From IMG/VR virus record IMGVR_UViG_3300025684_000010: a stretch of 64,000 bases of DNA. One strand, 5' to 3'. The notes under the pieces were generated by a model, which worked only from the letters and a program-made list of their open reading frames with translations, did not search any database and was not told where the DNA came from. The position numbers were made by a program, and so were the translations under genes. Below are positions 1-64,000 of this stretch, piece after piece (position 1 is the stretch's first letter; each line of letters begins with the position of its first letter). The stretch is from a virus.

Positions 1-2627
1 GGGTGAGTAAACGTTGAGTTAGCATCCGTAATATTTAATCTTTCAACACCGCCTGTGACAAACGTTTGACTATCTGCAGCATCAAAACCAAAGTAATTAT
101 TTGTATCACCACGATGACGAATATAACTATCAATATCAATTTGCGACATCTGTGAAGTGCCAGCAAAGTCACCATAATAGTTTGTATCATTTACATCGTA
201 GAATAGTGGTGAACGAACCGATCCTGCCGCCGTTGTGAACGTTGCTACTTGTAGTCCTTGAGTACCGCCTGTGACAATTTCAAAACTGTCAGCTGCGTTA
301 AAGTTCAAGTAAGTATTTGTATCTCCATCATGGAAGATAGTACCAACAAGAGCAATACCAGACATTCTTGAATTACTTGCCGGGTCAACATAATATGTTG
401 CGTTATTTAGATCGTAGAATCTACCTGCGTATACATCTGGGAAGATTGCATCAACGGTACTTGTAATATTAGTTGCATTGATTTCTAATCTTTCAACTGC
501 GTTTGTGGTAAAGATAATATTATCGTTAGAATCAAAACCGAAGAATGTATTTGTATCATCGTTGTGTTGAATGTAATCGTTAATACCAATACGATTCATT
601 CTTGATGTTGAAGCAGGATCTGCGTAATAAGTATTATCATCAGCATCAGTAAATCTTGAGGCTGATAGATCACCACTGAACGTACCGTTTACCGCTGTAA
701 GATCACCACTAATATCAATATCACCTGTAATATCAACACCGTCGTTATCAACACCTAATCTTTCAGATCCACCAGTTTGTAAACTAATGTCATCAGTAGT
801 AAATTGTAATTTGGTATCAGTATCACCGTTATGGTATAAATCATCGTCAATACCAATTGCATGCATTATTGAATCAGAGGCAGGATTTACGACGTATGAA
901 TTATTATCTGCATCTACAAATCGTTGACCAATTACATCAGTACCTGCGGTTACAGTTGTACCTGCACTTACAGAACCAGCAGTGGCCGATATATTACCCG
1001 CAGTTGCTGTAATATTGTTTTGAGCAGTAACATCATCGCCTGCGATAACATCTCCTGCAGTTGCAGTAACGTTTCCTGTTGTTGCCGTAACACCAGTTCC
1101 ACCGGTTACAGTTGTTCCTGCAGCGACTGAACCCGCCGTTGCTGCAATATTACCTGAGGTTGCCGTGATATCATTTTCAGCAGTTACACTATCACCAGCA
1201 ATTACATCACCGGCAGTTGCTGTTATATCGCCTGCAGTTGCCGTTATGTCTTGGGCAGCAGTTACATCATTGCCTGCGGTTACGTCACCGACTGTCGCTG
1301 ATACATTGCCTGTCGTTGCGATTACACCTGTTCCACCAGTTACCGTGGTTCCTGCCGCGACTGTTGTTCCTGCAGTAACTGAACCCGTGGTTGCCGCAAT
1401 ATTACCAGATGTTGCCGTTACATCATCCTCGGCGATAACGTTACGACCTGCTTCTACATCTCTATCAACATTCCAATCGCCGTCGGTATCTGAACTTGCA
1501 TTCCAGCCAGAGTTATCTGATTTTAAGAAACCTACTGTACCATTATTTCCATATAGTACTCTATCTTGACCAGTTGTGGCAAAATTGATTTGTGCAGCGC
1601 CAGCGCCATCACCTACAGTAAGATCACCTTCTATTGTAATATTACCTGTGGCGGTATCATCAGCATCACTACGAAGGAACTGAGCAGCTTCTAAACCATC
1701 TACGGTATCAGCATCGAATCCATTTCCTGAACCTTCATCTGCTGTTGTAATAACTCTACCAAGAACCGCATTGTTAACTTCTAATTGCCAATAGTCTGAC
1801 GTTTCATTCCATACAAGTTTAGGATTTGCTAATGTACCACGCTCAACTTCAATACCTGCATTCTCTGAAGGAGTAGAGCCTGTATAGTTAGCATTAAGAG
1901 TAATGATATTATCAGAAAGTAAAATCTCTTCGGTATTTACATAAGTAGTATTACCTGATACCGTAAAGTCTCCGCCAACTGTTAGATTACCGGCAACCTG
2001 GGCATTTGCTTGAGCATCAAGCAAAGCTTTAATAACTGCTTGGCCATCAATCGTAATGTTGGTATCAATTTGTGCAGAACCAGTTACATCAATATCCTGT
2101 AAGAAAGATATTGTTCCTGCTGCAGAATCTGCAACATCGGATCTTAGGAATTGACTTGCTTCTAAACCATCAACTGTATCTGCATCAAGGTTATTACCTG
2201 AACCTTCGTCTGCAGTTGTGAGTATACGATTATCATCAATCGTCGTTGTGGCAACACCTGTAAAATTAATTCCCGTAGATGTAAAGGCTGCTATTTCAGT
2301 GCCTGCATAATTAATAACAATACCAGCAGTATCGTCATGAAACTCAATGCTGTTATCAACACCAGGATTTGTTATTTTATAATCGCCTGCAGAGATGTTG
2401 CGAATCTGGAGTGAATCAGAATCACCTTCAAACGCTGCAATTATTGTTCCTGCTGAATGGCCACCAGAATTGGTAACTTTTAAAGTTGGAGTGGTCTGTG
2501 TTCCTTGTGTAAGGACCGAATCACCGGTAACCTGGAGTTTTTCTCCAGTATCGGTTGTGCTGCCTATTACGGCATTTTCGGGTGTTAAGAGACCATTCTT
2601 AACTATAAACTTTTTATCATTTGCCAT
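1..2627 (-). CDS. Tail fibre-like structural protein; 3' end runs off the window
   Basis: ATG at 2627 (MANDKKFIVKNGLLTPENAVIG...) follows GGGGAGAG and a TATAAATA late promoter. The same frame reads VTGGVERLNITD near position 30. It is missing from the ORF track because there is no stop in the window. It contains LDADTVDG motifs and Gly/Thr/Ala-rich fibre repeats. Confidence 0.8.
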   Translation of the reverse strand, partial: MANDKKFIVKNGLLTPENAVIGSTTDTGEKLQVTGDSVLTQGTQTTPTLKVTNSGGHSAGTIIAAFEGDSDSLQIRNISAGDYKITNPGVDNSIEFHDDTAGIVINYAGTEIAAFTSTGINFTGVATTTIDDNRILTTADEGSGNNLDADTVDGLEASQFLRSDVADSAAGTISFLQDIDVTGSAQIDTNITIDGQAVIKALLDAQANAQVAGNLTVGGDFTVSGNTTYVNTEEILLSDNIITLNANYTGSTPSENAGIEVERGTLANPKLVWNETSDYWQLEVNNAVLGRVITTADEGSGNGFDADTVDGLEAAQFLRSDADDTATGNITIEGDLTVGDGAGAAQINFATTGQDRVLYGNNGTVGFLKSDNSGWNASSDTDGDWNVDRDVEAGRNVIAEDDVTATSGNIAATTGSVTAGTTVAAGTTVTGGTGVIATTGNVSATVGDVTAGNDVTAAQDITATAGDITATAGDVIAGDSVTAENDITATSGNIAATAGSVAAGTTVTGGTGVTATTGNVTATAGDVIAGDDVTAQNNITATAGNISATAGSVSAGTTVTAGTDVIGQRFVDADNNSYVVNPASDSIMHAIGIDDDLYHNGDTDTKLQFTTDDISLQTGGSERLGVDNDGVDITGDIDISGDLTAVNGTFSGDLSASRFTDADDNTYYADPASTSRMNRIGINDYIQHNDDTNTFFGFDSNDNIIFTTNAVERLEINATNITSTVDAIFPDVYAGRFYDLNNATYYVDPASNSRMSGIALVGTIFHDGDTNTYLNFNAADSFEIVTGGTQGLQVATFTTAAGSVRSPLFYDVNDTNYYGDFAGTSQMSQIDIDSYIRHRGDTNNYFGFDAADSQTFVTGGVERLNITDANSTFTH

Positions 2628-2674
2628 TCGGTTCACTCTCCCCAGATAGGCGGTTTAAATTAATTCTATACCTT

Positions 2675-2682
2675 TATTTATA
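2675..2682 (-). promoter_or_regulatory. T4-type late promoter TATAAATA
   Basis: Exact T4 gp55 late consensus on the minus strand, about 50 nt upstream of the ATG at 2627. Confidence 0.75.
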
Positions 2683-2684
2683 AG

Positions 2685-5600
2685 TTACGACTCGGTGTAT
2701 GTTGCGAAAACTGTAAAAGTAGTACTTGTAGCGGAGGCAGGAGTACATCTTAATCTTGATAATCCTGAGGCGTTATCTATTTCATAAGTAGCAAGTTCAC
2801 TACCTGATGTTATTCGGCCGAATTCTGTTCCTAAGAAATCAGATCCTGTATCAATTGCCAATATTTTAGTTACATCAATATCAGAGCCTGATTTTGCCGT
2901 AACCATATATTCAACGCTTTTAAATTGACCTGATGCATATTGGTCAATACTTACTTGAGTTGTTGCTGTTGTTATTGTTTCTTTAGTTGTAATTCGTCCA
3001 TGTTCAAAGTTTAAATTACCATCAAGACTAACATTATTTGTAGCAGTAAGATTAGGAACCGTCAAGTTCCCTGTCATTGTATCTCCAGTTACATTAACAT
3101 ATCTTGCATCAGCAATTGCGATTGTTAATACCGCAAGATTACCTTTCGTAAATCCTACAACATGACCAAACTCATCGAAGTCCATACTCTCAATAACTTC
3201 GGCATTTGGTAGATCCAACACGCCAGTATTCGCAACGCTTGAAGTATCACCATGAGTTAGTGTAACATCACCACTTAGTGCTCCGCCGCCAGCTAATCCA
3301 GTTCCACCTAATACACTTTGAGTTTTATCAACCTTAAGTCCTAGTGCAGTAGTAACTTCAGTTTCAGTAAAGTAACGATTATCTAATTGACCTGCATCAA
3401 GTTCAGTTTCGGTATAGTACTGATTGTCTAATTGACCTGCGTTTAATTCTGTTTCGGTATAATATCTGTTATCAAGTTGACCTGCATCTAATTCTGTTTC
3501 TGTATAATAACGATCATCAAAATCAACTTGATCTAAACCAGTCACATGACCGTAAGTATCGAGAACTACATCTTGTATTACCTGTCCGCCGCTTCCTAAT
3601 ACACTTGCCTGAGTACTTGTGTCAGCGTGATTAATTGTAATTGAGCTATTAGCTGCTTGGTTGACGGTAAATGTTCCACCGCCGTCAATTGCATTTCCTG
3701 CTGTGACTGTAATTGTTGCGTCGTTAATGCCACCGGCAGCTGCGGCAGTAGCAGCTGCAATAATATCTGAAGCGTGTTGTCCATCAAGCAGATCTGCATC
3801 AAGATTAGTACCTGTTCCGTCAACCGTAATTAATGCGGCAAGTATTTCAGCAGCAGTTTGATCTGCGGTTGCACTAGCTTCTATAAGATCAAGTTTTGCA
3901 CCATCTGTTGATACATCACGTCCATCAACCGTACCTGAAATTGTAATGTTGCCATTAATATCAAGTTCACCAAATTGATGTATGTCCGCATTAAATACAG
4001 AACCATCATTTGTTGTTAATTGTAACGTTGTATTAGCAGAATGCCAATCAAGATCCGATACACCAAGCACTGCTGCGGTTGAAGCAAGGGTGATACGACC
4101 ATCTTCATCAATTGTTATGACAGGAATCGCAGAAGAACCACCATACTGTCCTGCCGTAACAGCGGTATTAGCAAGCTCTGCTGTAATTGATATTGTTCCA
4201 TTACCTAGGTCCGTAAGTGTTGTAGTACCTGTACCAGTGACCTTACCGGTTATTGCTACATCAATCTGTGGGTCAGGTAAATTAGTTGCGTTTGTAAAAT
4301 CAAGGTAATATGTACCTTCTTGACCGTCTAATAAATCTGCATCTAATCCTGATGTTGTTCCATCAACAGTTTTAATTGCTGTTAGAATTTCTGCCGCGGT
4401 TTGATCTCCGGTTGAACCAGCTTCTATACCATCAAGCTTTGTACCATCAGCTGCAACATCACGTCCATCAACTGTTCCTGTAACAGTTATATCACCAGTA
4501 ACATCAATTCCTGCACCAAAGTCAACGTTGGCGGCAAAGTCAGATATAATGGTGTTGTATGAAGAACCATCTCCTGTATTGATTTGGAATGTGTTGTTTG
4601 CGTTGTACCATTGGGTACTTCCAATGCCAGCTACAGAGGCTGTGGTGACGGACGTAAGACGACCATCAGCAGCAACAGTTATAATTGGAATAGAGGTTGC
4701 ACCACCGTAAGATGCGGCAGTAACTCCTGAAGCAGTAATATCAGCGGTTAATGTACCACTTGCTAAATCAGTTAATGTTACCGCGCCTGATAAATCACCA
4801 GCAAGCGTAATTGTAGGATCAGGTTTATTTGTTGCATTTGTAAAATCTGTATAGTATGCACTGTTTGCACCATCAAGTAAATCAGCGTCTAATCCAGAAT
4901 ATTCTCCATCAACTGTTTTAAGTAATGTTAATATTTCAGATGCTGTTTGGTCTGCGGTTGCGCCTGTCTCTATACCATCAAGTTTAGTACCGTCTGCATT
5001 AACATCACGACCATCAACTGTTCCTGTAACAGTAATATCACCAGTGACATCAATTCCTGCGCCGAAATCAACATTAGCATCAAAGGCAGAAACATTTGTT
5101 TGAAATAAACTTCCGTCAACCGTTGAAATCTCAAAAGTATTATTTGCGGTATACCAATCAACTCCATCAACACCTGCGACCGAAACATCAGCGGCGGCTG
5201 TAATACGACCATCTTCGTCAACTGTGAATGTTGGTATAAGAGAAGCTGAACCGTAAGAGGCTGCGGTAACTGCTGTATTCGCAAGTTCTGCTGTAATAGA
5301 AATCGTGCCGTTACCAAGATCAGTTAAAGTGGTCGTCCCTGACCCGGTGACCTTCCCTGTTATATTGACATCAATCTGTGGATCTGGTTTGTTCGTTGTA
5401 TTAGTAAAATCTAAATAGTACGAACCTTCTTGTCCATCAAGTTGATCGGCGTCAAATCCATTCCCTGCGCCTTCATCACCAGTGGTAATGATTCTTCCAA
5501 TTGTTCCACCCGAAGCAACTTCCCAATAATCGTTTGCTTCATTCCATTGTAGAACTACGTTACTGCTTGTTCCTCTTTCGACTTCGAGTCCTGCATCTTG

Positions 5601-6008
5601 AGAAGGAGTACCTGCCTCGTTTGCGTTAAGAGTAATAATATTATCGGATAACTGAATTGTTTCCGTATTGACATATGTGGTATTACCCGATACGGTAAGG
5701 TTGCCTGATACGACAAGATTACCATTAAAGGTATCATCTTCATCGGATCTTAAAAATTGTGCGGAAGATATTCCGTCTAATAGATCTGCATCAAGACCTG
5801 AGCCTGCTCCGTCGACTGTTTTAAGTAAGGTAAGTAGGTCATTGGCATCTGCACTAAACTCAACAATGGATTCTACTCCACCGGTTTCTTGTTTAATGTA
5901 GAGTTTACCGTCAGCAGTGTTTATGGCGAGTTCGCCTAACTCCAGATTTGAGGTAGTAGGTATTCGGCCTGCTACGGCACTACGTTTTAACTTAATTAAT
6001 GTCGACAT
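2685..6008 (-). CDS. Long tail fibre protein with a gp37-like N-terminus (1107 aa)
   Basis: The N-terminus IKLKRSAVAGRIPTTSNLELGELAINTADGKLY resembles the T4 gp37 start ([26 protein letters not shown]). It has five LDAD(L/Q)LDG repeats and a fibre-like composition. Confidence 0.75.
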   Translation of the reverse strand: MSTLIKLKRSAVAGRIPTTSNLELGELAINTADGKLYIKQETGGVESIVEFSADANDLLTLLKTVDGAGSGLDADLLDGISSAQFLRSDEDDTFNGNLVVSGNLTVSGNTTYVNTETIQLSDNIITLNANEAGTPSQDAGLEVERGTSSNVVLQWNEANDYWEVASGGTIGRIITTGDEGAGNGFDADQLDGQEGSYYLDFTNTTNKPDPQIDVNITGKVTGSGTTTLTDLGNGTISITAELANTAVTAASYGSASLIPTFTVDEDGRITAAADVSVAGVDGVDWYTANNTFEISTVDGSLFQTNVSAFDANVDFGAGIDVTGDITVTGTVDGRDVNADGTKLDGIETGATADQTASEILTLLKTVDGEYSGLDADLLDGANSAYYTDFTNATNKPDPTITLAGDLSGAVTLTDLASGTLTADITASGVTAASYGGATSIPIITVAADGRLTSVTTASVAGIGSTQWYNANNTFQINTGDGSSYNTIISDFAANVDFGAGIDVTGDITVTGTVDGRDVAADGTKLDGIEAGSTGDQTAAEILTAIKTVDGTTSGLDADLLDGQEGTYYLDFTNATNLPDPQIDVAITGKVTGTGTTTLTDLGNGTISITAELANTAVTAGQYGGSSAIPVITIDEDGRITLASTAAVLGVSDLDWHSANTTLQLTTNDGSVFNADIHQFGELDINGNITISGTVDGRDVSTDGAKLDLIEASATADQTAAEILAALITVDGTGTNLDADLLDGQHASDIIAAATAAAAGGINDATITVTAGNAIDGGGTFTVNQAANSSITINHADTSTQASVLGSGGQVIQDVVLDTYGHVTGLDQVDFDDRYYTETELDAGQLDNRYYTETELNAGQLDNQYYTETELDAGQLDNRYFTETEVTTALGLKVDKTQSVLGGTGLAGGGALSGDVTLTHGDTSSVANTGVLDLPNAEVIESMDFDEFGHVVGFTKGNLAVLTIAIADARYVNVTGDTMTGNLTVPNLTATNNVSLDGNLNFEHGRITTKETITTATTQVSIDQYASGQFKSVEYMVTAKSGSDIDVTKILAIDTGSDFLGTEFGRITSGSELATYEIDNASGLSRLRCTPASATSTTFTVFATYTES
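3360..3520 (-). repeat. 39-bp (13-aa) tandem repeat, about 4 copies, Y(Y/F)TETEL(D/N)AGQLDN(R/Q)
   Basis: Read directly in the translation: DDRYYTETELDAGQLDNRYYTETELNAGQLDNQYYTETELDAGQLDNRYFTETEV. Confidence 0.9.
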
Positions 6009-6049
6009 ATATATGTCCTTTTTATGATGTACCTATAAAGGTAAATTAT

Positions 6050-9000
6050 TTAAAAGGTTCCTCCATCTAATTCTGTGACCGTAACATCTCCACTCGCAAC
6101 CGTAAAGTTACTTGCGTTAAACGAAGCAACACCAATATTGGTATCACTTGCTAATTCACCGGCAATTAATATTTGGTTATTACTAACCGTCGTGTTGATT
6201 CCTTCACCTGCGGCAAAGGTAATCGTTTCACCTAATGCAATTGTATCTGTAGTTCCAGTCTCGGCTGATATAGAAATACCACCCGTTGTTAGATTATTTA
6301 TGGATAAATCTAAAAATTGTTTATTTACTGCATCTAAACTATTGACAGGGTTGGATAAACCTGTTATAATATTGTTATCAACATTTAAACTACCAGTAGA
6401 AGATATCGTGATATCGCCAGACGAATTACTGATTGTGTTGTTCGCAACTGTTAGATTACCACCTATAACCAAACTCTGATCTAGATTTAATCCGAGGAAT
6501 CTCGAATCTCCACCCGCAGGGTTAAGGAGATAGTCTTGATCTTGATAATCAATAAATCTTCGAGAGTAAACGTCTCCGTCTTTTACATACCAACTGTCAT
6601 CTGATCTATCAAAGTAAGTACTAAAGTTAAACGAATTACTTAAGAAACCAGCTTGCGTACCCAAAGCGTAGAAATACATATTTCCACTGCCTGTACCCAT
6701 AATGATCTGCGATACAGATTGCTGATAACCAATATGCATGTTCTTAAATCGAGAAGTACCCGACGGATCGGCATAGAATTGTAAATTATCTTTACTTACA
6801 AATTTTGTTGCTCTTAAATCACCGTTAGATGTATCACCGCCTTCCGCATTAATATACCTTGCATCAAGATCAACATAATCAAATGTTGTTGTGATAGAAA
6901 CGTTAGAGTTATTCTGAACTGTTCCGCTACCAGTGACTGCGCCTGTTAATGCAACATCAAACGGATTCGTATAGAAGTTTAATTTCTGATTTGGATTATC
7001 AGCAATAACTTGAATACCACTCTCAACGTTATTTCTAACCGCGTCTTCAAGAACACCGTAAATAGAAGGTACAAAATCAACAACCGCGTTTGAAGATACA
7101 GATAGAGGAATGTTAACTATCGAGCGAACACGTCCGTAAACGTCAAACTCAAAGTTTGGTACCGTTCCTTCAATACCAGCTTCTCTTAATCCTACAAACG
7201 AATCCCATACGGTATCCAAAGCAAATGCAGCAACGTTATTCGCTGAATCATAACTTTCAATTGTAAGACCAGTTCCAACCTCAAGACTTGGCGTATTCGT
7301 TGTATTGAATAGATCAAGAGGATATGTATTAGCGCCTTTCGTTACATGGAAATCTCTATCAAAAGTATTTTCCACATAATACTTAGTGACAGCGTCTGAA
7401 TTCGCAATCGGTTCAGCAAGACCTGTTATAATAGTATTACTTACATTGATGTTTCCACCAATATCAAATACGAGGTTTGTAGTACCGTCTGTTTTAATTG
7501 CTTGGTTATTATCAACCTTAAACGCAGTAACACCAGCAGTAACAAACCTTAATTCATCGTTATCAGCGCCTGCGCTCGATTCTGCTTCAATAAAGGTATC
7601 TTGGTCAACATCTTTAACTCCGCCAAGACTTGCCCACGCAGTTCCAATGTAACCTTCAAATACTCCATCTGAACTATTGAACCGAACCATACCTGCAGAA
7701 AGCGAAGAAGGCCTATCTGCGGTTGCTCCCGTAGGTAATACAATTGCCCCGGGTGTATCGAAAGTAACAACACCAGTGTCACTATCAATTGTTCTTACGT
7801 GTAATTGATTCCAATTAGAACCAGTAGCACCAAGATTATAAGTAGCGTCTGTCTGCGGTATTAAATTACTCGAGAAATCAGCAATAACATTAATTGAATC
7901 TGTTACTTGATCACCAAGAGTTAAATTACCTGAGATAGTTAAATCACCAGTAAACTCACCGTCACCATCAACTCTAAATAATGTTCCGTCCCAAGTTAGC
8001 CCTGCATCATCAGTTAATGCACCACCTGGACCTGCGACCACAACTCGATTATCTGTAAGATTGCCTACTGATAGCTGATCTGTTGCTGCGTTATATGTTA
8101 ATCCTGAATCACCAGTAATTTGTCCGTTTGCACCAGCAACGAATACTTGACCTAAAGAAACTGTTTCAATGGTTGGAGCTTTTAAGAATTCGGCGGAAGC
8201 ATTAACTATTAAATGCGTACCGTCAAACTTAATATTATTATTTGAAGATAACGCACCAGTATCGGTTACGAACATCATTGTGTTCGCTTCGAGGTTACCT
8301 ACTGATAAACTATCGCCTGATAAACCACCAGAAGTACTAAAGTCTCCATCAACTGTAATACCACCAACAATTGTTAAATTGGTTCCATCCCAAGAAAGGT
8401 TTGCTTCACCTTGTAATGATCCACCGTTGCCAGCAGTAACAACCGACCCAGCAGGAATTGCTGAAACCGATGCAGAACCAAACGTTGCTCCACCTGTGGC
8501 AAAGTCAAACACAACCTCATCATTAGGACCGTATTTTAAATCACCATCGGCTTCGAGCGACATTCTTTGAACGCCTGCCGTCTTGAATTTTAATTGATCG
8601 TTATCTGAGCCAGGAGAATCTTCAGCAGTAATTAAAGTATCTTTATCAACGTCTTTTACTGAACCTGCTAATTCTGACCAACCTACACCGTCATAACCTT
8701 CAAATCTTTCGTCAGAACTGTTATAACGAATCATACCAACTTCGTTGTTAGCAGGACGATCTGCGGTTCCACCTACAGGTAAAACAAATGCTCCTGTTTC
8801 ATCAATTGAAACAACACCTGAAGAACTCTTTAATGACGGAGTAAATATTCTACGCCATTCTTTAGTAGGAGTACCTAAACTGTATGTATCGGAAGCGTCA
8901 GGAACAAGATCGGAAGTAAAGTCAGCAACAACTGTTACCGTATCAACTTCATTATCACCAAGAGTTAGATTACCACCTATTGTAAGATTACCTGAAATAT

Positions 9001-10093
9001 CGGCATTAGCATCTATTGTAAACGTTGAACCATCAAACCTTAATTTATTACTATCAACTAATTCACCGGCAGCGCCTGCGAAAGTAATTCTTCCTGATGT
9101 TAAATCAGTAACATTAACTGAACCTAAAGTTGTTTGGCCAGGAACTCGAAGTATATCTAAGAATACACCACCGCTTGCCGTAATAGAAACATCATCAAAG
9201 GTAAGGTTAGCGGAATCAATTAATTCGCCATTTGCACCAGCGTACATGATTCGACCTTGAGTCAAATCTTTAATGTTAACACTACCTAATGTTGCTTGTC
9301 CTGAACTAACATCAAGGGAATCTAAAAATACACCGCCTGTTGCGACTATACTTGTTCCGTTATATGTCAATCCTGCGTTATCAACTAATTCTCCGCCAGC
9401 TCCTGCATATACAATACGAGTAGGTGTAAGATCAGATACATTTAAACTATCTACATCAGCTTGACCGTCAACTTGTAATCCATCAAGGAATACACCACCC
9501 GAAGCAATTAACGAGGTACCATCAAACGTTAATCCTGCACTATCAGATACAAAGCCATTCGCTCCAGCAAATAATATTCTGCCGTTAGTAATGTTTCGTA
9601 TAGATAACGTATTTGATAATACTGGACCGCCAACATCGAGAGATGTAAGTCCTGTAAGAGTTGAGGTTGATTCACCGAGTGTAAGTGAAGTAGTACCAAT
9701 TGTAATGTTATCAGAAGATATAACTGTTGAATTGGCTGAGAAGTTTAACGGATTTAAAGTTACATTCTCGAAACTTGTAATATGCCCAAAAGTATCAATT
9801 GCGATATTTTTTGGATAACTTAAATTTGGATTTGTTGTACTTACAGCGTTTGAAGTATCAGCATGACCAATAACAACATTTGCTGCTTCATCAACAATAG
9901 TTTGTGTAATAACAATTCCGTCACCAGGATTAACCTGTTGAACATAACCGCCTATAGTATCTATACCTAAGACAACGGAATCTGGAACGATTTGAGGCTT
10001 TCGTTCGGCAGGAGCTACAATAGAAGTAGATTGGCCTTGTTTTGGGACGGCCTTAATCGTTCGGCCACCTCCGACCTTAACTTTTATTGACAC
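6050..10093 (-). CDS. Tail fibre / virion structural protein (1347 aa)
   Basis: Long ORF with a GTG start directly after the upstream TAA. It has repeated fibre motifs (L...RI..AGA.GEL.D...L.FDG; P.G.TADRP.....GM.R.NS....FEGY.G..W). Confidence 0.7.
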   Translation of the reverse strand: MSIKVKVGGGRTIKAVPKQGQSTSIVAPAERKPQIVPDSVVLGIDTIGGYVQQVNPGDGIVITQTIVDEAANVVIGHADTSNAVSTTNPNLSYPKNIAIDTFGHITSFENVTLNPLNFSANSTVISSDNITIGTTSLTLGESTSTLTGLTSLDVGGPVLSNTLSIRNITNGRILFAGANGFVSDSAGLTFDGTSLIASGGVFLDGLQVDGQADVDSLNVSDLTPTRIVYAGAGGELVDNAGLTYNGTSIVATGGVFLDSLDVSSGQATLGSVNIKDLTQGRIMYAGANGELIDSANLTFDDVSITASGGVFLDILRVPGQTTLGSVNVTDLTSGRITFAGAAGELVDSNKLRFDGSTFTIDANADISGNLTIGGNLTLGDNEVDTVTVVADFTSDLVPDASDTYSLGTPTKEWRRIFTPSLKSSSGVVSIDETGAFVLPVGGTADRPANNEVGMIRYNSSDERFEGYDGVGWSELAGSVKDVDKDTLITAEDSPGSDNDQLKFKTAGVQRMSLEADGDLKYGPNDEVVFDFATGGATFGSASVSAIPAGSVVTAGNGGSLQGEANLSWDGTNLTIVGGITVDGDFSTSGGLSGDSLSVGNLEANTMMFVTDTGALSSNNNIKFDGTHLIVNASAEFLKAPTIETVSLGQVFVAGANGQITGDSGLTYNAATDQLSVGNLTDNRVVVAGPGGALTDDAGLTWDGTLFRVDGDGEFTGDLTISGNLTLGDQVTDSINVIADFSSNLIPQTDATYNLGATGSNWNQLHVRTIDSDTGVVTFDTPGAIVLPTGATADRPSSLSAGMVRFNSSDGVFEGYIGTAWASLGGVKDVDQDTFIEAESSAGADNDELRFVTAGVTAFKVDNNQAIKTDGTTNLVFDIGGNINVSNTIITGLAEPIANSDAVTKYYVENTFDRDFHVTKGANTYPLDLFNTTNTPSLEVGTGLTIESYDSANNVAAFALDTVWDSFVGLREAGIEGTVPNFEFDVYGRVRSIVNIPLSVSSNAVVDFVPSIYGVLEDAVRNNVESGIQVIADNPNQKLNFYTNPFDVALTGAVTGSGTVQNNSNVSITTTFDYVDLDARYINAEGGDTSNGDLRATKFVSKDNLQFYADPSGTSRFKNMHIGYQQSVSQIIMGTGSGNMYFYALGTQAGFLSNSFNFSTYFDRSDDSWYVKDGDVYSRRFIDYQDQDYLLNPAGGDSRFLGLNLDQSLVIGGNLTVANNTISNSSGDITISSTGSLNVDNNIITGLSNPVNSLDAVNKQFLDLSINNLTTGGISISAETGTTDTIALGETITFAAGEGINTTVSNNQILIAGELASDTNIGVASFNASNFTVASGDVTVTELDGGTF

Positions 10094-10432
10094 TTACGAA
10101 ACCTCCGTAATAGTATCAACTACGATCGCCAAGCCTTCTACTATTTTTGTCAGTTCTCCTGTTTGTTTTTCCATTACGACATCATATTGATATTTACCAG
10201 GCTTAAGTGTATCTGTCTGCTGATCTGTTAGTACCAATGTGATATCATTGTTTGCGACTTCGATTGTAAAATTGGCTGAGGCGGTAGAAGAATATACCTT
10301 TCGTATGCTACTATAGAAGTTATAAACTGAAATAGTTGCGTCATCATATTCGACACCTTCATCATTAAACAGATTCAATTCTGTTCTGAAGTCCAATCCT
10401 TTATCGATGTATATGTTAGCTCTTGATGCCAT
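10094..10432 (-). CDS. Small virion structural protein (BppU N-terminal-like Ig fold)
   Basis: 112 aa with ANIYIDKGLDF and L..GKYQYDVV....G..TKIVEG...V, a pattern typical of small fibre-associated proteins of T4-like marine phages. Confidence 0.55.
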   Translation of the reverse strand: MASRANIYIDKGLDFRTELNLFNDEGVEYDDATISVYNFYSSIRKVYSSTASANFTIEVANNDITLVLTDQQTDTLKPGKYQYDVVMEKQTGELTKIVEGLAIVVDTITEVS

Positions 10433-10469
10433 TGTGATGAAACCTTTTATTTTTTATATATTATTACCT

Positions 10470-10477
10470 TATTTATA
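10470..10477 (-). promoter_or_regulatory. T4-type late promoter TATAAATA
   Basis: Exact consensus in the intergenic region upstream of 10432. Confidence 0.75.
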
Positions 10478-10576
10478 ATATCCGGTCCCACAAATAGAAA
10501 AGGACATTATAGAAATGCCCTTATCGTTAACCATTATCTTTTCTAATGTCAAGAGCACGTTTTTTACATAATATAA

Positions 10577-13500
10577 TTATTTTTTGAGTTCTTCGATCTC
10601 TGCTTTCAGTTCTTTGATTGCTTCAATCAGTAATCCAACAACGTTACCATAAGCTACATGTTTGATACCATTATCATCTTCTGATACAACCTCTGGAAGG
10701 ACCGCTTCAATTTCTTGTGCAATAACACCAGTTGCAGATTTGCCTGAATCTATCCAGTCAAAATTAACACCGCGCAATTGAGTTACTTTATCGAGAGCTC
10801 TGGTAATTGTATTTACATTTGTCTTAAGACTTGCATCAGATGTTGAATTAAAGTTAGCGGCGGTCATATCACCTGAAGCTGTAAACCCAGGAGCATACAG
10901 CATTGCGGCACCGGCATTCCAATAGAAGTCCGTGCTAGCCTGATAGTTATTACCACCGGCCGAGCCAATCGTTGGAGCCACAGCAGCAATATAATAATCA
11001 ACATTTTCGTTAGTTCTGGCTGTCGTTACCAGTTTATCTGCGTAACCACCAGTAGCACCACCAGGAATGGTGATTGTCTTAGTAGCACCAGCACCTGTTA
11101 CCGTTACTCCAGTACCCACAAAGTCTAATAATGAAGCAGCTGTTGATAATGATGTACCTTCATCTGCTACTGATACCGATCCGCCGCCACCGCCTGATGG
11201 CCATGTTGTGATTGTTTGACCGTTAAGTGTTGCTCCACCCGCAATGTTGATATTCTCAACTGTAACCAAATCGGTTGATGCTGTATAGAAGAAGTTAGTT
11301 TGGTTACCAGTAGCAGGCAAGTTACTATGGTCAAAGTTAGGCCCTGTGGTACCATACAGCGGTCTTGCGCCTGATCCACCTTGAACCATTGTAATAAACA
11401 TATTAGTTGTTTGTAAGGCAGACGCGTTAATATCATCAACTTCAACCTCATCAGTTGAACCAGAAGTTCCTTGCGTACCTTGTGGTCCAGCAGGACCTAC
11501 ATCACCTGCACCAGCAGCGCCTTGTGCACCAGGACCACCAGTACCACCTATCTGACCTTGAGCACCCTGTGGACCACCACCGCCTGCACCTTGAGGTCCT
11601 TCGTTACCCAATCCGCCTTGGAATCCCTGAACACCCTGAATACCTTGAGCACCTTGAGCGCCTGGAGTACCAGGTCCGCCGTCCTGGCCGTCATCACCTT
11701 GAGCACCAATTGCACCCTGAGCACCTACAGAACCGTCACCACCGGCCGCTCCAACAGCACCCTGTGGTCCTTCAGGTCCTAATCCACCAGCACCGCCTGT
11801 TGTACCTTGAGGTCCGCTTCCACCTGTATCTCCAGTAAATCCTTGAGTACCTTGTGGTCCTTGAATACCAGGATCGCCTGAAACAGATTGACCTTGAGTA
11901 CCTTGAATACCTTGTACGCCTTGTACACCTTGAATACCTACACCATCGGCACCATCAAATCCTTGAGTACCTTGGTCGCCTTGAGTACCCTGAACCCCCT
12001 GAACACCAACACCAGCATCTCCAGTAAATCCTTGAGTACCTTGGTCACCTTGAATACCTAAGTCACCTTGAATACCGTCTCCACCAGCTCCACCTTGGAA
12101 TCCTTGTCCACCTTGAATACCTTGAGTACCTTGGTTGCCTTGTAAGCCTTGAGGACCAGTTCCACCAGGACCGTCGTTACCTTGGAAACCTTGAGTTCCT
12201 TGAGCACCTTGAGCACCAGTTCCATCAAATCCTTGAGTGCCCTGATCTCCTTGGACACCTTGAGTTCCTTGTTGACCTTGTATACCTACATCACCGCCTG
12301 AGCCTTGATTACCTTGAACACCTTGAGTACCCTGTGGTCCATATCCATCAGCACCCTGAGCACCAAATCCCTGAGTACCTTGTACACCTTGAATACCTTG
12401 ATCACCTTGAACACCTTGCTGACCTTCTCCGCCAGGTTGTCCTTCGGTACCAGATCCGCCTTGAATACCTTGTGTACCTTGTGTACCTTGAGAACCAGCA
12501 CCAGCAGGTCCTTGTGCACCTTCGTTTCCATCGCCACCAATAATACCTTGAGTACCTTGATCACCTTGTAAACCTTGAGTACCTTGGTTACCGTCGCCTG
12601 AAGCTCCTTGGAATCCTAACTCGCCTTGTTCGCCTTGTGTACCCTGGACACCTTGAATACCTTGGTTACCTTGAGCCCCACCGAGACCTGAAGTACCTTG
12701 GTCACCTTGCGTTCCTTGAACACCTTGTGTACCTTGAGCACCAGCTCCTGTTGCACCTTGATTACCTAAGAATCCTTGTGTACCTTGGTCACCTTGCGTT
12801 CCTTGAACACCCTGAGAACCAGTACCACCTATATCACCTGTACGAGCAAACGTAATAGTAACATCTTCTTGGTCAATAAACGTTCCATTACCGCTCACAA
12901 ACGCGGAAGATATAATAAAGTAACCAGTAACTTCAGCAAGAGCAGATATTGTAAATATTTGGAATGTTTCTGGAGCGCCTTTCTTTGTAACTCTAAAGTG
13001 GCCTTTCACAGGACTTGTAGAATCATCAATTGTTCTTAAGAATGGCTGAATATCAACAAAGTTATCGTCTCTATCACCAATATACATTGCCGTAACAGAA
13101 GAATAAGAAGCATTATTGAATTTTAATCCACCGATACCAGGAGAGTTATTAACTACATCTGTCTTAAAGGTATAATCAAAGGTAATACCACCAAACGATC
13201 CAGCTTCGCCTTCATCGCCTTGAATACCTTGCGTTCCTTGTGGTCCTTGAGTACCTTGACCTGTTAAACCTTGATTACCTTGGAATCCTTGCGTACCCTG
13301 TGGTCCTTGGATACCTTGTGGTCCTTTAGGGATAAATGTAATTAATGTTTCAACGCCGTGAGTAGCAGTAACTGTTGTCCAACTTGAAGCATTACCGTCA
13401 ATATAAACAACATCAAAGAAACCGTAGTTCTTAGCACCAGAATCCCATGTCCAATTTGTAATTTCGTATACTAACCAATGATGACCGCCAGGCCCGGGCT

Positions 13501-16036
13501 GTCCACCAGCACCAACCTGAATTTTTAAATATCCTTTAGGTGAGCCAGGTAAAGATGCAATCCAATCAAGTAATGCATCAACTTCTGTTGTGAACTGATC
13601 ATTAGGAATATCGTCTAATGTAATTAATGTAGCAAGACTAGGATTACTGTTATTGAACTTAAAGTTATTTGTACCTGGGTCAGTACCACCAACAATGTTA
13701 CTTGAGTAATTCCATACGAATGTTAAACCACCGTATTCGCCTTGCTCACCTTGTAGACCTTGAAGACCTTGTAATCCTTGCGCGCCTTGGTTACCAGTTA
13801 AACCAGTAAATCCTTGAGTACCTTGATCGCCTTGTAATCCTTGGTTGCCTTGAATACCCTGAGTACCTTGAACACCTTGGACACCCTGAATCGCTTCTCC
13901 TTGTAATCCTTGGAATCCCTGAACACCTTGGTCGCCTTGTGTACCTTGAATACCCTGCGTTCCCTGAACACCTTGAGTACCTTGGTCGCCCTGTACACCT
14001 TGAGTACCTTGTACACCTTGAATACCACGATCGCCATTTCTTGAGAATGTTAATCTAAAATCTGTTCCGTTAGTAAAACTAGTTACACCGTTAACTTGAG
14101 TAGCTTCAAATTCCCAATAGCCTGTTTTATCTGTAATAACATCAAGTCTAAATAATGCTTGGTCGTAAATATCTGCCGCGTTGATTATTCTTAAATAACC
14201 TTTAGGAGAACCAACAATTGCGTTGAGTTCTACAGCAAGACCATCCATGACGTTGTTTCCGCCGAAATCTTCGTCATCAACCCATATCTTAAGTCCTACA
14301 CCATTTAAACTAAGACTACTGAATTTTACAGTACCTGTCCCAGGATCTGAATCTGTTGTATTATTATCGTAATTATAAGGATAAGTAATACCACCAAAGT
14401 CACCAACTTTACCTTGTACACCTTGAATACCTTGAGTACCTTGGTCGCCTTGTAATCCTTGAAGACCTTGGTTACCTTGAATACCTTGAGTACCTTGACT
14501 TCCCTGAGAACCTACTTCACCTTGAGCTCCAGTAAATCCTTGAGTACCTTGATTTCCCTGAAGACCTTGGTTACCTTGAATACCGGTAAATCCTTGAGTA
14601 CCCTGAACACCTTGAGTACCAACTCTTCCAAACGAAAGTATAAACGCGGGGTCAGCCGCAGCATTAGTAAGTACGGCAGCTGTATTTGCTAACCATGTAA
14701 TTTGTAATGTTAACCAACCAGTGTTGTCAGTTACATCGTTAATTTCAAAAGTAATAAACTCTTGATTATTAGAAATTCTTGTAAGTTGAATGTAGCCTTT
14801 CTTTGGACCTGCTACAAGATCAATACTATTTAATAACGCAGATACATCTTTATTTGATTTTGCTTCTTGGTCAATGAATAGTGCAGTTGCGAGGGCAGGA
14901 TCAGCATTGTTAATTGCGAACTTACCAGCGGTAGGATCCTGCGCAATTGTTGATAGACTAATATCAAACTCAAACGATACTCCACCATAAGTTCCTACAA
15001 AACCTTGGTTACCTACATCACCTTGAATACCGGTGAAACCTTGTGTACCTTGATCGCCTTGTAATCCTTGAGTACCTTGGAAACCTAAGTCACCTTGAAT
15101 ACCTGTAAAGCCTTGGGTGCCTTGAACACCTTGGTCGCCCTGTGTACCTTGAATACCCAAGTCACCTTGAATACCTTGTGTACCTTGCGTTCCTTGGAAT
15201 CCTTGAAAACCACGGAAACCTCTTTCGCCTTGAATACCTTCGTAACCTAATTGTCCTTGAACACCTTGGTCGCCTTGAACTCCTTGTAAACCTTGAACTC
15301 CACGGAATGTACCGAGGTTAATCCAAACAGATCCATCGTATACCCAGATTTCTTCATCTGTGTCATCAACGACAGCGTTACCAACAACAGCTGAAGGGAA
15401 CGCGGTATTTAAAGTAGCTTGTGGATCTCCGCCTGCATCGACATCAGGTACTGAACCAATAATATCAAAACCAGGACCGTATTCTCCCTGAGTACCTTGA
15501 GTACCTTGAGCGCCTGAGAAACCTTGAACACCTGCACCAACTTGAGTAACAGGATCTGAAGCAAATACCATAACAGTAAACGCTTCTGTTGGACTTGGTG
15601 TTACAACAGCTCCATTTCCGTCATATAGTGCAATCTGAAATCCATTAACTGTTTTATTGTTTACTGATACAAATCTCGTATCATCTTGAAACTCACCATC
15701 AGTTACAACTGTATAATCAGTATCAGGTTGAGGAGTAACAAATGTAAGATCTAAAGTACCTGTACCTACAACCCAATTTGCGGCTGTAATACTTGTTCCT
15801 GTTGGAGTTGTACCATCAACTCTCATGAAAGCAAATGGTAAAATCGCAGACTGCGTTACACCAGAATCACTTAAGAATTCCTTCCACGCGACACCGTCGG
15901 AAAAATATACCTTATCATTTTCGGCATATATGAGTGCACCCTCATAGGCAACGGGGTCAAGCGTAATAGGAAAAGGCTGTGGTATGCCGTAACCAAGTAA
16001 TTGATTCTTTCCTGTTATTGTACCAAATCTGGACAT
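10577..16036 (-). CDS. Collagen-like tail fibre with C-terminal intramolecular chaperone (peptidase S74) (1819 aa)
   Basis: Extensive Gly-X-Gln triplets. The C-terminus SDASLKTNVNTITRALDKVTQLRGVNFDW...GVIAQEIEAVLPEVV...V.YGN..GLLIEAIKEL is the canonical S74 autocleaving chaperone. Confidence 0.9.
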   Translation of the reverse strand: MSRFGTITGKNQLLGYGIPQPFPITLDPVAYEGALIYAENDKVYFSDGVAWKEFLSDSGVTQSAILPFAFMRVDGTTPTGTSITAANWVVGTGTLDLTFVTPQPDTDYTVVTDGEFQDDTRFVSVNNKTVNGFQIALYDGNGAVVTPSPTEAFTVMVFASDPVTQVGAGVQGFSGAQGTQGTQGEYGPGFDIIGSVPDVDAGGDPQATLNTAFPSAVVGNAVVDDTDEEIWVYDGSVWINLGTFRGVQGLQGVQGDQGVQGQLGYEGIQGERGFRGFQGFQGTQGTQGIQGDLGIQGTQGDQGVQGTQGFTGIQGDLGFQGTQGLQGDQGTQGFTGIQGDVGNQGFVGTYGGVSFEFDISLSTIAQDPTAGKFAINNADPALATALFIDQEAKSNKDVSALLNSIDLVAGPKKGYIQLTRISNNQEFITFEINDVTDNTGWLTLQITWLANTAAVLTNAAADPAFILSFGRVGTQGVQGTQGFTGIQGNQGLQGNQGTQGFTGAQGEVGSQGSQGTQGIQGNQGLQGLQGDQGTQGIQGVQGKVGDFGGITYPYNYDNNTTDSDPGTGTVKFSSLSLNGVGLKIWVDDEDFGGNNVMDGLAVELNAIVGSPKGYLRIINAADIYDQALFRLDVITDKTGYWEFEATQVNGVTSFTNGTDFRLTFSRNGDRGIQGVQGTQGVQGDQGTQGVQGTQGIQGTQGDQGVQGFQGLQGEAIQGVQGVQGTQGIQGNQGLQGDQGTQGFTGLTGNQGAQGLQGLQGLQGEQGEYGGLTFVWNYSSNIVGGTDPGTNNFKFNNSNPSLATLITLDDIPNDQFTTEVDALLDWIASLPGSPKGYLKIQVGAGGQPGPGGHHWLVYEITNWTWDSGAKNYGFFDVVYIDGNASSWTTVTATHGVETLITFIPKGPQGIQGPQGTQGFQGNQGLTGQGTQGPQGTQGIQGDEGEAGSFGGITFDYTFKTDVVNNSPGIGGLKFNNASYSSVTAMYIGDRDDNFVDIQPFLRTIDDSTSPVKGHFRVTKKGAPETFQIFTISALAEVTGYFIISSAFVSGNGTFIDQEDVTITFARTGDIGGTGSQGVQGTQGDQGTQGFLGNQGATGAGAQGTQGVQGTQGDQGTSGLGGAQGNQGIQGVQGTQGEQGELGFQGASGDGNQGTQGLQGDQGTQGIIGGDGNEGAQGPAGAGSQGTQGTQGIQGGSGTEGQPGGEGQQGVQGDQGIQGVQGTQGFGAQGADGYGPQGTQGVQGNQGSGGDVGIQGQQGTQGVQGDQGTQGFDGTGAQGAQGTQGFQGNDGPGGTGPQGLQGNQGTQGIQGGQGFQGGAGGDGIQGDLGIQGDQGTQGFTGDAGVGVQGVQGTQGDQGTQGFDGADGVGIQGVQGVQGIQGTQGQSVSGDPGIQGPQGTQGFTGDTGGSGPQGTTGGAGGLGPEGPQGAVGAAGGDGSVGAQGAIGAQGDDGQDGGPGTPGAQGAQGIQGVQGFQGGLGNEGPQGAGGGGPQGAQGQIGGTGGPGAQGAAGAGDVGPAGPQGTQGTSGSTDEVEVDDINASALQTTNMFITMVQGGSGARPLYGTTGPNFDHSNLPATGNQTNFFYTASTDLVTVENINIAGGATLNGQTITTWPSGGGGGSVSVADEGTSLSTAASLLDFVGTGVTVTGAGATKTITIPGGATGGYADKLVTTARTNENVDYYIAAVAPTIGSAGGNNYQASTDFYWNAGAAMLYAPGFTASGDMTAANFNSTSDASLKTNVNTITRALDKVTQLRGVNFDWIDSGKSATGVIAQEIEAVLPEVVSEDDNGIKHVAYGNVVGLLIEAIKELKAEIEELKK

Positions 16037-16073
16037 GTTTTCTTATTTCCTTAATTCAACCTAATTAATAATA

Positions 16074-16081
16074 TATTTATT
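16074..16081 (-). promoter_or_regulatory. Probable late promoter variant AATAAATA
   Basis: One mismatch to TATAAATA, about 40 nt upstream of the collagen fibre start. Confidence 0.5.
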
Positions 16082-16082
16082 C

Positions 16083-16508
16083 TTAGACAACATCGTCTTC
16101 TTCAGATTGTCCCTGCGTAAATGATAGTGTTGCATGAATAGCAAGATTGGCAGAAGCCTTAACCTCTAGTGTATCACCACTCTTTAAAAACTGGCCGTTA
16201 AGTGGAATTGGCGTTGTTTCATACGCAGTTATCGGCATGTTTCTTAATACATAAAACTCTGCATTAGCTTCATCTCTATGGAATCTCAAATCAATCATAA
16301 CCGTTGAGTTTGTTGTATTACACAACACAAGTGGCGATATAATTTCACCAACCCCAGGTTCGACTGTTTCAGATCCACCGAAAACTAATTCAGGAACTTT
16401 ATAGTTAGGTACATCGGCAATCACTTTCCAGTTTGTAGTTACGATTTCATTAATCGCAACCGGTTTTGCATCTGGAGCTTGGCTCGTTGTAATTGTTGTT
16501 ACGCTCAT
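16083..16508 (-). CDS. Hypothetical virion-associated protein (141 aa)
   Basis: ORF with an upstream AAGGG/AAGA purine tract, packed between two fibre genes. No family recognised. Confidence 0.6.
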   Translation of the reverse strand: MSVTTITTSQAPDAKPVAINEIVTTNWKVIADVPNYKVPELVFGGSETVEPGVGEIISPLVLCNTTNSTVMIDLRFHRDEANAEFYVLRNMPITAYETTPIPLNGQFLKSGDTLEVKASANLAIHATLSFTQGQSEEDDVV

Positions 16509-16531
16509 TTCTTTTATTCCCTTTTAAATAT

Positions 16532-19500
16532 TTAAACTACCGCTCTCGAGTTCGAAGCACGTCTTGCTAACTTACGAACCGATGAGGTAAATGGTCGGCC
16601 TTCAATACGACCTGTTCTACCGTTAATTCTTAGACCTCTTGCGAAGTACTGGTTATTCAATTCATCAGCACCTGACCAACGAATTCTACCACCACTTTCA
16701 TTTAGTACCGAAGCGATAGCAGATATAGCAGCACCTAAGTTTCTGAAGTTCAGAGGTAACGCGTTTCTGTTAACACCAGCCGATGCACCGTTGAACTGGT
16801 GAGCAATAGATTCAACCAACGATCCGAAGATCAAAGTTTCTGGTCTCAATACATTGTCCTTAAGACAATCATCAAATAAACCGTTAATCATTGCGGTATG
16901 TTCAGCATCTGGAGTTACATTAGTTGTGATGTATGTTTTCATCCTATCCCATGCACCAGTAAAGGCATCAAGCAGATCAGTATTGTTTGCACCTTCTAAG
17001 GTCCATGCAGAACCATTCCAATAATATATATCGCCGGCGTAATGACTTACTGTAAAGTCAGTAGCAACAATGTAAGCCCAATTTGGTTTCATTCCTGTTA
17101 CTGAACTTAGATCAGCATATGCATTAACCGAACCTTTATACTTCAGTCCTTGCATTGTTGGATTAAAGACTGGGAATACATGAGTTCCATCATAGTTAAA
17201 GAACGAAGCAGTATATGTTCTTACCGCGTTCTGTGAACCATTATCACTGTATATCGGTTGTGGGACATCAGGATTAAACTTATCATATGCAAAGTCATTA
17301 TAAACCGCAGTTAGTAAGTTTCTAGCATCTCTTCGAGTTAAGTTAATATCAATAAAGTTATAAGCAGAGTTAACGTGTCTTACAGTATCTTTCTGTAATT
17401 GCTTTCTTCTCTGTTGAATAATTGCTTGAGCATCTGTAAATATAGCATTACTGTAAGTGTAATCTGGCTCTTCCTTAACTGGTAAGTACTTAGTGTCATT
17501 ATACAATTGAGTGTTATAGAACATGTTGGCTAATTTCTCAACCTTCTTGCTTTCAACTTCTGTTGCCAATTCACCGAGTATTACCTGTCCTGGGTATTCG
17601 CCTAATACGATATCCTTACAAATTCTACCTAACTGACGATATGATTTGGCAGTTGGTATTCTCTGACCTTCAGGTAATCTGTAAACTGAATTCCAGAAGT
17701 AGAAATCTGCGTTCCATCTTGAAGCAGAATTACCACCAAAGTTCAAGTCGAAGCTGAATGCGTCAAGTAAGTATCCAGTATCTCTGATACATTTTGCCTT
17801 ATTATAATCAAGTACCTTAAAGCTACTGTTAATATAATCTGTTACATCGGAAGCAAGTTCTTCTGTATTATTATCAATCTTAATACCTGCAGCTGATAGT
17901 TCAGAAGGAATCCAAGTTGCTGTTGATACAGGTCTTGGTAATTCATCGGTATCATCAGCTCTTACAACATTCTCAATGAGTGCAACAAGATCATGGACCG
18001 TAGTACCTTCAGTTGCCGTAGCAGCATCGCCTATTAGACTCTGTGGAGTTAATGTATATGTACTTGCGTTCGTTACAGGAGTTTCCTGAACTACTTGCTC
18101 AACTATATCACCAAGCAATTGTAATATATCTGCATATTGAGTTTTAGTATCTACAGGAAGAACAGAAACTCCATTCTCGAAGTAAATACCTGCAGATTGT
18201 AAAGAAGCAAAGTTTGTATCGTGTTGTACGTCATGTGATATTGAATCAATGATATAACCGATATCTCTTCTGCATTTTGCGTCAGGGAAACTTAGAGCAT
18301 TGTGAGTACTTGATAGGTAAGTAATTACAGCTTCTGATAAGATAGCAGATTTTCTTTCTACAATTTCCTTAGCAGTAATATAGTTAGCACCCATCCAAGT
18401 TTGTAATACATCAATACGATCAGGTATTGTATTTCTTGATTCTATATTATCATCAACCGCGTTAGCAACAATTTCAACAAGCTTTCTTGCAGCTATACAA
18501 GTATTTGGATTTGCACCATGTAATGTCATATCCTGAGCAACAGTTGCTTGATATGAAGGTAAGCCATTCCAGTATTCGTATTTAGTTACGATATCGCCTG
18601 TGTAATATTTTCCTGTTCTTGGATATAAAGTAGTTGTGATATCTTTACCACCTACAACATGTTCAACGATTTTGGCAAGGTGTAAGAATGCATCTCTTGT
18701 ACCCATTCTTTGTTCAATTTGTAATCCAGTGTTTACTGCATTCTCAAAATACATTCCTGCAGTTTGAACTGTTGCCGCATTACCACCGTATTGAATATCG
18801 TGACAAAGTGCATCGATGATATAACCTGTATCTCTTCGACATTTTGTTTCACTGTAAGGTAATACTTGATAGAACTCTGACAGATGAGCAAGTAACGAAG
18901 TAGAAACTGAATCCTTAATTCCGTCAAGTGCAAGGTAAGCAGCAGTTGCTTCCGCACCCCATACTGCGTTTGTTTCATCAGGCATTACAACCTTAGGAGA
19001 AAGTAACATTGTGTTGTTAGTAATTGCATTAGCAACAATATCAAATAAACCTTCTACTTCAGCAGATACCGCAGCCTGAGCAGTTCCACCTGCGAATGAT
19101 TGAGTTTGACCATTGCCTGCTGATTTCAATCCACCAATATCAGTATCTAAACAAATAAGTTCAGCACAATCACCAAGGTGAGCAAATGCAGCAGCCGTTG
19201 GTTCTCTTTGATCTGCAGGTAATACTGATACCGCATTTTCAAAGTAAAGTTTTGTATCGTTCAGTGTGGCAAAGTTTCCGCCGTATTGAGCATCAGCCGC
19301 AATGGCATCAATTAAGTAACCTGTATCTCTTTCACATTTTGCTACATCGTAACTATGTGAAGGTCTGTTGGCAGCAAGCCATGCTGTAATTTCAGCTTGT
19401 AAGAATACTTTGTTATTCTGTAATTGAGATCTTGCGTTAATTCTTTCAAACGATGGAGCAGTATTAGTATATGTAATTGCATTAGCAGCAGCTCGACCGT

Positions 19501-22500
19501 TGGTCATTATATCAATAACTTCATTAAACGCAGTTTCTGTTCTAAGTTTCATTGTTCCGTCTACGACAGCTTCAATTGCCTTATCTCTTGCGAACTCAAT
19601 ACCTTTAACTGTTTCTGTCAATTGTTCATTGATTGATCTGTTAGCGCCAACCGTTCCAATCCTGTAAGCAAGACCGTTAAATACCGCTGATTGATTACCA
19701 CCCGTTAGTACGTCAGTCCTAACTGCATCAATAATAAACCCAACATCTCTCTTACATTTGTCACCGTCAAATACGTAGTAACGATCTTTGAGGTAGCCTT
19801 GTAATTCTTCGATGATGAAGTCTCTGTTATTAACTAATTGCTTTCTTGCCAATGTTCTGTTAGGATCAAAGGAAGCCTTAACCAATGTTGGCATTTCAGC
19901 AACTTCGATATTAGTGTTATCAATTAAATCAGCAATTGCGTATATCAAGTTAACAGCTTCTGTTGACTTGGCAGTGCTTGCCGCAGTTCCATCTAGAATA
20001 TGATATGGGCCTGTACTAATTGCACCTGCATCAGCAGTTACGAATGTATGTGGTTGTTGTCCTGAACCGCCTGTTCCTACATTCATTGAGATTGTTGTAG
20101 CAGTTGTAGCAATAATAGTTACAGGAGCATTATAATAAGGATGATGTTTCTGTGGTGAAGTATGGTTAGCAGGACCTGAACCCATATCACAACTAAATGT
20201 TACCCCGTTTGGTTTCAGATATACTTGAGCATTAACATCAAGATTGTGAGCACCAATATCAGCAACATAAATTCCTGTGGCAGGATCGTAAGTTGCAGTT
20301 GAAACTCCGAACTGAGTACCTAATGCAGTTTGTTGAATAGCCGAAGTGATAGGACCAACCAGACCAGCAAGTCTTCTAAAGGCAAGTTGAGTTGGCAGTC
20401 GCTGTTCGTAAGGCAATACGTTGATTGCTTCTCTTAAACCTGAAACGTTAGCAGTATCTTCGTAATTAGATAATGTTCTAAACTGACCTTTTACCTCAAG
20501 TGGTAATACGTTAGTTGAACGTTGTTGTTCGTAATCGGCAGATTGTGAATCAAACTTACGGAAGTAATAATCAAATACTTCTAATAGATTTTCGTTTCCA
20601 CCGTATTCAATATCACGAGATAAAGCATCAACCATGATACCAATATCTCTTTCACAAGTTGCTTTCTTAAACGGTAATCCGTTATGTTCTTCTCTCAAGT
20701 AATCAATTACCGAAGCAGAAAGATTTTCTGTCATACCATCAATTGCAGCATGAGCTTCAATCATTGGACCTTCAACAGCAGGCTCGATATATGCAGGTAA
20801 GTAATCTAATGTATTGTCGCTGATTACTTGAGTTACAATATTAACTCTATCTCTTGCTAGGTTAGCAACTTCGATTCCGTAATCAGTTCCTGAAACATCC
20901 TGCGCTTGGCCGTTTCCTGTTGTAGGAGTAATGGTAATATCACGTACGATATTCCAAACAACCTCAGCAATATGTTCCCATGTTTTGTATGTTGGCAATA
21001 CTTGATCTGCAGGTAATACTGATACCGCATTTTCAAAATACAATCTTGCGAAGTTAACTGAACATGTATTTCCACCAAACTTAACATCTTGTATTAAGCC
21101 ATCAACAAGATAACCTGTATCTCTTTCACAAGCCGCAGTGTCATAATTCAATGATGGATATTCTGCAGCGATATAAGCAGTAGTTTCGGCAATAATAAAT
21201 TGTCTGTTTAGAATCAGTTGATTACCTGCATCATTATGGTTACTACTTAACGCAGCAGTTGAACCCCATTGTTTTGTACCAATGTTTGCTGGACCATTCT
21301 GCATAATATCAATGATCTTATCAAAATGCTGATTTGTTCTTGCTAACGCAACTCCTGTTATTGAAGGATCTGCGGCAACTTGCGCTTTCAGATAATTAAC
21401 TGCTGCAACTGTTTCAACCAACTGATCGTTGATTACCTTGTTAGCGCCTACAGAACCTGTTCTATATCCCAGCCCCATGAACTGTGAGTTCCAAGTAGAG
21501 TTCGTTGCCATATCACGTCTTACTGAATCAAGAATAAATCCTGAATCTCTTGAACATTTTTCTCCATCAAACGTGAAGTATTGTGTATCAAGGTAATTAG
21601 AAACATCTTTTGCCAAGTAGTCTTTGTTCTGCTGTAGTTGTTCTCTTGCGTATTGACCTTGAGACTTGTAAGTTACTTTTGATACGCCTTCTTTAATAAC
21701 ATTTACAAAAGTATGAACTCCACCTGCGGATCCAGTGACACCAATATCAACCGTAACATCATCGCCAACGATGGCAGTAATATTCATTGGTTGCATATAG
21801 TTAACATCACCTTTTCTTGGGTAGGAATGTTCTGTTGCATTTGAATCTTGATCACAAGTAAACGTAAATGCGTATGGAGCAAACTCAATATAATCTTCGG
21901 TAGTTAAATCATGTCCTGGTATTGTTAAAGTACTTAACCCAGAAGCAGGAAGGAACGTTGCCGTAGTTGGAGTATAATGCTTAACATAAGAAGCAGGATC
22001 TGTAAAGAACAGACCGTCCGTATCAATTGCCCCAACATCCGCTCTAACGAACGTATGAGTACCACCAGTACCTGTTCCGATGTTCATTGTAATTGTATCA
22101 GTGGTAACAGCAGTAAGTCTTACAGGGGTCTTATATGCAGGATGGTGTTTAGCCGGTGCAGCATGTTCTGTGACACCACCATCTAAAGTACAAGTAAAGA
22201 TAACTGAATTTGGTTTAATAACAATCGTATCACCAGCTTGCAGATTATGTTTTCCGATAGATGCTACAAATACACCAGTTACTGGGTTATACGTTGCATC
22301 GTATGGAGTATATGTTGAATTGTACTTAGCAGTTTTAACACTGTCTGATGTAGCAGAAACAAATGTATGAACAGAAGTATCTGAACTTGTTCCTACGTTA
22401 ACTGTAAACGAAGTTGCTGTTGTTGCCGCAACCACAACTGGCTTCTTGTAAGCAGGGTGAGCATGTTCGCCTTTAATTGCACCAGTGATAGCAGATACAA

Positions 22501-25500
22501 ATGTATGGGTTCCACCGCCGTTAGCAACCGCACCAACATTACAACCAATTACGTTTCCATTCACTGAAGTAATTTTAACTTTCTTCTTATAGAACGGATG
22601 ATGTGGTTCAGGTGCAGAGTGATTTGTTAAATTGCCATCTAGCAGACAAGTAAATGTAATACCGCGAGTTGCGAATTCAATCTCATCTCCGACAACCATT
22701 TTATGAGTACCGATGTTAGCAGTAAATTCGCCGGTTTCTGGTACATAACTTGCAGTTGTTGGAGTAAAGCTTGCGATTGTTGTTGTTGGGTAAGTATGTT
22801 GAGTAGCGTTACCGTCAAGTGCACAAGTAAATGTTAAACTGTCAGGCGCAAGTAATACTTCTTCACCAACTTGTAAATCATGAGTACCAACTGTAATAAC
22901 CGTTAAGCCTGTTACAGGATCATATGTTGCATTAGATGGAGTATAGATTTTATTGCCAGAATTTAATATATTCTTGACTTTATTAATATTCTCTACTGCT
23001 CTATGTCTTGATGCTTCGTCAGATAATGCCTTAACTTCTGTAATTGAGTTAGCAGCCGCAGATACAAACGTATGAGCATTTGTTCCACCTTTACCTACAT
23101 TCATTATAATAGTTGTAGATGTTACTGCTTCAATTGGGCAAGGATGATTGTAATAAGGATGTCCTGCCGCAGGTACAGAATCGTTCTGAACTCCACTTCC
23201 TGTATCACAGCTAAATACAATACCGCCTGCTGAGAATCTAACGTACTCTCCAGGTAATAAACTATGTTGACCAATCGTTGCTTCGAACTTTCCTGTTGTA
23301 GGATCGTAACTTGCAGTTGTTGGAGTAAACTGATCTCCAGGTACTGTACTAATAAGATCTTGTTTCAATGTTTCCATTGAACCTAAGGTTTGCACTAACT
23401 GATTGTTAATAACATTATCAGCAAGTGTAGTACCTGCTCTGTAAGCAATACCTGTTTGAATTGCGTTATAGTTTGAACCTGTTAGAATATCTCTTTCAAC
23501 CGCAGGCAAAATATATTGAGTTACATCTCGACGACACTTGTTAGAATCATATCTGTAATAAGTATTTTCGATATATCCTTCAATCATGTCTTGAATGAAT
23601 TCTTTGTTTCTTTGTAATTGCTTTCTTGCATTTCTGTTAGCAGCAGGAATCGCCGTAGCATCACTCCAAGCAATATCATCTCCTAGAGTAGATACAGCGT
23701 TAGGTAAAGCAACTACGAAGTTATGCTTATCGACAATTGCCGACTTACCAACATTAATTGTGATTCGATTAGGTGTTGCTCCTAATACCTCAATTGGAGT
23801 ACCTGCAGCCGGGTCAGAAGCTCGAGGATATCCTGTTCTTGTTTTATTATTATCTCTATCACAAGTAAATATCAAACCACCGGTTTTAAGTAATACATAT
23901 CGGCCTGCAGATAATCCGTGGCCTGCTGTAATTGCTTGTGGTGTTGCAGAAACAAATGTATGAGGAACCTGTCCTGTACCACCTGTACCAACATTCATAC
24001 GAATCGTTGTGGTGGTTGTTCCTATAATAGGACAAGGTTTGTTATAGTATGGGTGATGAGCTTGAGGCGAAGTATGATTCGCTACCCCACTTCCCATGTT
24101 ACAACTGAAGGTAATACTTTCTGGTTTAAACCAAACACTATCACCAACTTCGAGTGTATGTGAACCTACAGTCGCTTCCATGATTCCTGTGGCAGGATCG
24201 TAGGTTGCGTTTGATACCGTAAGTCCAGTTTGTGGCTGAAGTGTGATAACTGATAAACCAGTAGATGGATCATAAGTAGCAGCCGTAGGTGTAAACTGTT
24301 TTCCTTTATTCTCAAGGATTTCTAAAATATTATCGTAAGCATCATCGAGACGATCTGAAGCAAGGAATGAATCCCCGTCAATCAATTCGTTAGTCTGATC
24401 TTTTAATCTCTTATAAGCAGCAACTGTTTCATTGTTCTGATTTTCCATAACAGTTTTTGCAGCAGCCATGTAATATGCACGACCTGCAGTAACAGAGTTA
24501 TAGTTTGTGTCGAACATCATGTCGTTCTTAACAGCAGGTAGAATATAATCAGATACATCTCTACGACAAGCTTTACTATCGTAAGCATAGAACTCTTCGT
24601 TGTTCTCTATCCAATTAATAAGACCATCTGAAATTACTTTTTTGTTGTCTTGTAGAAGTTGTCTGGCTGAGGTATAAGGAACAGAAGTATCTTTCCATAT
24701 AATCGGGTTGATGTTCTCTTCGCCGTACTCCAGGACATTCAGAAGTTCACTAAAGGACGTTTCGATGCGTTCGTTGATTTCAATATTACCAGTTGCGAAT
24801 ACTCGCTTTGTTTGGTCTCTTAAGTATTCAAGTGCACCTTTTGTCTCTCCAAGCTGTTCACCTGGGACAACATAACTGATTGGTGATCTATAAGTGATAC
24901 CACCTAAACGACCCCAGTAGTTTGTGTCAAGTGCAATGTCATATCCTGTACCGTCAAGTACAATTCCTGAATCTCTTAAACATTTTTCTGAATCGTATTC
25001 TTGGTAACCTAATCCGCCGTTAGCAGTATTAGAAGTCAAGTAATCCACAACATCATCGATAATAGCATCTGCGGCGTAATCAATTGATTCTGCGAACGCA
25101 GTATTACCAATAATAGGTACGGACGTTGATTTTGGAGCAAAGAACTGAGTCGTTCCTTTTGCTCGCATTGAGATATCACCGAACTGAGTACCACTGTTGT
25201 TCAGCGTCATTTGTCCACCGTTCAGTGCATAGAACGCACAACGAACAAAGATTGACAAAGAACCAATACCGTTAACACCAGCACCGTCTCTAGCAACATA
25301 TCCTAAACCGTTTTGAGTACGAGGTGTAAAACCAAAACAAAGTACGTAGGTATATAATGAATCGGTATCAAGTACTCTTCTATCTGCAAGTACACAACCA
25401 CCACCACGACCAACCGCTCTGTTAGGGAAATCGTCGATTCCGATAGAAGCAATTGTTGCTGTACCACCAGATTCTGAAGTTATTGTATCTCCAACTTTAA

Positions 25501-27457
25501 ATCCTTGACCGTTCTTAAGGTTACGAACTCGAATTGTGTTTAACGCGTTTACATCACCAGGAACTACACCTTTCAGTGCATCTAATGAATCATCCCAAGA
25601 AAGGTAACCAATAGCACCAGATGAGAATACAACTTCATCATCAATTTTCCATAACGATGTAATTGGGTTTGAAGTATTACCTGTAACTCCTGATAGTACA
25701 AATGTTTGACCAAGGTCAGCAAGAGTACCTTTTGAGTTATAAGGATTAAGAGGTGGTTCAACATCTTGACGTAAGAAGTTAGATAACTGAGTACTATCTC
25801 TTAAGTAAGGTGAACGTAATAGTTTGGCACCAGGTCGATAAGCAATTGCGAATCCACCTTCTGGGAAGTCAAAGTTATCAACCTTAAAGTTCTGATAACC
25901 AAATCCTTGAACGTAACCACCAGAACCAACTAAGATTCCGTTATTGTTTTCGTAGCCAGGAAGTAGTTCAATAACTGTAGCATACTGACCTGCAGTTGAA
26001 GTACAAGAACAGTCATCAGGCAACATCAAGTTACCTTTTGTATAATAAGTACCAGGACCTACTGAGATATGAACAGCATTATTAATTGCGTTACGATTTA
26101 ATTCGCCGCCTGCTTTTTCTAAACAAAGTTCAAATGCTCTTTCCAGTGTTCTTACTGGTTGCATCATTGTACCTGGGTTATCATCGTCACCAGAACCGGC
26201 ATCTACATTAACTTTGAGTGCCTGTGCTGTTTTCTTTGATACTTCAGAGAATAGTTGTCCGAAGTTAATTTGTTCTGTATCACCTGTCTTTTCGTTACGA
26301 ATTGCGAAGTAACTTTCATCATCGATTGGAGCCTCAAACTCTTTGCTGAGATTCATATCGAAGTCGACAAGTTGAGATTTATCAACTATGCCTGTAAAGG
26401 TTGATCCTGATATTGTTCCATTATCGAACGATGATCCGTTTGCACTCAAGCCTTCAGCAGTTGAACTACCAATTGACATGTTAGTGGCAATAACATTATC
26501 CATCGTACCAGTGTATGTACTGCCACTTATGACACTGTCTGTAATAGTTGAATCATCAATCGTTGAATTGGTCAGGACAACATTATTTCCTGTACCTTCA
26601 TTAAATTCAGATTGTGTTATGACAATATTATTAGCAGTAGAATCTGTAATGACACCATCAGAGAAATCAGAATTAATGATTGTTGCATTATCAATATCAC
26701 CGTCTGTATAGGTGGCATTAGTAATGTCGGTATTATCCATCGTACCATTAAGAATAGCAGTAGCATCAATCTGGCCAGCATTAAACTCTGAGTCGGTGAT
26801 GATAGTATTATTTGCGGTAGAATTTATAATCGCTGAGTTATCAATTGTAGAATTGGTCAGGACAACATTATTTCCTGTACCTTCATTGAACTCGGAATTT
26901 GTTATGACAACGTTGTTAGCAACACTATCAAATAATCTTGAAGACGTAATCGTTACATTGTTAGCAGTACTATCGAGAAGTTCTGAACTTGTAATGACAA
27001 AGTTATTTGCGGTACCATCAAGTAAGTCTGTATTGGTAAAGATATTATTATTACCAGTGCCTGATGAGAAATCAGAGAACGTGATTGTTACGTTGTTTGC
27101 TGTACTGTCAAATATTTCGCCGGCTGTAAAAGTTGATGCAGCGATGGCAATATTGTTGGCAACCGAGTTGGTCATTATGGTATCGTCGATCGTACCACGA
27201 ACAAAGTTAGTATCTTCGATTTCAGAATTATCTATGTCAACGTTGTTTAGGCGTGAATCAGACATTCTCACACCAGAGATAGTTCCTCCAGTGATCGTTA
27301 TTCTAGAAAAGATTTCATATTGAATTGCTTCAACTAATTCCTTTCTAGTTATATTACTTGTACCGTCGTCACCTTGGACTAGGTTAACAATAACGAACAG
27401 GTCTTCTGTTCTGGTATTGGCACCAGTAATCGGAGGTAGTTCTGAAATTTTTGCCAT
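16532..27457 (-). CDS. Giant multidomain virion protein (3641 aa): beta-helix-like N-terminal repeats, pectin-lyase-like region, phycobiliprotein-like C-x-R-D helical repeats and Cys/His beta modules
   Basis: Uninterrupted 10.9-kb ORF with a late promoter and AGGA/AAGG RBS. N-terminus MAKISELPPIT is a fibre-type start. The repeats were read directly from the translation. Confidence 0.85.
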   Translation of the reverse strand: MAKISELPPITGANTRTEDLFVIVNLVQGDDGTSNITRKELVEAIQYEIFSRITITGGTISGVRMSDSRLNNVDIDNSEIEDTNFVRGTIDDTIMTNSVANNIAIAASTFTAGEIFDSTANNVTITFSDFSSGTGNNNIFTNTDLLDGTANNFVITSSELLDSTANNVTITSSRLFDSVANNVVITNSEFNEGTGNNVVLTNSTIDNSAIINSTANNTIITDSEFNAGQIDATAILNGTMDNTDITNATYTDGDIDNATIINSDFSDGVITDSTANNIVITQSEFNEGTGNNVVLTNSTIDDSTITDSVISGSTYTGTMDNVIATNMSIGSSTAEGLSANGSSFDNGTISGSTFTGIVDKSQLVDFDMNLSKEFEAPIDDESYFAIRNEKTGDTEQINFGQLFSEVSKKTAQALKVNVDAGSGDDDNPGTMMQPVRTLERAFELCLEKAGGELNRNAINNAVHISVGPGTYYTKGNLMLPDDCSCTSTAGQYATVIELLPGYENNNGILVGSGGYVQGFGYQNFKVDNFDFPEGGFAIAYRPGAKLLRSPYLRDSTQLSNFLRQDVEPPLNPYNSKGTLADLGQTFVLSGVTGNTSNPITSLWKIDDEVVFSSGAIGYLSWDDSLDALKGVVPGDVNALNTIRVRNLKNGQGFKVGDTITSESGGTATIASIGIDDFPNRAVGRGGGCVLADRRVLDTDSLYTYVLCFGFTPRTQNGLGYVARDGAGVNGIGSLSIFVRCAFYALNGGQMTLNNSGTQFGDISMRAKGTTQFFAPKSTSVPIIGNTAFAESIDYAADAIIDDVVDYLTSNTANGGLGYQEYDSEKCLRDSGIVLDGTGYDIALDTNYWGRLGGITYRSPISYVVPGEQLGETKGALEYLRDQTKRVFATGNIEINERIETSFSELLNVLEYGEENINPIIWKDTSVPYTSARQLLQDNKKVISDGLINWIENNEEFYAYDSKACRRDVSDYILPAVKNDMMFDTNYNSVTAGRAYYMAAAKTVMENQNNETVAAYKRLKDQTNELIDGDSFLASDRLDDAYDNILEILENKGKQFTPTAATYDPSTGLSVITLQPQTGLTVSNATYDPATGIMEATVGSHTLEVGDSVWFKPESITFSCNMGSGVANHTSPQAHHPYYNKPCPIIGTTTTTIRMNVGTGGTGQVPHTFVSATPQAITAGHGLSAGRYVLLKTGGLIFTCDRDNNKTRTGYPRASDPAAGTPIEVLGATPNRITINVGKSAIVDKHNFVVALPNAVSTLGDDIAWSDATAIPAANRNARKQLQRNKEFIQDMIEGYIENTYYRYDSNKCRRDVTQYILPAVERDILTGSNYNAIQTGIAYRAGTTLADNVINNQLVQTLGSMETLKQDLISTVPGDQFTPTTASYDPTTGKFEATIGQHSLLPGEYVRFSAGGIVFSCDTGSGVQNDSVPAAGHPYYNHPCPIEAVTSTTIIMNVGKGGTNAHTFVSAAANSITEVKALSDEASRHRAVENINKVKNILNSGNKIYTPSNATYDPVTGLTVITVGTHDLQVGEEVLLAPDSLTFTCALDGNATQHTYPTTTIASFTPTTASYVPETGEFTANIGTHKMVVGDEIEFATRGITFTCLLDGNLTNHSAPEPHHPFYKKKVKITSVNGNVIGCNVGAVANGGGTHTFVSAITGAIKGEHAHPAYKKPVVVAATTATSFTVNVGTSSDTSVHTFVSATSDSVKTAKYNSTYTPYDATYNPVTGVFVASIGKHNLQAGDTIVIKPNSVIFTCTLDGGVTEHAAPAKHHPAYKTPVRLTAVTTDTITMNIGTGTGGTHTFVRADVGAIDTDGLFFTDPASYVKHYTPTTATFLPASGLSTLTIPGHDLTTEDYIEFAPYAFTFTCDQDSNATEHSYPRKGDVNYMQPMNITAIVGDDVTVDIGVTGSAGGVHTFVNVIKEGVSKVTYKSQGQYAREQLQQNKDYLAKDVSNYLDTQYFTFDGEKCSRDSGFILDSVRRDMATNSTWNSQFMGLGYRTGSVGANKVINDQLVETVAAVNYLKAQVAADPSITGVALARTNQHFDKIIDIMQNGPANIGTKQWGSTAALSSNHNDAGNQLILNRQFIIAETTAYIAAEYPSLNYDTAACERDTGYLVDGLIQDVKFGGNTCSVNFARLYFENAVSVLPADQVLPTYKTWEHIAEVVWNIVRDITITPTTGNGQAQDVSGTDYGIEVANLARDRVNIVTQVISDNTLDYLPAYIEPAVEGPMIEAHAAIDGMTENLSASVIDYLREEHNGLPFKKATCERDIGIMVDALSRDIEYGGNENLLEVFDYYFRKFDSQSADYEQQRSTNVLPLEVKGQFRTLSNYEDTANVSGLREAINVLPYEQRLPTQLAFRRLAGLVGPITSAIQQTALGTQFGVSTATYDPATGIYVADIGAHNLDVNAQVYLKPNGVTFSCDMGSGPANHTSPQKHHPYYNAPVTIIATTATTISMNVGTGGSGQQPHTFVTADAGAISTGPYHILDGTAASTAKSTEAVNLIYAIADLIDNTNIEVAEMPTLVKASFDPNRTLARKQLVNNRDFIIEELQGYLKDRYYVFDGDKCKRDVGFIIDAVRTDVLTGGNQSAVFNGLAYRIGTVGANRSINEQLTETVKGIEFARDKAIEAVVDGTMKLRTETAFNEVIDIMTNGRAAANAITYTNTAPSFERINARSQLQNNKVFLQAEITAWLAANRPSHSYDVAKCERDTGYLIDAIAADAQYGGNFATLNDTKLYFENAVSVLPADQREPTAAAFAHLGDCAELICLDTDIGGLKSAGNGQTQSFAGGTAQAAVSAEVEGLFDIVANAITNNTMLLSPKVVMPDETNAVWGAEATAAYLALDGIKDSVSTSLLAHLSEFYQVLPYSETKCRRDTGYIIDALCHDIQYGGNAATVQTAGMYFENAVNTGLQIEQRMGTRDAFLHLAKIVEHVVGGKDITTTLYPRTGKYYTGDIVTKYEYWNGLPSYQATVAQDMTLHGANPNTCIAARKLVEIVANAVDDNIESRNTIPDRIDVLQTWMGANYITAKEIVERKSAILSEAVITYLSSTHNALSFPDAKCRRDIGYIIDSISHDVQHDTNFASLQSAGIYFENGVSVLPVDTKTQYADILQLLGDIVEQVVQETPVTNASTYTLTPQSLIGDAATATEGTTVHDLVALIENVVRADDTDELPRPVSTATWIPSELSAAGIKIDNNTEELASDVTDYINSSFKVLDYNKAKCIRDTGYLLDAFSFDLNFGGNSASRWNADFYFWNSVYRLPEGQRIPTAKSYRQLGRICKDIVLGEYPGQVILGELATEVESKKVEKLANMFYNTQLYNDTKYLPVKEEPDYTYSNAIFTDAQAIIQQRRKQLQKDTVRHVNSAYNFIDINLTRRDARNLLTAVYNDFAYDKFNPDVPQPIYSDNGSQNAVRTYTASFFNYDGTHVFPVFNPTMQGLKYKGSVNAYADLSSVTGMKPNWAYIVATDFTVSHYAGDIYYWNGSAWTLEGANNTDLLDAFTGAWDRMKTYITTNVTPDAEHTAMINGLFDDCLKDNVLRPETLIFGSLVESIAHQFNGASAGVNRNALPLNFRNLGAAISAIASVLNESGGRIRWSGADELNNQYFARGLRINGRTGRIEGRPFTSSVRKLARRASNSRAVV
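26565..26887. repeat. Exact 38-bp direct repeat (26565-26602 and 26850-26887) within the Asn/Ser/Thr-rich repeat region
   Basis: gaattggtcaggacaacattatttcctgtaccttcatt occurs twice and encodes NEGTGNNVVLTNS. Confidence 0.85.
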
Positions 27458-27488
27458 CTTTAGTCTTTTCCTTGTAGTATTACCTTAT

Positions 27489-27496
27489 TATTTATA
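27489..27496 (-). promoter_or_regulatory. T4-type late promoter TATAAATA
   Basis: Exact consensus about 30 nt upstream of the giant gene start. Confidence 0.75.
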
Positions 27497-27511
27497 AGAC
27501 CAATACATCAA

Positions 27512-28834
27512 TTACTCTTTGTTATTAAGCTTGTTTTCTAAAACATTTACTTTTTCACTTAAATCTTTTATTGCATTTATTAGCAATGGCACTAATTGTT
27601 GGTATCTTACTGCTTTATAAGTACCAGCTTCCATTTCAATATCATAGACTACCTCAGGAACTAACTCTTCAATCTCCTGAGCAATAACACCAGGATGCGT
27701 ATCCTGAGGTCTTTCTTTATAATTAAACGTATATGTTTTTATTTGTTCTAATGTTTCCAAACCTTTTTCAAGAGGCTTTATATTTTCTTTTAATCTTTCG
27801 TCTGATGCAGAACCGTTTGTTGTAACGTCACCACCAAATATTGCGTTACCTAATTGATCTATTTTCGCCTTAACAGTACCACTTGAATTCTCTACGGTGA
27901 TGTTCCCGTGGAATACTGAACCCGCTGTATTACTGTCTGAACCTACACTGAATACACCACCAACACTTAAACTGTTACCAACAGCAAGTCTTGTATTAAT
28001 TTCTGAATAAGATGTTCCAAAGCGAGCGATAGTCGATAAACCACCCGAGCCAGCAGGTCCAAGTCCAATCTTAATAACAAAGTTACTTTCACCGAGGAAG
28101 TTAGAATTTGATTTTTGATCTAATAGTACTACACCTAAACCATCACCGTCTAATCCGCCAGTCGCAGCATCTCCATTCATTGTGATGCTTGTAAGCGAAG
28201 GTGTTAAAGAACCAGCGATCGCGCCTGTTCCGCTGTTATATGATATGTTTGTTCCGCCGCTTATGGCACCTCTTGCTCTTGCCGCGGTATAATAAAGATT
28301 GGATGAACCTTCTGTTACATCGTCAGTACTTAAACCTGCACCACCTGCACCAATTGTTAAACTACCTACTGTAAGGTTTTCTGTAACTACTGCATTTGGA
28401 ACTGTTAACGTACCTGCAGTTGATAATGAAAACTTATTAGGTGCAACACCAGTATTAATAATAAAGTTACCAGGATTTGAATTTTCTAATCCTACGTCCC
28501 AAGATAAAGAACCGTTTGTGTATCGTGTTTGTGCACCAGCACTATTTAAAAAAGTTGTTGTTAATTGAGCACTACCTGTAACTTTAAAAGCACCGTTAAC
28601 ATTAACCGGAGTATTACTCGAGATTGCTTCAATTGTATTGGTACTTATTTTCGTAGAACCGATTACATTACCCGCGGTAAGGCTCCCTGTAAGAGTTGCA
28701 CTACCTGTTGTTGTGCTACCGCCAGCAGCCGCAGTCACCACATTGGAAGCCAATAAGTCAACTATATCGTTCGTCTTGTTAAACCAATTTTGAAAGGTTT
28801 GCGAAGTTGTTATATTACCTAGATCCTGAGCCAT
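27512..28834 (-). CDS. Tail fibre protein with C-terminal S74 chaperone (440 aa)
   Basis: C-terminal SDERLKENIKPLEKGLETLEQIKTYTFNY...GVIAQEIEELVPEVV...V.YQQLVPLLINAIKDL. N-terminal TSQTFQNWFNKTN is a fibre-type motif. Confidence 0.85.
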   Translation of the reverse strand: MAQDLGNITTSQTFQNWFNKTNDIVDLLASNVVTAAAGGSTTTGSATLTGSLTAGNVIGSTKISTNTIEAISSNTPVNVNGAFKVTGSAQLTTTFLNSAGAQTRYTNGSLSWDVGLENSNPGNFIINTGVAPNKFSLSTAGTLTVPNAVVTENLTVGSLTIGAGGAGLSTDDVTEGSSNLYYTAARARGAISGGTNISYNSGTGAIAGSLTPSLTSITMNGDAATGGLDGDGLGVVLLDQKSNSNFLGESNFVIKIGLGPAGSGGLSTIARFGTSYSEINTRLAVGNSLSVGGVFSVGSDSNTAGSVFHGNITVENSSGTVKAKIDQLGNAIFGGDVTTNGSASDERLKENIKPLEKGLETLEQIKTYTFNYKERPQDTHPGVIAQEIEELVPEVVYDIEMEAGTYKAVRYQQLVPLLINAIKDLSEKVNVLENKLNNKE

Positions 28835-29017
28835 TTATTTTTCTTCCAGTTTTTCTATTCTTTGGTAAATATCAAGAATACTCTTTTTAATATCCACTAA
28901 GTCATTTTGTATTCGGTCTACTTTGCGATAATAGTTCCGTTCTATTTTATATTTATTGAGAGCGGCAGCATCGGTACTAAGAATTGCTCCAGTTGTCTTA
29001 TCTCTATTAATATTCAT
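28835..29017 (-). CDS. Small coiled-coil hypothetical protein (60 aa)
   Basis: RDKTTGAILSTD followed by a coiled-coil-like tail. It is tightly coupled between the VrlC-like gene and a fibre gene. Confidence 0.6.
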   Translation of the reverse strand: MNINRDKTTGAILSTDAAALNKYKIERNYYRKVDRIQNDLVDIKKSILDIYQRIEKLEEK

Positions 29018-29025
29018 TATAGTTC

Positions 29026-32000
29026 CTATGTCAATGCGAGACCGCGATAATCTTTTAGCGTTGGGGCATTGTGTATGTTTGGCGAGAGTAAATCAATACG
29101 AATTTGGAATCTCTTGAATCCTTCAAACACTCCGCTTTGTGATGTATAAGTTAGAGGACCACTTACAACACCGCCTGTTTTATTTACGTCTTTAATTCTA
29201 TATTTAAATTCTCGGTAATCACGCAAGTTTGATATTGTAGAATAAGATCCTACTCCTTCGAACTTTTCTAATTCAGTCCATGATAATCTATCGAAATCAT
29301 CGAAGTCATATTGATTCTGAGCTTTAATATAAACTTTAATATCTGTTCCTGCTGGACGATATGCAGAAAGGATTAAGTTGAAATCTTCAGCATCAAGATC
29401 TTCTGCCAATTCAATTTTCTTACTGATATATTTTGCAGTTGTATCAGAGTCATTTGTAATCTTATATTGATAGGCAATAAGTTTAGATGCTTCAATATCA
29501 ATGAATGGAGTAGATGTTACGTTACTTCCGTTAGACATTGCTACATCTATTGAGAATGCTTTAACACCGGCAGGATCATTTGATTTACTGTAAAGAACTA
29601 CGCCTTTCTCTGCGAAATAGTTGTTATCATTAAACTGCATTGGCTTCAAGTAAGTAGTTGATGTATCACTAGGAGGTACAAAAGTTCCTGATAGTGTAGT
29701 TCTTGAAGTTGAATCATTAGCCTTCATAATCATAGGTTGGATATAACTTAAATTAATATCGTTAATAGCAGAAACATTTGCTGTTGAAGCACTATCAAGA
29801 CCAACTAAGTTTGCACTAACACTAAATTGTTTTGATGTAGTTGCAGAAGAATGAGCAATATGACATTCGTAAGGATTTCTTTGAACATCATATAAATCCA
29901 ATTCACCAGCAACGACAGGCATATGAGTACCTGCTCCAGAGAACGAAGGAGGAGTTTCTAATATAGCCGTAGTGGCATTTGTGATTGAGGCAATCTTATG
30001 TATTTGTATTTTAGCAGTAGAAGTATTTACAATTCTTATATAATCACCAGCAGCATAAACTGTATCGAGCGCTTGGCCACCTGTTATTGTTTTAGAACCT
30101 GCGGCAGTAGTAATACCAGTATCAGCAGGTGTGGATAATAATTGATAAACTAATTCACCAGGTGTAAACCTTCCTGTAATATTACTTAATGTAAGGAACT
30201 CATGATTTGCGTTTGTTAATTTAACAGTACCTGATGAGGAATTAAAGTTATGTCTTCTTATAGTAAATTTAATATCTTCGTCTTGATATGATTTCCAAGC
30301 AGAGTTATTAGTTGAAGTAAATAGAACACCGTCGCCCCAATCCTGAGTGATAGCAGAACCTTTTGTTGCTCCGGGTGTTAAATCAATTCCACCAACTTTA
30401 GAAGTATAAATTAAGTAATTAGGATCTGATGCATCAGGTTGTACTACAATTGCGTATTCTTTTTCTACATCTAATCTTACAGGCGCCTCAAAGGTAAACG
30501 TTGTTGCCGAAGAAGCATCTTCAGAAGTATTTACATCAGCAGGTAATTTATGAACATTTGCGAATGGCAAGATTCTGTTTGTTGGGTAACCATTTACAAC
30601 TTCTCTGATCTGTAATGATACACCATTTAATGGAGATGAATCATCACTACCTGAACCTGTTTGAGTTGGTTTACGACGGAAGTATACATCAACATTAGAT
30701 AAGTAAACTGAGTTAGAACCTGCACCCATACCTTTCTTAACAAAGAATGTTTGTGCAAGTGGATCTCTACCTCGAATACGTCGAGCAACGTTTCTTGTTG
30801 TTACTGTTGTATTCACATCAAAGTTTGGAGATCTTGTTGAAGTTGTTAAACTTGTTTTCTCAACACTGAAGTTATATGCTCGATAAGTAACAAATCCTTT
30901 ACTTGTTGAAGCAGAATCAATACTGTTATAAGCAGATACATCGGCAATTTCTAATACTCTATCACCTACATAGAATGTTTCAGCGGGTAAATAGAACACT
31001 GCTCTTAATACACCGTTTGCGTCTGTAGTAACTGCAGCACCTTTATCACCGTACCTACCAACTTCTCCAACTGAATCAGCTGTAATTGATCCTGGCATTA
31101 CGTGGGCATTTACATCAACACCATCAAAGAAGAAGTAATGTCTTTGATTAGGTCTTAATCCTGACATATAAACTTTGATATCTCTCGATGCCATATAAGG
31201 TTGGAATCTAAAGTCGGAAACAAATTCACCAACGAACGATTCTGTTGTTCTTGAACTATCAATGGTAATTTCGCTTGATCTTGTTGTAACAGTTGTTACT
31301 TCAGTTCCTGCACCACGTCTTCCTCGACGACCAGGATCAGCTTCAAACACTCTTGACGAAGATGTATCGGTCATAGGTAAGAATGCTTGAATCTCATCAA
31401 TAAATTCTTGGAACGGAGTAGTTAGATCAATATCAATAGAAGCAGGATTAACTGTTGTATCATAAGCAGCATCGTAAGGTGGAGATATAACTCCATCACC
31501 TACATACTTATAGAAGTTACTTACGCAGTTTCTAAAGTTCGATGCATACGGTTGATTAATAACCTCAACGTTTGAATTCCTTCCTACAGTTGCTACCTTA
31601 GCATCAGAAGTAGATGGGAATATTGAAGAACCTGTTGCTGAATCATATATCAAATCTAATGGGAATGTTTTCAACGAAGGAGTAAGTATCTTTTGATTAA
31701 ATGGTACCGCAGCATTAAACTGTGGATGACTGATTTCTGATAACTGTAAATTGTTAAAAGGATCTACAACGAAACCATTCTTGAATCTGTTTAAACCATT
31801 CTCATCGCGTACAACTAAGTTATCAGTTTCTGATTCTAATTGATTCAATGAAATATAGTATGCCATGTTATCAATCTTCTTTTCAAGATCGTGCATATCT
31901 TTCATTGTATAATTCTTAATACCTGTTGCTCTTGGTTTAATTGCATAACCAGGTTTACGAAGAACATCAGCCTGTTTCTTAGACAGCGCAGGATAAGTTG

Positions 32001-34458
32001 GAACTTCTACATTTGCGATTGCCAACTGGTCTGTTGTAAGCTTTGGTGGTACAGGATTTTTCTGTTCTTCACCTTTAATGATAACAATATCACCATAAGA
32101 ATCACAAGCAATTGTATCAATTCTTGATAGGTAATGTTCTATACTTGTTTGTAATGATTGCTGTGCAGCAGGAACCAACGCAGCTCCTTTATCACTAAAC
32201 GATACGGTATTGAAACCAACCTGAGTTGAAATCGTTGGAGCATTACCTGAATTCGCCAAATAGTTTGCACCAGAATCTTTATTAACATGTGGTCTGAAAT
32301 CAAACGAATCTCTCAAGTTATATACTTGACCTGACTCTGACGTGTAAGAAGGAATATCAAACTTACTTAAAGTATTTGGATAACTATTAATTGTAAAGAA
32401 GTATTTACCAGTCGAAGTGTTTACCTCGAAGCATTGTAGATTCACTAGCATTACGCCACTTGGCTCAGGTCGACCTTCAATATATTCTACATAAGATAGA
32501 TCGTAATAAGTATCTTTCTGATTCTCTTTTAATCTAAAGCTACTTGTAAAATCTTCTCCTGCTGCATCTGTAATACTTACAATTTTAAATACATCTGGGA
32601 AACCTAAACTATATTGTGTTTTAACGTTTGAGTAACTAAACTTAACATAAGTATCACGTAATGTTTTAGCATAAGGTGAAATACCACCCGATGAACCAAC
32701 CTGTCTTTTATTATAAAATACTTCTACTGAACCACTCAAACCACTATCACAAATAATATTAAGTTGTGAATTATTCAAAGCAGTAGTAGTACTTATAACA
32801 GGATATGTTGTTCCTGCCAAGTTAACTCGAATATCGTCGTTAAGACAATTAAAATCTTCGCCTGGTCCTGCAGTTAATGTGATCGTGCCTGTTGTCGCAG
32901 TTCCTGTATTTTGAAATCTACAAGGAATAAGAGTATTTGATGTTGCGAACGTTCCATTAATACCAGTATCAAAGATTAATGCCTTTCTTCCCGTTTCTTT
33001 AATAACAGGTGAACCGATACCGTTTGTTCTTATAGGTACATCACCACTACCATCTGATAATTTGGTAATGTCTTTAATAGCTTGAGCACCGTTATATACA
33101 GCAGAGTGAATATAGATTCTTTTGTCTGTTATGTTTTGTACTGCAACTCCACCAACTGAAGCGCTTCCTGATGTTTGCGCATCTGCTGGTGAAAGAATAC
33201 CTAAATTCAAATAACCTTGTGAATTACTTGTAGTATCAATCTCAAAATAGTTTCCATATTCCATTGAAACGTTTTGGTTATTAACTGTTTCAGTTTGTCC
33301 TATTTGATCTATTTGGAATGAACGTTCGCCAGAATTTTCTACTCTGTAACCTTTTACATATGCTATACCAGGTCCGACGACACATTGTACTTCACTATTG
33401 GCAGCACCAGTAGGAATACGATCATCAGTAGTTATTGGGAACGTTTCTAAAATGTAATTACCAGATTCTTCGTAGGTACGTCGAGCCATCTCTTCGCCCA
33501 ATACGTTGTATTGAGAAACGTCTCTTACAGTAATTGCATTACCATTTTGATAACGAGCCAATGTAAAGAAGTCTGAATTCTGAGTTCCTTCTGAAGTTTC
33601 CAATACTGTTAATGTAGGAACAAGTTTTAATCTGTCTGCGCCTGGGGCATTTTCATTCTTAGAACCGTTTGCATTATCGTATAGGCTGTTATCTTGTAGG
33701 TTATTAATTAATCTTTCTGCTACTAAATAACCAACTGATTTATTATCGGCAACGTTAGTATACTTTTCAACAACTAATCTTTGTTCTGCTGTAAATATAA
33801 AATGGCCTTTCTGAAATATAATACCAGGAGCAGCTTCGATACCGAATGCTCTACCAACATGTGGATTTCCTACTGAAGGTGAACCGTATACCGCAAGACC
33901 TGTATTAATAACAGTGTCAATAGATAAGGCTTCGTTTGTGGTTCCTCTTAAATATTTGAATCTTGTTACAACTAACGCTTCACCAGCTTGAAATTGAGTT
34001 TGACCTGCCAAACCAATGTTAGTGTAGTTAATAAAGAAAGTATTTAGATTTGGTGGTCTTGTTTGAAATCCTTTAGAAGCCTGAACGATTTCTGCTTTCA
34101 GTCCGGACGATTGTCCTTTTACCTGATAAACATAGTCAAGTTCTACTTCTTGGCCTGCTAATACTTCAACCGCAGGTGTGCTGATATATGACGCTGCGTT
34201 AAATCCAGTAGGACCGTCATTTAGTTTTACAAATTGAAGATCATCAAGTTCTGTAAAGTTACATCCTTTTACAATTGAACCTTCTTTGAAAATATTATCT
34301 CCAAATGACTCAACCTGATTTTGAAGCATAGTCTGGAGTTGTGTAAGTTCTCTTGCCTGTATCGCGTACCCAGGCTTGAACATAACTCGATAGAACTGCT
34401 TCTCTGCATCATAGTCATCGAAGTATGGTGCTTGGTTTAAGTTTTTATTAATAGGCAT
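29026..34458 (-). CDS. VrlC-like / DUF4815 large baseplate-associated structural protein (1810 aa)
   Basis: N-terminal NLNQAPYFDDYD.EKQFYRVMFKPGYAIQARELTQLQ, internal RFKNGFVVDPF and C-terminal P.LKDYRGLA, next to gp8 as in T4-like marine phages. Confidence 0.85.
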   Translation of the reverse strand: MPINKNLNQAPYFDDYDAEKQFYRVMFKPGYAIQARELTQLQTMLQNQVESFGDNIFKEGSIVKGCNFTELDDLQFVKLNDGPTGFNAASYISTPAVEVLAGQEVELDYVYQVKGQSSGLKAEIVQASKGFQTRPPNLNTFFINYTNIGLAGQTQFQAGEALVVTRFKYLRGTTNEALSIDTVINTGLAVYGSPSVGNPHVGRAFGIEAAPGIIFQKGHFIFTAEQRLVVEKYTNVADNKSVGYLVAERLINNLQDNSLYDNANGSKNENAPGADRLKLVPTLTVLETSEGTQNSDFFTLARYQNGNAITVRDVSQYNVLGEEMARRTYEESGNYILETFPITTDDRIPTGAANSEVQCVVGPGIAYVKGYRVENSGERSFQIDQIGQTETVNNQNVSMEYGNYFEIDTTSNSQGYLNLGILSPADAQTSGSASVGGVAVQNITDKRIYIHSAVYNGAQAIKDITKLSDGSGDVPIRTNGIGSPVIKETGRKALIFDTGINGTFATSNTLIPCRFQNTGTATTGTITLTAGPGEDFNCLNDDIRVNLAGTTYPVISTTTALNNSQLNIICDSGLSGSVEVFYNKRQVGSSGGISPYAKTLRDTYVKFSYSNVKTQYSLGFPDVFKIVSITDAAGEDFTSSFRLKENQKDTYYDLSYVEYIEGRPEPSGVMLVNLQCFEVNTSTGKYFFTINSYPNTLSKFDIPSYTSESGQVYNLRDSFDFRPHVNKDSGANYLANSGNAPTISTQVGFNTVSFSDKGAALVPAAQQSLQTSIEHYLSRIDTIACDSYGDIVIIKGEEQKNPVPPKLTTDQLAIANVEVPTYPALSKKQADVLRKPGYAIKPRATGIKNYTMKDMHDLEKKIDNMAYYISLNQLESETDNLVVRDENGLNRFKNGFVVDPFNNLQLSEISHPQFNAAVPFNQKILTPSLKTFPLDLIYDSATGSSIFPSTSDAKVATVGRNSNVEVINQPYASNFRNCVSNFYKYVGDGVISPPYDAAYDTTVNPASIDIDLTTPFQEFIDEIQAFLPMTDTSSSRVFEADPGRRGRRGAGTEVTTVTTRSSEITIDSSRTTESFVGEFVSDFRFQPYMASRDIKVYMSGLRPNQRHYFFFDGVDVNAHVMPGSITADSVGEVGRYGDKGAAVTTDANGVLRAVFYLPAETFYVGDRVLEIADVSAYNSIDSASTSKGFVTYRAYNFSVEKTSLTTSTRSPNFDVNTTVTTRNVARRIRGRDPLAQTFFVKKGMGAGSNSVYLSNVDVYFRRKPTQTGSGSDDSSPLNGVSLQIREVVNGYPTNRILPFANVHKLPADVNTSEDASSATTFTFEAPVRLDVEKEYAIVVQPDASDPNYLIYTSKVGGIDLTPGATKGSAITQDWGDGVLFTSTNNSAWKSYQDEDIKFTIRRHNFNSSSGTVKLTNANHEFLTLSNITGRFTPGELVYQLLSTPADTGITTAAGSKTITGGQALDTVYAAGDYIRIVNTSTAKIQIHKIASITNATTAILETPPSFSGAGTHMPVVAGELDLYDVQRNPYECHIAHSSATTSKQFSVSANLVGLDSASTANVSAINDINLSYIQPMIMKANDSTSRTTLSGTFVPPSDTSTTYLKPMQFNDNNYFAEKGVVLYSKSNDPAGVKAFSIDVAMSNGSNVTSTPFIDIEASKLIAYQYKITNDSDTTAKYISKKIELAEDLDAEDFNLILSAYRPAGTDIKVYIKAQNQYDFDDFDRLSWTELEKFEGVGSYSTISNLRDYREFKYRIKDVNKTGGVVSGPLTYTSQSGVFEGFKRFQIRIDLLSPNIHNAPTLKDYRGLALT

Positions 34459-34473
34459 CTTTACTTACGTTCC

Positions 34474-36453
34474 TTAAAATTCCAGTACAAATTTAAATTC
34501 TTCTCTTGAGAGGTCGGTTCTTGCTAATGGGAAGAAGTCCTCCATGAAGTACACTTCGCCTGTTCTCTGTTTGTAATCCGAATAGATAACATTATCTGCT
34601 ATAGGATTATTTATTGTTATTCTCTGGCCAGTATTTGAGGTAATTGCCAGATTTGGATCAAATGATGTATCTCCATTACCAACCAGGGCATTATTTCTAT
34701 ATGGTCCTACGTATTCTGCTAAAAATACTGTATTTGAAGTTTCATCAATCTCGTGTATTTGAGCTTGGAATACAATATCGTTATTTACATTAACTTGCGT
34801 GATTGTACTATTTGCGTTTAATCTTCCATAATCATCTGTTATAATCGCAATTCTATTATCGAAGACATCAGGTTCAGTTGCGGTATTTGCTTGTCCGCTT
34901 CTCCATGTTGCTATACCTGTCATATCTTTAAATGTTGGACTTCTCACAATACCAATACAGCCGTATGTATTCTTATCACCAATTTTTGTATTGTCTTCTG
35001 CAGTAATAAATCCATACATTGAAAAATGTTTACATCTAAATTCATCTAATAAATTATAACCATGGCCACCTTTCGGTTCAATGATAGGTTGAATGGTTGC
35101 TCTTACATCTGCTGATTCAGTACCACCTGGGTTGAAATCAATAAGAGGATCCACAACTTCCGCAATAGCGTTATTATATCCTGTGCCTTTATTTAAAAGA
35201 ATAATTTTATTAATACCACCATTATCAATTTCAGGTACTGCTACCGCCCCATCTCCATCACCGCTTATTTTAACGCGCGGGAAGATTTTAATATTTGCAT
35301 TAATCGTTGCTGTTGATACCATGAAGTCTGTTAAACCTTTCCATGTACCACCTGACACGTATCCGCCAAAACCAGTACCATCAAGATCTGTTGTTAATAA
35401 TGCATCTGATTTCAATTGAAATGTATCTGCATTCACAACTTGTACATAAAAAGTAGTTGCGGCAAGTGTGTCTATGTCTGCTTCATTTACAATTAATTCT
35501 GACATACCAACAACGTTTCTAAATGTAATTGGTTGACCATTCACTAAGTTATGAGATGTTGATGTAATTACGACAGGAGATGCTTGAGTTGCATTCTCTA
35601 CATTACCACGCCTTGGATTTGATAATTCTTCGCCAACGGTAATTTCCGCTAGGCCATTGCCTTGAATCAGTTTATAAGCTTTGATTTCAAATAGATTCGT
35701 AACGCTTGAACTTGGGTTTGTAGCATAGAAGAATTGACCTGTATAGTAATTTTCTGTTGCTTGCCAATCTTGCTCCTTTGGATCAATTTCTAATTTAACA
35801 TTACCGTGAGAACTGGGTCCACCAACTCTGCCAGGAATTGACTTTATAAGGCCGTTCTTTTCTTCATATCCATTATTGACAATAGCATTAGTAACTTGAA
35901 TCTCAGATATACCACCGCCGTAAACCTCCGCTGGATTAACAGTTGCAGTAGGATCAATTGGAATATAACCTAAAGCATTATAGGCCTCGAATTGTAATGT
36001 AGTGAGACGATACATATACTTCCATACATAACCGTCGGCAGTTTCATAAATTTGATTTACGTTGGCTGCATCAAAAGTAGGTGGTGCTTGTGAACCAACA
36101 TCTTCGTTATTATTAAGGCACTTATAAATTCTGTAATCATCAGTGTCGTTATCGTTAGGTCCGACTACTGCATAAAAGTTTAAACCATCAAGATCTACTT
36201 TATCATCGTATTCTGCATACACAACACCTCGTTGCCAAGGGTAATACTTTATCATAAAGTTAATATCTTGATTGCGTATCTTTTTAGCAAATAATGTTTT
36301 TTCTAGAAACTCATTTTGAGAAGTAGCAGAATCAATTGGCTCTATACCGCCAATGCTAGAAACAAACATATAATAGTCATCGTTAGCCTTTGCGTCAGCT
36401 ATGAATAACTTATTAATGTCTTGGTTAAAATTGTTTGTTAAAATTTCAGGCAT
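34474..36453 (-). CDS. gp8: Baseplate wedge subunit gp8
   Basis: YRIYKCLNNN, ETADGYVWKYMY, GEVYFMEDFFPLAR...SREEFKFVLEF motifs and gene position. Confidence 0.85.
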   Translation of the reverse strand: MPEILTNNFNQDINKLFIADAKANDDYYMFVSSIGGIEPIDSATSQNEFLEKTLFAKKIRNQDINFMIKYYPWQRGVVYAEYDDKVDLDGLNFYAVVGPNDNDTDDYRIYKCLNNNEDVGSQAPPTFDAANVNQIYETADGYVWKYMYRLTTLQFEAYNALGYIPIDPTATVNPAEVYGGGISEIQVTNAIVNNGYEEKNGLIKSIPGRVGGPSSHGNVKLEIDPKEQDWQATENYYTGQFFYATNPSSSVTNLFEIKAYKLIQGNGLAEITVGEELSNPRRGNVENATQASPVVITSTSHNLVNGQPITFRNVVGMSELIVNEADIDTLAATTFYVQVVNADTFQLKSDALLTTDLDGTGFGGYVSGGTWKGLTDFMVSTATINANIKIFPRVKISGDGDGAVAVPEIDNGGINKIILLNKGTGYNNAIAEVVDPLIDFNPGGTESADVRATIQPIIEPKGGHGYNLLDEFRCKHFSMYGFITAEDNTKIGDKNTYGCIGIVRSPTFKDMTGIATWRSGQANTATEPDVFDNRIAIITDDYGRLNANSTITQVNVNNDIVFQAQIHEIDETSNTVFLAEYVGPYRNNALVGNGDTSFDPNLAITSNTGQRITINNPIADNVIYSDYKQRTGEVYFMEDFFPLARTDLSREEFKFVLEF

Positions 36454-36480
36454 TGTTATATAATTCTCTATATTTTAGTT

Positions 36481-36488
36481 TATTTATA
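36481..36488 (-). promoter_or_regulatory. T4-type late promoter TATAAATA
   Basis: Exact consensus upstream of gp8. Confidence 0.75.
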
Positions 36489-36497
36489 TCCATTGGA

Positions 36498-39140
36498 CTA
36501 ACCTCTTCTTCTTATTCTTGGCCTTGGATACACCAGTCCACTTGTAGGTCTTGCTTTTGCATTTACTTTTGGAAAACTCGCACCAGATTCTGGTCTTTGA
36601 TTCTTCCACATTAATATTTTATTTGGGGCGCCTTGTAAACTTTCAAAGTCAGTACTACTATCAGTTCCAGTATCGTACATTTCACCAGTTGTTGCGTTTG
36701 CTTCAATCCAAGCATTTGCATCAGCTTGAGTTAACCCTGGATTGCTTTCTGCAAGTAATGCAATAACTCCAGCTACTTGTGGCGCCGCCATACTTGTTCC
36801 GCTAATCTTACTGAGATAATACGAACCGTTTCTAGGATCTTGTACACCACCAAAACTACCTGTTAAAGTTGAACTCACAATACCGGCACCAGCCGCAAAA
36901 ATATCAACTGCATTACCACAAACTGAGCTCCCTCTTTTTTTGTCATTTTTTTCAATATTGAGGCAGCCAACATTTAAAGTGGCCGCTTCAAGACCGATGG
37001 TTGAGGACCTATGAGTTGGTTTGGACAAGGCGCTCGTATTTGAGCCGCTTCTGAAATACATGTAATTTTCATAATCTTGATCACCAGACTTGACAGTTTT
37101 TTGATATGAATTTCCTGCCGAAGTAACTATAATAATACCATCGGCAATTGCATCAGCAATATCTGCTGCCCAAGAAATCCCTGAGGATGGAAATTTCCAA
37201 TTACCATCTGCTGGTACATTTATACCTCTTGCTTCTAATTCAGCACTATTTAAATCACTACCCTCATCACCGTACTTATCAAAGGTTACTCCTCTATATT
37301 TAAATTGTCCAATTCCATCATAACCAGAGTAACCATTAGAGGGCCCTGAGATGAAAACGTCTTTACTGACAGTAAACCCATAACTGTGATTACTTATTGT
37401 AGGATTTCTTCTACCAGTTTCTGAGTTAATTGGTTTTGTATTATGCCATTCGCGAATATAATCCCACATAGTTCCAGACTGTAATCCACTGTAACCATGA
37501 TTCGTAGTGCCACTTAAGGGAGCTTCTATACTGTAAATATTTGCTTCTCTTGCCCAACCTAAAGTATTTCCTGCTACAGTCCCAGCAACATGAACACCAT
37601 GATTAGTATCAGTCTGATTACCCATTGTGCCATAATCATAAGTTGCGTTTGGGCCTAATCCTAATTGATTCGCGAGCGAGAACCAATTAAACGGCTGTAC
37701 TCTACTTCCGCCAGTTCCATCAGCATTAACGGCAAACTCTGGGTGGCCTTGAGCAGTTGTTGTAATATGCCCATCAACAATTAATACATCAACATTTTTT
37801 CCTGAAGCGGTAATTGCGAGTGGGTTTGTCGCTACAAAAGAATCTCCATCAGAACCCCAATTTTTTCCTGTAGTAACATAACCTGATGCGCCTGCTTGTG
37901 TAGGATCGCCTGAATCACCATCTTGGAATATATTTCGTATTGTTGATAATGAAGGTTTACTAATTACTGGTTTAATGTGTGTGTTATGGAATGCATAACC
38001 TAATGGATTGTTTGATTGTATACCAGCTTCGGTACGCATATCATCTGTCCATTCTGGAGAAAGACTTCCACCATCCCATAAAGCTGTATATTCAAACATA
38101 CAGAAATTCAATAAGTATAAGTATTCTTTGGCTGCTACTTCAAAAGCATCTGAATCTGTTTTCCAGGCATTTGAAGGCGTGTTATAACCTGACGGATCCC
38201 ATTTTCCAGCATCATATGCTTCTTCCATCGCAGCATATAAATCACCTGAAGCCCAATCACTTGCTAAGTATGCATACAGTTTTATATCGTCTGCTGGTAA
38301 TCCATGCATATGAAGTGTATGCATTATATGTTCAATAACTTCCCCTGCGTCTAAATCTCCATCACCTTGAGTACCAGATGAATTCAAATACCAAACCATA
38401 TCGTTAGCAACGTGTGTATCAAATAAGTTTGTTAGGTTCCAACTAATAATTCCTGAGTCAGTTAAGAAGTTTGGACTATAATCACCCCCGCCACCTCTTG
38501 CTACTCGTTGTAGTGTTGGTTTCCCTTCGTGCCAGGTACCAGATAAACCTTTTAGATTTCGTATAAGATTCCTTTGGAGTGTATCATTGATTTGTGACTG
38601 GTACTGATTTGGTATTAAAAACAATTCATACATTCGAGCTATTTTTTCTATCCACGCGTCAGGCACAGCACTTTGACCACCTACAGCACCAGCCGCCATA
38701 ATTCTTGTACCATTAACAGTAACTTCACGTTTGAAGAAATCACTACCATCGCCAGTCACATCTGCAATTGAGCCACTATAAAGATCTGTGCTAGGAATAT
38801 CATCGCCAACCGTATGCCTATATAAACCCCAATTTTTGTCTGTTACGGAAATCGAGTCCCCATTTCTTTTAAATGGCCCAGTGTCAGAATACCCATTTAA
38901 TTCACATTGTAGAAGATCAAGGAATGCTTTTGATTCTACACCCAATACTCGAGGATCCTTTTCTAATTCAATCACCTCTTCAGGTGTTAACATATAATGA
39001 GTATTACGACTTATTGGTCTTCTTAATTCTACATTAACTGCTCTATCAGGAATATAAAGATCGCCACCAGGCGTTTCCATATCATTATAGAAATCGTCTA
39101 GGTCTTCCTTATTGTGAAGAGTGATCACATATTCTTGCAT
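36498..39140 (-). CDS. Subtilisin-like (S8) serine protease with a large insertion (880 aa)
   Basis: Catalytic motifs VDVLIVDG (Asp), HGVHVAGTVAG (His), SAGNS (oxyanion Asn) and SGTSMAAPQVAG (Ser). The N-terminus is prodomain-like. Confidence 0.9.
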   Translation of the reverse strand: MQEYVITLHNKEDLDDFYNDMETPGGDLYIPDRAVNVELRRPISRNTHYMLTPEEVIELEKDPRVLGVESKAFLDLLQCELNGYSDTGPFKRNGDSISVTDKNWGLYRHTVGDDIPSTDLYSGSIADVTGDGSDFFKREVTVNGTRIMAAGAVGGQSAVPDAWIEKIARMYELFLIPNQYQSQINDTLQRNLIRNLKGLSGTWHEGKPTLQRVARGGGGDYSPNFLTDSGIISWNLTNLFDTHVANDMVWYLNSSGTQGDGDLDAGEVIEHIMHTLHMHGLPADDIKLYAYLASDWASGDLYAAMEEAYDAGKWDPSGYNTPSNAWKTDSDAFEVAAKEYLYLLNFCMFEYTALWDGGSLSPEWTDDMRTEAGIQSNNPLGYAFHNTHIKPVISKPSLSTIRNIFQDGDSGDPTQAGASGYVTTGKNWGSDGDSFVATNPLAITASGKNVDVLIVDGHITTTAQGHPEFAVNADGTGGSRVQPFNWFSLANQLGLGPNATYDYGTMGNQTDTNHGVHVAGTVAGNTLGWAREANIYSIEAPLSGTTNHGYSGLQSGTMWDYIREWHNTKPINSETGRRNPTISNHSYGFTVSKDVFISGPSNGYSGYDGIGQFKYRGVTFDKYGDEGSDLNSAELEARGINVPADGNWKFPSSGISWAADIADAIADGIIIVTSAGNSYQKTVKSGDQDYENYMYFRSGSNTSALSKPTHRSSTIGLEAATLNVGCLNIEKNDKKRGSSVCGNAVDIFAAGAGIVSSTLTGSFGGVQDPRNGSYYLSKISGTSMAAPQVAGVIALLAESNPGLTQADANAWIEANATTGEMYDTGTDSSTDFESLQGAPNKILMWKNQRPESGASFPKVNAKARPTSGLVYPRPRIRRRG

Positions 39141-39145
39141 TTAAT

Positions 39146-41032
39146 TTAAGCCTCTAATTGTAGTATTTCTATAGCTACTGTAATTGATGCAGCACTACCA
39201 CTTTTGTTTCTTACTCTAACTGGAATGTTTGTAGTTGGCGTGCTTTCTAAATTATAACCGATTGTTCCAGGAGATAGTTTTACTCTTTGACCACTTGTAG
39301 TAATTACCTCTGCAATGACACCAGCATCTGGAGCTGGATCAGTACCTTCGCCTCTTGAAGCATCAGCTGTTCTGGATGCGCCGTCTGTATAGAGTGTTAC
39401 CCAAGCTGCAGCTGATGTTGTAATTGTATATAATGCATATCCTTTAAATCCAGTAATGTCAAGGTTAGCAGCCGCACCGTTAGCAATTGAAGATGTTCCT
39501 TGTGATGGAGAAACACGACTTGGTAATGAGCCGCCGCCGCCGCCGCCACCTGCAGCTGCTTCAACAACAATAGTACCGGTCATGGCACCGTGAGCTTGAC
39601 ATCTATACGCATAGTTGCCTGATATACCTGCTGGTATTTTCCAGAACAGAGCACCGCCTATTCCTGCATTTGCAGCTGAACCTTCGTAATAGACTCCTGA
39701 ATCAAGTGCTACTAGACCGTCATTGTAATCTGCACCACCCGAAGTTTGAATTACGAATGGGTGAGTTACACCGCCTGCACCAGTTAAATCAAATCCAACT
39801 GTCGTTCCTGCCTTTACATAAATTGTTGGGTTATCGGTTGTTCCATATTGGTCAAAACGATATGAAGAAGAACCATTATTAGTAACCTTTAATACTGTTG
39901 CAGCATTTTGGAAAGTATTTTCAAATGGTGCTTTATCTGAAATACCGGCCGGCTGTTCATTAATGTCTAAATAAGTTGGAGTGAACGGTACATTTCTCCA
40001 AGTATTATCACTACCAAAGAATTTTAAAATATCATCAGATTGTGGGCTTGTAATTGTTGTGTCAGTAACGTCAGTCATAGCAACTGAGCCGCCGCCGCCG
40101 CCACCGCTAATTGTAATTGTTTTAGTTGCGCCTGTTCCTGACGCTACAACACCTGAACCTACAAAGTTAATAGTTGTAGCCGCTGTTGCTAATGCTGAAC
40201 CTTCGTCTTGTATAGTAATAGCAGTACCACCGCTACCTGTTGCATCATCAACCCAAGCAAAGTCAGAACCATTCCAACTTAAGATTTGATCTGCAGATGC
40301 ACTACTTGTATTAAGGTGGGCAGAAATATCACTTGGATTAACGCCGTCTGCAACCCAAACAAAGTCAGAACCATCCCAACTTAAGATTTGATCTGCAGAT
40401 GCACTACTTGTATTAAGGTGAGCAGATACATCGGAATCAGCATATGATCCGCCACCGCCACCTGATTGTGCTACCCAGTCATAATCTGTACCGTTCCAAC
40501 TTAATACTTCGTTAGCACTTGCTGAACCGGTATTTAAATGAGTATCAACATTTGCATCAGCGTATGAACTGCCACCGCCTTCAACCCAACTGTAAGAACC
40601 GTTTGCGCTTGTACTTAAAACATAGCCGTTAGTTTCAGTGCCGATAATATTTGTATTATAAACAAACGGAGCAAGAGGATCTACATAATTGAGAATTGCG
40701 CCTGCTGAAGCATCGGAAAGCAATCTTCTCCAAGTTCCGTGAGCGTAATACAATGAACCTGTCTCATGAACATGGCCTATAGAACCATGATATGTGCCTG
40801 GGTTAACATTATCAAGTTCTAGTTTCGTATCATATAAGAAAGATACTTTGTGTGGTTTACCTAACAAGTCTAAATTGCCGTTAATATCAAATAGATCCAC
40901 TGGATTATTTGCATCTCCTAACGCAAGATAAAGCTCATTAAAATTATCGTTGGCTTTGTCGAATGCATTTCGTAACGGATCACCTGTACCGTCGTTAGCG
41001 GATGCACCGATATTAATTATTTGTTTAGACAT
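39146..41032 (-). CDS. gp9/gp10-like baseplate-fibre connector N-terminus fused to repeats and a cupredoxin-like domain (628 aa)
   Basis: MSKQIINIGASANDGTGDPLRNAFDKANDNFNELY is the gp9/gp10 N-terminal signature. HPF...YAYRCQAHGAMTGTIVV resembles a type-1 copper site. Confidence 0.75.
   Translation of the reverse strand: MSKQIINIGASANDGTGDPLRNAFDKANDNFNELYLALGDANNPVDLFDINGNLDLLGKPHKVSFLYDTKLELDNVNPGTYHGSIGHVHETGSLYYAHGTWRRLLSDASAGAILNYVDPLAPFVYNTNIIGTETNGYVLSTSANGSYSWVEGGGSSYADANVDTHLNTGSASANEVLSWNGTDYDWVAQSGGGGGSYADSDVSAHLNTSSASADQILSWDGSDFVWVADGVNPSDISAHLNTSSASADQILSWNGSDFAWVDDATGSGGTAITIQDEGSALATAATTINFVGSGVVASGTGATKTITISGGGGGGSVAMTDVTDTTITSPQSDDILKFFGSDNTWRNVPFTPTYLDINEQPAGISDKAPFENTFQNAATVLKVTNNGSSSYRFDQYGTTDNPTIYVKAGTTVGFDLTGAGGVTHPFVIQTSGGADYNDGLVALDSGVYYEGSAANAGIGGALFWKIPAGISGNYAYRCQAHGAMTGTIVVEAAAGGGGGGGSLPSRVSPSQGTSSIANGAAANLDITGFKGYALYTITTSAAAWVTLYTDGASRTADASRGEGTDPAPDAGVIAEVITTSGQRVKLSPGTIGYNLESTPTTNIPVRVRNKSGSAASITVAIEILQLEA
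40274..40420. repeat. Exact 45-bp direct repeat (40274-40318 and 40376-40420)
   Basis: ccaacttaagatttgatctgcagatgcactacttgtattaaggtg occurs twice and encodes HLNTSSASADQILSW. Confidence 0.85.
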
Positions 41033-41062
41033 TTTATTTTCCTAAAAAATTCTTTATAGTTA

Positions 41063-41070
41063 TATTTATT
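41063..41070 (-). promoter_or_regulatory. Probable late promoter variant AATAAATA
   Basis: One mismatch to consensus, about 30 nt upstream of 41032. Confidence 0.5.
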
Positions 41071-41072
41071 GC

Positions 41073-44000
41073 TTATGAAGGCGGTGTTGTAATATCATAA
41101 TCGTTTTCTAAGTACTGGCCGAGCAAGTGTTTCATATCATCACTGACAACATGAGCAACATCTTCACGGAAGAATATTACATTTCCATAATTATAAATTC
41201 TACTTGTTGCGCCATACAGAGGCCCTGTTGTTAATTGAAGTCCTGTATAGCCTTGTGCCTGCGCGAACCTAAATGCAGACTCTGTAGCAGGCAAGAAGTT
41301 AACTCCTACGAATGGTCCGCCTGAATAAGGAACAACAGTATCTGCTCTTCCGTTCATTTGAACAATTCTTCTTTGTGGTATTGGAGTCTTCTGCGTTGTA
41401 TAACCATCCTGTGGCCATTCATCACCTGTATATAAATCATTTAATGGATACCAGAACGCACTATTTCTGTATTGGAAATCGTGCGTTTGTGATAGCATAC
41501 AGACAATCGTATCAACGGCAAGATCGTTAATTTCAACAGCAGCCCTTAATGCAAGTCCACCACCATTTGATACACCTACAATACGAATCTTAGTATTATC
41601 AACGTTTTTATATAGTTTCAGCTTAGTAATAAGTTCTTCCAACATTACAATGTCAGGACCGTTTGAAGTTTCATTTGAAACGTTCCAACTATTTGCATAG
41701 CCGTCAACTCCAATACATATATGTCCTGGCAATTCACTAGAGAATTGCGTTATCATTTGTGAACCTGATCCGCCATTGCCATGTAATAAAATAGCAACTG
41801 GGAATGGACCTGATCCTGATGGTATAGCTGCCGTTACGCTGTAATCGTGGAAACCTTGATACCAATTCTTTGTAATTGTTAGATCGGAAACATTATCTTG
41901 AACTAAAGTTAATCCGCCGGTTCCACCAGGTTCATGGTCGGCTGATACACCTGTATTATCAGCAGTAAAGTTAGTAGTACCTGCATTCAGCTCTGTTATA
42001 TCAGCAACATCGAACGGAGAACCACCACCTTGGTCGTTGAATCTTCGTAAGAATCTCGGTTTAATTGTTCCGCCTACCTTTGCCTTAAATATAAAGTCAC
42101 CAAACAGTTTTGAACCTGCCAAGTGAACATTTTCTTTTAATAACTTTTCATAATTCTGTATAGGTAAGCTTGATTTAATTTGATATGAATACTCTTGATA
42201 GAAATCACTATCTTGTATTCTTTGTCCTGAATCTAAATATTCTTGGTCGTATACATTAACGTCCGCATCAAATTCCCAAACAAGGTTTTCCTGTGAACTG
42301 TACCAAGCTTGTTGTTTCATTGAAGGAACAACAATATCATTCCATCTTGCCGTGATACTTGCAGCTGCACTTCTAGATCTTAGCTGCGTCAACCATATTC
42401 CAGTTGCGGCTGAGATTGCCATACCTTGTTTACTTAAATCATATATTGCGTATCCATCTGAAGCAGTACTACTAAACCAAGCTTCGAACGCAGGAGCTAA
42501 AGTTGGATAGGTTACTGTTGGATCAAATCCTATAGCTATTCGACTAACTATTAAAGGTAAAGATGCACCGGGTAAATTTGTTTTTGTTGTTGTTACACTA
42601 TTTTGTTTCCAACCACTTAAGTGAGAATTAGTTCCTGCCCAATATCCACTTGTTACACCTTGAGTATCTGCTTTAATAATACCGTGAGAAACGAATTCAT
42701 TATTGGCTGTTCTTAATTCACCTAAACCATTTGCGAAATCAGTAATCTCTGAATCATCTACTTCGTATTCCCAATAACCAAAACCAGAATTTAATATATT
42801 TACTTCTGAAATTTTCCCTACCGCAAATTCTGTTTCTGATTTAATCACTGCGTTGTCACCAAATCTTGCAGTTCCTAGGAAATCAGTTGCGATACTTAAA
42901 ACATTTTTTACCTGGTCTGGTGCATTCTCAAATGCAATGTTTTCGTTTTTATTTAATCCATTAATATTAAATGGAGTAATCGTAATAAATCCATCTTGTT
43001 GATTAACATCTGTTACGACACCATTTATACCAGAAGTTACACCTCGTATTCTATCTTTCACAGAGAACGAACCTGCATCACCAGCATCAGCAAATAAAAC
43101 AACTTGATTCTTACGATCTACATTTTTAAGTAATGAATCTTGGGCAATCGCAAATACATCACTCTGATAATCGGAACCAGGATTAATATTATCAAATCCT
43201 ACAATAGAACCAATTGTTAAATCTTGAATATCGAATGCTTGATCTAAAGGAGTAGTAAGAGTAACTGGCGAAGCAGTACCTGACATTGGAGTAACTGCGC
43301 CATAATCAGCAGCATCAAGTGTAACAGATACATAAGGTAATATGACGTCAGTAATAATTGAAGCAATAGATGTATCGTTTAATGATGAAACTTTTACATC
43401 GTTTACATTTAACGTATCAGGATAAAGAGGACCTGGAGAAGAACCATTTACTGATACTAATTGATTTGCTGTAAGAGATAAGTTAATTGTTATTTGAGGT
43501 ACAGGAGTAGATATACCGTTAACGAGAATATTTGGCCTGACTGTTGTAACCGTGGTACTATCAGTGAATCCAGTATTAGCGTATGCCGCGTCAAGTTTAA
43601 TTCCTATTGAAGATAAATTTTGCCCAATAATAATACCACTACGACCTGCCGTATCTTGTAATGTTTCACCTATAACAAATTCTTGATTAAAACCATTCGC
43701 ACTGTTATCAAGAATAATAGATTGGTCTGAAACAAGTAATCTTGTATTGTCAATCGTATAACCATAACCACCATTTTCTAAATCGTATTTAATTTGACCT
43801 GATGCTGTATCTGTAACTGCCGTGACAATTGCTTTACCTGCATTACCATCTTTCTGAAGTACATTAAGAACTTCACCAATTTCTCTACCTGCGAGATTCT
43901 TTCTTCTTGCTCCCACATCTGATCTATCAACAATAGTAAACTTTGAAAGAGATCCATTTGTTTTACCAAACTGTACCACTTCACCGTTTATGTTACAAAG

Positions 44001-44633
44001 AATATCTTCATACTTGTTAAATGTACCTTGAATACCATCAAGATATATGACAGGTGTTTTAATACCGTTTAGAATAAAGAAGTTAATTGATCTTACCGAT
44101 GCCTTTGCGCCAGTTACCGAACCTTCAATGTTACGAGCTAATAAATCAAGATACTTGTATTCCTTTCCAGTTTTTGAGGTAAATAAATCATTGTTTGGAA
44201 ACATCTGTAAATAAGTACCTTGCTTCCATGCAGAGTCAGATACCTTTTGCATCTTTTCAGCGGGATACACAATTTCAATTTCAAACTCTTGATAGAATAT
44301 AGCAAAGAATAATTCTATACCGCGGGCAGTACCTTTTGCTCGATATAAGTCAAGTATATTTTTAACAATAAATTTAACAAGATCTGCTTTAAGTGGAAGA
44401 TCAGCAAGAAACTTTTTCTTAAATAGTATAATCATACTATTCATTGTAGTATCAATATCTCTCGTTTCAAATAAACGTCTTGCTTGATAGATATGCTGAT
44501 TCTCTTGAGTTTCAGACCACCTATAATACTCTTCGACTAATTTAACAAGCTCAGGTCCATCTTCCCTGTAAATAGCGGGGAACTGATTCTTAATGAAAAG
44601 CGACAGATTTTTTTGTATATCACCCTGAGGCAT
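41073..44633 (-). CDS. gp7: Baseplate wedge initiator gp7-like protein with C-terminal alpha/beta-hydrolase (esterase) domain (1186 aa)
   Basis: N-terminal QFPAIYREDGPEL..LVEEYY.W.E and LYRAKGT.RGIELFF; later RIQDSDFYQEYSYQIKS...VHLAGSKLFG. The C-terminus has LLHGNGG, GVSNGG (G-x-S-x-G), NGRADTVVPY and a terminal His. Confidence 0.8.
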   Translation of the reverse strand: MPQGDIQKNLSLFIKNQFPAIYREDGPELVKLVEEYYRWSETQENQHIYQARRLFETRDIDTTMNSMIILFKKKFLADLPLKADLVKFIVKNILDLYRAKGTARGIELFFAIFYQEFEIEIVYPAEKMQKVSDSAWKQGTYLQMFPNNDLFTSKTGKEYKYLDLLARNIEGSVTGAKASVRSINFFILNGIKTPVIYLDGIQGTFNKYEDILCNINGEVVQFGKTNGSLSKFTIVDRSDVGARRKNLAGREIGEVLNVLQKDGNAGKAIVTAVTDTASGQIKYDLENGGYGYTIDNTRLLVSDQSIILDNSANGFNQEFVIGETLQDTAGRSGIIIGQNLSSIGIKLDAAYANTGFTDSTTVTTVRPNILVNGISTPVPQITINLSLTANQLVSVNGSSPGPLYPDTLNVNDVKVSSLNDTSIASIITDVILPYVSVTLDAADYGAVTPMSGTASPVTLTTPLDQAFDIQDLTIGSIVGFDNINPGSDYQSDVFAIAQDSLLKNVDRKNQVVLFADAGDAGSFSVKDRIRGVTSGINGVVTDVNQQDGFITITPFNINGLNKNENIAFENAPDQVKNVLSIATDFLGTARFGDNAVIKSETEFAVGKISEVNILNSGFGYWEYEVDDSEITDFANGLGELRTANNEFVSHGIIKADTQGVTSGYWAGTNSHLSGWKQNSVTTTKTNLPGASLPLIVSRIAIGFDPTVTYPTLAPAFEAWFSSTASDGYAIYDLSKQGMAISAATGIWLTQLRSRSAAASITARWNDIVVPSMKQQAWYSSQENLVWEFDADVNVYDQEYLDSGQRIQDSDFYQEYSYQIKSSLPIQNYEKLLKENVHLAGSKLFGDFIFKAKVGGTIKPRFLRRFNDQGGGSPFDVADITELNAGTTNFTADNTGVSADHEPGGTGGLTLVQDNVSDLTITKNWYQGFHDYSVTAAIPSGSGPFPVAILLHGNGGSGSQMITQFSSELPGHICIGVDGYANSWNVSNETSNGPDIVMLEELITKLKLYKNVDNTKIRIVGVSNGGGLALRAAVEINDLAVDTIVCMLSQTHDFQYRNSAFWYPLNDLYTGDEWPQDGYTTQKTPIPQRRIVQMNGRADTVVPYSGGPFVGVNFLPATESAFRFAQAQGYTGLQLTTGPLYGATSRIYNYGNVIFFREDVAHVVSDDMKHLLGQYLENDYDITTPPS

Positions 44634-44648
44634 AATTCTCTTCTCTTA

Positions 44649-46532
44649 TTAATAACTTGTTGAGTTAACAGACACCGGAGCTATGAACTCATCCAAAGTC
44701 AATACTACTTTAACGTCTGTATCTCTTAATATAAACACGCGACCTTTTGGAGCAACAACATCGTTATCTACAGTTTTCGCAGTTACTTTAATCGCACTGC
44801 CTGTAAATGTTTCTACCTTAAAGTTTGTTAGTTTCACTTCACCTTTATCATAATCAATTGTACCTGCAGTTGGATTAATAATCTGCGGGTTTGTTGCTTC
44901 ATCAGTAATGATCATAATATTACCTAAGCCATCATCTTGGAAATATACACAAGTACCATTTATATCAAACGGTGAAGATTTAACAGCAGGCTTAAAGTTT
45001 GTGAAACCATTTGCCGCATTGTAAATATAAGGTCTTACTAACGGCGTTTCAAATCTGAATGTTGGGTTTGTATTAAAATTAAGTGGTGGTGAATATTCAA
45101 TGACAGGCGATACTGTAATCTCACTACTTAATATTCCTACATCTAATGCATCAATAATACCTGATAGTTTAGATCGTCTTAAAGTTTTATCAAATCCTTC
45201 AAGGTTATCATCAGAATATTTTTGAATCGCAGCTCTTGCCAACGTTTCTAATTCTGCTTCACCTTTTTCTGTATTCTTTTTGGTGTAATTTATAATTACT
45301 TCCATATCACCATAAACGAATTCGGTTTGTTTAAAGATTGGTTCAATACCTAGTGGAGCTCTTTCTTTTAAATAAGCCAAATAAGAATTGGATAAAGTAG
45401 AGGATATGATTTGTGTATCATCATTTAAATAAACAGAAACAGCAACTCTACCAAATTGAGGTGGATCTAACTGTTCACCACCGTATGCAGACACTGCGGA
45501 TATCTCAGGGAATGCTTGTTGTAATAATACTTCGTAATCTTTCGATGTGACTGCTCGTTCTTGTACCTGTAATGCCTTAGGAGCAAAATATCGAATGGAT
45601 TCCATTGACTCTCTTTCAGCACCACCTGCCGCAGCAGACAATGTATAAGCAGAGATCGTTGCGTTTTCAATAAAAGATCCTGAAAACGAACTGTCTTTAC
45701 CTGCACCATTTGGCTCAGTTCCTGAACAGATTCTATATCGTACTCTTACATCTTCAAACTCTTGAGGTTGTAAACCAAATTGATTCTTACCAAAGTAAAT
45801 AGAATACTTATCATCAAGATATGGTTCAAGGTAGAATACTTTATCTTGAGGACTAATACCGTAAATAGTATTTGCTCTTGTAAATACGTTTGCATCATCA
45901 GTTGCTTCTGCATCAACAAACACAACAATTGAATCTGTATCTACTTCGTTGTTTGTAAGGAATACTCTAAGTACTCCGTCTGCATCAACAATAAATCCTT
46001 CTCTTTGGAAACTTGATAACATTTCACCTTCGTAAACATCAACACTTGCAGCAACAAATGAACCTGATTCAAATACAACACCAGTTTGAGGATTGATGTC
46101 AGTTGATAATACTTTTCTGGCCGTATACATTTTATCTGTTACGAATGAAAAACTTTCACCTTGATGATTTACTTTAAATTGAGAATATTTTGGAATTGTA
46201 ATTGTTGCGTCTTCACGTGTTGGATCTTGAATCACAACATATAGTGTAGCCTTAGCAGACTTACGTGAACGAGGTATATAGTTTAATTCTTTTGCATGGG
46301 AAACGATTGAGTTCTTAAGGATGGCAGAGTCAAGAAACATTTCGTTAAGTGCCATGTTTGTATAGAAGTTATTCTGATAACTATTAAACGCAAGAACATC
46401 TAACAAGACGCTCATGTTTGAGCCATCAAAGTTATAATCCTTGAATTGCGTTTGTGTTTCTAGATAACTCCTAAGTTGACTTTTTACTGCGCCGAAGTCA
46501 AGTTCGGTAATTGGTGTTTTTGGATTTGCCAT
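44649..46532 (-). CDS. gp6: Baseplate wedge subunit gp6
   Basis: LDFGAVKSQLRSYL..QTQFKDYNFDGS.MSVLLDVLAFN, S.ESIRYFAP...Q.RAVT..DY and G.IDYDKG motifs. Confidence 0.95.
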   Translation of the reverse strand: MANPKTPITELDFGAVKSQLRSYLETQTQFKDYNFDGSNMSVLLDVLAFNSYQNNFYTNMALNEMFLDSAILKNSIVSHAKELNYIPRSRKSAKATLYVVIQDPTREDATITIPKYSQFKVNHQGESFSFVTDKMYTARKVLSTDINPQTGVVFESGSFVAASVDVYEGEMLSSFQREGFIVDADGVLRVFLTNNEVDTDSIVVFVDAEATDDANVFTRANTIYGISPQDKVFYLEPYLDDKYSIYFGKNQFGLQPQEFEDVRVRYRICSGTEPNGAGKDSSFSGSFIENATISAYTLSAAAGGAERESMESIRYFAPKALQVQERAVTSKDYEVLLQQAFPEISAVSAYGGEQLDPPQFGRVAVSVYLNDDTQIISSTLSNSYLAYLKERAPLGIEPIFKQTEFVYGDMEVIINYTKKNTEKGEAELETLARAAIQKYSDDNLEGFDKTLRRSKLSGIIDALDVGILSSEITVSPVIEYSPPLNFNTNPTFRFETPLVRPYIYNAANGFTNFKPAVKSSPFDINGTCVYFQDDGLGNIMIITDEATNPQIINPTAGTIDYDKGEVKLTNFKVETFTGSAIKVTAKTVDNDVVAPKGRVFILRDTDVKVVLTLDEFIAPVSVNSTSY

Positions 46533-46534
46533 CT

Positions 46535-46954
46535 CTATCTATTCCTTTGTAATACAACGTCTAACTGTATTGGCTGTTCAACCTGTCTAATATAAAAAGT
46601 AATCCCAACGTAGACTTCACCATCGTCAGGCTTTGAACTTACTGCAACATTAATTAATTGAGCTCTTGGTTCATAGGTCTGAATTGTTGACGTTACTCTA
46701 TCTTCTATTAATTTTAATGTACCGGGTGTTAAATTTTCAAATAACATTGCTCTGATATTGCCACCCATATAAGGTTGCATTAATCTTTCGCCGCGATCTG
46801 TTAATATTAAATTCTTAATTGATTCTTTAACTGCTTCTTCATCTTTTAGAAGCACTACATCAAATGAAACTGGACTCACGAGCAGATCTTTACGAAAATC
46901 AGTGTTAAGATTAATCTTTTTCTTTACTGGTGAAATGTAATCTGCAATTGCCAT
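46535..46954 (-). CDS. gp25: Baseplate wedge subunit gp25
   Basis: AVKESIKNLILTDRGERLMQPY.G...LFE...I..YEPR matches the gp25/GPW family. Confidence 0.95.
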   Translation of the reverse strand: MAIADYISPVKKKINLNTDFRKDLLVSPVSFDVVLLKDEEAVKESIKNLILTDRGERLMQPYMGGNIRAMLFENLTPGTLKLIEDRVTSTIQTYEPRAQLINVAVSSKPDDGEVYVGITFYIRQVEQPIQLDVVLQRNR

Positions 46955-48516
46955 TATAGTATTTCTCTTATATCTAAATGAATCTTATTTAACTCTGGGT
47001 AATCCTTAACATATTTAAATCCACCTTTTAATGCATTTTGAATAAAGGCTTCGGGATCTGCCATATCTCTTTTAACATCAATAACCAAACCACTCAAGTG
47101 TGAATTGTCTTCAGGTCCGTCTGCCTTTGTGTTATAAGCTTTACTTACCCAGCCTTCTGTTATTATTAAAGGTTTTGCTGAAGACGTTAATTTCTGTAAT
47201 CTGTGTAGGTATACTTTAACATCAAGGTCAATTCTTGTCCAGGCATATATACCAATACCTTCTTTTTCGTCAAACGAATCTCCTTCGACTCTAAATACAT
47301 CTGACGATCCTTTAAATACATTACCACATCTTGGAAGGTTTTTATAGTCCTCAGCAGTAATGGGTTTAACATTCTGCGGTATTTTACCTGTGTCAGTCTT
47401 TTCATTACCACCAGGAGAAGTCCATCTACCTTGTAATCTATTTATTACCTCTTTCCTAGTCGATGGAGAATACCTTATAGCTCCTGCTCTGATAGCAGAT
47501 GACTCATTGATTCTTGAGATGTTTTTAAGACGATCTACGATTGTACTGTATCGCCTTGTATAATCATCAAGGGGTTTATTAATGTCCCTTATCAATGATT
47601 CTATTGACCCTGCAAGTGCACAGATCCTAGCTACAATGTATTGAATCTCTTCGATACCAGGTGATTCAAATGCAGCTACTGCGTAATCAATTAAACCTTT
47701 TATCTTATCTTTAATACCTTTCTTATTCTCTTCAGTAAAGAATGCACACATCTGTTCTCTTGCTGTCATAATACCTTTTACAACTTTTGCATTCACAAAT
47801 GTTTCTGCATCTGCCACCAGCGCACTCGGATCAAAGTTGTTTATCATATCTTGTACTTCATCAAAGACTTTATTGATTACTTCTTCAATCTTTTCTTTAA
47901 TTGCTTTAATTAACTTTTTGATTAATTCTTCTGCCGTTAGATCTTTAATACCATCATAACCTCTACTGATCTTATCGGCCAAAGCTAATGCATCGGCTAT
48001 GATACCATCAACCACTCCAATTAAATCAAAGAACGCATCTACTGATAAAAAGAAACTATCAAAGGCATCGCAGAATCCACCTAAGATAGAAGTATTGAAA
48101 TCATTCTTATAATATGCATCAAGGTTTCTTGCTAGTTTAGGAGCATTACCATCATTGATTAAATTAGTAGGTGTATAGTTATATGCTTGCATGAAGTCGG
48201 CAGTTTCAAGATTTGATATATCACCTCGTTGCCATCTATCAGATAAATCAGGATAACTACTTAAATCACCTATTTGTTGTCTAAGCAAACCATTTAAATA
48301 ACCAGATGCAGCATATATCTTATCACCGTATTTGTTAACTGCTCTACTTAACGGATTTGTTTCTGCATCTTGGAGTATACTATTAGCAATCTCTTGAGTC
48401 ACAAGATCAATTTGTCCAAGAGTATATCTTCCTGCGCCATCAATGGCTGGAATTTTATTAATTAATAAAGTATTCTGAGTTACTTGATCGTTACCGTCTA
48501 CGCATGGATCGACCAT
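46954..48516 (-). CDS. Baseplate-associated protein with C-terminal peptidase M15 (Zn D-Ala-D-Ala / Hedgehog fold) (520 aa)
   Basis: C-terminal ITEGWVSKAYN...NSHLSGLVIDV...IHLDIR matches the M15 S-x-H-x6-D...H pattern. It lies between gp5 and gp25. Confidence 0.7.
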   Translation of the reverse strand: MVDPCVDGNDQVTQNTLLINKIPAIDGAGRYTLGQIDLVTQEIANSILQDAETNPLSRAVNKYGDKIYAASGYLNGLLRQQIGDLSSYPDLSDRWQRGDISNLETADFMQAYNYTPTNLINDGNAPKLARNLDAYYKNDFNTSILGGFCDAFDSFFLSVDAFFDLIGVVDGIIADALALADKISRGYDGIKDLTAEELIKKLIKAIKEKIEEVINKVFDEVQDMINNFDPSALVADAETFVNAKVVKGIMTAREQMCAFFTEENKKGIKDKIKGLIDYAVAAFESPGIEEIQYIVARICALAGSIESLIRDINKPLDDYTRRYSTIVDRLKNISRINESSAIRAGAIRYSPSTRKEVINRLQGRWTSPGGNEKTDTGKIPQNVKPITAEDYKNLPRCGNVFKGSSDVFRVEGDSFDEKEGIGIYAWTRIDLDVKVYLHRLQKLTSSAKPLIITEGWVSKAYNTKADGPEDNSHLSGLVIDVKRDMADPEAFIQNALKGGFKYVKDYPELNKIHLDIREIL

Positions 48517-50249
48517 TATCTACGTCCTCTTCTTGTTAGAGATTTCGTTTGATCTTTCGCCGAATCATCTAACGCTGAAATATATCCACCAGAATATCCC
48601 ATCGCAAAATAACCACGAGGAACAATCGATGTTGACTTTTTAGGTGGTTCAGGCATCTTGGCTAAAGTCATTCCCCATGCTCCTAAACCAAGTGGTAAGA
48701 AGTCGGCAATAATAGCAGCGAATGCAGAAGCAGGATTTAATACCTTAGCAATAAACTCTGGACTATTACCTGTAGGATACGCCCAGCCTGAAGTTAATCC
48801 TGGTAAAGGAGCAACGATTGGAGCAGATATAGCAGGAGGTAATAATGCAGGTACACTTGGTATTGATACACTTACAGCTGGTGGACGATATAAACCATTA
48901 TATGCAGCTCCTGTTGCTGTCATAAGTGGTGCACCTAAATTAGTAAAGTCACCACTTGTTGCTATTACTGCCGTTGCGACAACTGATGGAGAATTAACAA
49001 CACTACTTGAAGTAATGATACCTGAGTTAATAGCAGTAGTATTAAATACTCCTGTATGAGAAGTTGATACCGAAGCGATTTGCATTGTTGGTGTAGTTAA
49101 ACTCCAACCCGGTGTTGGTACAGCAGTTCCTGTTAGAGGAGTAGGCGGTATTTTACCACTTGCTAAACTAATTATGTTTGAAGCTGTATTATGTATATCA
49201 CCTGGTGTAGATAACTTAATTGCTTTAGTTGAGAATACATCGTAAGTATTTAATGCAGTAGCTTTAATATTTTTGGCAACAAAGTTTAATTGATTTCTTG
49301 CTTCAAATTGTATTTCTTTTTTCGCAAATAAAGTAGCAATACCTGCGTTGGCTTCGATCTTAATATCTCCGCCTCTCATTTGAACCTGATCACTTGCATT
49401 TAAATTCATTTGACCGCCAACACCAAACTCTGCGTGACCATGCACAAGCAATTTATAATCGCCTTCTATTTCTTCTGTTTTATTTCCTTTTACATAAACA
49501 TGAGCGTTACCATTAACTGTAACTACACTATGACCTGATGATTCGTGTTTTGTTCCAATATTAATTTCATAACGATCTGCGGCAGCTTTTTCAGAAACTG
49601 TACCTTTTGAATCTATTTGAATATATGCACCACTATCGTGATGAATCATAATTCTTTCTGCACCAGGAGAATCATCTAATTCAATACTGTGTCTTCCTGA
49701 TTTAATTACTCTATTATATGGATATTTGGCTGCGTAAGCTGGTGGAGGTTCAGACCACGTTTCATCTGTATCAGCAATCTTTTGATCATGCGTACGATTG
49801 GCTGCTTGTTGTAATAGATAAGTTTCATTTAATAATTCACCGCGAGCTAATCTATCTGGTCCGCCGCCTGCGTTGAAATCATTTGGAGTATAACCTCTTG
49901 CTAATAGATCACCATTCTTTTCAGGAATAACACCTTCACCGTCTTTAGTTGGATCTGAGACTGTATTATACATACCAGGTAATAAACCTAATATGATTGG
50001 ATGTTGTGCCATTCGTCCATCTAAGAACATTCCGTATACATAAGATCCTAATGATGGTGGTGGATTGTTTGGATCGTAATTACCTGCTGCACACATTGCC
50101 CAAGGCAAATCTTTTGTTTCAATTTCTTGATTTGTTCCGTGTACGCCAAACGCTCGAACTCTTACTCGACCTTCGTGAGTTTCATCGAGATTGCCTTCAA
50201 CCATACCGATGAAGAAGAACGGATTACTTATTCCTGTACCATCAATCAT
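48516..50249 (-). CDS. gp5: Baseplate hub / central spike gp5, without a lysozyme domain (577 aa)
   Basis: OB-fold start FFFIGMVE...GRVRVRAFGVH...LPWA and V.G.FLDG...Q.PIILG; WSEP...YPYNRV..SG.H.IE.DDSPG.ERI...H; beta-helical spike repeats. Confidence 0.9.
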   Translation of the reverse strand: MIDGTGISNPFFFIGMVEGNLDETHEGRVRVRAFGVHGTNQEIETKDLPWAMCAAGNYDPNNPPPSLGSYVYGMFLDGRMAQHPIILGLLPGMYNTVSDPTKDGEGVIPEKNGDLLARGYTPNDFNAGGGPDRLARGELLNETYLLQQAANRTHDQKIADTDETWSEPPPAYAAKYPYNRVIKSGRHSIELDDSPGAERIMIHHDSGAYIQIDSKGTVSEKAAADRYEINIGTKHESSGHSVVTVNGNAHVYVKGNKTEEIEGDYKLLVHGHAEFGVGGQMNLNASDQVQMRGGDIKIEANAGIATLFAKKEIQFEARNQLNFVAKNIKATALNTYDVFSTKAIKLSTPGDIHNTASNIISLASGKIPPTPLTGTAVPTPGWSLTTPTMQIASVSTSHTGVFNTTAINSGIITSSSVVNSPSVVATAVIATSGDFTNLGAPLMTATGAAYNGLYRPPAVSVSIPSVPALLPPAISAPIVAPLPGLTSGWAYPTGNSPEFIAKVLNPASAFAAIIADFLPLGLGAWGMTLAKMPEPPKKSTSIVPRGYFAMGYSGGYISALDDSAKDQTKSLTRRGRR

Positions 50250-51637
50250 ATATCACCTTTTTGCCAACCATATTTTATCGCTTCGACTTTAGTACTCAGC
50301 GTGTTCATCTCCATTGAATGGTCAACGCTAGCAATTAAATATTTGCCACTCAATCTTTCATTTTGTTTACTTTCTAACGCAATGTTAGGTTCTTGTGTAA
50401 TTAGATTAATCACATCGCCTGGTACCAAATCTATCCTGCCTTCAATACCCAAAGAAACTGTTGAATTATTTAAATGGTAATTATAAGCAACTCTGTTTTG
50501 AATAATCTCAACCATATTTTGTGGTGTACGAAGTACTTGACCTGGTATTGAAGCAACTCCATCAGGTTGCCAATCTCTGTATACCACATATTGCTTTGCG
50601 TTTTTGTTTTCGTCTTTAAATGTTTCTTTTATAAATTTATCTGAATGTACTGCACCAACGTTTGATGTTCTTGGTTGTCCTGTCATACCAATGTATTTCT
50701 TTTTTGCGTTTTGATAATCAAATTTATAAGAAGTTCTTGTATGATTCACGAAATCAATTTCCATTACCGTGTTCTTATAAGCACCACTATCAATGTCAGC
50801 GCCTGTATCAACATGATTCTGATTAGAAAAAGATACAACGTTTCTTACCATTATCTTAGCGTATTGTGAGGCGTCTTGTTCTGAAAAGCTTAAATAGTAA
50901 AAGTCTTTAATTTTACTTTCATTCTTTATTGCTCTTTTTAACATCCATTCGTCAGTTACCCAATAGTAACCATCAAAAGTTTCAAAGAAACGATACATGT
51001 TCGATGGAGATTGTGATCCTGCTTTTGATTTACTTGCCAAGAAGTTCATTGCTTGGGCTGGAGTATAATCAGGAATGATCGTTCTCATCTGACCATCAGA
51101 TTCTTCGATATAAAACGCTCTTCCTTTATTTGAAGTTAATTGTAAACCTTCAGAGTTATCAGGCATTTCACCAACTGACGTTGCTGTACTTAATTCTTTA
51201 TTTGAATTAAAATACTTTTTAAATATTTCTCTAGCAGCATATGATCCTGATATATTTGTAAAGGCAGTTATCACGCTTTGTATTCCTGCTCTAAAGGTTG
51301 TTCTGCTTACAAAGTGTAATGTATAAAAATAACCATCGCCTAAATCGTTTTTACTTAAACCATCAATTTTAACTATTTGACCTTTAATGTTTAATTCTGT
51401 TTGAAGATCATGTCCTTTAATTATTAATTCTAATTCTTCTTCTGCCCTTAATGGGAAATCGTGTAACGTTCCAACTTGGTCTAAGACCTTAAGTGTTCCA
51501 GAAAAAGAAGAGCTATAGATAGATTGCTTTAGATTAAATCCATATATCAAAGCAGTAATAGAAGCGTCTCTATTGTCCACCGATTTAATCATAGCGCTTT
51601 CTATAGTACAATGAGAAGGATTAAAAGATTCTGACAT
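50246..51637 (-). CDS. Probable baseplate hub protein (gp27/gpD-like) (463 aa)
   Basis: Lies between gp53 and gp5, with Y.FFETFDGYYW and I.G..DL.PGDVI....SGKYLI..V.H motifs typical of contractile-tail hub proteins. Confidence 0.65.
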   Translation of the reverse strand: MSESFNPSHCTIESAMIKSVDNRDASITALIYGFNLKQSIYSSSFSGTLKVLDQVGTLHDFPLRAEEELELIIKGHDLQTELNIKGQIVKIDGLSKNDLGDGYFYTLHFVSRTTFRAGIQSVITAFTNISGSYAAREIFKKYFNSNKELSTATSVGEMPDNSEGLQLTSNKGRAFYIEESDGQMRTIIPDYTPAQAMNFLASKSKAGSQSPSNMYRFFETFDGYYWVTDEWMLKRAIKNESKIKDFYYLSFSEQDASQYAKIMVRNVVSFSNQNHVDTGADIDSGAYKNTVMEIDFVNHTRTSYKFDYQNAKKKYIGMTGQPRTSNVGAVHSDKFIKETFKDENKNAKQYVVYRDWQPDGVASIPGQVLRTPQNMVEIIQNRVAYNYHLNNSTVSLGIEGRIDLVPGDVINLITQEPNIALESKQNERLSGKYLIASVDHSMEMNTLSTKVEAIKYGWQKGDI

Positions 51638-51894
51638 TATTCAGTACTTACCGAGTTTTTGAATTCACGTGATAATTGACCTAAGAACGCGTTATCGAAT
51701 AAAAAGATTTCTTTTTTGTTATCATTGATTTGCTCTTCATATTCAAAGATGCGATAAGGAACCCAATCTTCAGGAATGATTCTTTTAATGATTATCTTCT
51801 GTCCACGTTCAGTACGCATAATCACGCGATCTTCTTTACGAAGATAAATTGTTCGGAATGATTCCGGTGCTAAGATAATATTATCAACTGCCAT
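51637..51894 (-). CDS. gp53 C-terminal-like protein (85 aa)
   Basis: FEYEEQINDNKKEIFLFD...L resembles the YEYE..N..K..I.L C-terminal motif of gp53. It has its own AGGA RBS. Confidence 0.6.
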   Translation of the reverse strand: MAVDNIILAPESFRTIYLRKEDRVIMRTERGQKIIIKRIIPEDWVPYRIFEYEEQINDNKKEIFLFDNAFLGQLSREFKNSVSTE

Positions 51895-51904
51895 TTGTTA
51901 TTTC

Positions 51905-52285
51905 CTAAACTGTTTTAACATAGTATATAATGTTTTCGTCAATTGTTTCATCTTTGGTCCAATCAAGAACATCTTCTCCGATTCTACCAGACTGTGCTTG
52001 GTACTTATCAACCATGTAGTCGTTAAAAGTTTGAGTATTCATTGGCCATTCGTAATATGGATCTATGATATTGTTTGCCATGTACACTAACCAAATATAA
52101 TCTACAGAGCCATAATAATCCAAGGCAATATCTTCTGCCCTCTCGCTTTCTTTAACTGTATAAGAATAATAAAGATAGGGGTTATTTGCGACTGCTCTTG
52201 CGAACGAAGGTCTTCGAGATATATCTCTAACCTTTCTACCTTGGTAATCTATAACCGGAAAATGTTCAAAGTATTTAGTTGCCAT
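51905..52285 (-). CDS. gp53: Baseplate wedge gp53, N-terminal part (126 aa)
   Basis: YFEHFPVIDY, Y.VKESERAEDIA.DYYGS..Y.W.V.MANNI.DPYYEWP. It is shorter than typical gp53. Confidence 0.85.
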   Translation of the reverse strand: MATKYFEHFPVIDYQGRKVRDISRRPSFARAVANNPYLYYSYTVKESERAEDIALDYYGSVDYIWLVYMANNIIDPYYEWPMNTQTFNDYMVDKYQAQSGRIGEDVLDWTKDETIDENIIYYVKTV

Positions 52286-53277
52286 TATTTTCCATCTCCG
52301 TCTTTAGGCTCTGCATAATCTTCAGCCGTTTGTATTTCGAGTTCCTTAAAGCTCATAGAAAGTTTAACACCCTGAGGTACACCACCTTCAGCAATAATAA
52401 TTTCACCACTTGCTCCATAGTCAATAGTTATATTATCGCACATGCATGGTTTAAATCTAAGGAAATGCGATTCATCAATACCTAATAGATTAATACTAAC
52501 AACCGCAGGATATGTTAAAAAGGCTCGAGCTAATGTGTTACCTGATAGAGATCCTTCGACCCCCGCCACACCATCTTTGCTGGCACCAGTTACAGATTGT
52601 ACGGTTGGTAATATGTTTCTTTTTATTGATCTTATGATTTTTTTAATAGCTTCTGCTTCTGCTTTACTTTCAGGATATAGTGTCCAATCAAACGAGAAGG
52701 CTCTTAGCTGAACTCCTTCGAAAGAAAGCGTTGATTGAGGGTTAATTGCAGTTCCTCTCGAAGCACCTAATGCTTTACCTAATCCTGATGAAAAACTATT
52801 TATAGCATTAGCACCCATGAACGACGCTATCCTAGAAGCTTGACCTGCTACCTTTTCCTGGCCTGGAGTCTTTGCTTTATCTCCAAACACTGTGTCAATT
52901 GCACCTTTCATACCAGCTTCACCCAAAGCCATCAGTTCTGAACCAATGTCACTAAAGTTGCCTTCAAACGCAGGAGCCAACGTATCAGCAATAAACGATT
53001 CTAAGAAAGATCTTTCAAAGCCATTTATATTAAGACCAGTTGCATCTGTTAATGTACTAGGCATTGGAAGTTCAACAGCCAGTAGACCAGTTTCTGTAGC
53101 ACTTGTAAAGTCACTCCTTCTACCTGTCTTATTCGCGCCTACGCCTAGTGTTAAGTCTGAATAATCATACTTCTTGAATATTAATTGAATGCCGTGCGGG
53201 AATCCACTCGCAGGAAAGAAGAGTCGTTTAGTATCCCCACGATTCCCTTCTCTTAATGTTTGGTCTGGTCTTGCCAT
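52285..53277 (-). CDS. gp48: Baseplate tail-tube cap gp48
   Basis: INPQSTLSFEGVQLRAFSFDW.L.P.S..EA..I..II, P....I and C.C.NITIDY..G...V.LSMSFKELE motifs. Confidence 0.85.
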   Translation of the reverse strand: MARPDQTLREGNRGDTKRLFFPASGFPHGIQLIFKKYDYSDLTLGVGANKTGRRSDFTSATETGLLAVELPMPSTLTDATGLNINGFERSFLESFIADTLAPAFEGNFSDIGSELMALGEAGMKGAIDTVFGDKAKTPGQEKVAGQASRIASFMGANAINSFSSGLGKALGASRGTAINPQSTLSFEGVQLRAFSFDWTLYPESKAEAEAIKKIIRSIKRNILPTVQSVTGASKDGVAGVEGSLSGNTLARAFLTYPAVVSINLLGIDESHFLRFKPCMCDNITIDYGASGEIIIAEGGVPQGVKLSMSFKELEIQTAEDYAEPKDGDGK

Positions 53278-53310
53278 TCTTTATTTCCTTTGCTGTCTCC
53301 GTCTAATTCT

Positions 53311-53345
53311 AATAAATATGTATACGGATAATGTAATTATTTATA
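53311..53345. promoter_or_regulatory. Pair of oppositely oriented late promoters (plus AATAAATA 53311-53318; minus TATAAATA 53338-53345)
   Basis: Both motifs were read in the 89-bp gap between the divergent gp48 and gp4 genes. Confidence 0.65.
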
Positions 53346-53366
53346 ATAAAAATCGGAAAGTATATT

Positions 53367-53828
53367 ATGGCATATAAGGGTAAATTTAGACCAAAAAATC
53401 CGACCAAGTATAAGGGTGACCCTACAAAAATTATTTATAGGTCTTTGTGGGAGTTCAAGGTATTTAAATGGATGGATTCTCACCCAGATGTAATATGGTG
53501 GCAATCTGAAGAAGTGATTGTTCCATATAGATCGCCGATTGACGGAAAGATACATAGGTATTACCCGGATGTGGTTGTACATAAAAGAGACGGTACAGGG
53601 CAACCTCAAACAATTATGATTGAGATTAAACCAAGCAGTCAATGTAGACCTCCTGATATTAAAAATAAGAACGCGACAAAGACAGGTAGAATATCGAGAA
53701 GATATTTAAATGAAGTTAAGACATGGGGTGTTAACGAAGCAAAATGGAAAGCAGCAAAGAACTTTTGCGCTGACCGCGGATGGCAGTGGACAATAATGAC
53801 AGAAAAACATATACCAGGAGCACGTTAA
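53367..53828 (+). CDS. gp4: Head completion nuclease gp4 (TnsA-like)
   Basis: MAYKGKFRPKNPTKYKGDPTKIIYRSLWE...W.SEE..VPY.SP.DGK.HRYYPD...EIKP...NEAKWKAA. Confidence 0.95.
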   Translation: MAYKGKFRPKNPTKYKGDPTKIIYRSLWEFKVFKWMDSHPDVIWWQSEEVIVPYRSPIDGKIHRYYPDVVVHKRDGTGQPQTIMIEIKPSSQCRPPDIKNKNATKTGRISRRYLNEVKTWGVNEAKWKAAKNFCADRGWQWTIMTEKHIPGAR

Positions 53829-54446
53829 GTGGCAAGCTTATTCTCAGATATTCTAGTAAAAGGAATAACATCAGGACAAGTGCCTGCTAGAACAAAAGGT
53901 GCGAGGGAATGGTACCGTAAACAAGCAACGTTAGCAGTAGGTAAAAGAATTACAGAAGATGAGATTGTAGGTAATACTGATAAAGGAAGAAACAAAGCGC
54001 AGTTACGTGGTGATTCTGTTTATGGATCAATGTACTTTTTTAGGTATGATCCTAAACATAAATCTACTTTACCATACTATGACGCCTTCCCTTGCATATT
54101 TCCAATAAATAAGGTAAAGGGTGGTATACTTGGATTGAATATGCATTACTTACCACCAAAGATGAGAGCCCAATTAATGGATGCTCTTTATACAACTGTA
54201 TCAGACAAAAGCTATGATGAGAATACAACATTGAATATAAACTATAAGATTTTAAATAGTGCTGCCAATATGAAGTTCTTTGCACCTTGTGTTAAAATGT
54301 ATTTGGCAAAACACGTAAGATCTAAGTTTGTTAAAATCAATTCATCGGAATGGGACACTGCGTTATTTTTACCAGTACAAAGTTTCCAGAAAGCCGGGTC
54401 AGCGAAAGTTTGGGCAGACTCAAGAAAGCTCATAGCGGGGAATTAA
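53829..54446 (+). CDS. gp2: DNA end protector gp2
   Basis: G.MYFFRYDPKHKSTLPYYDAFP...G.LGLNMHYLPP..RA.L..., PCVKMYL..HVRS. GTG start directly after the gp4 stop. Confidence 0.9.
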   Translation: MASLFSDILVKGITSGQVPARTKGAREWYRKQATLAVGKRITEDEIVGNTDKGRNKAQLRGDSVYGSMYFFRYDPKHKSTLPYYDAFPCIFPINKVKGGILGLNMHYLPPKMRAQLMDALYTTVSDKSYDENTTLNINYKILNSAANMKFFAPCVKMYLAKHVRSKFVKINSSEWDTALFLPVQSFQKAGSAKVWADSRKLIAGN

Positions 54447-54449
54447 TAA

Positions 54450-55229
54450 ATGCCATTTAACATTAGTGAATTTAAAAGTCAGTTCGATAGATATGGCGGG
54501 CCAGCTATGGCTAATCTATTTTCTGTTCAAGTAACACTACCACCTCAGCTTCGCGCAAGAATACAACCAGCAGAAAATAATGCTTTTAACATGAGTCATA
54601 CGTTTACTTTCTTTTGTCATAAGATGGATATACCTGCGATTGGTATTAATACATCTGAAGTATCATATACGGGACAAATGAAAAAGAAACATCCAACAAG
54701 AGTTCAGAATCCAGGCCCTATGAGTGCATCTTTCTTTGTTGATTCTGATCATCATGTTTTAAGGTTCTTTCACGCTTGGGCTCAAAACATTATAAATTAT
54801 AATAAAGGCGATGGTGCATTTGCCGAAGTAGATGGTAAACTTCCACATGAAGTTGGATTTAAGGAAGACTTTGCATGTGATATGATTATTAAACATTATT
54901 CAACAGATTCTTATCCTGACGTATATTACGAAACTAAACTACAAGGAGTATGGCCAGTATCTATTGGAGCATTGAGTTTAGATTGGTCAACAAAAACAGC
55001 TCTTTCATTAGATGTTCAGTTTACAGTTACTGATATGTCATTCGATGGAGCAAAGTCAGGAAAAACGAATAGCAGATTATCGAGAGCAAGCGGCTTGTTA
55101 GATATCCTTGGAGATATCGCAGGCTTCGGAGACGCGGTAAGAGGAACATTAAAAAGCGGGAAACCGACAAGCATACAGGATGCTATCAATAAATTAGATA
55201 GACTTGGTAATGCATTTGGAAAAATATAA
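54450..55229 (+). CDS. gp54: Baseplate tail-tube initiator gp54 (gp19 family)
   Basis: G.A.ANLF.V, F.VDSD...L.FF..W...I, L.GVWP.SIG.L.LDW.....L.VQF. Tube-family fold and gene position. Confidence 0.8.
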   Translation: MPFNISEFKSQFDRYGGPAMANLFSVQVTLPPQLRARIQPAENNAFNMSHTFTFFCHKMDIPAIGINTSEVSYTGQMKKKHPTRVQNPGPMSASFFVDSDHHVLRFFHAWAQNIINYNKGDGAFAEVDGKLPHEVGFKEDFACDMIIKHYSTDSYPDVYYETKLQGVWPVSIGALSLDWSTKTALSLDVQFTVTDMSFDGAKSGKTNSRLSRASGLLDILGDIAGFGDAVRGTLKSGKPTSIQDAINKLDRLGNAFGKI

Positions 55230-55260
55230 GTGATACAATTTTAAATTATAGGAGTATAGT

Positions 55261-55962
55261 ATGGCACTACCAAAAATTAACTTACCAATCTCGGAATTGA
55301 TTTTACCGAGTACAGGTGAAAAAACTAAATATAGACCTTTTTCTGTAGCGGAAGAAAAGATCTTGTTAGTTGCACAAGAAGCGAATGACGCAGAACAAGA
55401 AGTATTAGCAATGAAACAAATCATTTCTAATTGCTTAATTGAAAAAGATGTTGAAGAACTTGCATTATTTGATTTTGAATATGTTTATTTAACATTAAGA
55501 GCACGTTCAGTCGATAACTTGGCTAAGTTCAAAATTAAAGATCCTGACACGGATGAAGAAATTGAATTAGAACTTGATATGAGAGAGATTGATATTGCTC
55601 GAGATGAAGCTCATACAAATGAAATTAAAGTAAACGATGAGTATACTCTGTTTCTAAAGTATCCATCTATTAATGAATTCATAAAGATTGTTGGAATGAA
55701 TAATGACGATCCTTTAGTTAACTATTTTGTAATGATTTCTTGTTTAGATACATTAGCTTCAGAAGATGAAGTACATAGTTTTAAAGATTATAGTGATGAA
55801 GATATTGAGTCCTTTATGGATAGTCTCGGTGGGGATGTTATTCGAGGAATTACTTTATTCTTTGAAACAATGCCGAAGATACGAAAAGAGTTACCATATA
55901 CGAATAGTGAAGGTAAAGAACAAACGTTTGTCGTGGAGGGCACCCGTAGTTTTTTTATCTAA
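55261..55962 (+). CDS. gp26: Baseplate hub assembly chaperone gp26
   Basis: MALPKI.LP..EL.LPSTG....YRPF.V.EEKILL.A, FD.EY..L.LRARSV, FFETMPK and terminal EG..SFF. Confidence 0.95.
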   Translation: MALPKINLPISELILPSTGEKTKYRPFSVAEEKILLVAQEANDAEQEVLAMKQIISNCLIEKDVEELALFDFEYVYLTLRARSVDNLAKFKIKDPDTDEEIELELDMREIDIARDEAHTNEIKVNDEYTLFLKYPSINEFIKIVGMNNDDPLVNYFVMISCLDTLASEDEVHSFKDYSDEDIESFMDSLGGDVIRGITLFFETMPKIRKELPYTNSEGKEQTFVVEGTRSFFI

Positions 55963-55986
55963 GCCTTAGCCATATAACGTTAGGGC
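55935..55986 (+). promoter_or_regulatory. Candidate programmed -1 frameshift cassette: internal SD GGAGGG (55935-55940), heptamer T_TTT_TTT (55950-55956), hairpin 55963-55969/55980-55986
   Basis: All three elements and their spacings were read from the sequence. The -1 frame is open from 55950 into the gp51 coding region. Confidence 0.7.
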
Positions 55987-56135
55987 ATTACTATCAAATG
56001 ATTTTCTCCATGGCACAACACCACAAATGGTCTGTGTCCGAAATTGAGGCTATGATGCCTTTTGAAAGAGATCTTTATTTTAGTATGCTAGTACAATGGA
56101 TAGAAGAACAGAATGAACAACGAAAACAAGGTTAA
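55950..56135 (+). CDS. gp51: gp51-like hub assembly protein; -1 frame extension of gp26 (first ATG at 55998)
   Basis: The frame reads FFYLSLSHITLGHYYQMIFSMAQHHKWSVSEIEAMMPFERDLYFSMLVQWIEEQNEQRKQG*, matching the gp51 pattern QHHK.S..E.E.M.P.ERD.Y..L. It is below the ORF-track length cutoff. Confidence 0.8.
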   Translation, partial: FFYLSLSHITLGHYYQMIFSMAQHHKWSVSEIEAMMPFERDLYFSMLVQWIEEQNEQRKQG

Positions 56136-56140
56136 TATAA

Positions 56141-57997
56141 ATGGCTAAAACAACACCAAAGAGCAAAGAGCTAAGTCCAGAGACTCAGAGTATAGTCAAT
56201 CGTCTTATCCGTGAAGGAGAGCTTGTAAGGAACGACGGCAAGCATTCGATTAAAGAAATTAGAATTGACCTTGGAAAATTTACCGATGCTTTTGCTGCAA
56301 TTAAAATAAGCTCTGAACAAACAGCTAAAGTCTTAACGGATTCTTGGGAAGGAAACGAAGCACTACTCAAAAATATTGATGAAAGCTTAGTTGGTTTAAA
56401 TGACACAGAAAAAGATGCTGAACTGGCAAGAAGAGCTCAGGCTAAAAAGGATTCCATCGCAAATAAAGAAAAAAGTGCTGAAAGTATGTTTGGTGCCAAA
56501 GTATTAGAGAAAAACTTAATGCTAGGATTCAAAGGTTTAAAAGATGGATTCATGGCAATAAAGAAAGATCCGTTTGGTTCGTTATTAAACATTGGCAAGT
56601 GGGCAATTATAATACCAGTATTAGCCGGAGCGATTAAAGGATTGCTTGATAAGATCTTTGGTGAAGGCGAAATGGCTGCATTCTATAAAGGTTTTAGCGA
56701 GAGTGCATTTGGTAAATTTATTAAAAACAACCCGTGGACATCTATTGGTATTGGCATAGCGGCAATGGCCGCGGTTAACTGGGCCAAAATGTATCTAGCT
56801 ATGATGGCCGCAGCGACAATGTTGGGCACAAGAGGTAAAGGTGGTCTTACTGCATTAGGAGGCAAGGCTAGTACGGCTGCAGCTCCAGCTAAAAATGTTG
56901 TATCCAAGCTTGGTAAATTCGCGCTTGGTACAATAAGAGGTAATGCAATTGTTGCTGGTGTTACTACTGCGGGTTTATTAATTTATAATAATATGGACGA
57001 CGGCGAAAAAACAAACCTTGATACAGAGATGGCGAGAATTGATGCAGAATACTCAGGCAAAGAATTAGAAGCCAAAGACAAAATCTTAACTAATTTTGAA
57101 AATGAAAGATCAGGTATAGCTGATATCTTTCTAGGAACGGCTGGCGGCGCTGCTGGCGGCGCTGCTACTGGCCTCCTTTTTGGTGGAGTTGGAGCTATTC
57201 CTGGAGCAGTTATGGGTGGCTTAACAGGATTCTTTACTAGTGTTTCACAAGTTGGGATAGAATACATTGATGATTTGAACAACGACATTGATGAAATTCC
57301 AAACGAAATGGAAAGGTTGTTAAAGGAAGAACAAAGGAAGAACAAGTTATCATTGATGTACGGAAGAACTGAGAAGGCAGCAGAGTTAACTCGAAAGACA
57401 ACAGAAGGTATGCAAACTTTTGTTAATGACTTACGAGCCAATATGACTACTGATGCAATATTCGGCGATGCAAATATTGCAGCTCTCGAAGCCGCAAGTA
57501 AGAGTGAGATAACAGAGAAAGGACGAAGAAAAAATAAAACTGAATATGTTATGTTCGGCGGAGAACTAGTTAGGTTATCAGAAATTAATGAACGTCTCGA
57601 AGAAGCTAAAAAAACAAGAGTAAATAGAGAAAGACAATTAAAAGCATCTGAAAGATTACTTGAATTGAGATTAGGTGAAGTAGAATCTGTTGAAACTTCA
57701 GTTGATAGCGCGAATAATTTAAATGCTCAAATTGATGAAGTAGCGGCAAAGGCAGCTGCAGCTAAACCAAATATTCTTCCTGATGTTGAAGAAAGAGATA
57801 AAAAACAAACAGTTGCAGCTGGTGGATTTGCTTTAAACGTAACGAATAATTATATTTCTAAAGGCGGAGATACAATGGTACAGAATAAGTCTGATAATCG
57901 AGTATCTTCACAGAATAGTACTAATGCTGTTGTCTTTGGTGGTGGCGGTGGAAGATTTGGCGGTGGAACTGGTTTACCGACTGGCGCCATGGCATAA
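56141..57997 (+). CDS. Probable tail tape-measure / gp29-like hub protein (618 aa)
   Basis: Helical, charged protein with central hydrophobic and glycine-zipper segments, directly after gp26/gp51. Its length is close to T4 gp29. Confidence 0.6.
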   Translation: MAKTTPKSKELSPETQSIVNRLIREGELVRNDGKHSIKEIRIDLGKFTDAFAAIKISSEQTAKVLTDSWEGNEALLKNIDESLVGLNDTEKDAELARRAQAKKDSIANKEKSAESMFGAKVLEKNLMLGFKGLKDGFMAIKKDPFGSLLNIGKWAIIIPVLAGAIKGLLDKIFGEGEMAAFYKGFSESAFGKFIKNNPWTSIGIGIAAMAAVNWAKMYLAMMAAATMLGTRGKGGLTALGGKASTAAAPAKNVVSKLGKFALGTIRGNAIVAGVTTAGLLIYNNMDDGEKTNLDTEMARIDAEYSGKELEAKDKILTNFENERSGIADIFLGTAGGAAGGAATGLLFGGVGAIPGAVMGGLTGFFTSVSQVGIEYIDDLNNDIDEIPNEMERLLKEEQRKNKLSLMYGRTEKAAELTRKTTEGMQTFVNDLRANMTTDAIFGDANIAALEAASKSEITEKGRRKNKTEYVMFGGELVRLSEINERLEEAKKTRVNRERQLKASERLLELRLGEVESVETSVDSANNLNAQIDEVAAKAAAAKPNILPDVEERDKKQTVAAGGFALNVTNNYISKGGDTMVQNKSDNRVSSQNSTNAVVFGGGGGRFGGGTGLPTGAMA

Positions 57998-58019
57998 AAA
58001 AGGAACTCCGAAGAGTTCC
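57996..58019 (-). terminator. Rho-independent terminator with cUUCGg tetraloop
   Basis: The minus strand reads GGAACTC-TTCG-GAGTTCC-TTTTTT, downstream of the peroxiredoxin where the two strands converge. Confidence 0.85.
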
Positions 58020-58063
58020 ATAAACGGCTCGGCGGCTGTTACTACCACGGAGATTGTTTTTAA

Positions 58064-58576
58064 TTATTTTCCTTTCAAATACTCAAGTACTTTTTCAGGA
58101 GCGGTTTCTCCATACGGATCTGTAGCACAATCATCTTCCTTGCCATCTTCTACAAACATCCTTTCAACAGTACCATCGTCTACGACCATAGCATATCTCC
58201 AAGATCTTTTACCAAAACCAAGATTGTCTTTTGCGACTAACATATCCATTCCTGCTGTAAATTCACAAGATCCATCCGGAATAAATTTAACATTCTTTAC
58301 TCTTAGATCTTCTGCCCAAGCATTCATAACGAACGTATCGTTACAAGCAATACAATAAACCTCGTCAACACCATTCTCAATAATTTGATCGTATAGTACG
58401 TCAAATCCTGGGACTTGATTATTTGAACAGGTTGGGGTAAATGCGCCGGGTAGAGAAAAAACAACTACTCTTTTATTTTTAAAATAGTCTTCCGTTGTAG
58501 GATGGGTCCACTCGAACTCTCCGCTATCGACATTTCTACTTCTTACTTTAAAAGTTACATTAGGTATAGTTTTCAT
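58064..58576 (-). CDS. Peroxiredoxin (Prx5/type II, redoxin family)
   Basis: VVVFSLPGAFTPTCS (peroxidatic Cys), ND.FVMNAW, F.PDG...F..GM.M and RSWRYAMVVDDG.V. Confidence 0.95.
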   Translation of the reverse strand: MKTIPNVTFKVRSRNVDSGEFEWTHPTTEDYFKNKRVVVFSLPGAFTPTCSNNQVPGFDVLYDQIIENGVDEVYCIACNDTFVMNAWAEDLRVKNVKFIPDGSCEFTAGMDMLVAKDNLGFGKRSWRYAMVVDDGTVERMFVEDGKEDDCATDPYGETAPEKVLEYLKGK

Positions 58577-58599
58577 TATATAGTTTCCATTTTATAGAT

Positions 58600-58618
58600 G
58601 GGAGGCATTGCGCCTCCC
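58600..58618. other. GC-rich intergenic hairpin without a U-tract
   Basis: GGGAGGC-N5-GCCTCCC between hsp20 and the peroxiredoxin. Confidence 0.6.
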
Positions 58619-58632
58619 AGTTTGATTATAGA

Positions 58633-59097
58633 TTAACCTTTTAAGAATTCCTTCTTAGTATTCTTAGCATTAATCTTTATTTTACGAGCCTTTTTACTTT
58701 CTGGAATTATTCGTTCCAATGCAATTGTTAAAAGACCGTTTTTGAAGTTAGCGTCAATTACTTCAATATCGTCCGCAAGAGTAAAACTCCTGGTGAACTT
58801 CTTGAAGGAAATACCACGGTGAACGTATTCGCCGCCGCCGTTAAAGTAATCTCCTGCTTCATCCCATGTGGAACGAACAGTTAAATTATCTTCTTTTACT
58901 TCGATTTCTACATCATCAATATCAAGACCTGCTAAAGCAAGATCAATAAAGAACTTTTCGCCTTTGTCGGTTCTGATATTATAAGGCGGGAAGCCTTGAG
59001 ATTGTTGTTGATGCTGTGGGAACTCCGCCAATCTGTCAAAGACTCTATCGAATCCAAGAGCAAAGGGGTGAAGTTGGTTTATATTTAATCCAGTCAT
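58633..59097 (-). CDS. hsp20: Small heat-shock protein Hsp20 (IbpA-like)
   Basis: GFDRVFDRL, FPPYNI, LALAG....D.EIEV....L.V, Y.HRGIS.K.F.R.F.LA..IEV..A...NGLL.I.LER.IPE..K.RKI.I. Confidence 0.95.
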   Translation of the reverse strand: MTGLNINQLHPFALGFDRVFDRLAEFPQHQQQSQGFPPYNIRTDKGEKFFIDLALAGLDIDDVEIEVKEDNLTVRSTWDEAGDYFNGGGEYVHRGISFKKFTRSFTLADDIEVIDANFKNGLLTIALERIIPESKKARKIKINAKNTKKEFLKG

Positions 59098-59102
59098 GTT
59101 AT

Positions 59103-59180
59103 TCTCCTATTAAGCAAGATTAATTGTTATCTGATGGTTTATACCCATCGGTTAGTTGTAAGACCCTATCGGCATCCTAC
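59103..59180 (-). promoter_or_regulatory. ROSE-like RNA thermometer candidate in the hsp20 5' UTR
   Basis: Two 5' hairpins (59158-59180 and 59133-59149), then UCUUGCU-UAAU-AGGAGA (59103-59119) pairing over the SD with a bulged G. Confidence 0.6.
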
Positions 59181-59185
59181 AAATC

Positions 59186-59193
59186 TATTTATA
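59186..59193 (-). promoter_or_regulatory. T4-type late promoter TATAAATA upstream of hsp20
   Basis: Exact consensus. Confidence 0.7.
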
Positions 59194-59197
59194 TTAT

Positions 59198-59226
59198 ATT
59201 ATACAACAATCTTAGAAAAATGTCAA
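59198..59226 (-). promoter_or_regulatory. Perfect sigma70 promoter TTGACA-N17-TATAAT (hsp20)
   Basis: -35 at 59221-59226, -10 at 59198-59203, spacer counted as 17 nt. Confidence 0.85.
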
Positions 59227-59628
59227 CTATTTTTTTCCGATATTGTATTTGACTGTTAGTTCCCAATCGTTCTTTTCTTTAAACGAAATGATTTTAATTT
59301 GATTTAGAGAAGCGACTGGATCTGCTGACTTTGAAGGATCCACTATTTTAATAAGTTCCCATTCTTCTAATAAGTTCACAATCGTATTACGACGTGATAT
59401 ATCTTCTTCTGATAACGTATTGTGCTTTCCATCCAAAATAAACAATTCTTTAAAATGCAGAATAGCATACCTACCTTTCTTATGTAGGATATGACATGAT
59501 TGGTATAACTTCTTTTCTTTACGGCTTGAAATGCCTATACGAGTCAGAGTCTCTTTTACTTTGAGGAAAGAATCCTGCGTGGGTAATTCAACTTCGACAC
59601 CTACTCCCTTGAAAATATCTGTGTCCAT
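59227..59628 (-). CDS. regA: Translational repressor RegA
   Basis: FLKVKETLTRIGISSRKEKKLYQSCHILHKKGRYAILHFKELF..DG...RRN.IV.LL.EW.L. Confidence 0.97.
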   Translation of the reverse strand: MDTDIFKGVGVEVELPTQDSFLKVKETLTRIGISSRKEKKLYQSCHILHKKGRYAILHFKELFILDGKHNTLSEEDISRRNTIVNLLEEWELIKIVDPSKSADPVASLNQIKIISFKEKNDWELTVKYNIGKK

Positions 59629-59684
59629 GATTTATATTCACCTGTTAATTATAGTTAGTGGCAATGGTCTACACCATATAAGAT

Positions 59685-59692
59685 TATTTATA
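59685..59692 (-). promoter_or_regulatory. T4-type late promoter TATAAATA upstream of regA
   Basis: Exact consensus in the gp62-regA gap. Confidence 0.65.
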
Positions 59693-59703
59693 ATAATCCT
59701 GTT

Positions 59704-60099
59704 TTAGCCACCTTCATTAATTTTATCATGGATAGTTTCAAGCTGTTCTTTGTTCAATACCTTAAGATATTGTTTGGCAACAGTTCGGTTGCATTCATAT
59801 ACTTTCTGTATTGCATCTAGGTTAATATCTTTATCAGCCTTTGGCCATTTAGAGAATCTCTTACGCTTACGAAGTACCGCTTTATAATAATCAAACTGAG
59901 CTGCATCAAATAAACCATGACGCATATTCATTTCGTTTGCATGTAAGATGGTGTCCTCAAAATTAGTAAAGCCACGGTTCACTACATAAGGCGTATACAT
60001 CTTTTCAGTGTGTTCAGGTATATCGCTATTACGAATAAGATCTTCCTTAGAAAAGGACGCAGCGTTCATAAAATCAAATGGTGTTAGATCTTTCATCAA
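59704..60099 (-). CDS. gp62: Clamp loader small subunit gp62
   Basis: PFDFMN, Y.PY.VNRG...F.DT...ANEMN, Q.DYY...L.K.KRFSKW.K. It lies between gp44 and regA. Confidence 0.92.
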   Translation of the reverse strand: MMKDLTPFDFMNAASFSKEDLIRNSDIPEHTEKMYTPYVVNRGFTNFEDTILHANEMNMRHGLFDAAQFDYYKAVLRKRKRFSKWPKADKDINLDAIQKVYECNRTVAKQYLKVLNKEQLETIHDKINEGG

Positions 60100-60259
60100 T
60101 CAGCTCCTCGTATTCTTTTACCATAACGTTAAAATGAGAACCACATTTATCACAAAGAGTAAGTTTAGTTTTACCATCTTCGGTATTCATTTCAACCACA
60201 TAAGATTTCTTTTTTGAAGTTTTGGTACCGCAGTTAAAACATTCAAGTTTTCCAATCAT
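60074..60259 (-). CDS. Small Zn-ribbon-like protein (61 aa)
   Basis: CFNC...CDKC pairs. The ORF is coupled to the gp44 stop and overlaps the gp62 start. Confidence 0.6.
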   Translation of the reverse strand: MIGKLECFNCGTKTSKKKSYVVEMNTEDGKTKLTLCDKCGSHFNVMVKEYEELIDERSNTI

Positions 60260-61212
60260 TATGAGTACTCACATTCAATCATTACTTCTGTTAGGAAGGC
60301 AACCATATTAATTTCTTGGTCAGCAACCAAACCGGACTTGTACATATAATCAGCCAATGTAACTATAAATCCTGCTTGTGATTGTAATGTGACTTTGCTT
60401 GACATCATATCATAGATACGACGAAACATTTCATTCATATCTTGATCTGAGTTCTTGGCAACCCATTTACGCATATCGGTAAATTGTTTTGCTTTGAGTA
60501 AACGAAATAGATCATCAATAGATTCCTGGGCAAGATTAACAAAGATACCTTCATCAATTTTACCAGATGCAGCATACGATTGTAATTCAGTTAATACTCT
60601 ACGGAAATCTGGAAAATGTTTCTCAATTACTTTAGCAACAACCTTAGGATCGTATTGAACTTCTTCTTGGTCAAGTATTGCCTTAACGCGTTTAAAGAAT
60701 TCCATTGCCATCTGTGGACGGTCAGCAGTATCAATAGAGAAGTCTATTTCAGACAACCTTGAACGTAATGGACTGATAATACGATTCTTGAAATTACAAG
60801 TAAAGATAAAGCCACAATTTGAACTGTATTCTTCAATAAAGTTACGAAGAGCAGGCTGAACGTTTGCTGCGTTCAAATAATCTGCTTCGTCAAAGATAAC
60901 ATACTTACGGCCTGTTCCTGTGAGAGAAACAGCGGAAGCGAAAGTAGAGATGTCGTATCGGAGGGTATCTATATTAACATTAAGAGAACCATTCTTTACG
61001 ATATAATCGCAACCTAGTTCTTCTAACATGGCTTTCGCAATTGTAGTTTTACCTACACCTGGACCACCAGTTAATAATAGATTTGGAACACTTCCGTCTG
61101 ATACGAACTTGCGAAAGGATTCTTTTGTCTTGCTTGGTAGAATAGTATCATCAACGATTTGTGGACGGTACTTCTCAACCCATAAGACTTCGTTTGATTT
61201 TGCATCAATCAT
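60259..61212 (-). CDS. gp44: Clamp loader large subunit gp44 (AAA+)
   Basis: LWVEKYRP, Walker A GGPGVGKTT, Walker B IFDEAD and SRC-like SPLRSRL. Confidence 0.97.
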   Translation of the reverse strand: MIDAKSNEVLWVEKYRPQIVDDTILPSKTKESFRKFVSDGSVPNLLLTGGPGVGKTTIAKAMLEELGCDYIVKNGSLNVNIDTLRYDISTFASAVSLTGTGRKYVIFDEADYLNAANVQPALRNFIEEYSSNCGFIFTCNFKNRIISPLRSRLSEIDFSIDTADRPQMAMEFFKRVKAILDQEEVQYDPKVVAKVIEKHFPDFRRVLTELQSYAASGKIDEGIFVNLAQESIDDLFRLLKAKQFTDMRKWVAKNSDQDMNEMFRRIYDMMSSKVTLQSQAGFIVTLADYMYKSGLVADQEINMVAFLTEVMIECEYS

Positions 61213-61241
61213 AATTCACCATAAACATAATATAAAATAAA

Positions 61242-61290
61242 AATTTCGAGAAATCAGCAGGGGTGTTTCCACCCCCACCTCTCGAGAAAT
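61242..61290 (-). terminator. Extended hairpin followed by a U-rich tract; possible terminator or attenuator
   Basis: The minus strand has a GGGGTG-GAAA-CACCCC core and an outer TCGAGA/TCTCGA stem, followed by AATTTTTATTTT. Confidence 0.5.
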
Positions 61291-61300
61291 GAGCTGTAGT

Positions 61301-61576
61301 TTAATCTACGAGCTTACCAGCCAATTCGCCTTCAGCACCAGTATCAACATTTACGGCGCCTTCACCAACCCCTTCAGGTTGCTTTGGTCCTTTCTGTCTT
61401 AGGAATGCTTCGAGTTTATTTCTTAGCATACCGATACCAGCTAGTTCTTGCCCTTGGAATCCACCGCGAGTACTGACCACGTCAATGATCTGTAGTAGCG
61501 TTGAGATATCTCCAAGAGTAATTACGGCTTCTTGCTCTTGCTGTTGGCCTTGTTGCATTGCATCATTCATATTCAT
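61301..61576 (-). CDS. Hypothetical protein (91 aa)
   Basis: ORF coupled to the gp45 stop. Core IIDVVSTRGGFQGQELAGIG.LR.KL. Confidence 0.7.
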   Translation of the reverse strand: MNMNDAMQQGQQQEQEAVITLGDISTLLQIIDVVSTRGGFQGQELAGIGMLRNKLEAFLRQKGPKQPEGVGEGAVNVDTGAEGELAGKLVD

Positions 61577-62238
61577 TACCTTTTATTATAAGTCGACTTT
61601 GAATCAATTGCCACGTAATACGTGACGCCTTCGCCTTTAAATTGTGAGATACCTTTTGAACAAAGCGTAACCTCATAATCTATTGGCATTAGTTTCAAGT
61701 TATCAGTTTTAATGATAATCCTGAACTCATCGGCAGTTTCCCCAATTTCAACGCCAAAGTCATCTGCGTTGTCGTTGGCACTGTCGATTGCTTTCAGATA
61801 GCATTTGCCGCCTTCGCCTACAAACGCAATCTCCGAAAATTGTAATACCCCTGCCGCCTTCAATACTGAAGACAACGTATCTGCCGTTACATCCACAACA
61901 ACATCAGCAGTAGGAATATTAATTTCCTTTTCTGGTGGAGTGTGAATCATTGATAGATCTGCAAAGACATACTTGGTACGTCTTTTTCCTTCCGAGATAA
62001 TAAAGTATTTATCAAAAAACTCCACATCTGGATCATTATATAGAGATAAAATTGAAAGAAAGCGCGATAAGTCGTAAATACAAGCATCAGCTGGTATTTC
62101 TTGACCGATATTCGCAATCGCAATCAATGTTTTCTCTGGAGTTATAGTCTTAATAACTGAACCAGCTGACAACAAGATTGACTTGTTGATAGAGGTAAAG
62201 CTTTTTAGGACCGTCAAGGTTTCGTTAGAAAATTTCAT
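61576..62238 (-). CDS. gp45: Sliding clamp gp45
   Basis: MKFSNETL.VLKSF.SIN.SI, IYDL..FL..LSL..DP, L.L.P..Y.V.....GIS.F...V.YYVA. Confidence 0.95.
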   Translation of the reverse strand: MKFSNETLTVLKSFTSINKSILLSAGSVIKTITPEKTLIAIANIGQEIPADACIYDLSRFLSILSLYNDPDVEFFDKYFIISEGKRRTKYVFADLSMIHTPPEKEINIPTADVVVDVTADTLSSVLKAAGVLQFSEIAFVGEGGKCYLKAIDSANDNADDFGVEIGETADEFRIIIKTDNLKLMPIDYEVTLCSKGISQFKGEGVTYYVAIDSKSTYNKR

Positions 62239-62271
62239 TATATAAGTTTCTCCATTAGTTTATTGTTGTAT

Positions 62272-62300
62272 ATTATAACAGGTTTATTTAGATTTGTCAA
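62272..62300 (-). promoter_or_regulatory. Perfect sigma70 promoter TTGACA-N17-TATAAT (gp45 operon)
   Basis: -35 at 62295-62300, -10 at 62272-62277. Confidence 0.85.
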
Positions 62301-63153
62301 TAGGATTATAAGACTTTCTGTTAGATGTATTATCTGCAGTTGCCGTAACACCTAATTGACCGAGAGATCCCATGTCACCCTTAAAGATATAAGAACCAAC
62401 ATGGTTGATTTTCATCCAAGGACACATCCATACTGATAGACCAGCTTTACGAGCCATTCTACAGAAGAAGTAGTCTTCAGATAAGTACCTTCTAGATTCT
62501 GGGTCAATGACACAATCAAAGAAAGCGTGGATATCACGAGTACCGTCAAATTGTTCTGTCCTAACGTGATCTGGTCTATATGCCAATTCAGGATAAGCAT
62601 CTCGATATTTTTCTAATGCCTCTCTTGTAATTAGCATAAACCCAGTACCGCCTTCGGCAACTTCAACAGGTTCTGCGAGTTTAAATTGTTTTATATCTCC
62701 GACTGGATTAAAAACAAAATCTGATGTAAATTTTTCTAAGTCGAAAGGATTCTCTTTACCTACTCCATGTTGAGCAGCTGCAGCTACCTTTTCCCAAGCA
62801 ATTGTCTTCTTAGGATACGGTCCACATACAACATCGTATTTTTCTGGATCTGAAACTTGTAACGCAAGTAATGCTAACGCGTCACGTGGATCAAATCCAA
62901 TGTCTGCATCAATAAACAATAAATGAGTACAATCAGAACGAAGGAATTCATCTACGATATAGTTCCTTGCTCGTTGAATTAAACTTTCGTTGAATAGAAA
63001 GTAGTACTTCATTGGAATTTTGTGAGAACTACATAGCATACTTAAATCGTTAGTCGACTTAGTATAGATACCTGTACATTGACCACCATACATAGGTGTA
63101 CCAATAAAGAGTCTTTGTTTTTGTAGTTCTTCTGTCTTTACTTCTAACTTCAT
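62284..63153 (-). CDS. Glycosyltransferase-like protein (GT-A fold) (289 aa)
   Basis: LFIGTPMYGG, ESLIQRARN, THLLFIDADI (DxD), GTGFMLI.R and YLSEDYFFC. Confidence 0.7.
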   Translation of the reverse strand: MKLEVKTEELQKQRLFIGTPMYGGQCTGIYTKSTNDLSMLCSSHKIPMKYYFLFNESLIQRARNYIVDEFLRSDCTHLLFIDADIGFDPRDALALLALQVSDPEKYDVVCGPYPKKTIAWEKVAAAAQHGVGKENPFDLEKFTSDFVFNPVGDIKQFKLAEPVEVAEGGTGFMLITREALEKYRDAYPELAYRPDHVRTEQFDGTRDIHAFFDCVIDPESRRYLSEDYFFCRMARKAGLSVWMCPWMKINHVGSYIFKGDMGSLGQLGVTATADNTSNRKSYNPIDKSK

Positions 63154-63788
63154 ACTGTAATTTGCTCCATATCATTTTCTGCTCTAGTGATTGACTGTAA
63201 TCTTAATACATCAGCCAATATGTCCCATGCCGAATCGTGTGCTTTAAATACTGAATCCCACTTATCTTCGTTTGCACAAGGAGGGAATCCGTTCTTCTTT
63301 AAACCAAAATCAAACTTTGCATCAATAAAGGTTCTTGTATCTCTAACAGACCAATGCTTAAGGTGTGATTGTAGATGACCTACTTTACCTTGAGACTTAA
63401 AGAGTCTTTCAAGAATAACAGGATCAAAGGAATTAGATCTTGACCACCAATAGTTAATCTTTGGAGAATCAATCAAAAAGTCGGTAAACTGTTTCACAAA
63501 GTCTTCAACCGATAAGTCTGAACTTCTAGGAGCAATATTCTTTCTTACTTCTGAATCCTGTTTAGACCAAAAGTCGAGAGTGCCTTTATCGACTACCCAA
63601 CCATAGTTCTTTACTTGTTCTGCTACATCCAATTTAAATTTCTTTGCTTTGAATACATCACTTAAGTTATAGGGATTATCAGATGTAAACTTGTCCCACT
63701 GAAATACCATTACAGATACATCAATGACTGCGCAGTTATGAACATCTTGTCCCATTGTTTCGAAGTCGATGATTAAATCGTTTCTCAT
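63150..63788 (-). CDS. dexA: DexA-like 3'-5' exonuclease (DEDDh)
   Basis: IIDFETMG, W.RS.SFD..IL, W..RD.RT.I and AHDS..D...D closely follow T4 DexA motifs. Confidence 0.88.
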   Translation of the reverse strand: MRNDLIIDFETMGQDVHNCAVIDVSVMVFQWDKFTSDNPYNLSDVFKAKKFKLDVAEQVKNYGWVVDKGTLDFWSKQDSEVRKNIAPRSSDLSVEDFVKQFTDFLIDSPKINYWWSRSNSFDPVILERLFKSQGKVGHLQSHLKHWSVRDTRTFIDAKFDFGLKKNGFPPCANEDKWDSVFKAHDSAWDILADVLRLQSITRAENDMEQITV

Positions 63789-63813
63789 ATGTTTACCTTT
63801 AATTTAATATACT

Positions 63814-63842
63814 ATTATAACAAACTTTACTAGTCTTGTCAA
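63814..63842 (-). promoter_or_regulatory. Perfect sigma70 promoter TTGACA-N17-TATAAT (dexA)
   Basis: -35 at 63837-63842, -10 at 63814-63819. Confidence 0.85.
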
Positions 63843-63847
63843 TAGTT

Positions 63848-64000
63848 TTATGCAAAGAATTCATCTAAGTTTGGAGTTGTGTCTACACCATTCTTGTCAT
63901 GTTCCATTAATTGCTTATGGTTATTCTGTCGAAGATAGGTTGACTCTGACATATCGAGTTCGCCTGTAAGGAACTTAGCAATTTCACTATGGAGATCAGC
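63848..64000 (-). CDS. C-terminal 50 aa of an upstream gene cut by the window edge
   Basis: Open frame ADLHSEIAKFLTGEL...TPNLDEFFA*. The acidic-aromatic LDEFF tail is typical of T4-like proteins. Function cannot be assigned from this fragment. Confidence 0.6.
   Translation of the reverse strand, partial: ADLHSEIAKFLTGELDMSESTYLRQNNHKQLMEHDKNGVDTTPNLDEFFA

Follow-up and report, generated by a model that had tools for sequence, protein, structure and literature searches.

A predicted −1 frameshift at the gp26/gp51 locus of a T4-like virus and its likeness to the lambda G/GT tail assembly chaperones

The window analysed here is the complete 64,000-nucleotide stretch of DNA from IMG/VR virus record IMGVR_UViG_3300025684_000010, an uncultured marine T4-like phage, and the features described below all lie on its plus strand. 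The gp26 gene occupies positions 55261..55962 and encodes, in the 0 frame, a protein of 233 amino acids. This protein matches the Pfam family PF12322 (T4_baseplate) with 162.5 bits (E = 1.5e-47), for which the curated cut-off is 24.5 bits, over profile positions 5-218 of 219, and it also matches phrog_150 (E = 1.2e-53). The gene is adjoined on its 5′ side by a tail-tube-family gene (54450..55229), a gp54/gp48-like baseplate tube initiator as judged from its matches to phrog_45 (“tail tube”; E = 1.9e-36) and the Pfam family Phage_TTP_2 (E = 9.2e-5). The homologue of this tube-family gene in Pelagibacter phage Mosig is recorded as a baseplate tail tube initiator. Further 3′, an open reading frame at 56141..57997 encodes a 618-amino acid tape-measure-like protein, the presumed gp29 analogue and chaperone client on grounds of position, size and composition.

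The sequence and the list of open reading frames agree that gp26 ends with AGT (55948-55950), TTT, TTT, ATC and TAA (55960-55962). The heptamer T_TTT_TTT at 55950..55956 thus stands in the X_XXY_YYZ register of a slippery site, with the 0-frame stop TAA (55960..55962) of the short form one codon past it. Directly 5′ of the heptamer, a TAG (55947..55949) closes the −1 frame, so that initiation further upstream in that frame is impossible. Translated from the heptamer, the −1 frame reads F-F-Y-L-S-L-S-H-I-T-L-G-H-Y-Y-Q-M and onward to a TAA at 56133-56135. As a peptide of 61 residues it hits phrog_634 (“baseplate hub assembly catalyst”) with an E-value of 1.6e-23, residues 2-60 aligning to profile positions 56-114 of 121. 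The gp51-family match starts at residue 2, 16 codons ahead of the first ATG of the frame (55998..56000), which is codon 17, opens an ORF of 45 amino acids and is the start that an annotation pipeline would choose. An initial annotation, made from the letters of the sequence, had named the genes gp26 and gp51, and the matches to PF12322, phrog_150 and phrog_634 bear out both names. Its reading of the gp26 terminus and the in-register heptamer is exact, the −1 frame does open right behind the TAG as it had said, and the phrog_634 match begins where it had placed the start of gp51-like sequence. The predicted fusion, which it had put at about 294 amino acids, is recomputed as 291: the short form without its last residue (232 residues) followed by a 59-residue extension, a gp51-type domain encoded at 55956..56135 (59 codons and the TAA), with base 55956 read twice in the predicted slip product.

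An alignment of homologues, proposed in the same annotation, places the conservation of the heptamer at the nucleotide level. Across 37 lineages (below 85% nucleotide identity), NNT TTT TT(T/C/A) is kept in register at the homologous codon in every one, compared with a background of 33 in-register slippery heptamers among 6919 other gp26 codon positions. The conservation of the heptamer exceeds chance. The third base of the codon ahead of TTT is T in all 37, though the residue specified by this codon varies (S, D, N, T or A). When amino acids and codon usage are taken into account, log10 P for this conservation is approximately −12 under naive independence, a value that overstates the independence of the lineages since they are related. 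The 0-frame stop of relatives falls mostly 0-2 sense codons past the heptamer, with 3-4 such codons in two cases and nine in Mosig. Cultured relatives with this type of site include Caulobacter phage Cr30, which has T_TTT_TTT and a strong hairpin, the cyanophages S-RIM8 and P-SSM7, and Mosig.

The F-F dipeptide encoded by the heptamer is conserved as protein too, T4 gp26 ending in E-F-F-E-L-L, and this accounts for part of the T run. It is also the starting point of an explanation that dispenses with frameshifting, in which gp51 is a free-standing protein of 45 amino acids translated from the ATG at 55998 and the T run reflects only the C-terminal F-F of gp26, a dipeptide that even T4 gp26 retains. 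The amino acids, however, fail to explain the choice of NNT and TTT codons. Moreover, the lineages that carry two separate genes lose the heptamer (G_TTC_TTT in T4, A_TTT_GTT in Stupor and none in 44RR) yet largely retain the dipeptide, which appears as E-F-F in T4 and E-F-V in Stupor, with 44RR lacking the motif. Aeromonas phages AS-yj and Ahp1, which have the one-gene arrangement, possess T_TTT_TTC followed by the −1 domain.

The −1 frame itself behaves as coding sequence from the heptamer onward, as the initial annotation had anticipated. In 29 lineages, with gp26 identity down to 33%, the alignment of the −1 peptide is gapless from the heptamer on, and the stretch ahead of the ATG displays codon periodicity and, among close relatives, seven synonymous changes versus one non-synonymous change. 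A free-standing gp51 does find an ATG in the window, and the GenBank records of relatives carry separate small ORFs labelled “baseplate hub assembly catalyst”, but such a protein would leave these 16 codons, conserved as protein, beyond the reach of a canonical start: a reading of the window's −1 frame ahead of the ATG finds no ATG, GTG or TTG. The only purines 5′ of 55998 that could serve this start are a GGG, situated 12 nt off. Nor is the position of the first ATG conserved in relatives, where it ranges from 3 to 45 codons 3′ of the heptamer, and starting there would lose most of the domain in P-SSM7 and L026. Across these relatives, a stop closes the −1 frame 0-19 codons 5′ of the heptamer. 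The model of the extension is helical (pLDDT 80.8) and places the ATG at 55998 inside a predicted helix spanning residues 11-25, and T4 gp51 is contiguous through the corresponding junction. A 100% complete relative of 221 kb has a single PF12322 gene, which leaves no second source of the extension there; the PF12322 family is absent from the nearest record (G001), a 21%-complete fragment. At least one lineage speaks in favour of the free-standing protein: in Vibrio phage K474 no canonical heptamer is present and an ATG overlaps the stop codon of gp26, an arrangement implying that a free-standing small protein may work in some phages. For the window, this explanation is considered improbable. 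Separately, L045 was considered as a heptamer-less contiguous fusion and rejected; it is identical to L041 save for a deletion of approximately 176 nt between short repeats, and is a deletion variant or a misassembly.

Two elements that flank the heptamer are candidate stimulators of the slip. The first, an SD-like GGAGGG at 55935..55940, is separated from the heptamer by 9 nt and has no ATG, GTG or TTG behind it. A core SD-like 4-mer is found at this position in 21 of the 37 lineages as opposed to 5% of background windows, and the Glu codon at the site is GAG in 13 of 29 compared with 17% elsewhere in gp26, an enrichment of SD-like motifs at a fixed distance that is confounded by a conserved E/K/Q-G dipeptide. 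The second is a hairpin at 55963..55986, beginning 6 nt 3′ of the heptamer, with an 8-bp stem (55963-55970 paired with 55979-55986) that includes two G-U pairs, an 8-nt loop and a predicted energy of −10.9 kcal/mol (z = −2.4 relative to shuffles). Relatives of at least 75% identity keep this hairpin, with one compensatory change from C-G to U-A and one change from G-U to G-C. When the 42 nt starting 3 nt past the heptamer were surveyed relative to the background of each gene, a comparable hairpin stood clearly above background in 10/37 lineages only, and a family-wide conserved hairpin was rejected. Both elements are real in the clade of this phage, though neither is a family-wide feature. Within this clade they probably help the slip.

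The same evidence bears on transcriptional slippage, in which RNA polymerase would add one U on the run of seven T residues. Such a run is a potential site, and one extra U would give an identical 291-amino acid protein. A polymerase, however, needs no particular register, while the run begins at codon position 3 in 37/37 lineages. Efficient polymerase slippage is known on runs of 8-9 or more, and 22 of the 37 lineages have no more than six T residues in a row (TTTTTTC or TTTTTTA). The spaced hairpin and SD-like element would also suit ribosomal stimulation. Contigs from four RNA libraries span the junction and carry the seven T residues with no insertion or deletion, a weak argument given that contigs drop rare variants and that DNA may be present in such libraries. 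Taken on these points, transcriptional slippage appears highly improbable. Scarcely credible is an artefact or decayed gene, in which a homopolymer error or a real frameshift mutation has split a contiguous gp51-like gene, for although homopolymers are error-prone and the T4 long form is contiguous, the same split arrangement is seen again in over 60 independent assemblies and finished isolate genomes from several families, contigs of four independent runs agree on seven T residues, and T4 gp26 is matched over its full length by the short form, with the same end point.

The two T4 proteins are among the closest known counterparts of the two predicted forms. T4 gp26 (208 amino acids) and gp51 (249 amino acids) are hub assembly chaperones, and gp51 is needed for assembly yet is not found in the virion (Leiman et al. 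2010, PMC3004832, Table 2). Both proteins match PF12322, and T4 gp51 does so over residues 1-201 (E = 3.9e-52) while matching phrog_634 over residues 147-246. A profile of the predicted fusions aligns to T4 gp51 in one stretch, over positions 23-281 of 296 and across the junction, whereas its alignment to T4 gp26 covers positions 11-237 and ends at the junction. The relationship of the extension to T4 gp51 is visible to profiles only, BLASTP of its 61 amino acids giving no match. By homology, T4 gp26 is the counterpart of the predicted short form and T4 gp51 that of the long form, with gp26 ending where the slip would take place and gp51 running on into the same helical extension. As the initial annotation had noted, T4 encodes the two proteins separately: genes 26 and 51 are divergently transcribed and gene 26 is not slippery, whereas a single gene in the window would yield two products. 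T4 gp26 and gp51 are approximately 20% identical, while the predicted forms here share an identical N-terminal portion of 232 residues.

Structural modelling points in the direction of the tail assembly chaperones (TACs). The AlphaFold2 model of gp26 has a pLDDT of 86.9, and its residues 1-93 superimpose on 3fgx (Z = 7.6), 2ob9 (HK97 gp13; Z = 7.4) and 3klu (Z = 7.0) with 83-84 residues aligned in each case. Unrelated chains compared with the same domain score Z ≤ 4.2; the TAC scores are moderate and come without sequence similarity. All three structures are of phage tail assembly chaperones (PMC9603447). A Foldseek search with the gp26 model also ranked 2ob9 first, at an E-value of 0.65, and a search of PDB chains with the gp26 sequence returned no meaningful match. 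These comparisons support a modelled N-terminal domain of gp26 that is closest to solved tail assembly chaperones.

The 618-amino acid protein encoded downstream has Gly-zipper-like segments and is comparable in size to T4 gp29 (590 amino acids). An Atlas lead also connects it, at a score of 0.91, with a cluster that carries PF25671 (T4_Tape_measure), and BLASTP and HMM comparisons with T4 gp29 and the Cr30 tape measure protein returned no significant similarity. By its position, size and composition, together with the Atlas lead, it is a putative tape measure protein. A complex prediction that paired the 61-residue extension with the upstream tube-family protein gave a score of 0.00, which is no answer and counts neither way.

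Considered together, the anatomy and conservation of the locus make it very likely that gene 26 of this phage is a two-product gene, giving proteins of 233 and 291 amino acids by way of a −1 slip at the conserved T run. Most ribosomes would translate positions 55261-55959 and stop at the TAA (55960-55962) to give the short, G-like form. In a minority, the two tRNA-Phe on the UUU UUU of U_UUU_UUU (55950-55956) would slip back by one base, and these ribosomes would then read the −1 frame as far as 56135, producing the long form with its 59-residue helical gp51-type extension. Both forms probably act as assembly chaperones of the tape-measure/hub complex and would be absent from the virion, a function proposed because of the analogy with lambda G/GT, the TAC-like N-terminal domain and the gene order of tube, chaperone and tape-measure-like protein. 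The rare long form would bring an extra binding module. T4 gp51 has long been known to be needed in catalytic amounts, and a rare form of this kind fits that requirement.

Tail assembly chaperone genes of long-tailed phages reportedly share a conserved −1 frameshift (Xu, Hendrix and Duda 2004, Mol Cell 16:11; reference 38 of PMC9024508). Lambda gpG and gpGT are produced in this manner, as are the myovirus pairs P2 E/E+E′ and Mu gp41/42. The arrangement in the window resembles lambda G/GT in several respects: the two forms would share an N-terminus with a TAC-like fold, the short ORF has an in-register heptamer only a few codons ahead of its stop, the −1-frame extension has no conserved start codon, and the gene appears to sit between tube-family and tape-measure-like genes, the latter tentatively recognised by position and size. 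The initial annotation had equated gp26 and gp51 with G and T. A G/GT-like reading is supported by the collinearity of T4 gp51 with the predicted fusion and by the fold, but T4 gp51 would be equivalent to the whole long form (GT) and not to T alone. Differences are also evident. The family here is PF12322, which does not resemble G in sequence; at 233 amino acids, the short form contains a second domain past the TAC-like 90 residues, and the extension comprises just 59 amino acids; and the heptamer is T_TTT_TTN in place of G_GGA_AAG. The predicted slip and its putative binding partners would also belong to a baseplate hub of the T4 type.

The flanking elements recall a different system. Frameshifting in E. 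coli dnaX takes place at A_AAA_AAG with an SD-like element upstream and a stem-loop downstream, and in the window the SD-like element and the stem-loop are likewise situated approximately 10 nt 5′ and approximately 6 nt 3′ of the heptamer. The two systems differ in heptamer and in tRNAs, and also in outcome, in that the predicted slip would lengthen the product here while that of dnaX truncates it. Additionally, the candidate stimulators here are not conserved across the family.

No report of a gp26/gp51 frameshift was found in the full-text literature, in which subscription journals were thinly covered, or in database records. A blastn search of the locus against a phage collection gave no match, the relatives being too distant at the DNA level. 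The homologues in Acinetobacter phage Stupor are labelled “tape measure protein assembly chaperone” (GenBank MN662249). A role of gp26 and gp51 as tape measure chaperones has thus already been put forward in at least one GenBank annotation, and it is the slip itself that appears to be new.

Few recoding events in phages are as conserved as the −1 frameshift of tail assembly chaperones. To our knowledge, no such frameshift has been described for the T4-type phages, which have been thought of as the one major long-tailed group without it. With odds only a little better than even, one-gene frameshifting could be the common state across T4-related phages, leaving genes 26 and 51 of T4 as duplicated, hard-wired versions of the short and long products. 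In that case T4-like phages would join this conserved rule, and gp26 and gp51 would be true counterparts of lambda G and GT, which would explain why gp51 is needed only in catalytic amounts. The one-gene arrangement would, on this account, extend over cyanophages, pelagiphages, Caulobacter and Ralstonia phages and some Aeromonas Straboviridae. Sampled records of relatives contain either a truncated “gp51” of 31-60 amino acids or no gene at all, and a genuine slip would mean that the gp26/gp51 locus is misannotated in thousands of T4-like genomes from marine and freshwater sources. The role of T4 gp26 and gp51 in the hub would also gain a testable model, in which short and long chaperones share a TAC-like domain and the long form alone bears the helical module. 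The locus would further provide a natural comparison between stoichiometry set by the recoding of one gene and that set by two separately expressed paralogues.

In the window, the gp26 gene (55261-55962, + strand) ends AGT TTT TTT ATC TAA, which places the heptamer T_TTT_TTT (55950-55956) in the X_XXY_YYZ register. A GGAGGG element (55935-55940) ends 9 nt 5' of the heptamer with no start codon behind it, and the -1 frame is shut by a TAG (55947-55949) immediately 5' of the run; on re-reading of the sequence, these features of the initial annotation were exact to the base. The hairpin described 6 nt 3' of the heptamer is also present (-10.9 kcal/mol, z -2.4), with a stem of 8 bp (55963-55970 with 55979-55986) rather than 7 bp. 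The short -1 frame ORF (+ strand) ends at 56135, and its similarity to the gp51 family begins, as had been claimed, 16 codons before the first ATG (55998): the 61-residue -1 peptide matches phrog_634, the gp51-type C-terminal domain or “baseplate hub assembly catalyst”, with an E-value of 1.6e-23 from its second residue onward. The heptamer is very probably a site of -1 programmed ribosomal frameshifting, with a predicted 233-aa gp26-type short form made by ribosomes that would not slip and a predicted 291-aa gp51-type long form made by those that would. The frameshift originally proposed for gp26/gp51 is supported by heptamer conservation, coding before the ATG, collinearity with T4 proteins and a model resembling tail assembly chaperones (TACs).

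The comparison drew on 80 IMG/VR loci that encode a gp26 homologue and on annotated database entries for cyanophages, Caulobacter phage Cr30, Pelagibacter phage Mosig, Ralstonia phage RSP15, Paraglaciecola virus GD1 and Aeromonas phages AS-yj and Ahp1; the set was reduced to 37 lineages sharing <85% nucleotide identity. The slippery run is kept as NNT TTT TT(T/C/A) at homologous codons in 37/37 lineages. The preceding codon ends in T in all 37 (AGT, GAT, AAT, TCT, ACT, GCT), and TTT invariably serves as the first Phe codon (37/37). With the encoded residues and the codon usage of these genes taken into account, log10 P for these NNT/TTT choices is ~ -12, a value overstated by the assumption of independence, though the effect is large. 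Elsewhere in the gp26 genes, 33 of 6919 codon positions carry a slippery heptamer in register. Because the third codon may be TTA (Leu), the conserved feature is the nucleotide run rather than Phe-Phe. In most lineages 0-2 sense codons separate the heptamer from the 0-frame stop; two lineages have 3-4 and Mosig has 9, and in Mosig the additional codons between T_TTT_TTC and the stop (3699-3732 of its locus) make the frame overlap larger than in other lineages. One locus, L045 (IMGVR_UViG_3300038844_000058, ~1831-1840), equals L041 except that ~176 nt flanked by two short repeats (ATGT.AAAAA) are missing, and with them the heptamer and the greater part of the extension; this contig represents either a deletion variant or a misassembly.

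Coding conservation of the -1 frame upstream of the gp51 ATG is evident from gapless alignment, codon pattern and synonymous bias. The -1 peptides align with zero gaps from the heptamer over ~55 residues in 29 lineages, at gp26 identities down to 33%, and in the relatives the -1 frame is shut 0-19 codons 5' of the heptamer. Between the 0-frame stop and the window ATG lie 13 codons that share the codon-position entropy pattern of the rest of the domain and carry 7 synonymous and 1 non-synonymous changes among relatives of at least 75% identity. This stretch of the window contains no ATG, GTG or TTG, and therefore canonical initiation could not produce it. The first -1 frame ATG wanders from 3 to 45 codons past the heptamer across relatives, and in P-SSM7 and locus L026 initiation there would yield just a stub of the domain. 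In an AlphaFold2 model of the extension, a small helical domain (pLDDT 80.8), the ATG position falls within the first long helix (residues 11-25).

The window phage is distantly related to T4, and no entry in a phage collection search exceeded 39% identity to its gp26. T4 genes 26 and 51 (NC_000866; 3803-4429 and 4480-5229) are neighbouring and divergent. In the 249-aa T4 gp51, residues 1-201 match PF12322, the gp26/gp51 family (3.9e-52), and residues 147-246 match phrog_634; the protein is more than a “T” domain, comprising a full gp26-type body with a C-terminal extension. Since it is only ~20% identical to T4 gp26, the T4 short and long forms are diverged paralogues. A profile built from 37 predicted fusion products aligns to T4 gp51 in a single stretch across the junction (positions 23-281 of 296) and to T4 gp26 over positions 11-237, where T4 gp26 terminates at the junction; each predicted product is thus collinear with an actual, essential protein of T4, the 291-aa one with gp51 and the 233-aa one with gp26. 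Separate-gene lineages have no slippery run: T4 gene 26 ends GAG TTC TTT GAG TTA CTA TAA (G_TTC_TTT), Stupor has A_TTT_GTT and 44RR none. The one-gene Straboviridae AS-yj and Ahp1 retain T_TTT_TTC followed by the -1 domain, and a 221-kb, 100% complete relative has a single PF12322 gene, so the extension there has no other route onto a gp26-type body.

Independent initiation alone, with no slip, does not explain the gp51-type protein, as it leaves unaccounted for the coding conservation ahead of the ATG, the shifting position of that ATG, the choice of codons and the collinearity with T4. It may run beside the slip, and may be the rule in lineages such as Vibrio phage K474 (OZ195913, 3190-3405), where the gp26 homologue ends ACG CTT TTT GCG TAA without a canonical heptamer and the gp51-type domain has an ATG overlapping the stop (TAATG); the extension may there be a free small protein, or arise by a single-tRNA slip on C_TTT_TT. 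Transcriptional slippage on the T-run would give the same protein, but the strict codon register found in all lineages is not something it requires, and the run of only six T in 22 lineages makes it unlikely there; T7 in contigs from four RNA libraries is weak evidence against it. Sequencing error or a pseudogene is excluded by the same arrangement in >60 independent assemblies.

Around the predicted frameshift site, the clade nearest the window phage retains its hairpin; one C-G pair is replaced by U-A through compensatory change and one G-U pair by G-C, the latter replacement seen also in an RNA-library contig. Different strong hairpins occupy the equivalent place in Cr30 (-11.6), S-RIM8 (-10.7) and loci L068 (-14.3), L039 (-11.9) and L050 (-12.1 kcal/mol), and the hairpin is distinct from its own gene background in only 10/37 lineages. 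SD-like 4-mers occur at a fixed distance in 21/37 lineages versus 5% of background windows. The conserved Glu codon is GAG in 13/29 cases versus 17% elsewhere, which suggests some nucleotide-level selection, confounded by a conserved E/K/Q-G dipeptide. Both elements are plausibly lineage-specific enhancers, neither defining the site.

An AlphaFold2 model of gp26 (pLDDT 86.9) was searched against 48,161 representative PDB chains. The top three matches, all to residues 1-93, were 3fgx (Z 7.6), 2ob9 (HK97 gp13; Z 7.4) and 3klu (YqbN; Z 7.0), each a phage TAC (PMC9603447), followed by a PICI-like element protein (Z 5.4); unrelated chains reached at most 4.2. Foldseek also ranked 2ob9 first, non-significantly (E 0.65). 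The modelled likeness has moderate Z-scores, yet with independent TAC structures at ranks 1-3 it is hard to dismiss. The order of a tube-family gene, the putative chaperone gene and a tape-measure-like gene would also fit lambda G/GT. The + strand T4-type morphogenesis block, from the ORF list and profile searches, comprises a gp4-like head completion protein (53367-53828), a gp2-like DNA end protector (53829-54446), a tail-tube-family protein (54450-55229), gp26 and a 618-aa tape-measure-like protein (56141-57997; a candidate assignment from its position, its size and an Atlas lead to PF25671). The gp4-like protein matches the N-terminal domain of TnsA-like endonucleases (PF08722, 2.3e-22). 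Directly beyond the tape-measure-like gene, on the - strand, lie peroxiredoxin (58064-58576; phrog_2281, 1e-66) and Hsp20 small heat-shock protein (58633-59097; phrog_432, 4e-37) genes, which look like host-derived auxiliary genes. Baseplate genes, among them gp48 and a gp5-like gene, are also on this strand, with gp44, gp45 and an exonuclease farther along. Five very large - strand ORFs, presumably fibre or baseplate giants, form a run upstream of these baseplate genes: 1347 aa (6050-10093), 1819 aa (10577-16036), 3641 aa (16532-27457), 1810 aa (29026-34458) and 1186 aa (41073-44633).

As anticipated, automatic annotation misses the predicted fusion: none of the sampled GenBank records has a joined CDS, the extension being left unannotated in some (S-MbCM100, AS-yj) and called as a 31-60 aa ORF in others. 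Both gp26 and gp51 have been listed as hub assembly chaperones (PMC3004832), and gp26, gp51 and gp28 of Acinetobacter phage Stupor (MN662249) were labelled “tape measure protein assembly chaperone” by the depositors, so a chaperone role is not a new idea. A full-text literature search, with poor coverage of subscription journals, found neither a paper explaining the Stupor labels nor a report of a gp26/gp51 slip. The predicted gp26/gp51-type pair is very probably the T4-superfamily counterpart of the lambda G/GT tail-chaperone pair, and the predicted slip would be of interest to specialists in phage assembly and recoding.
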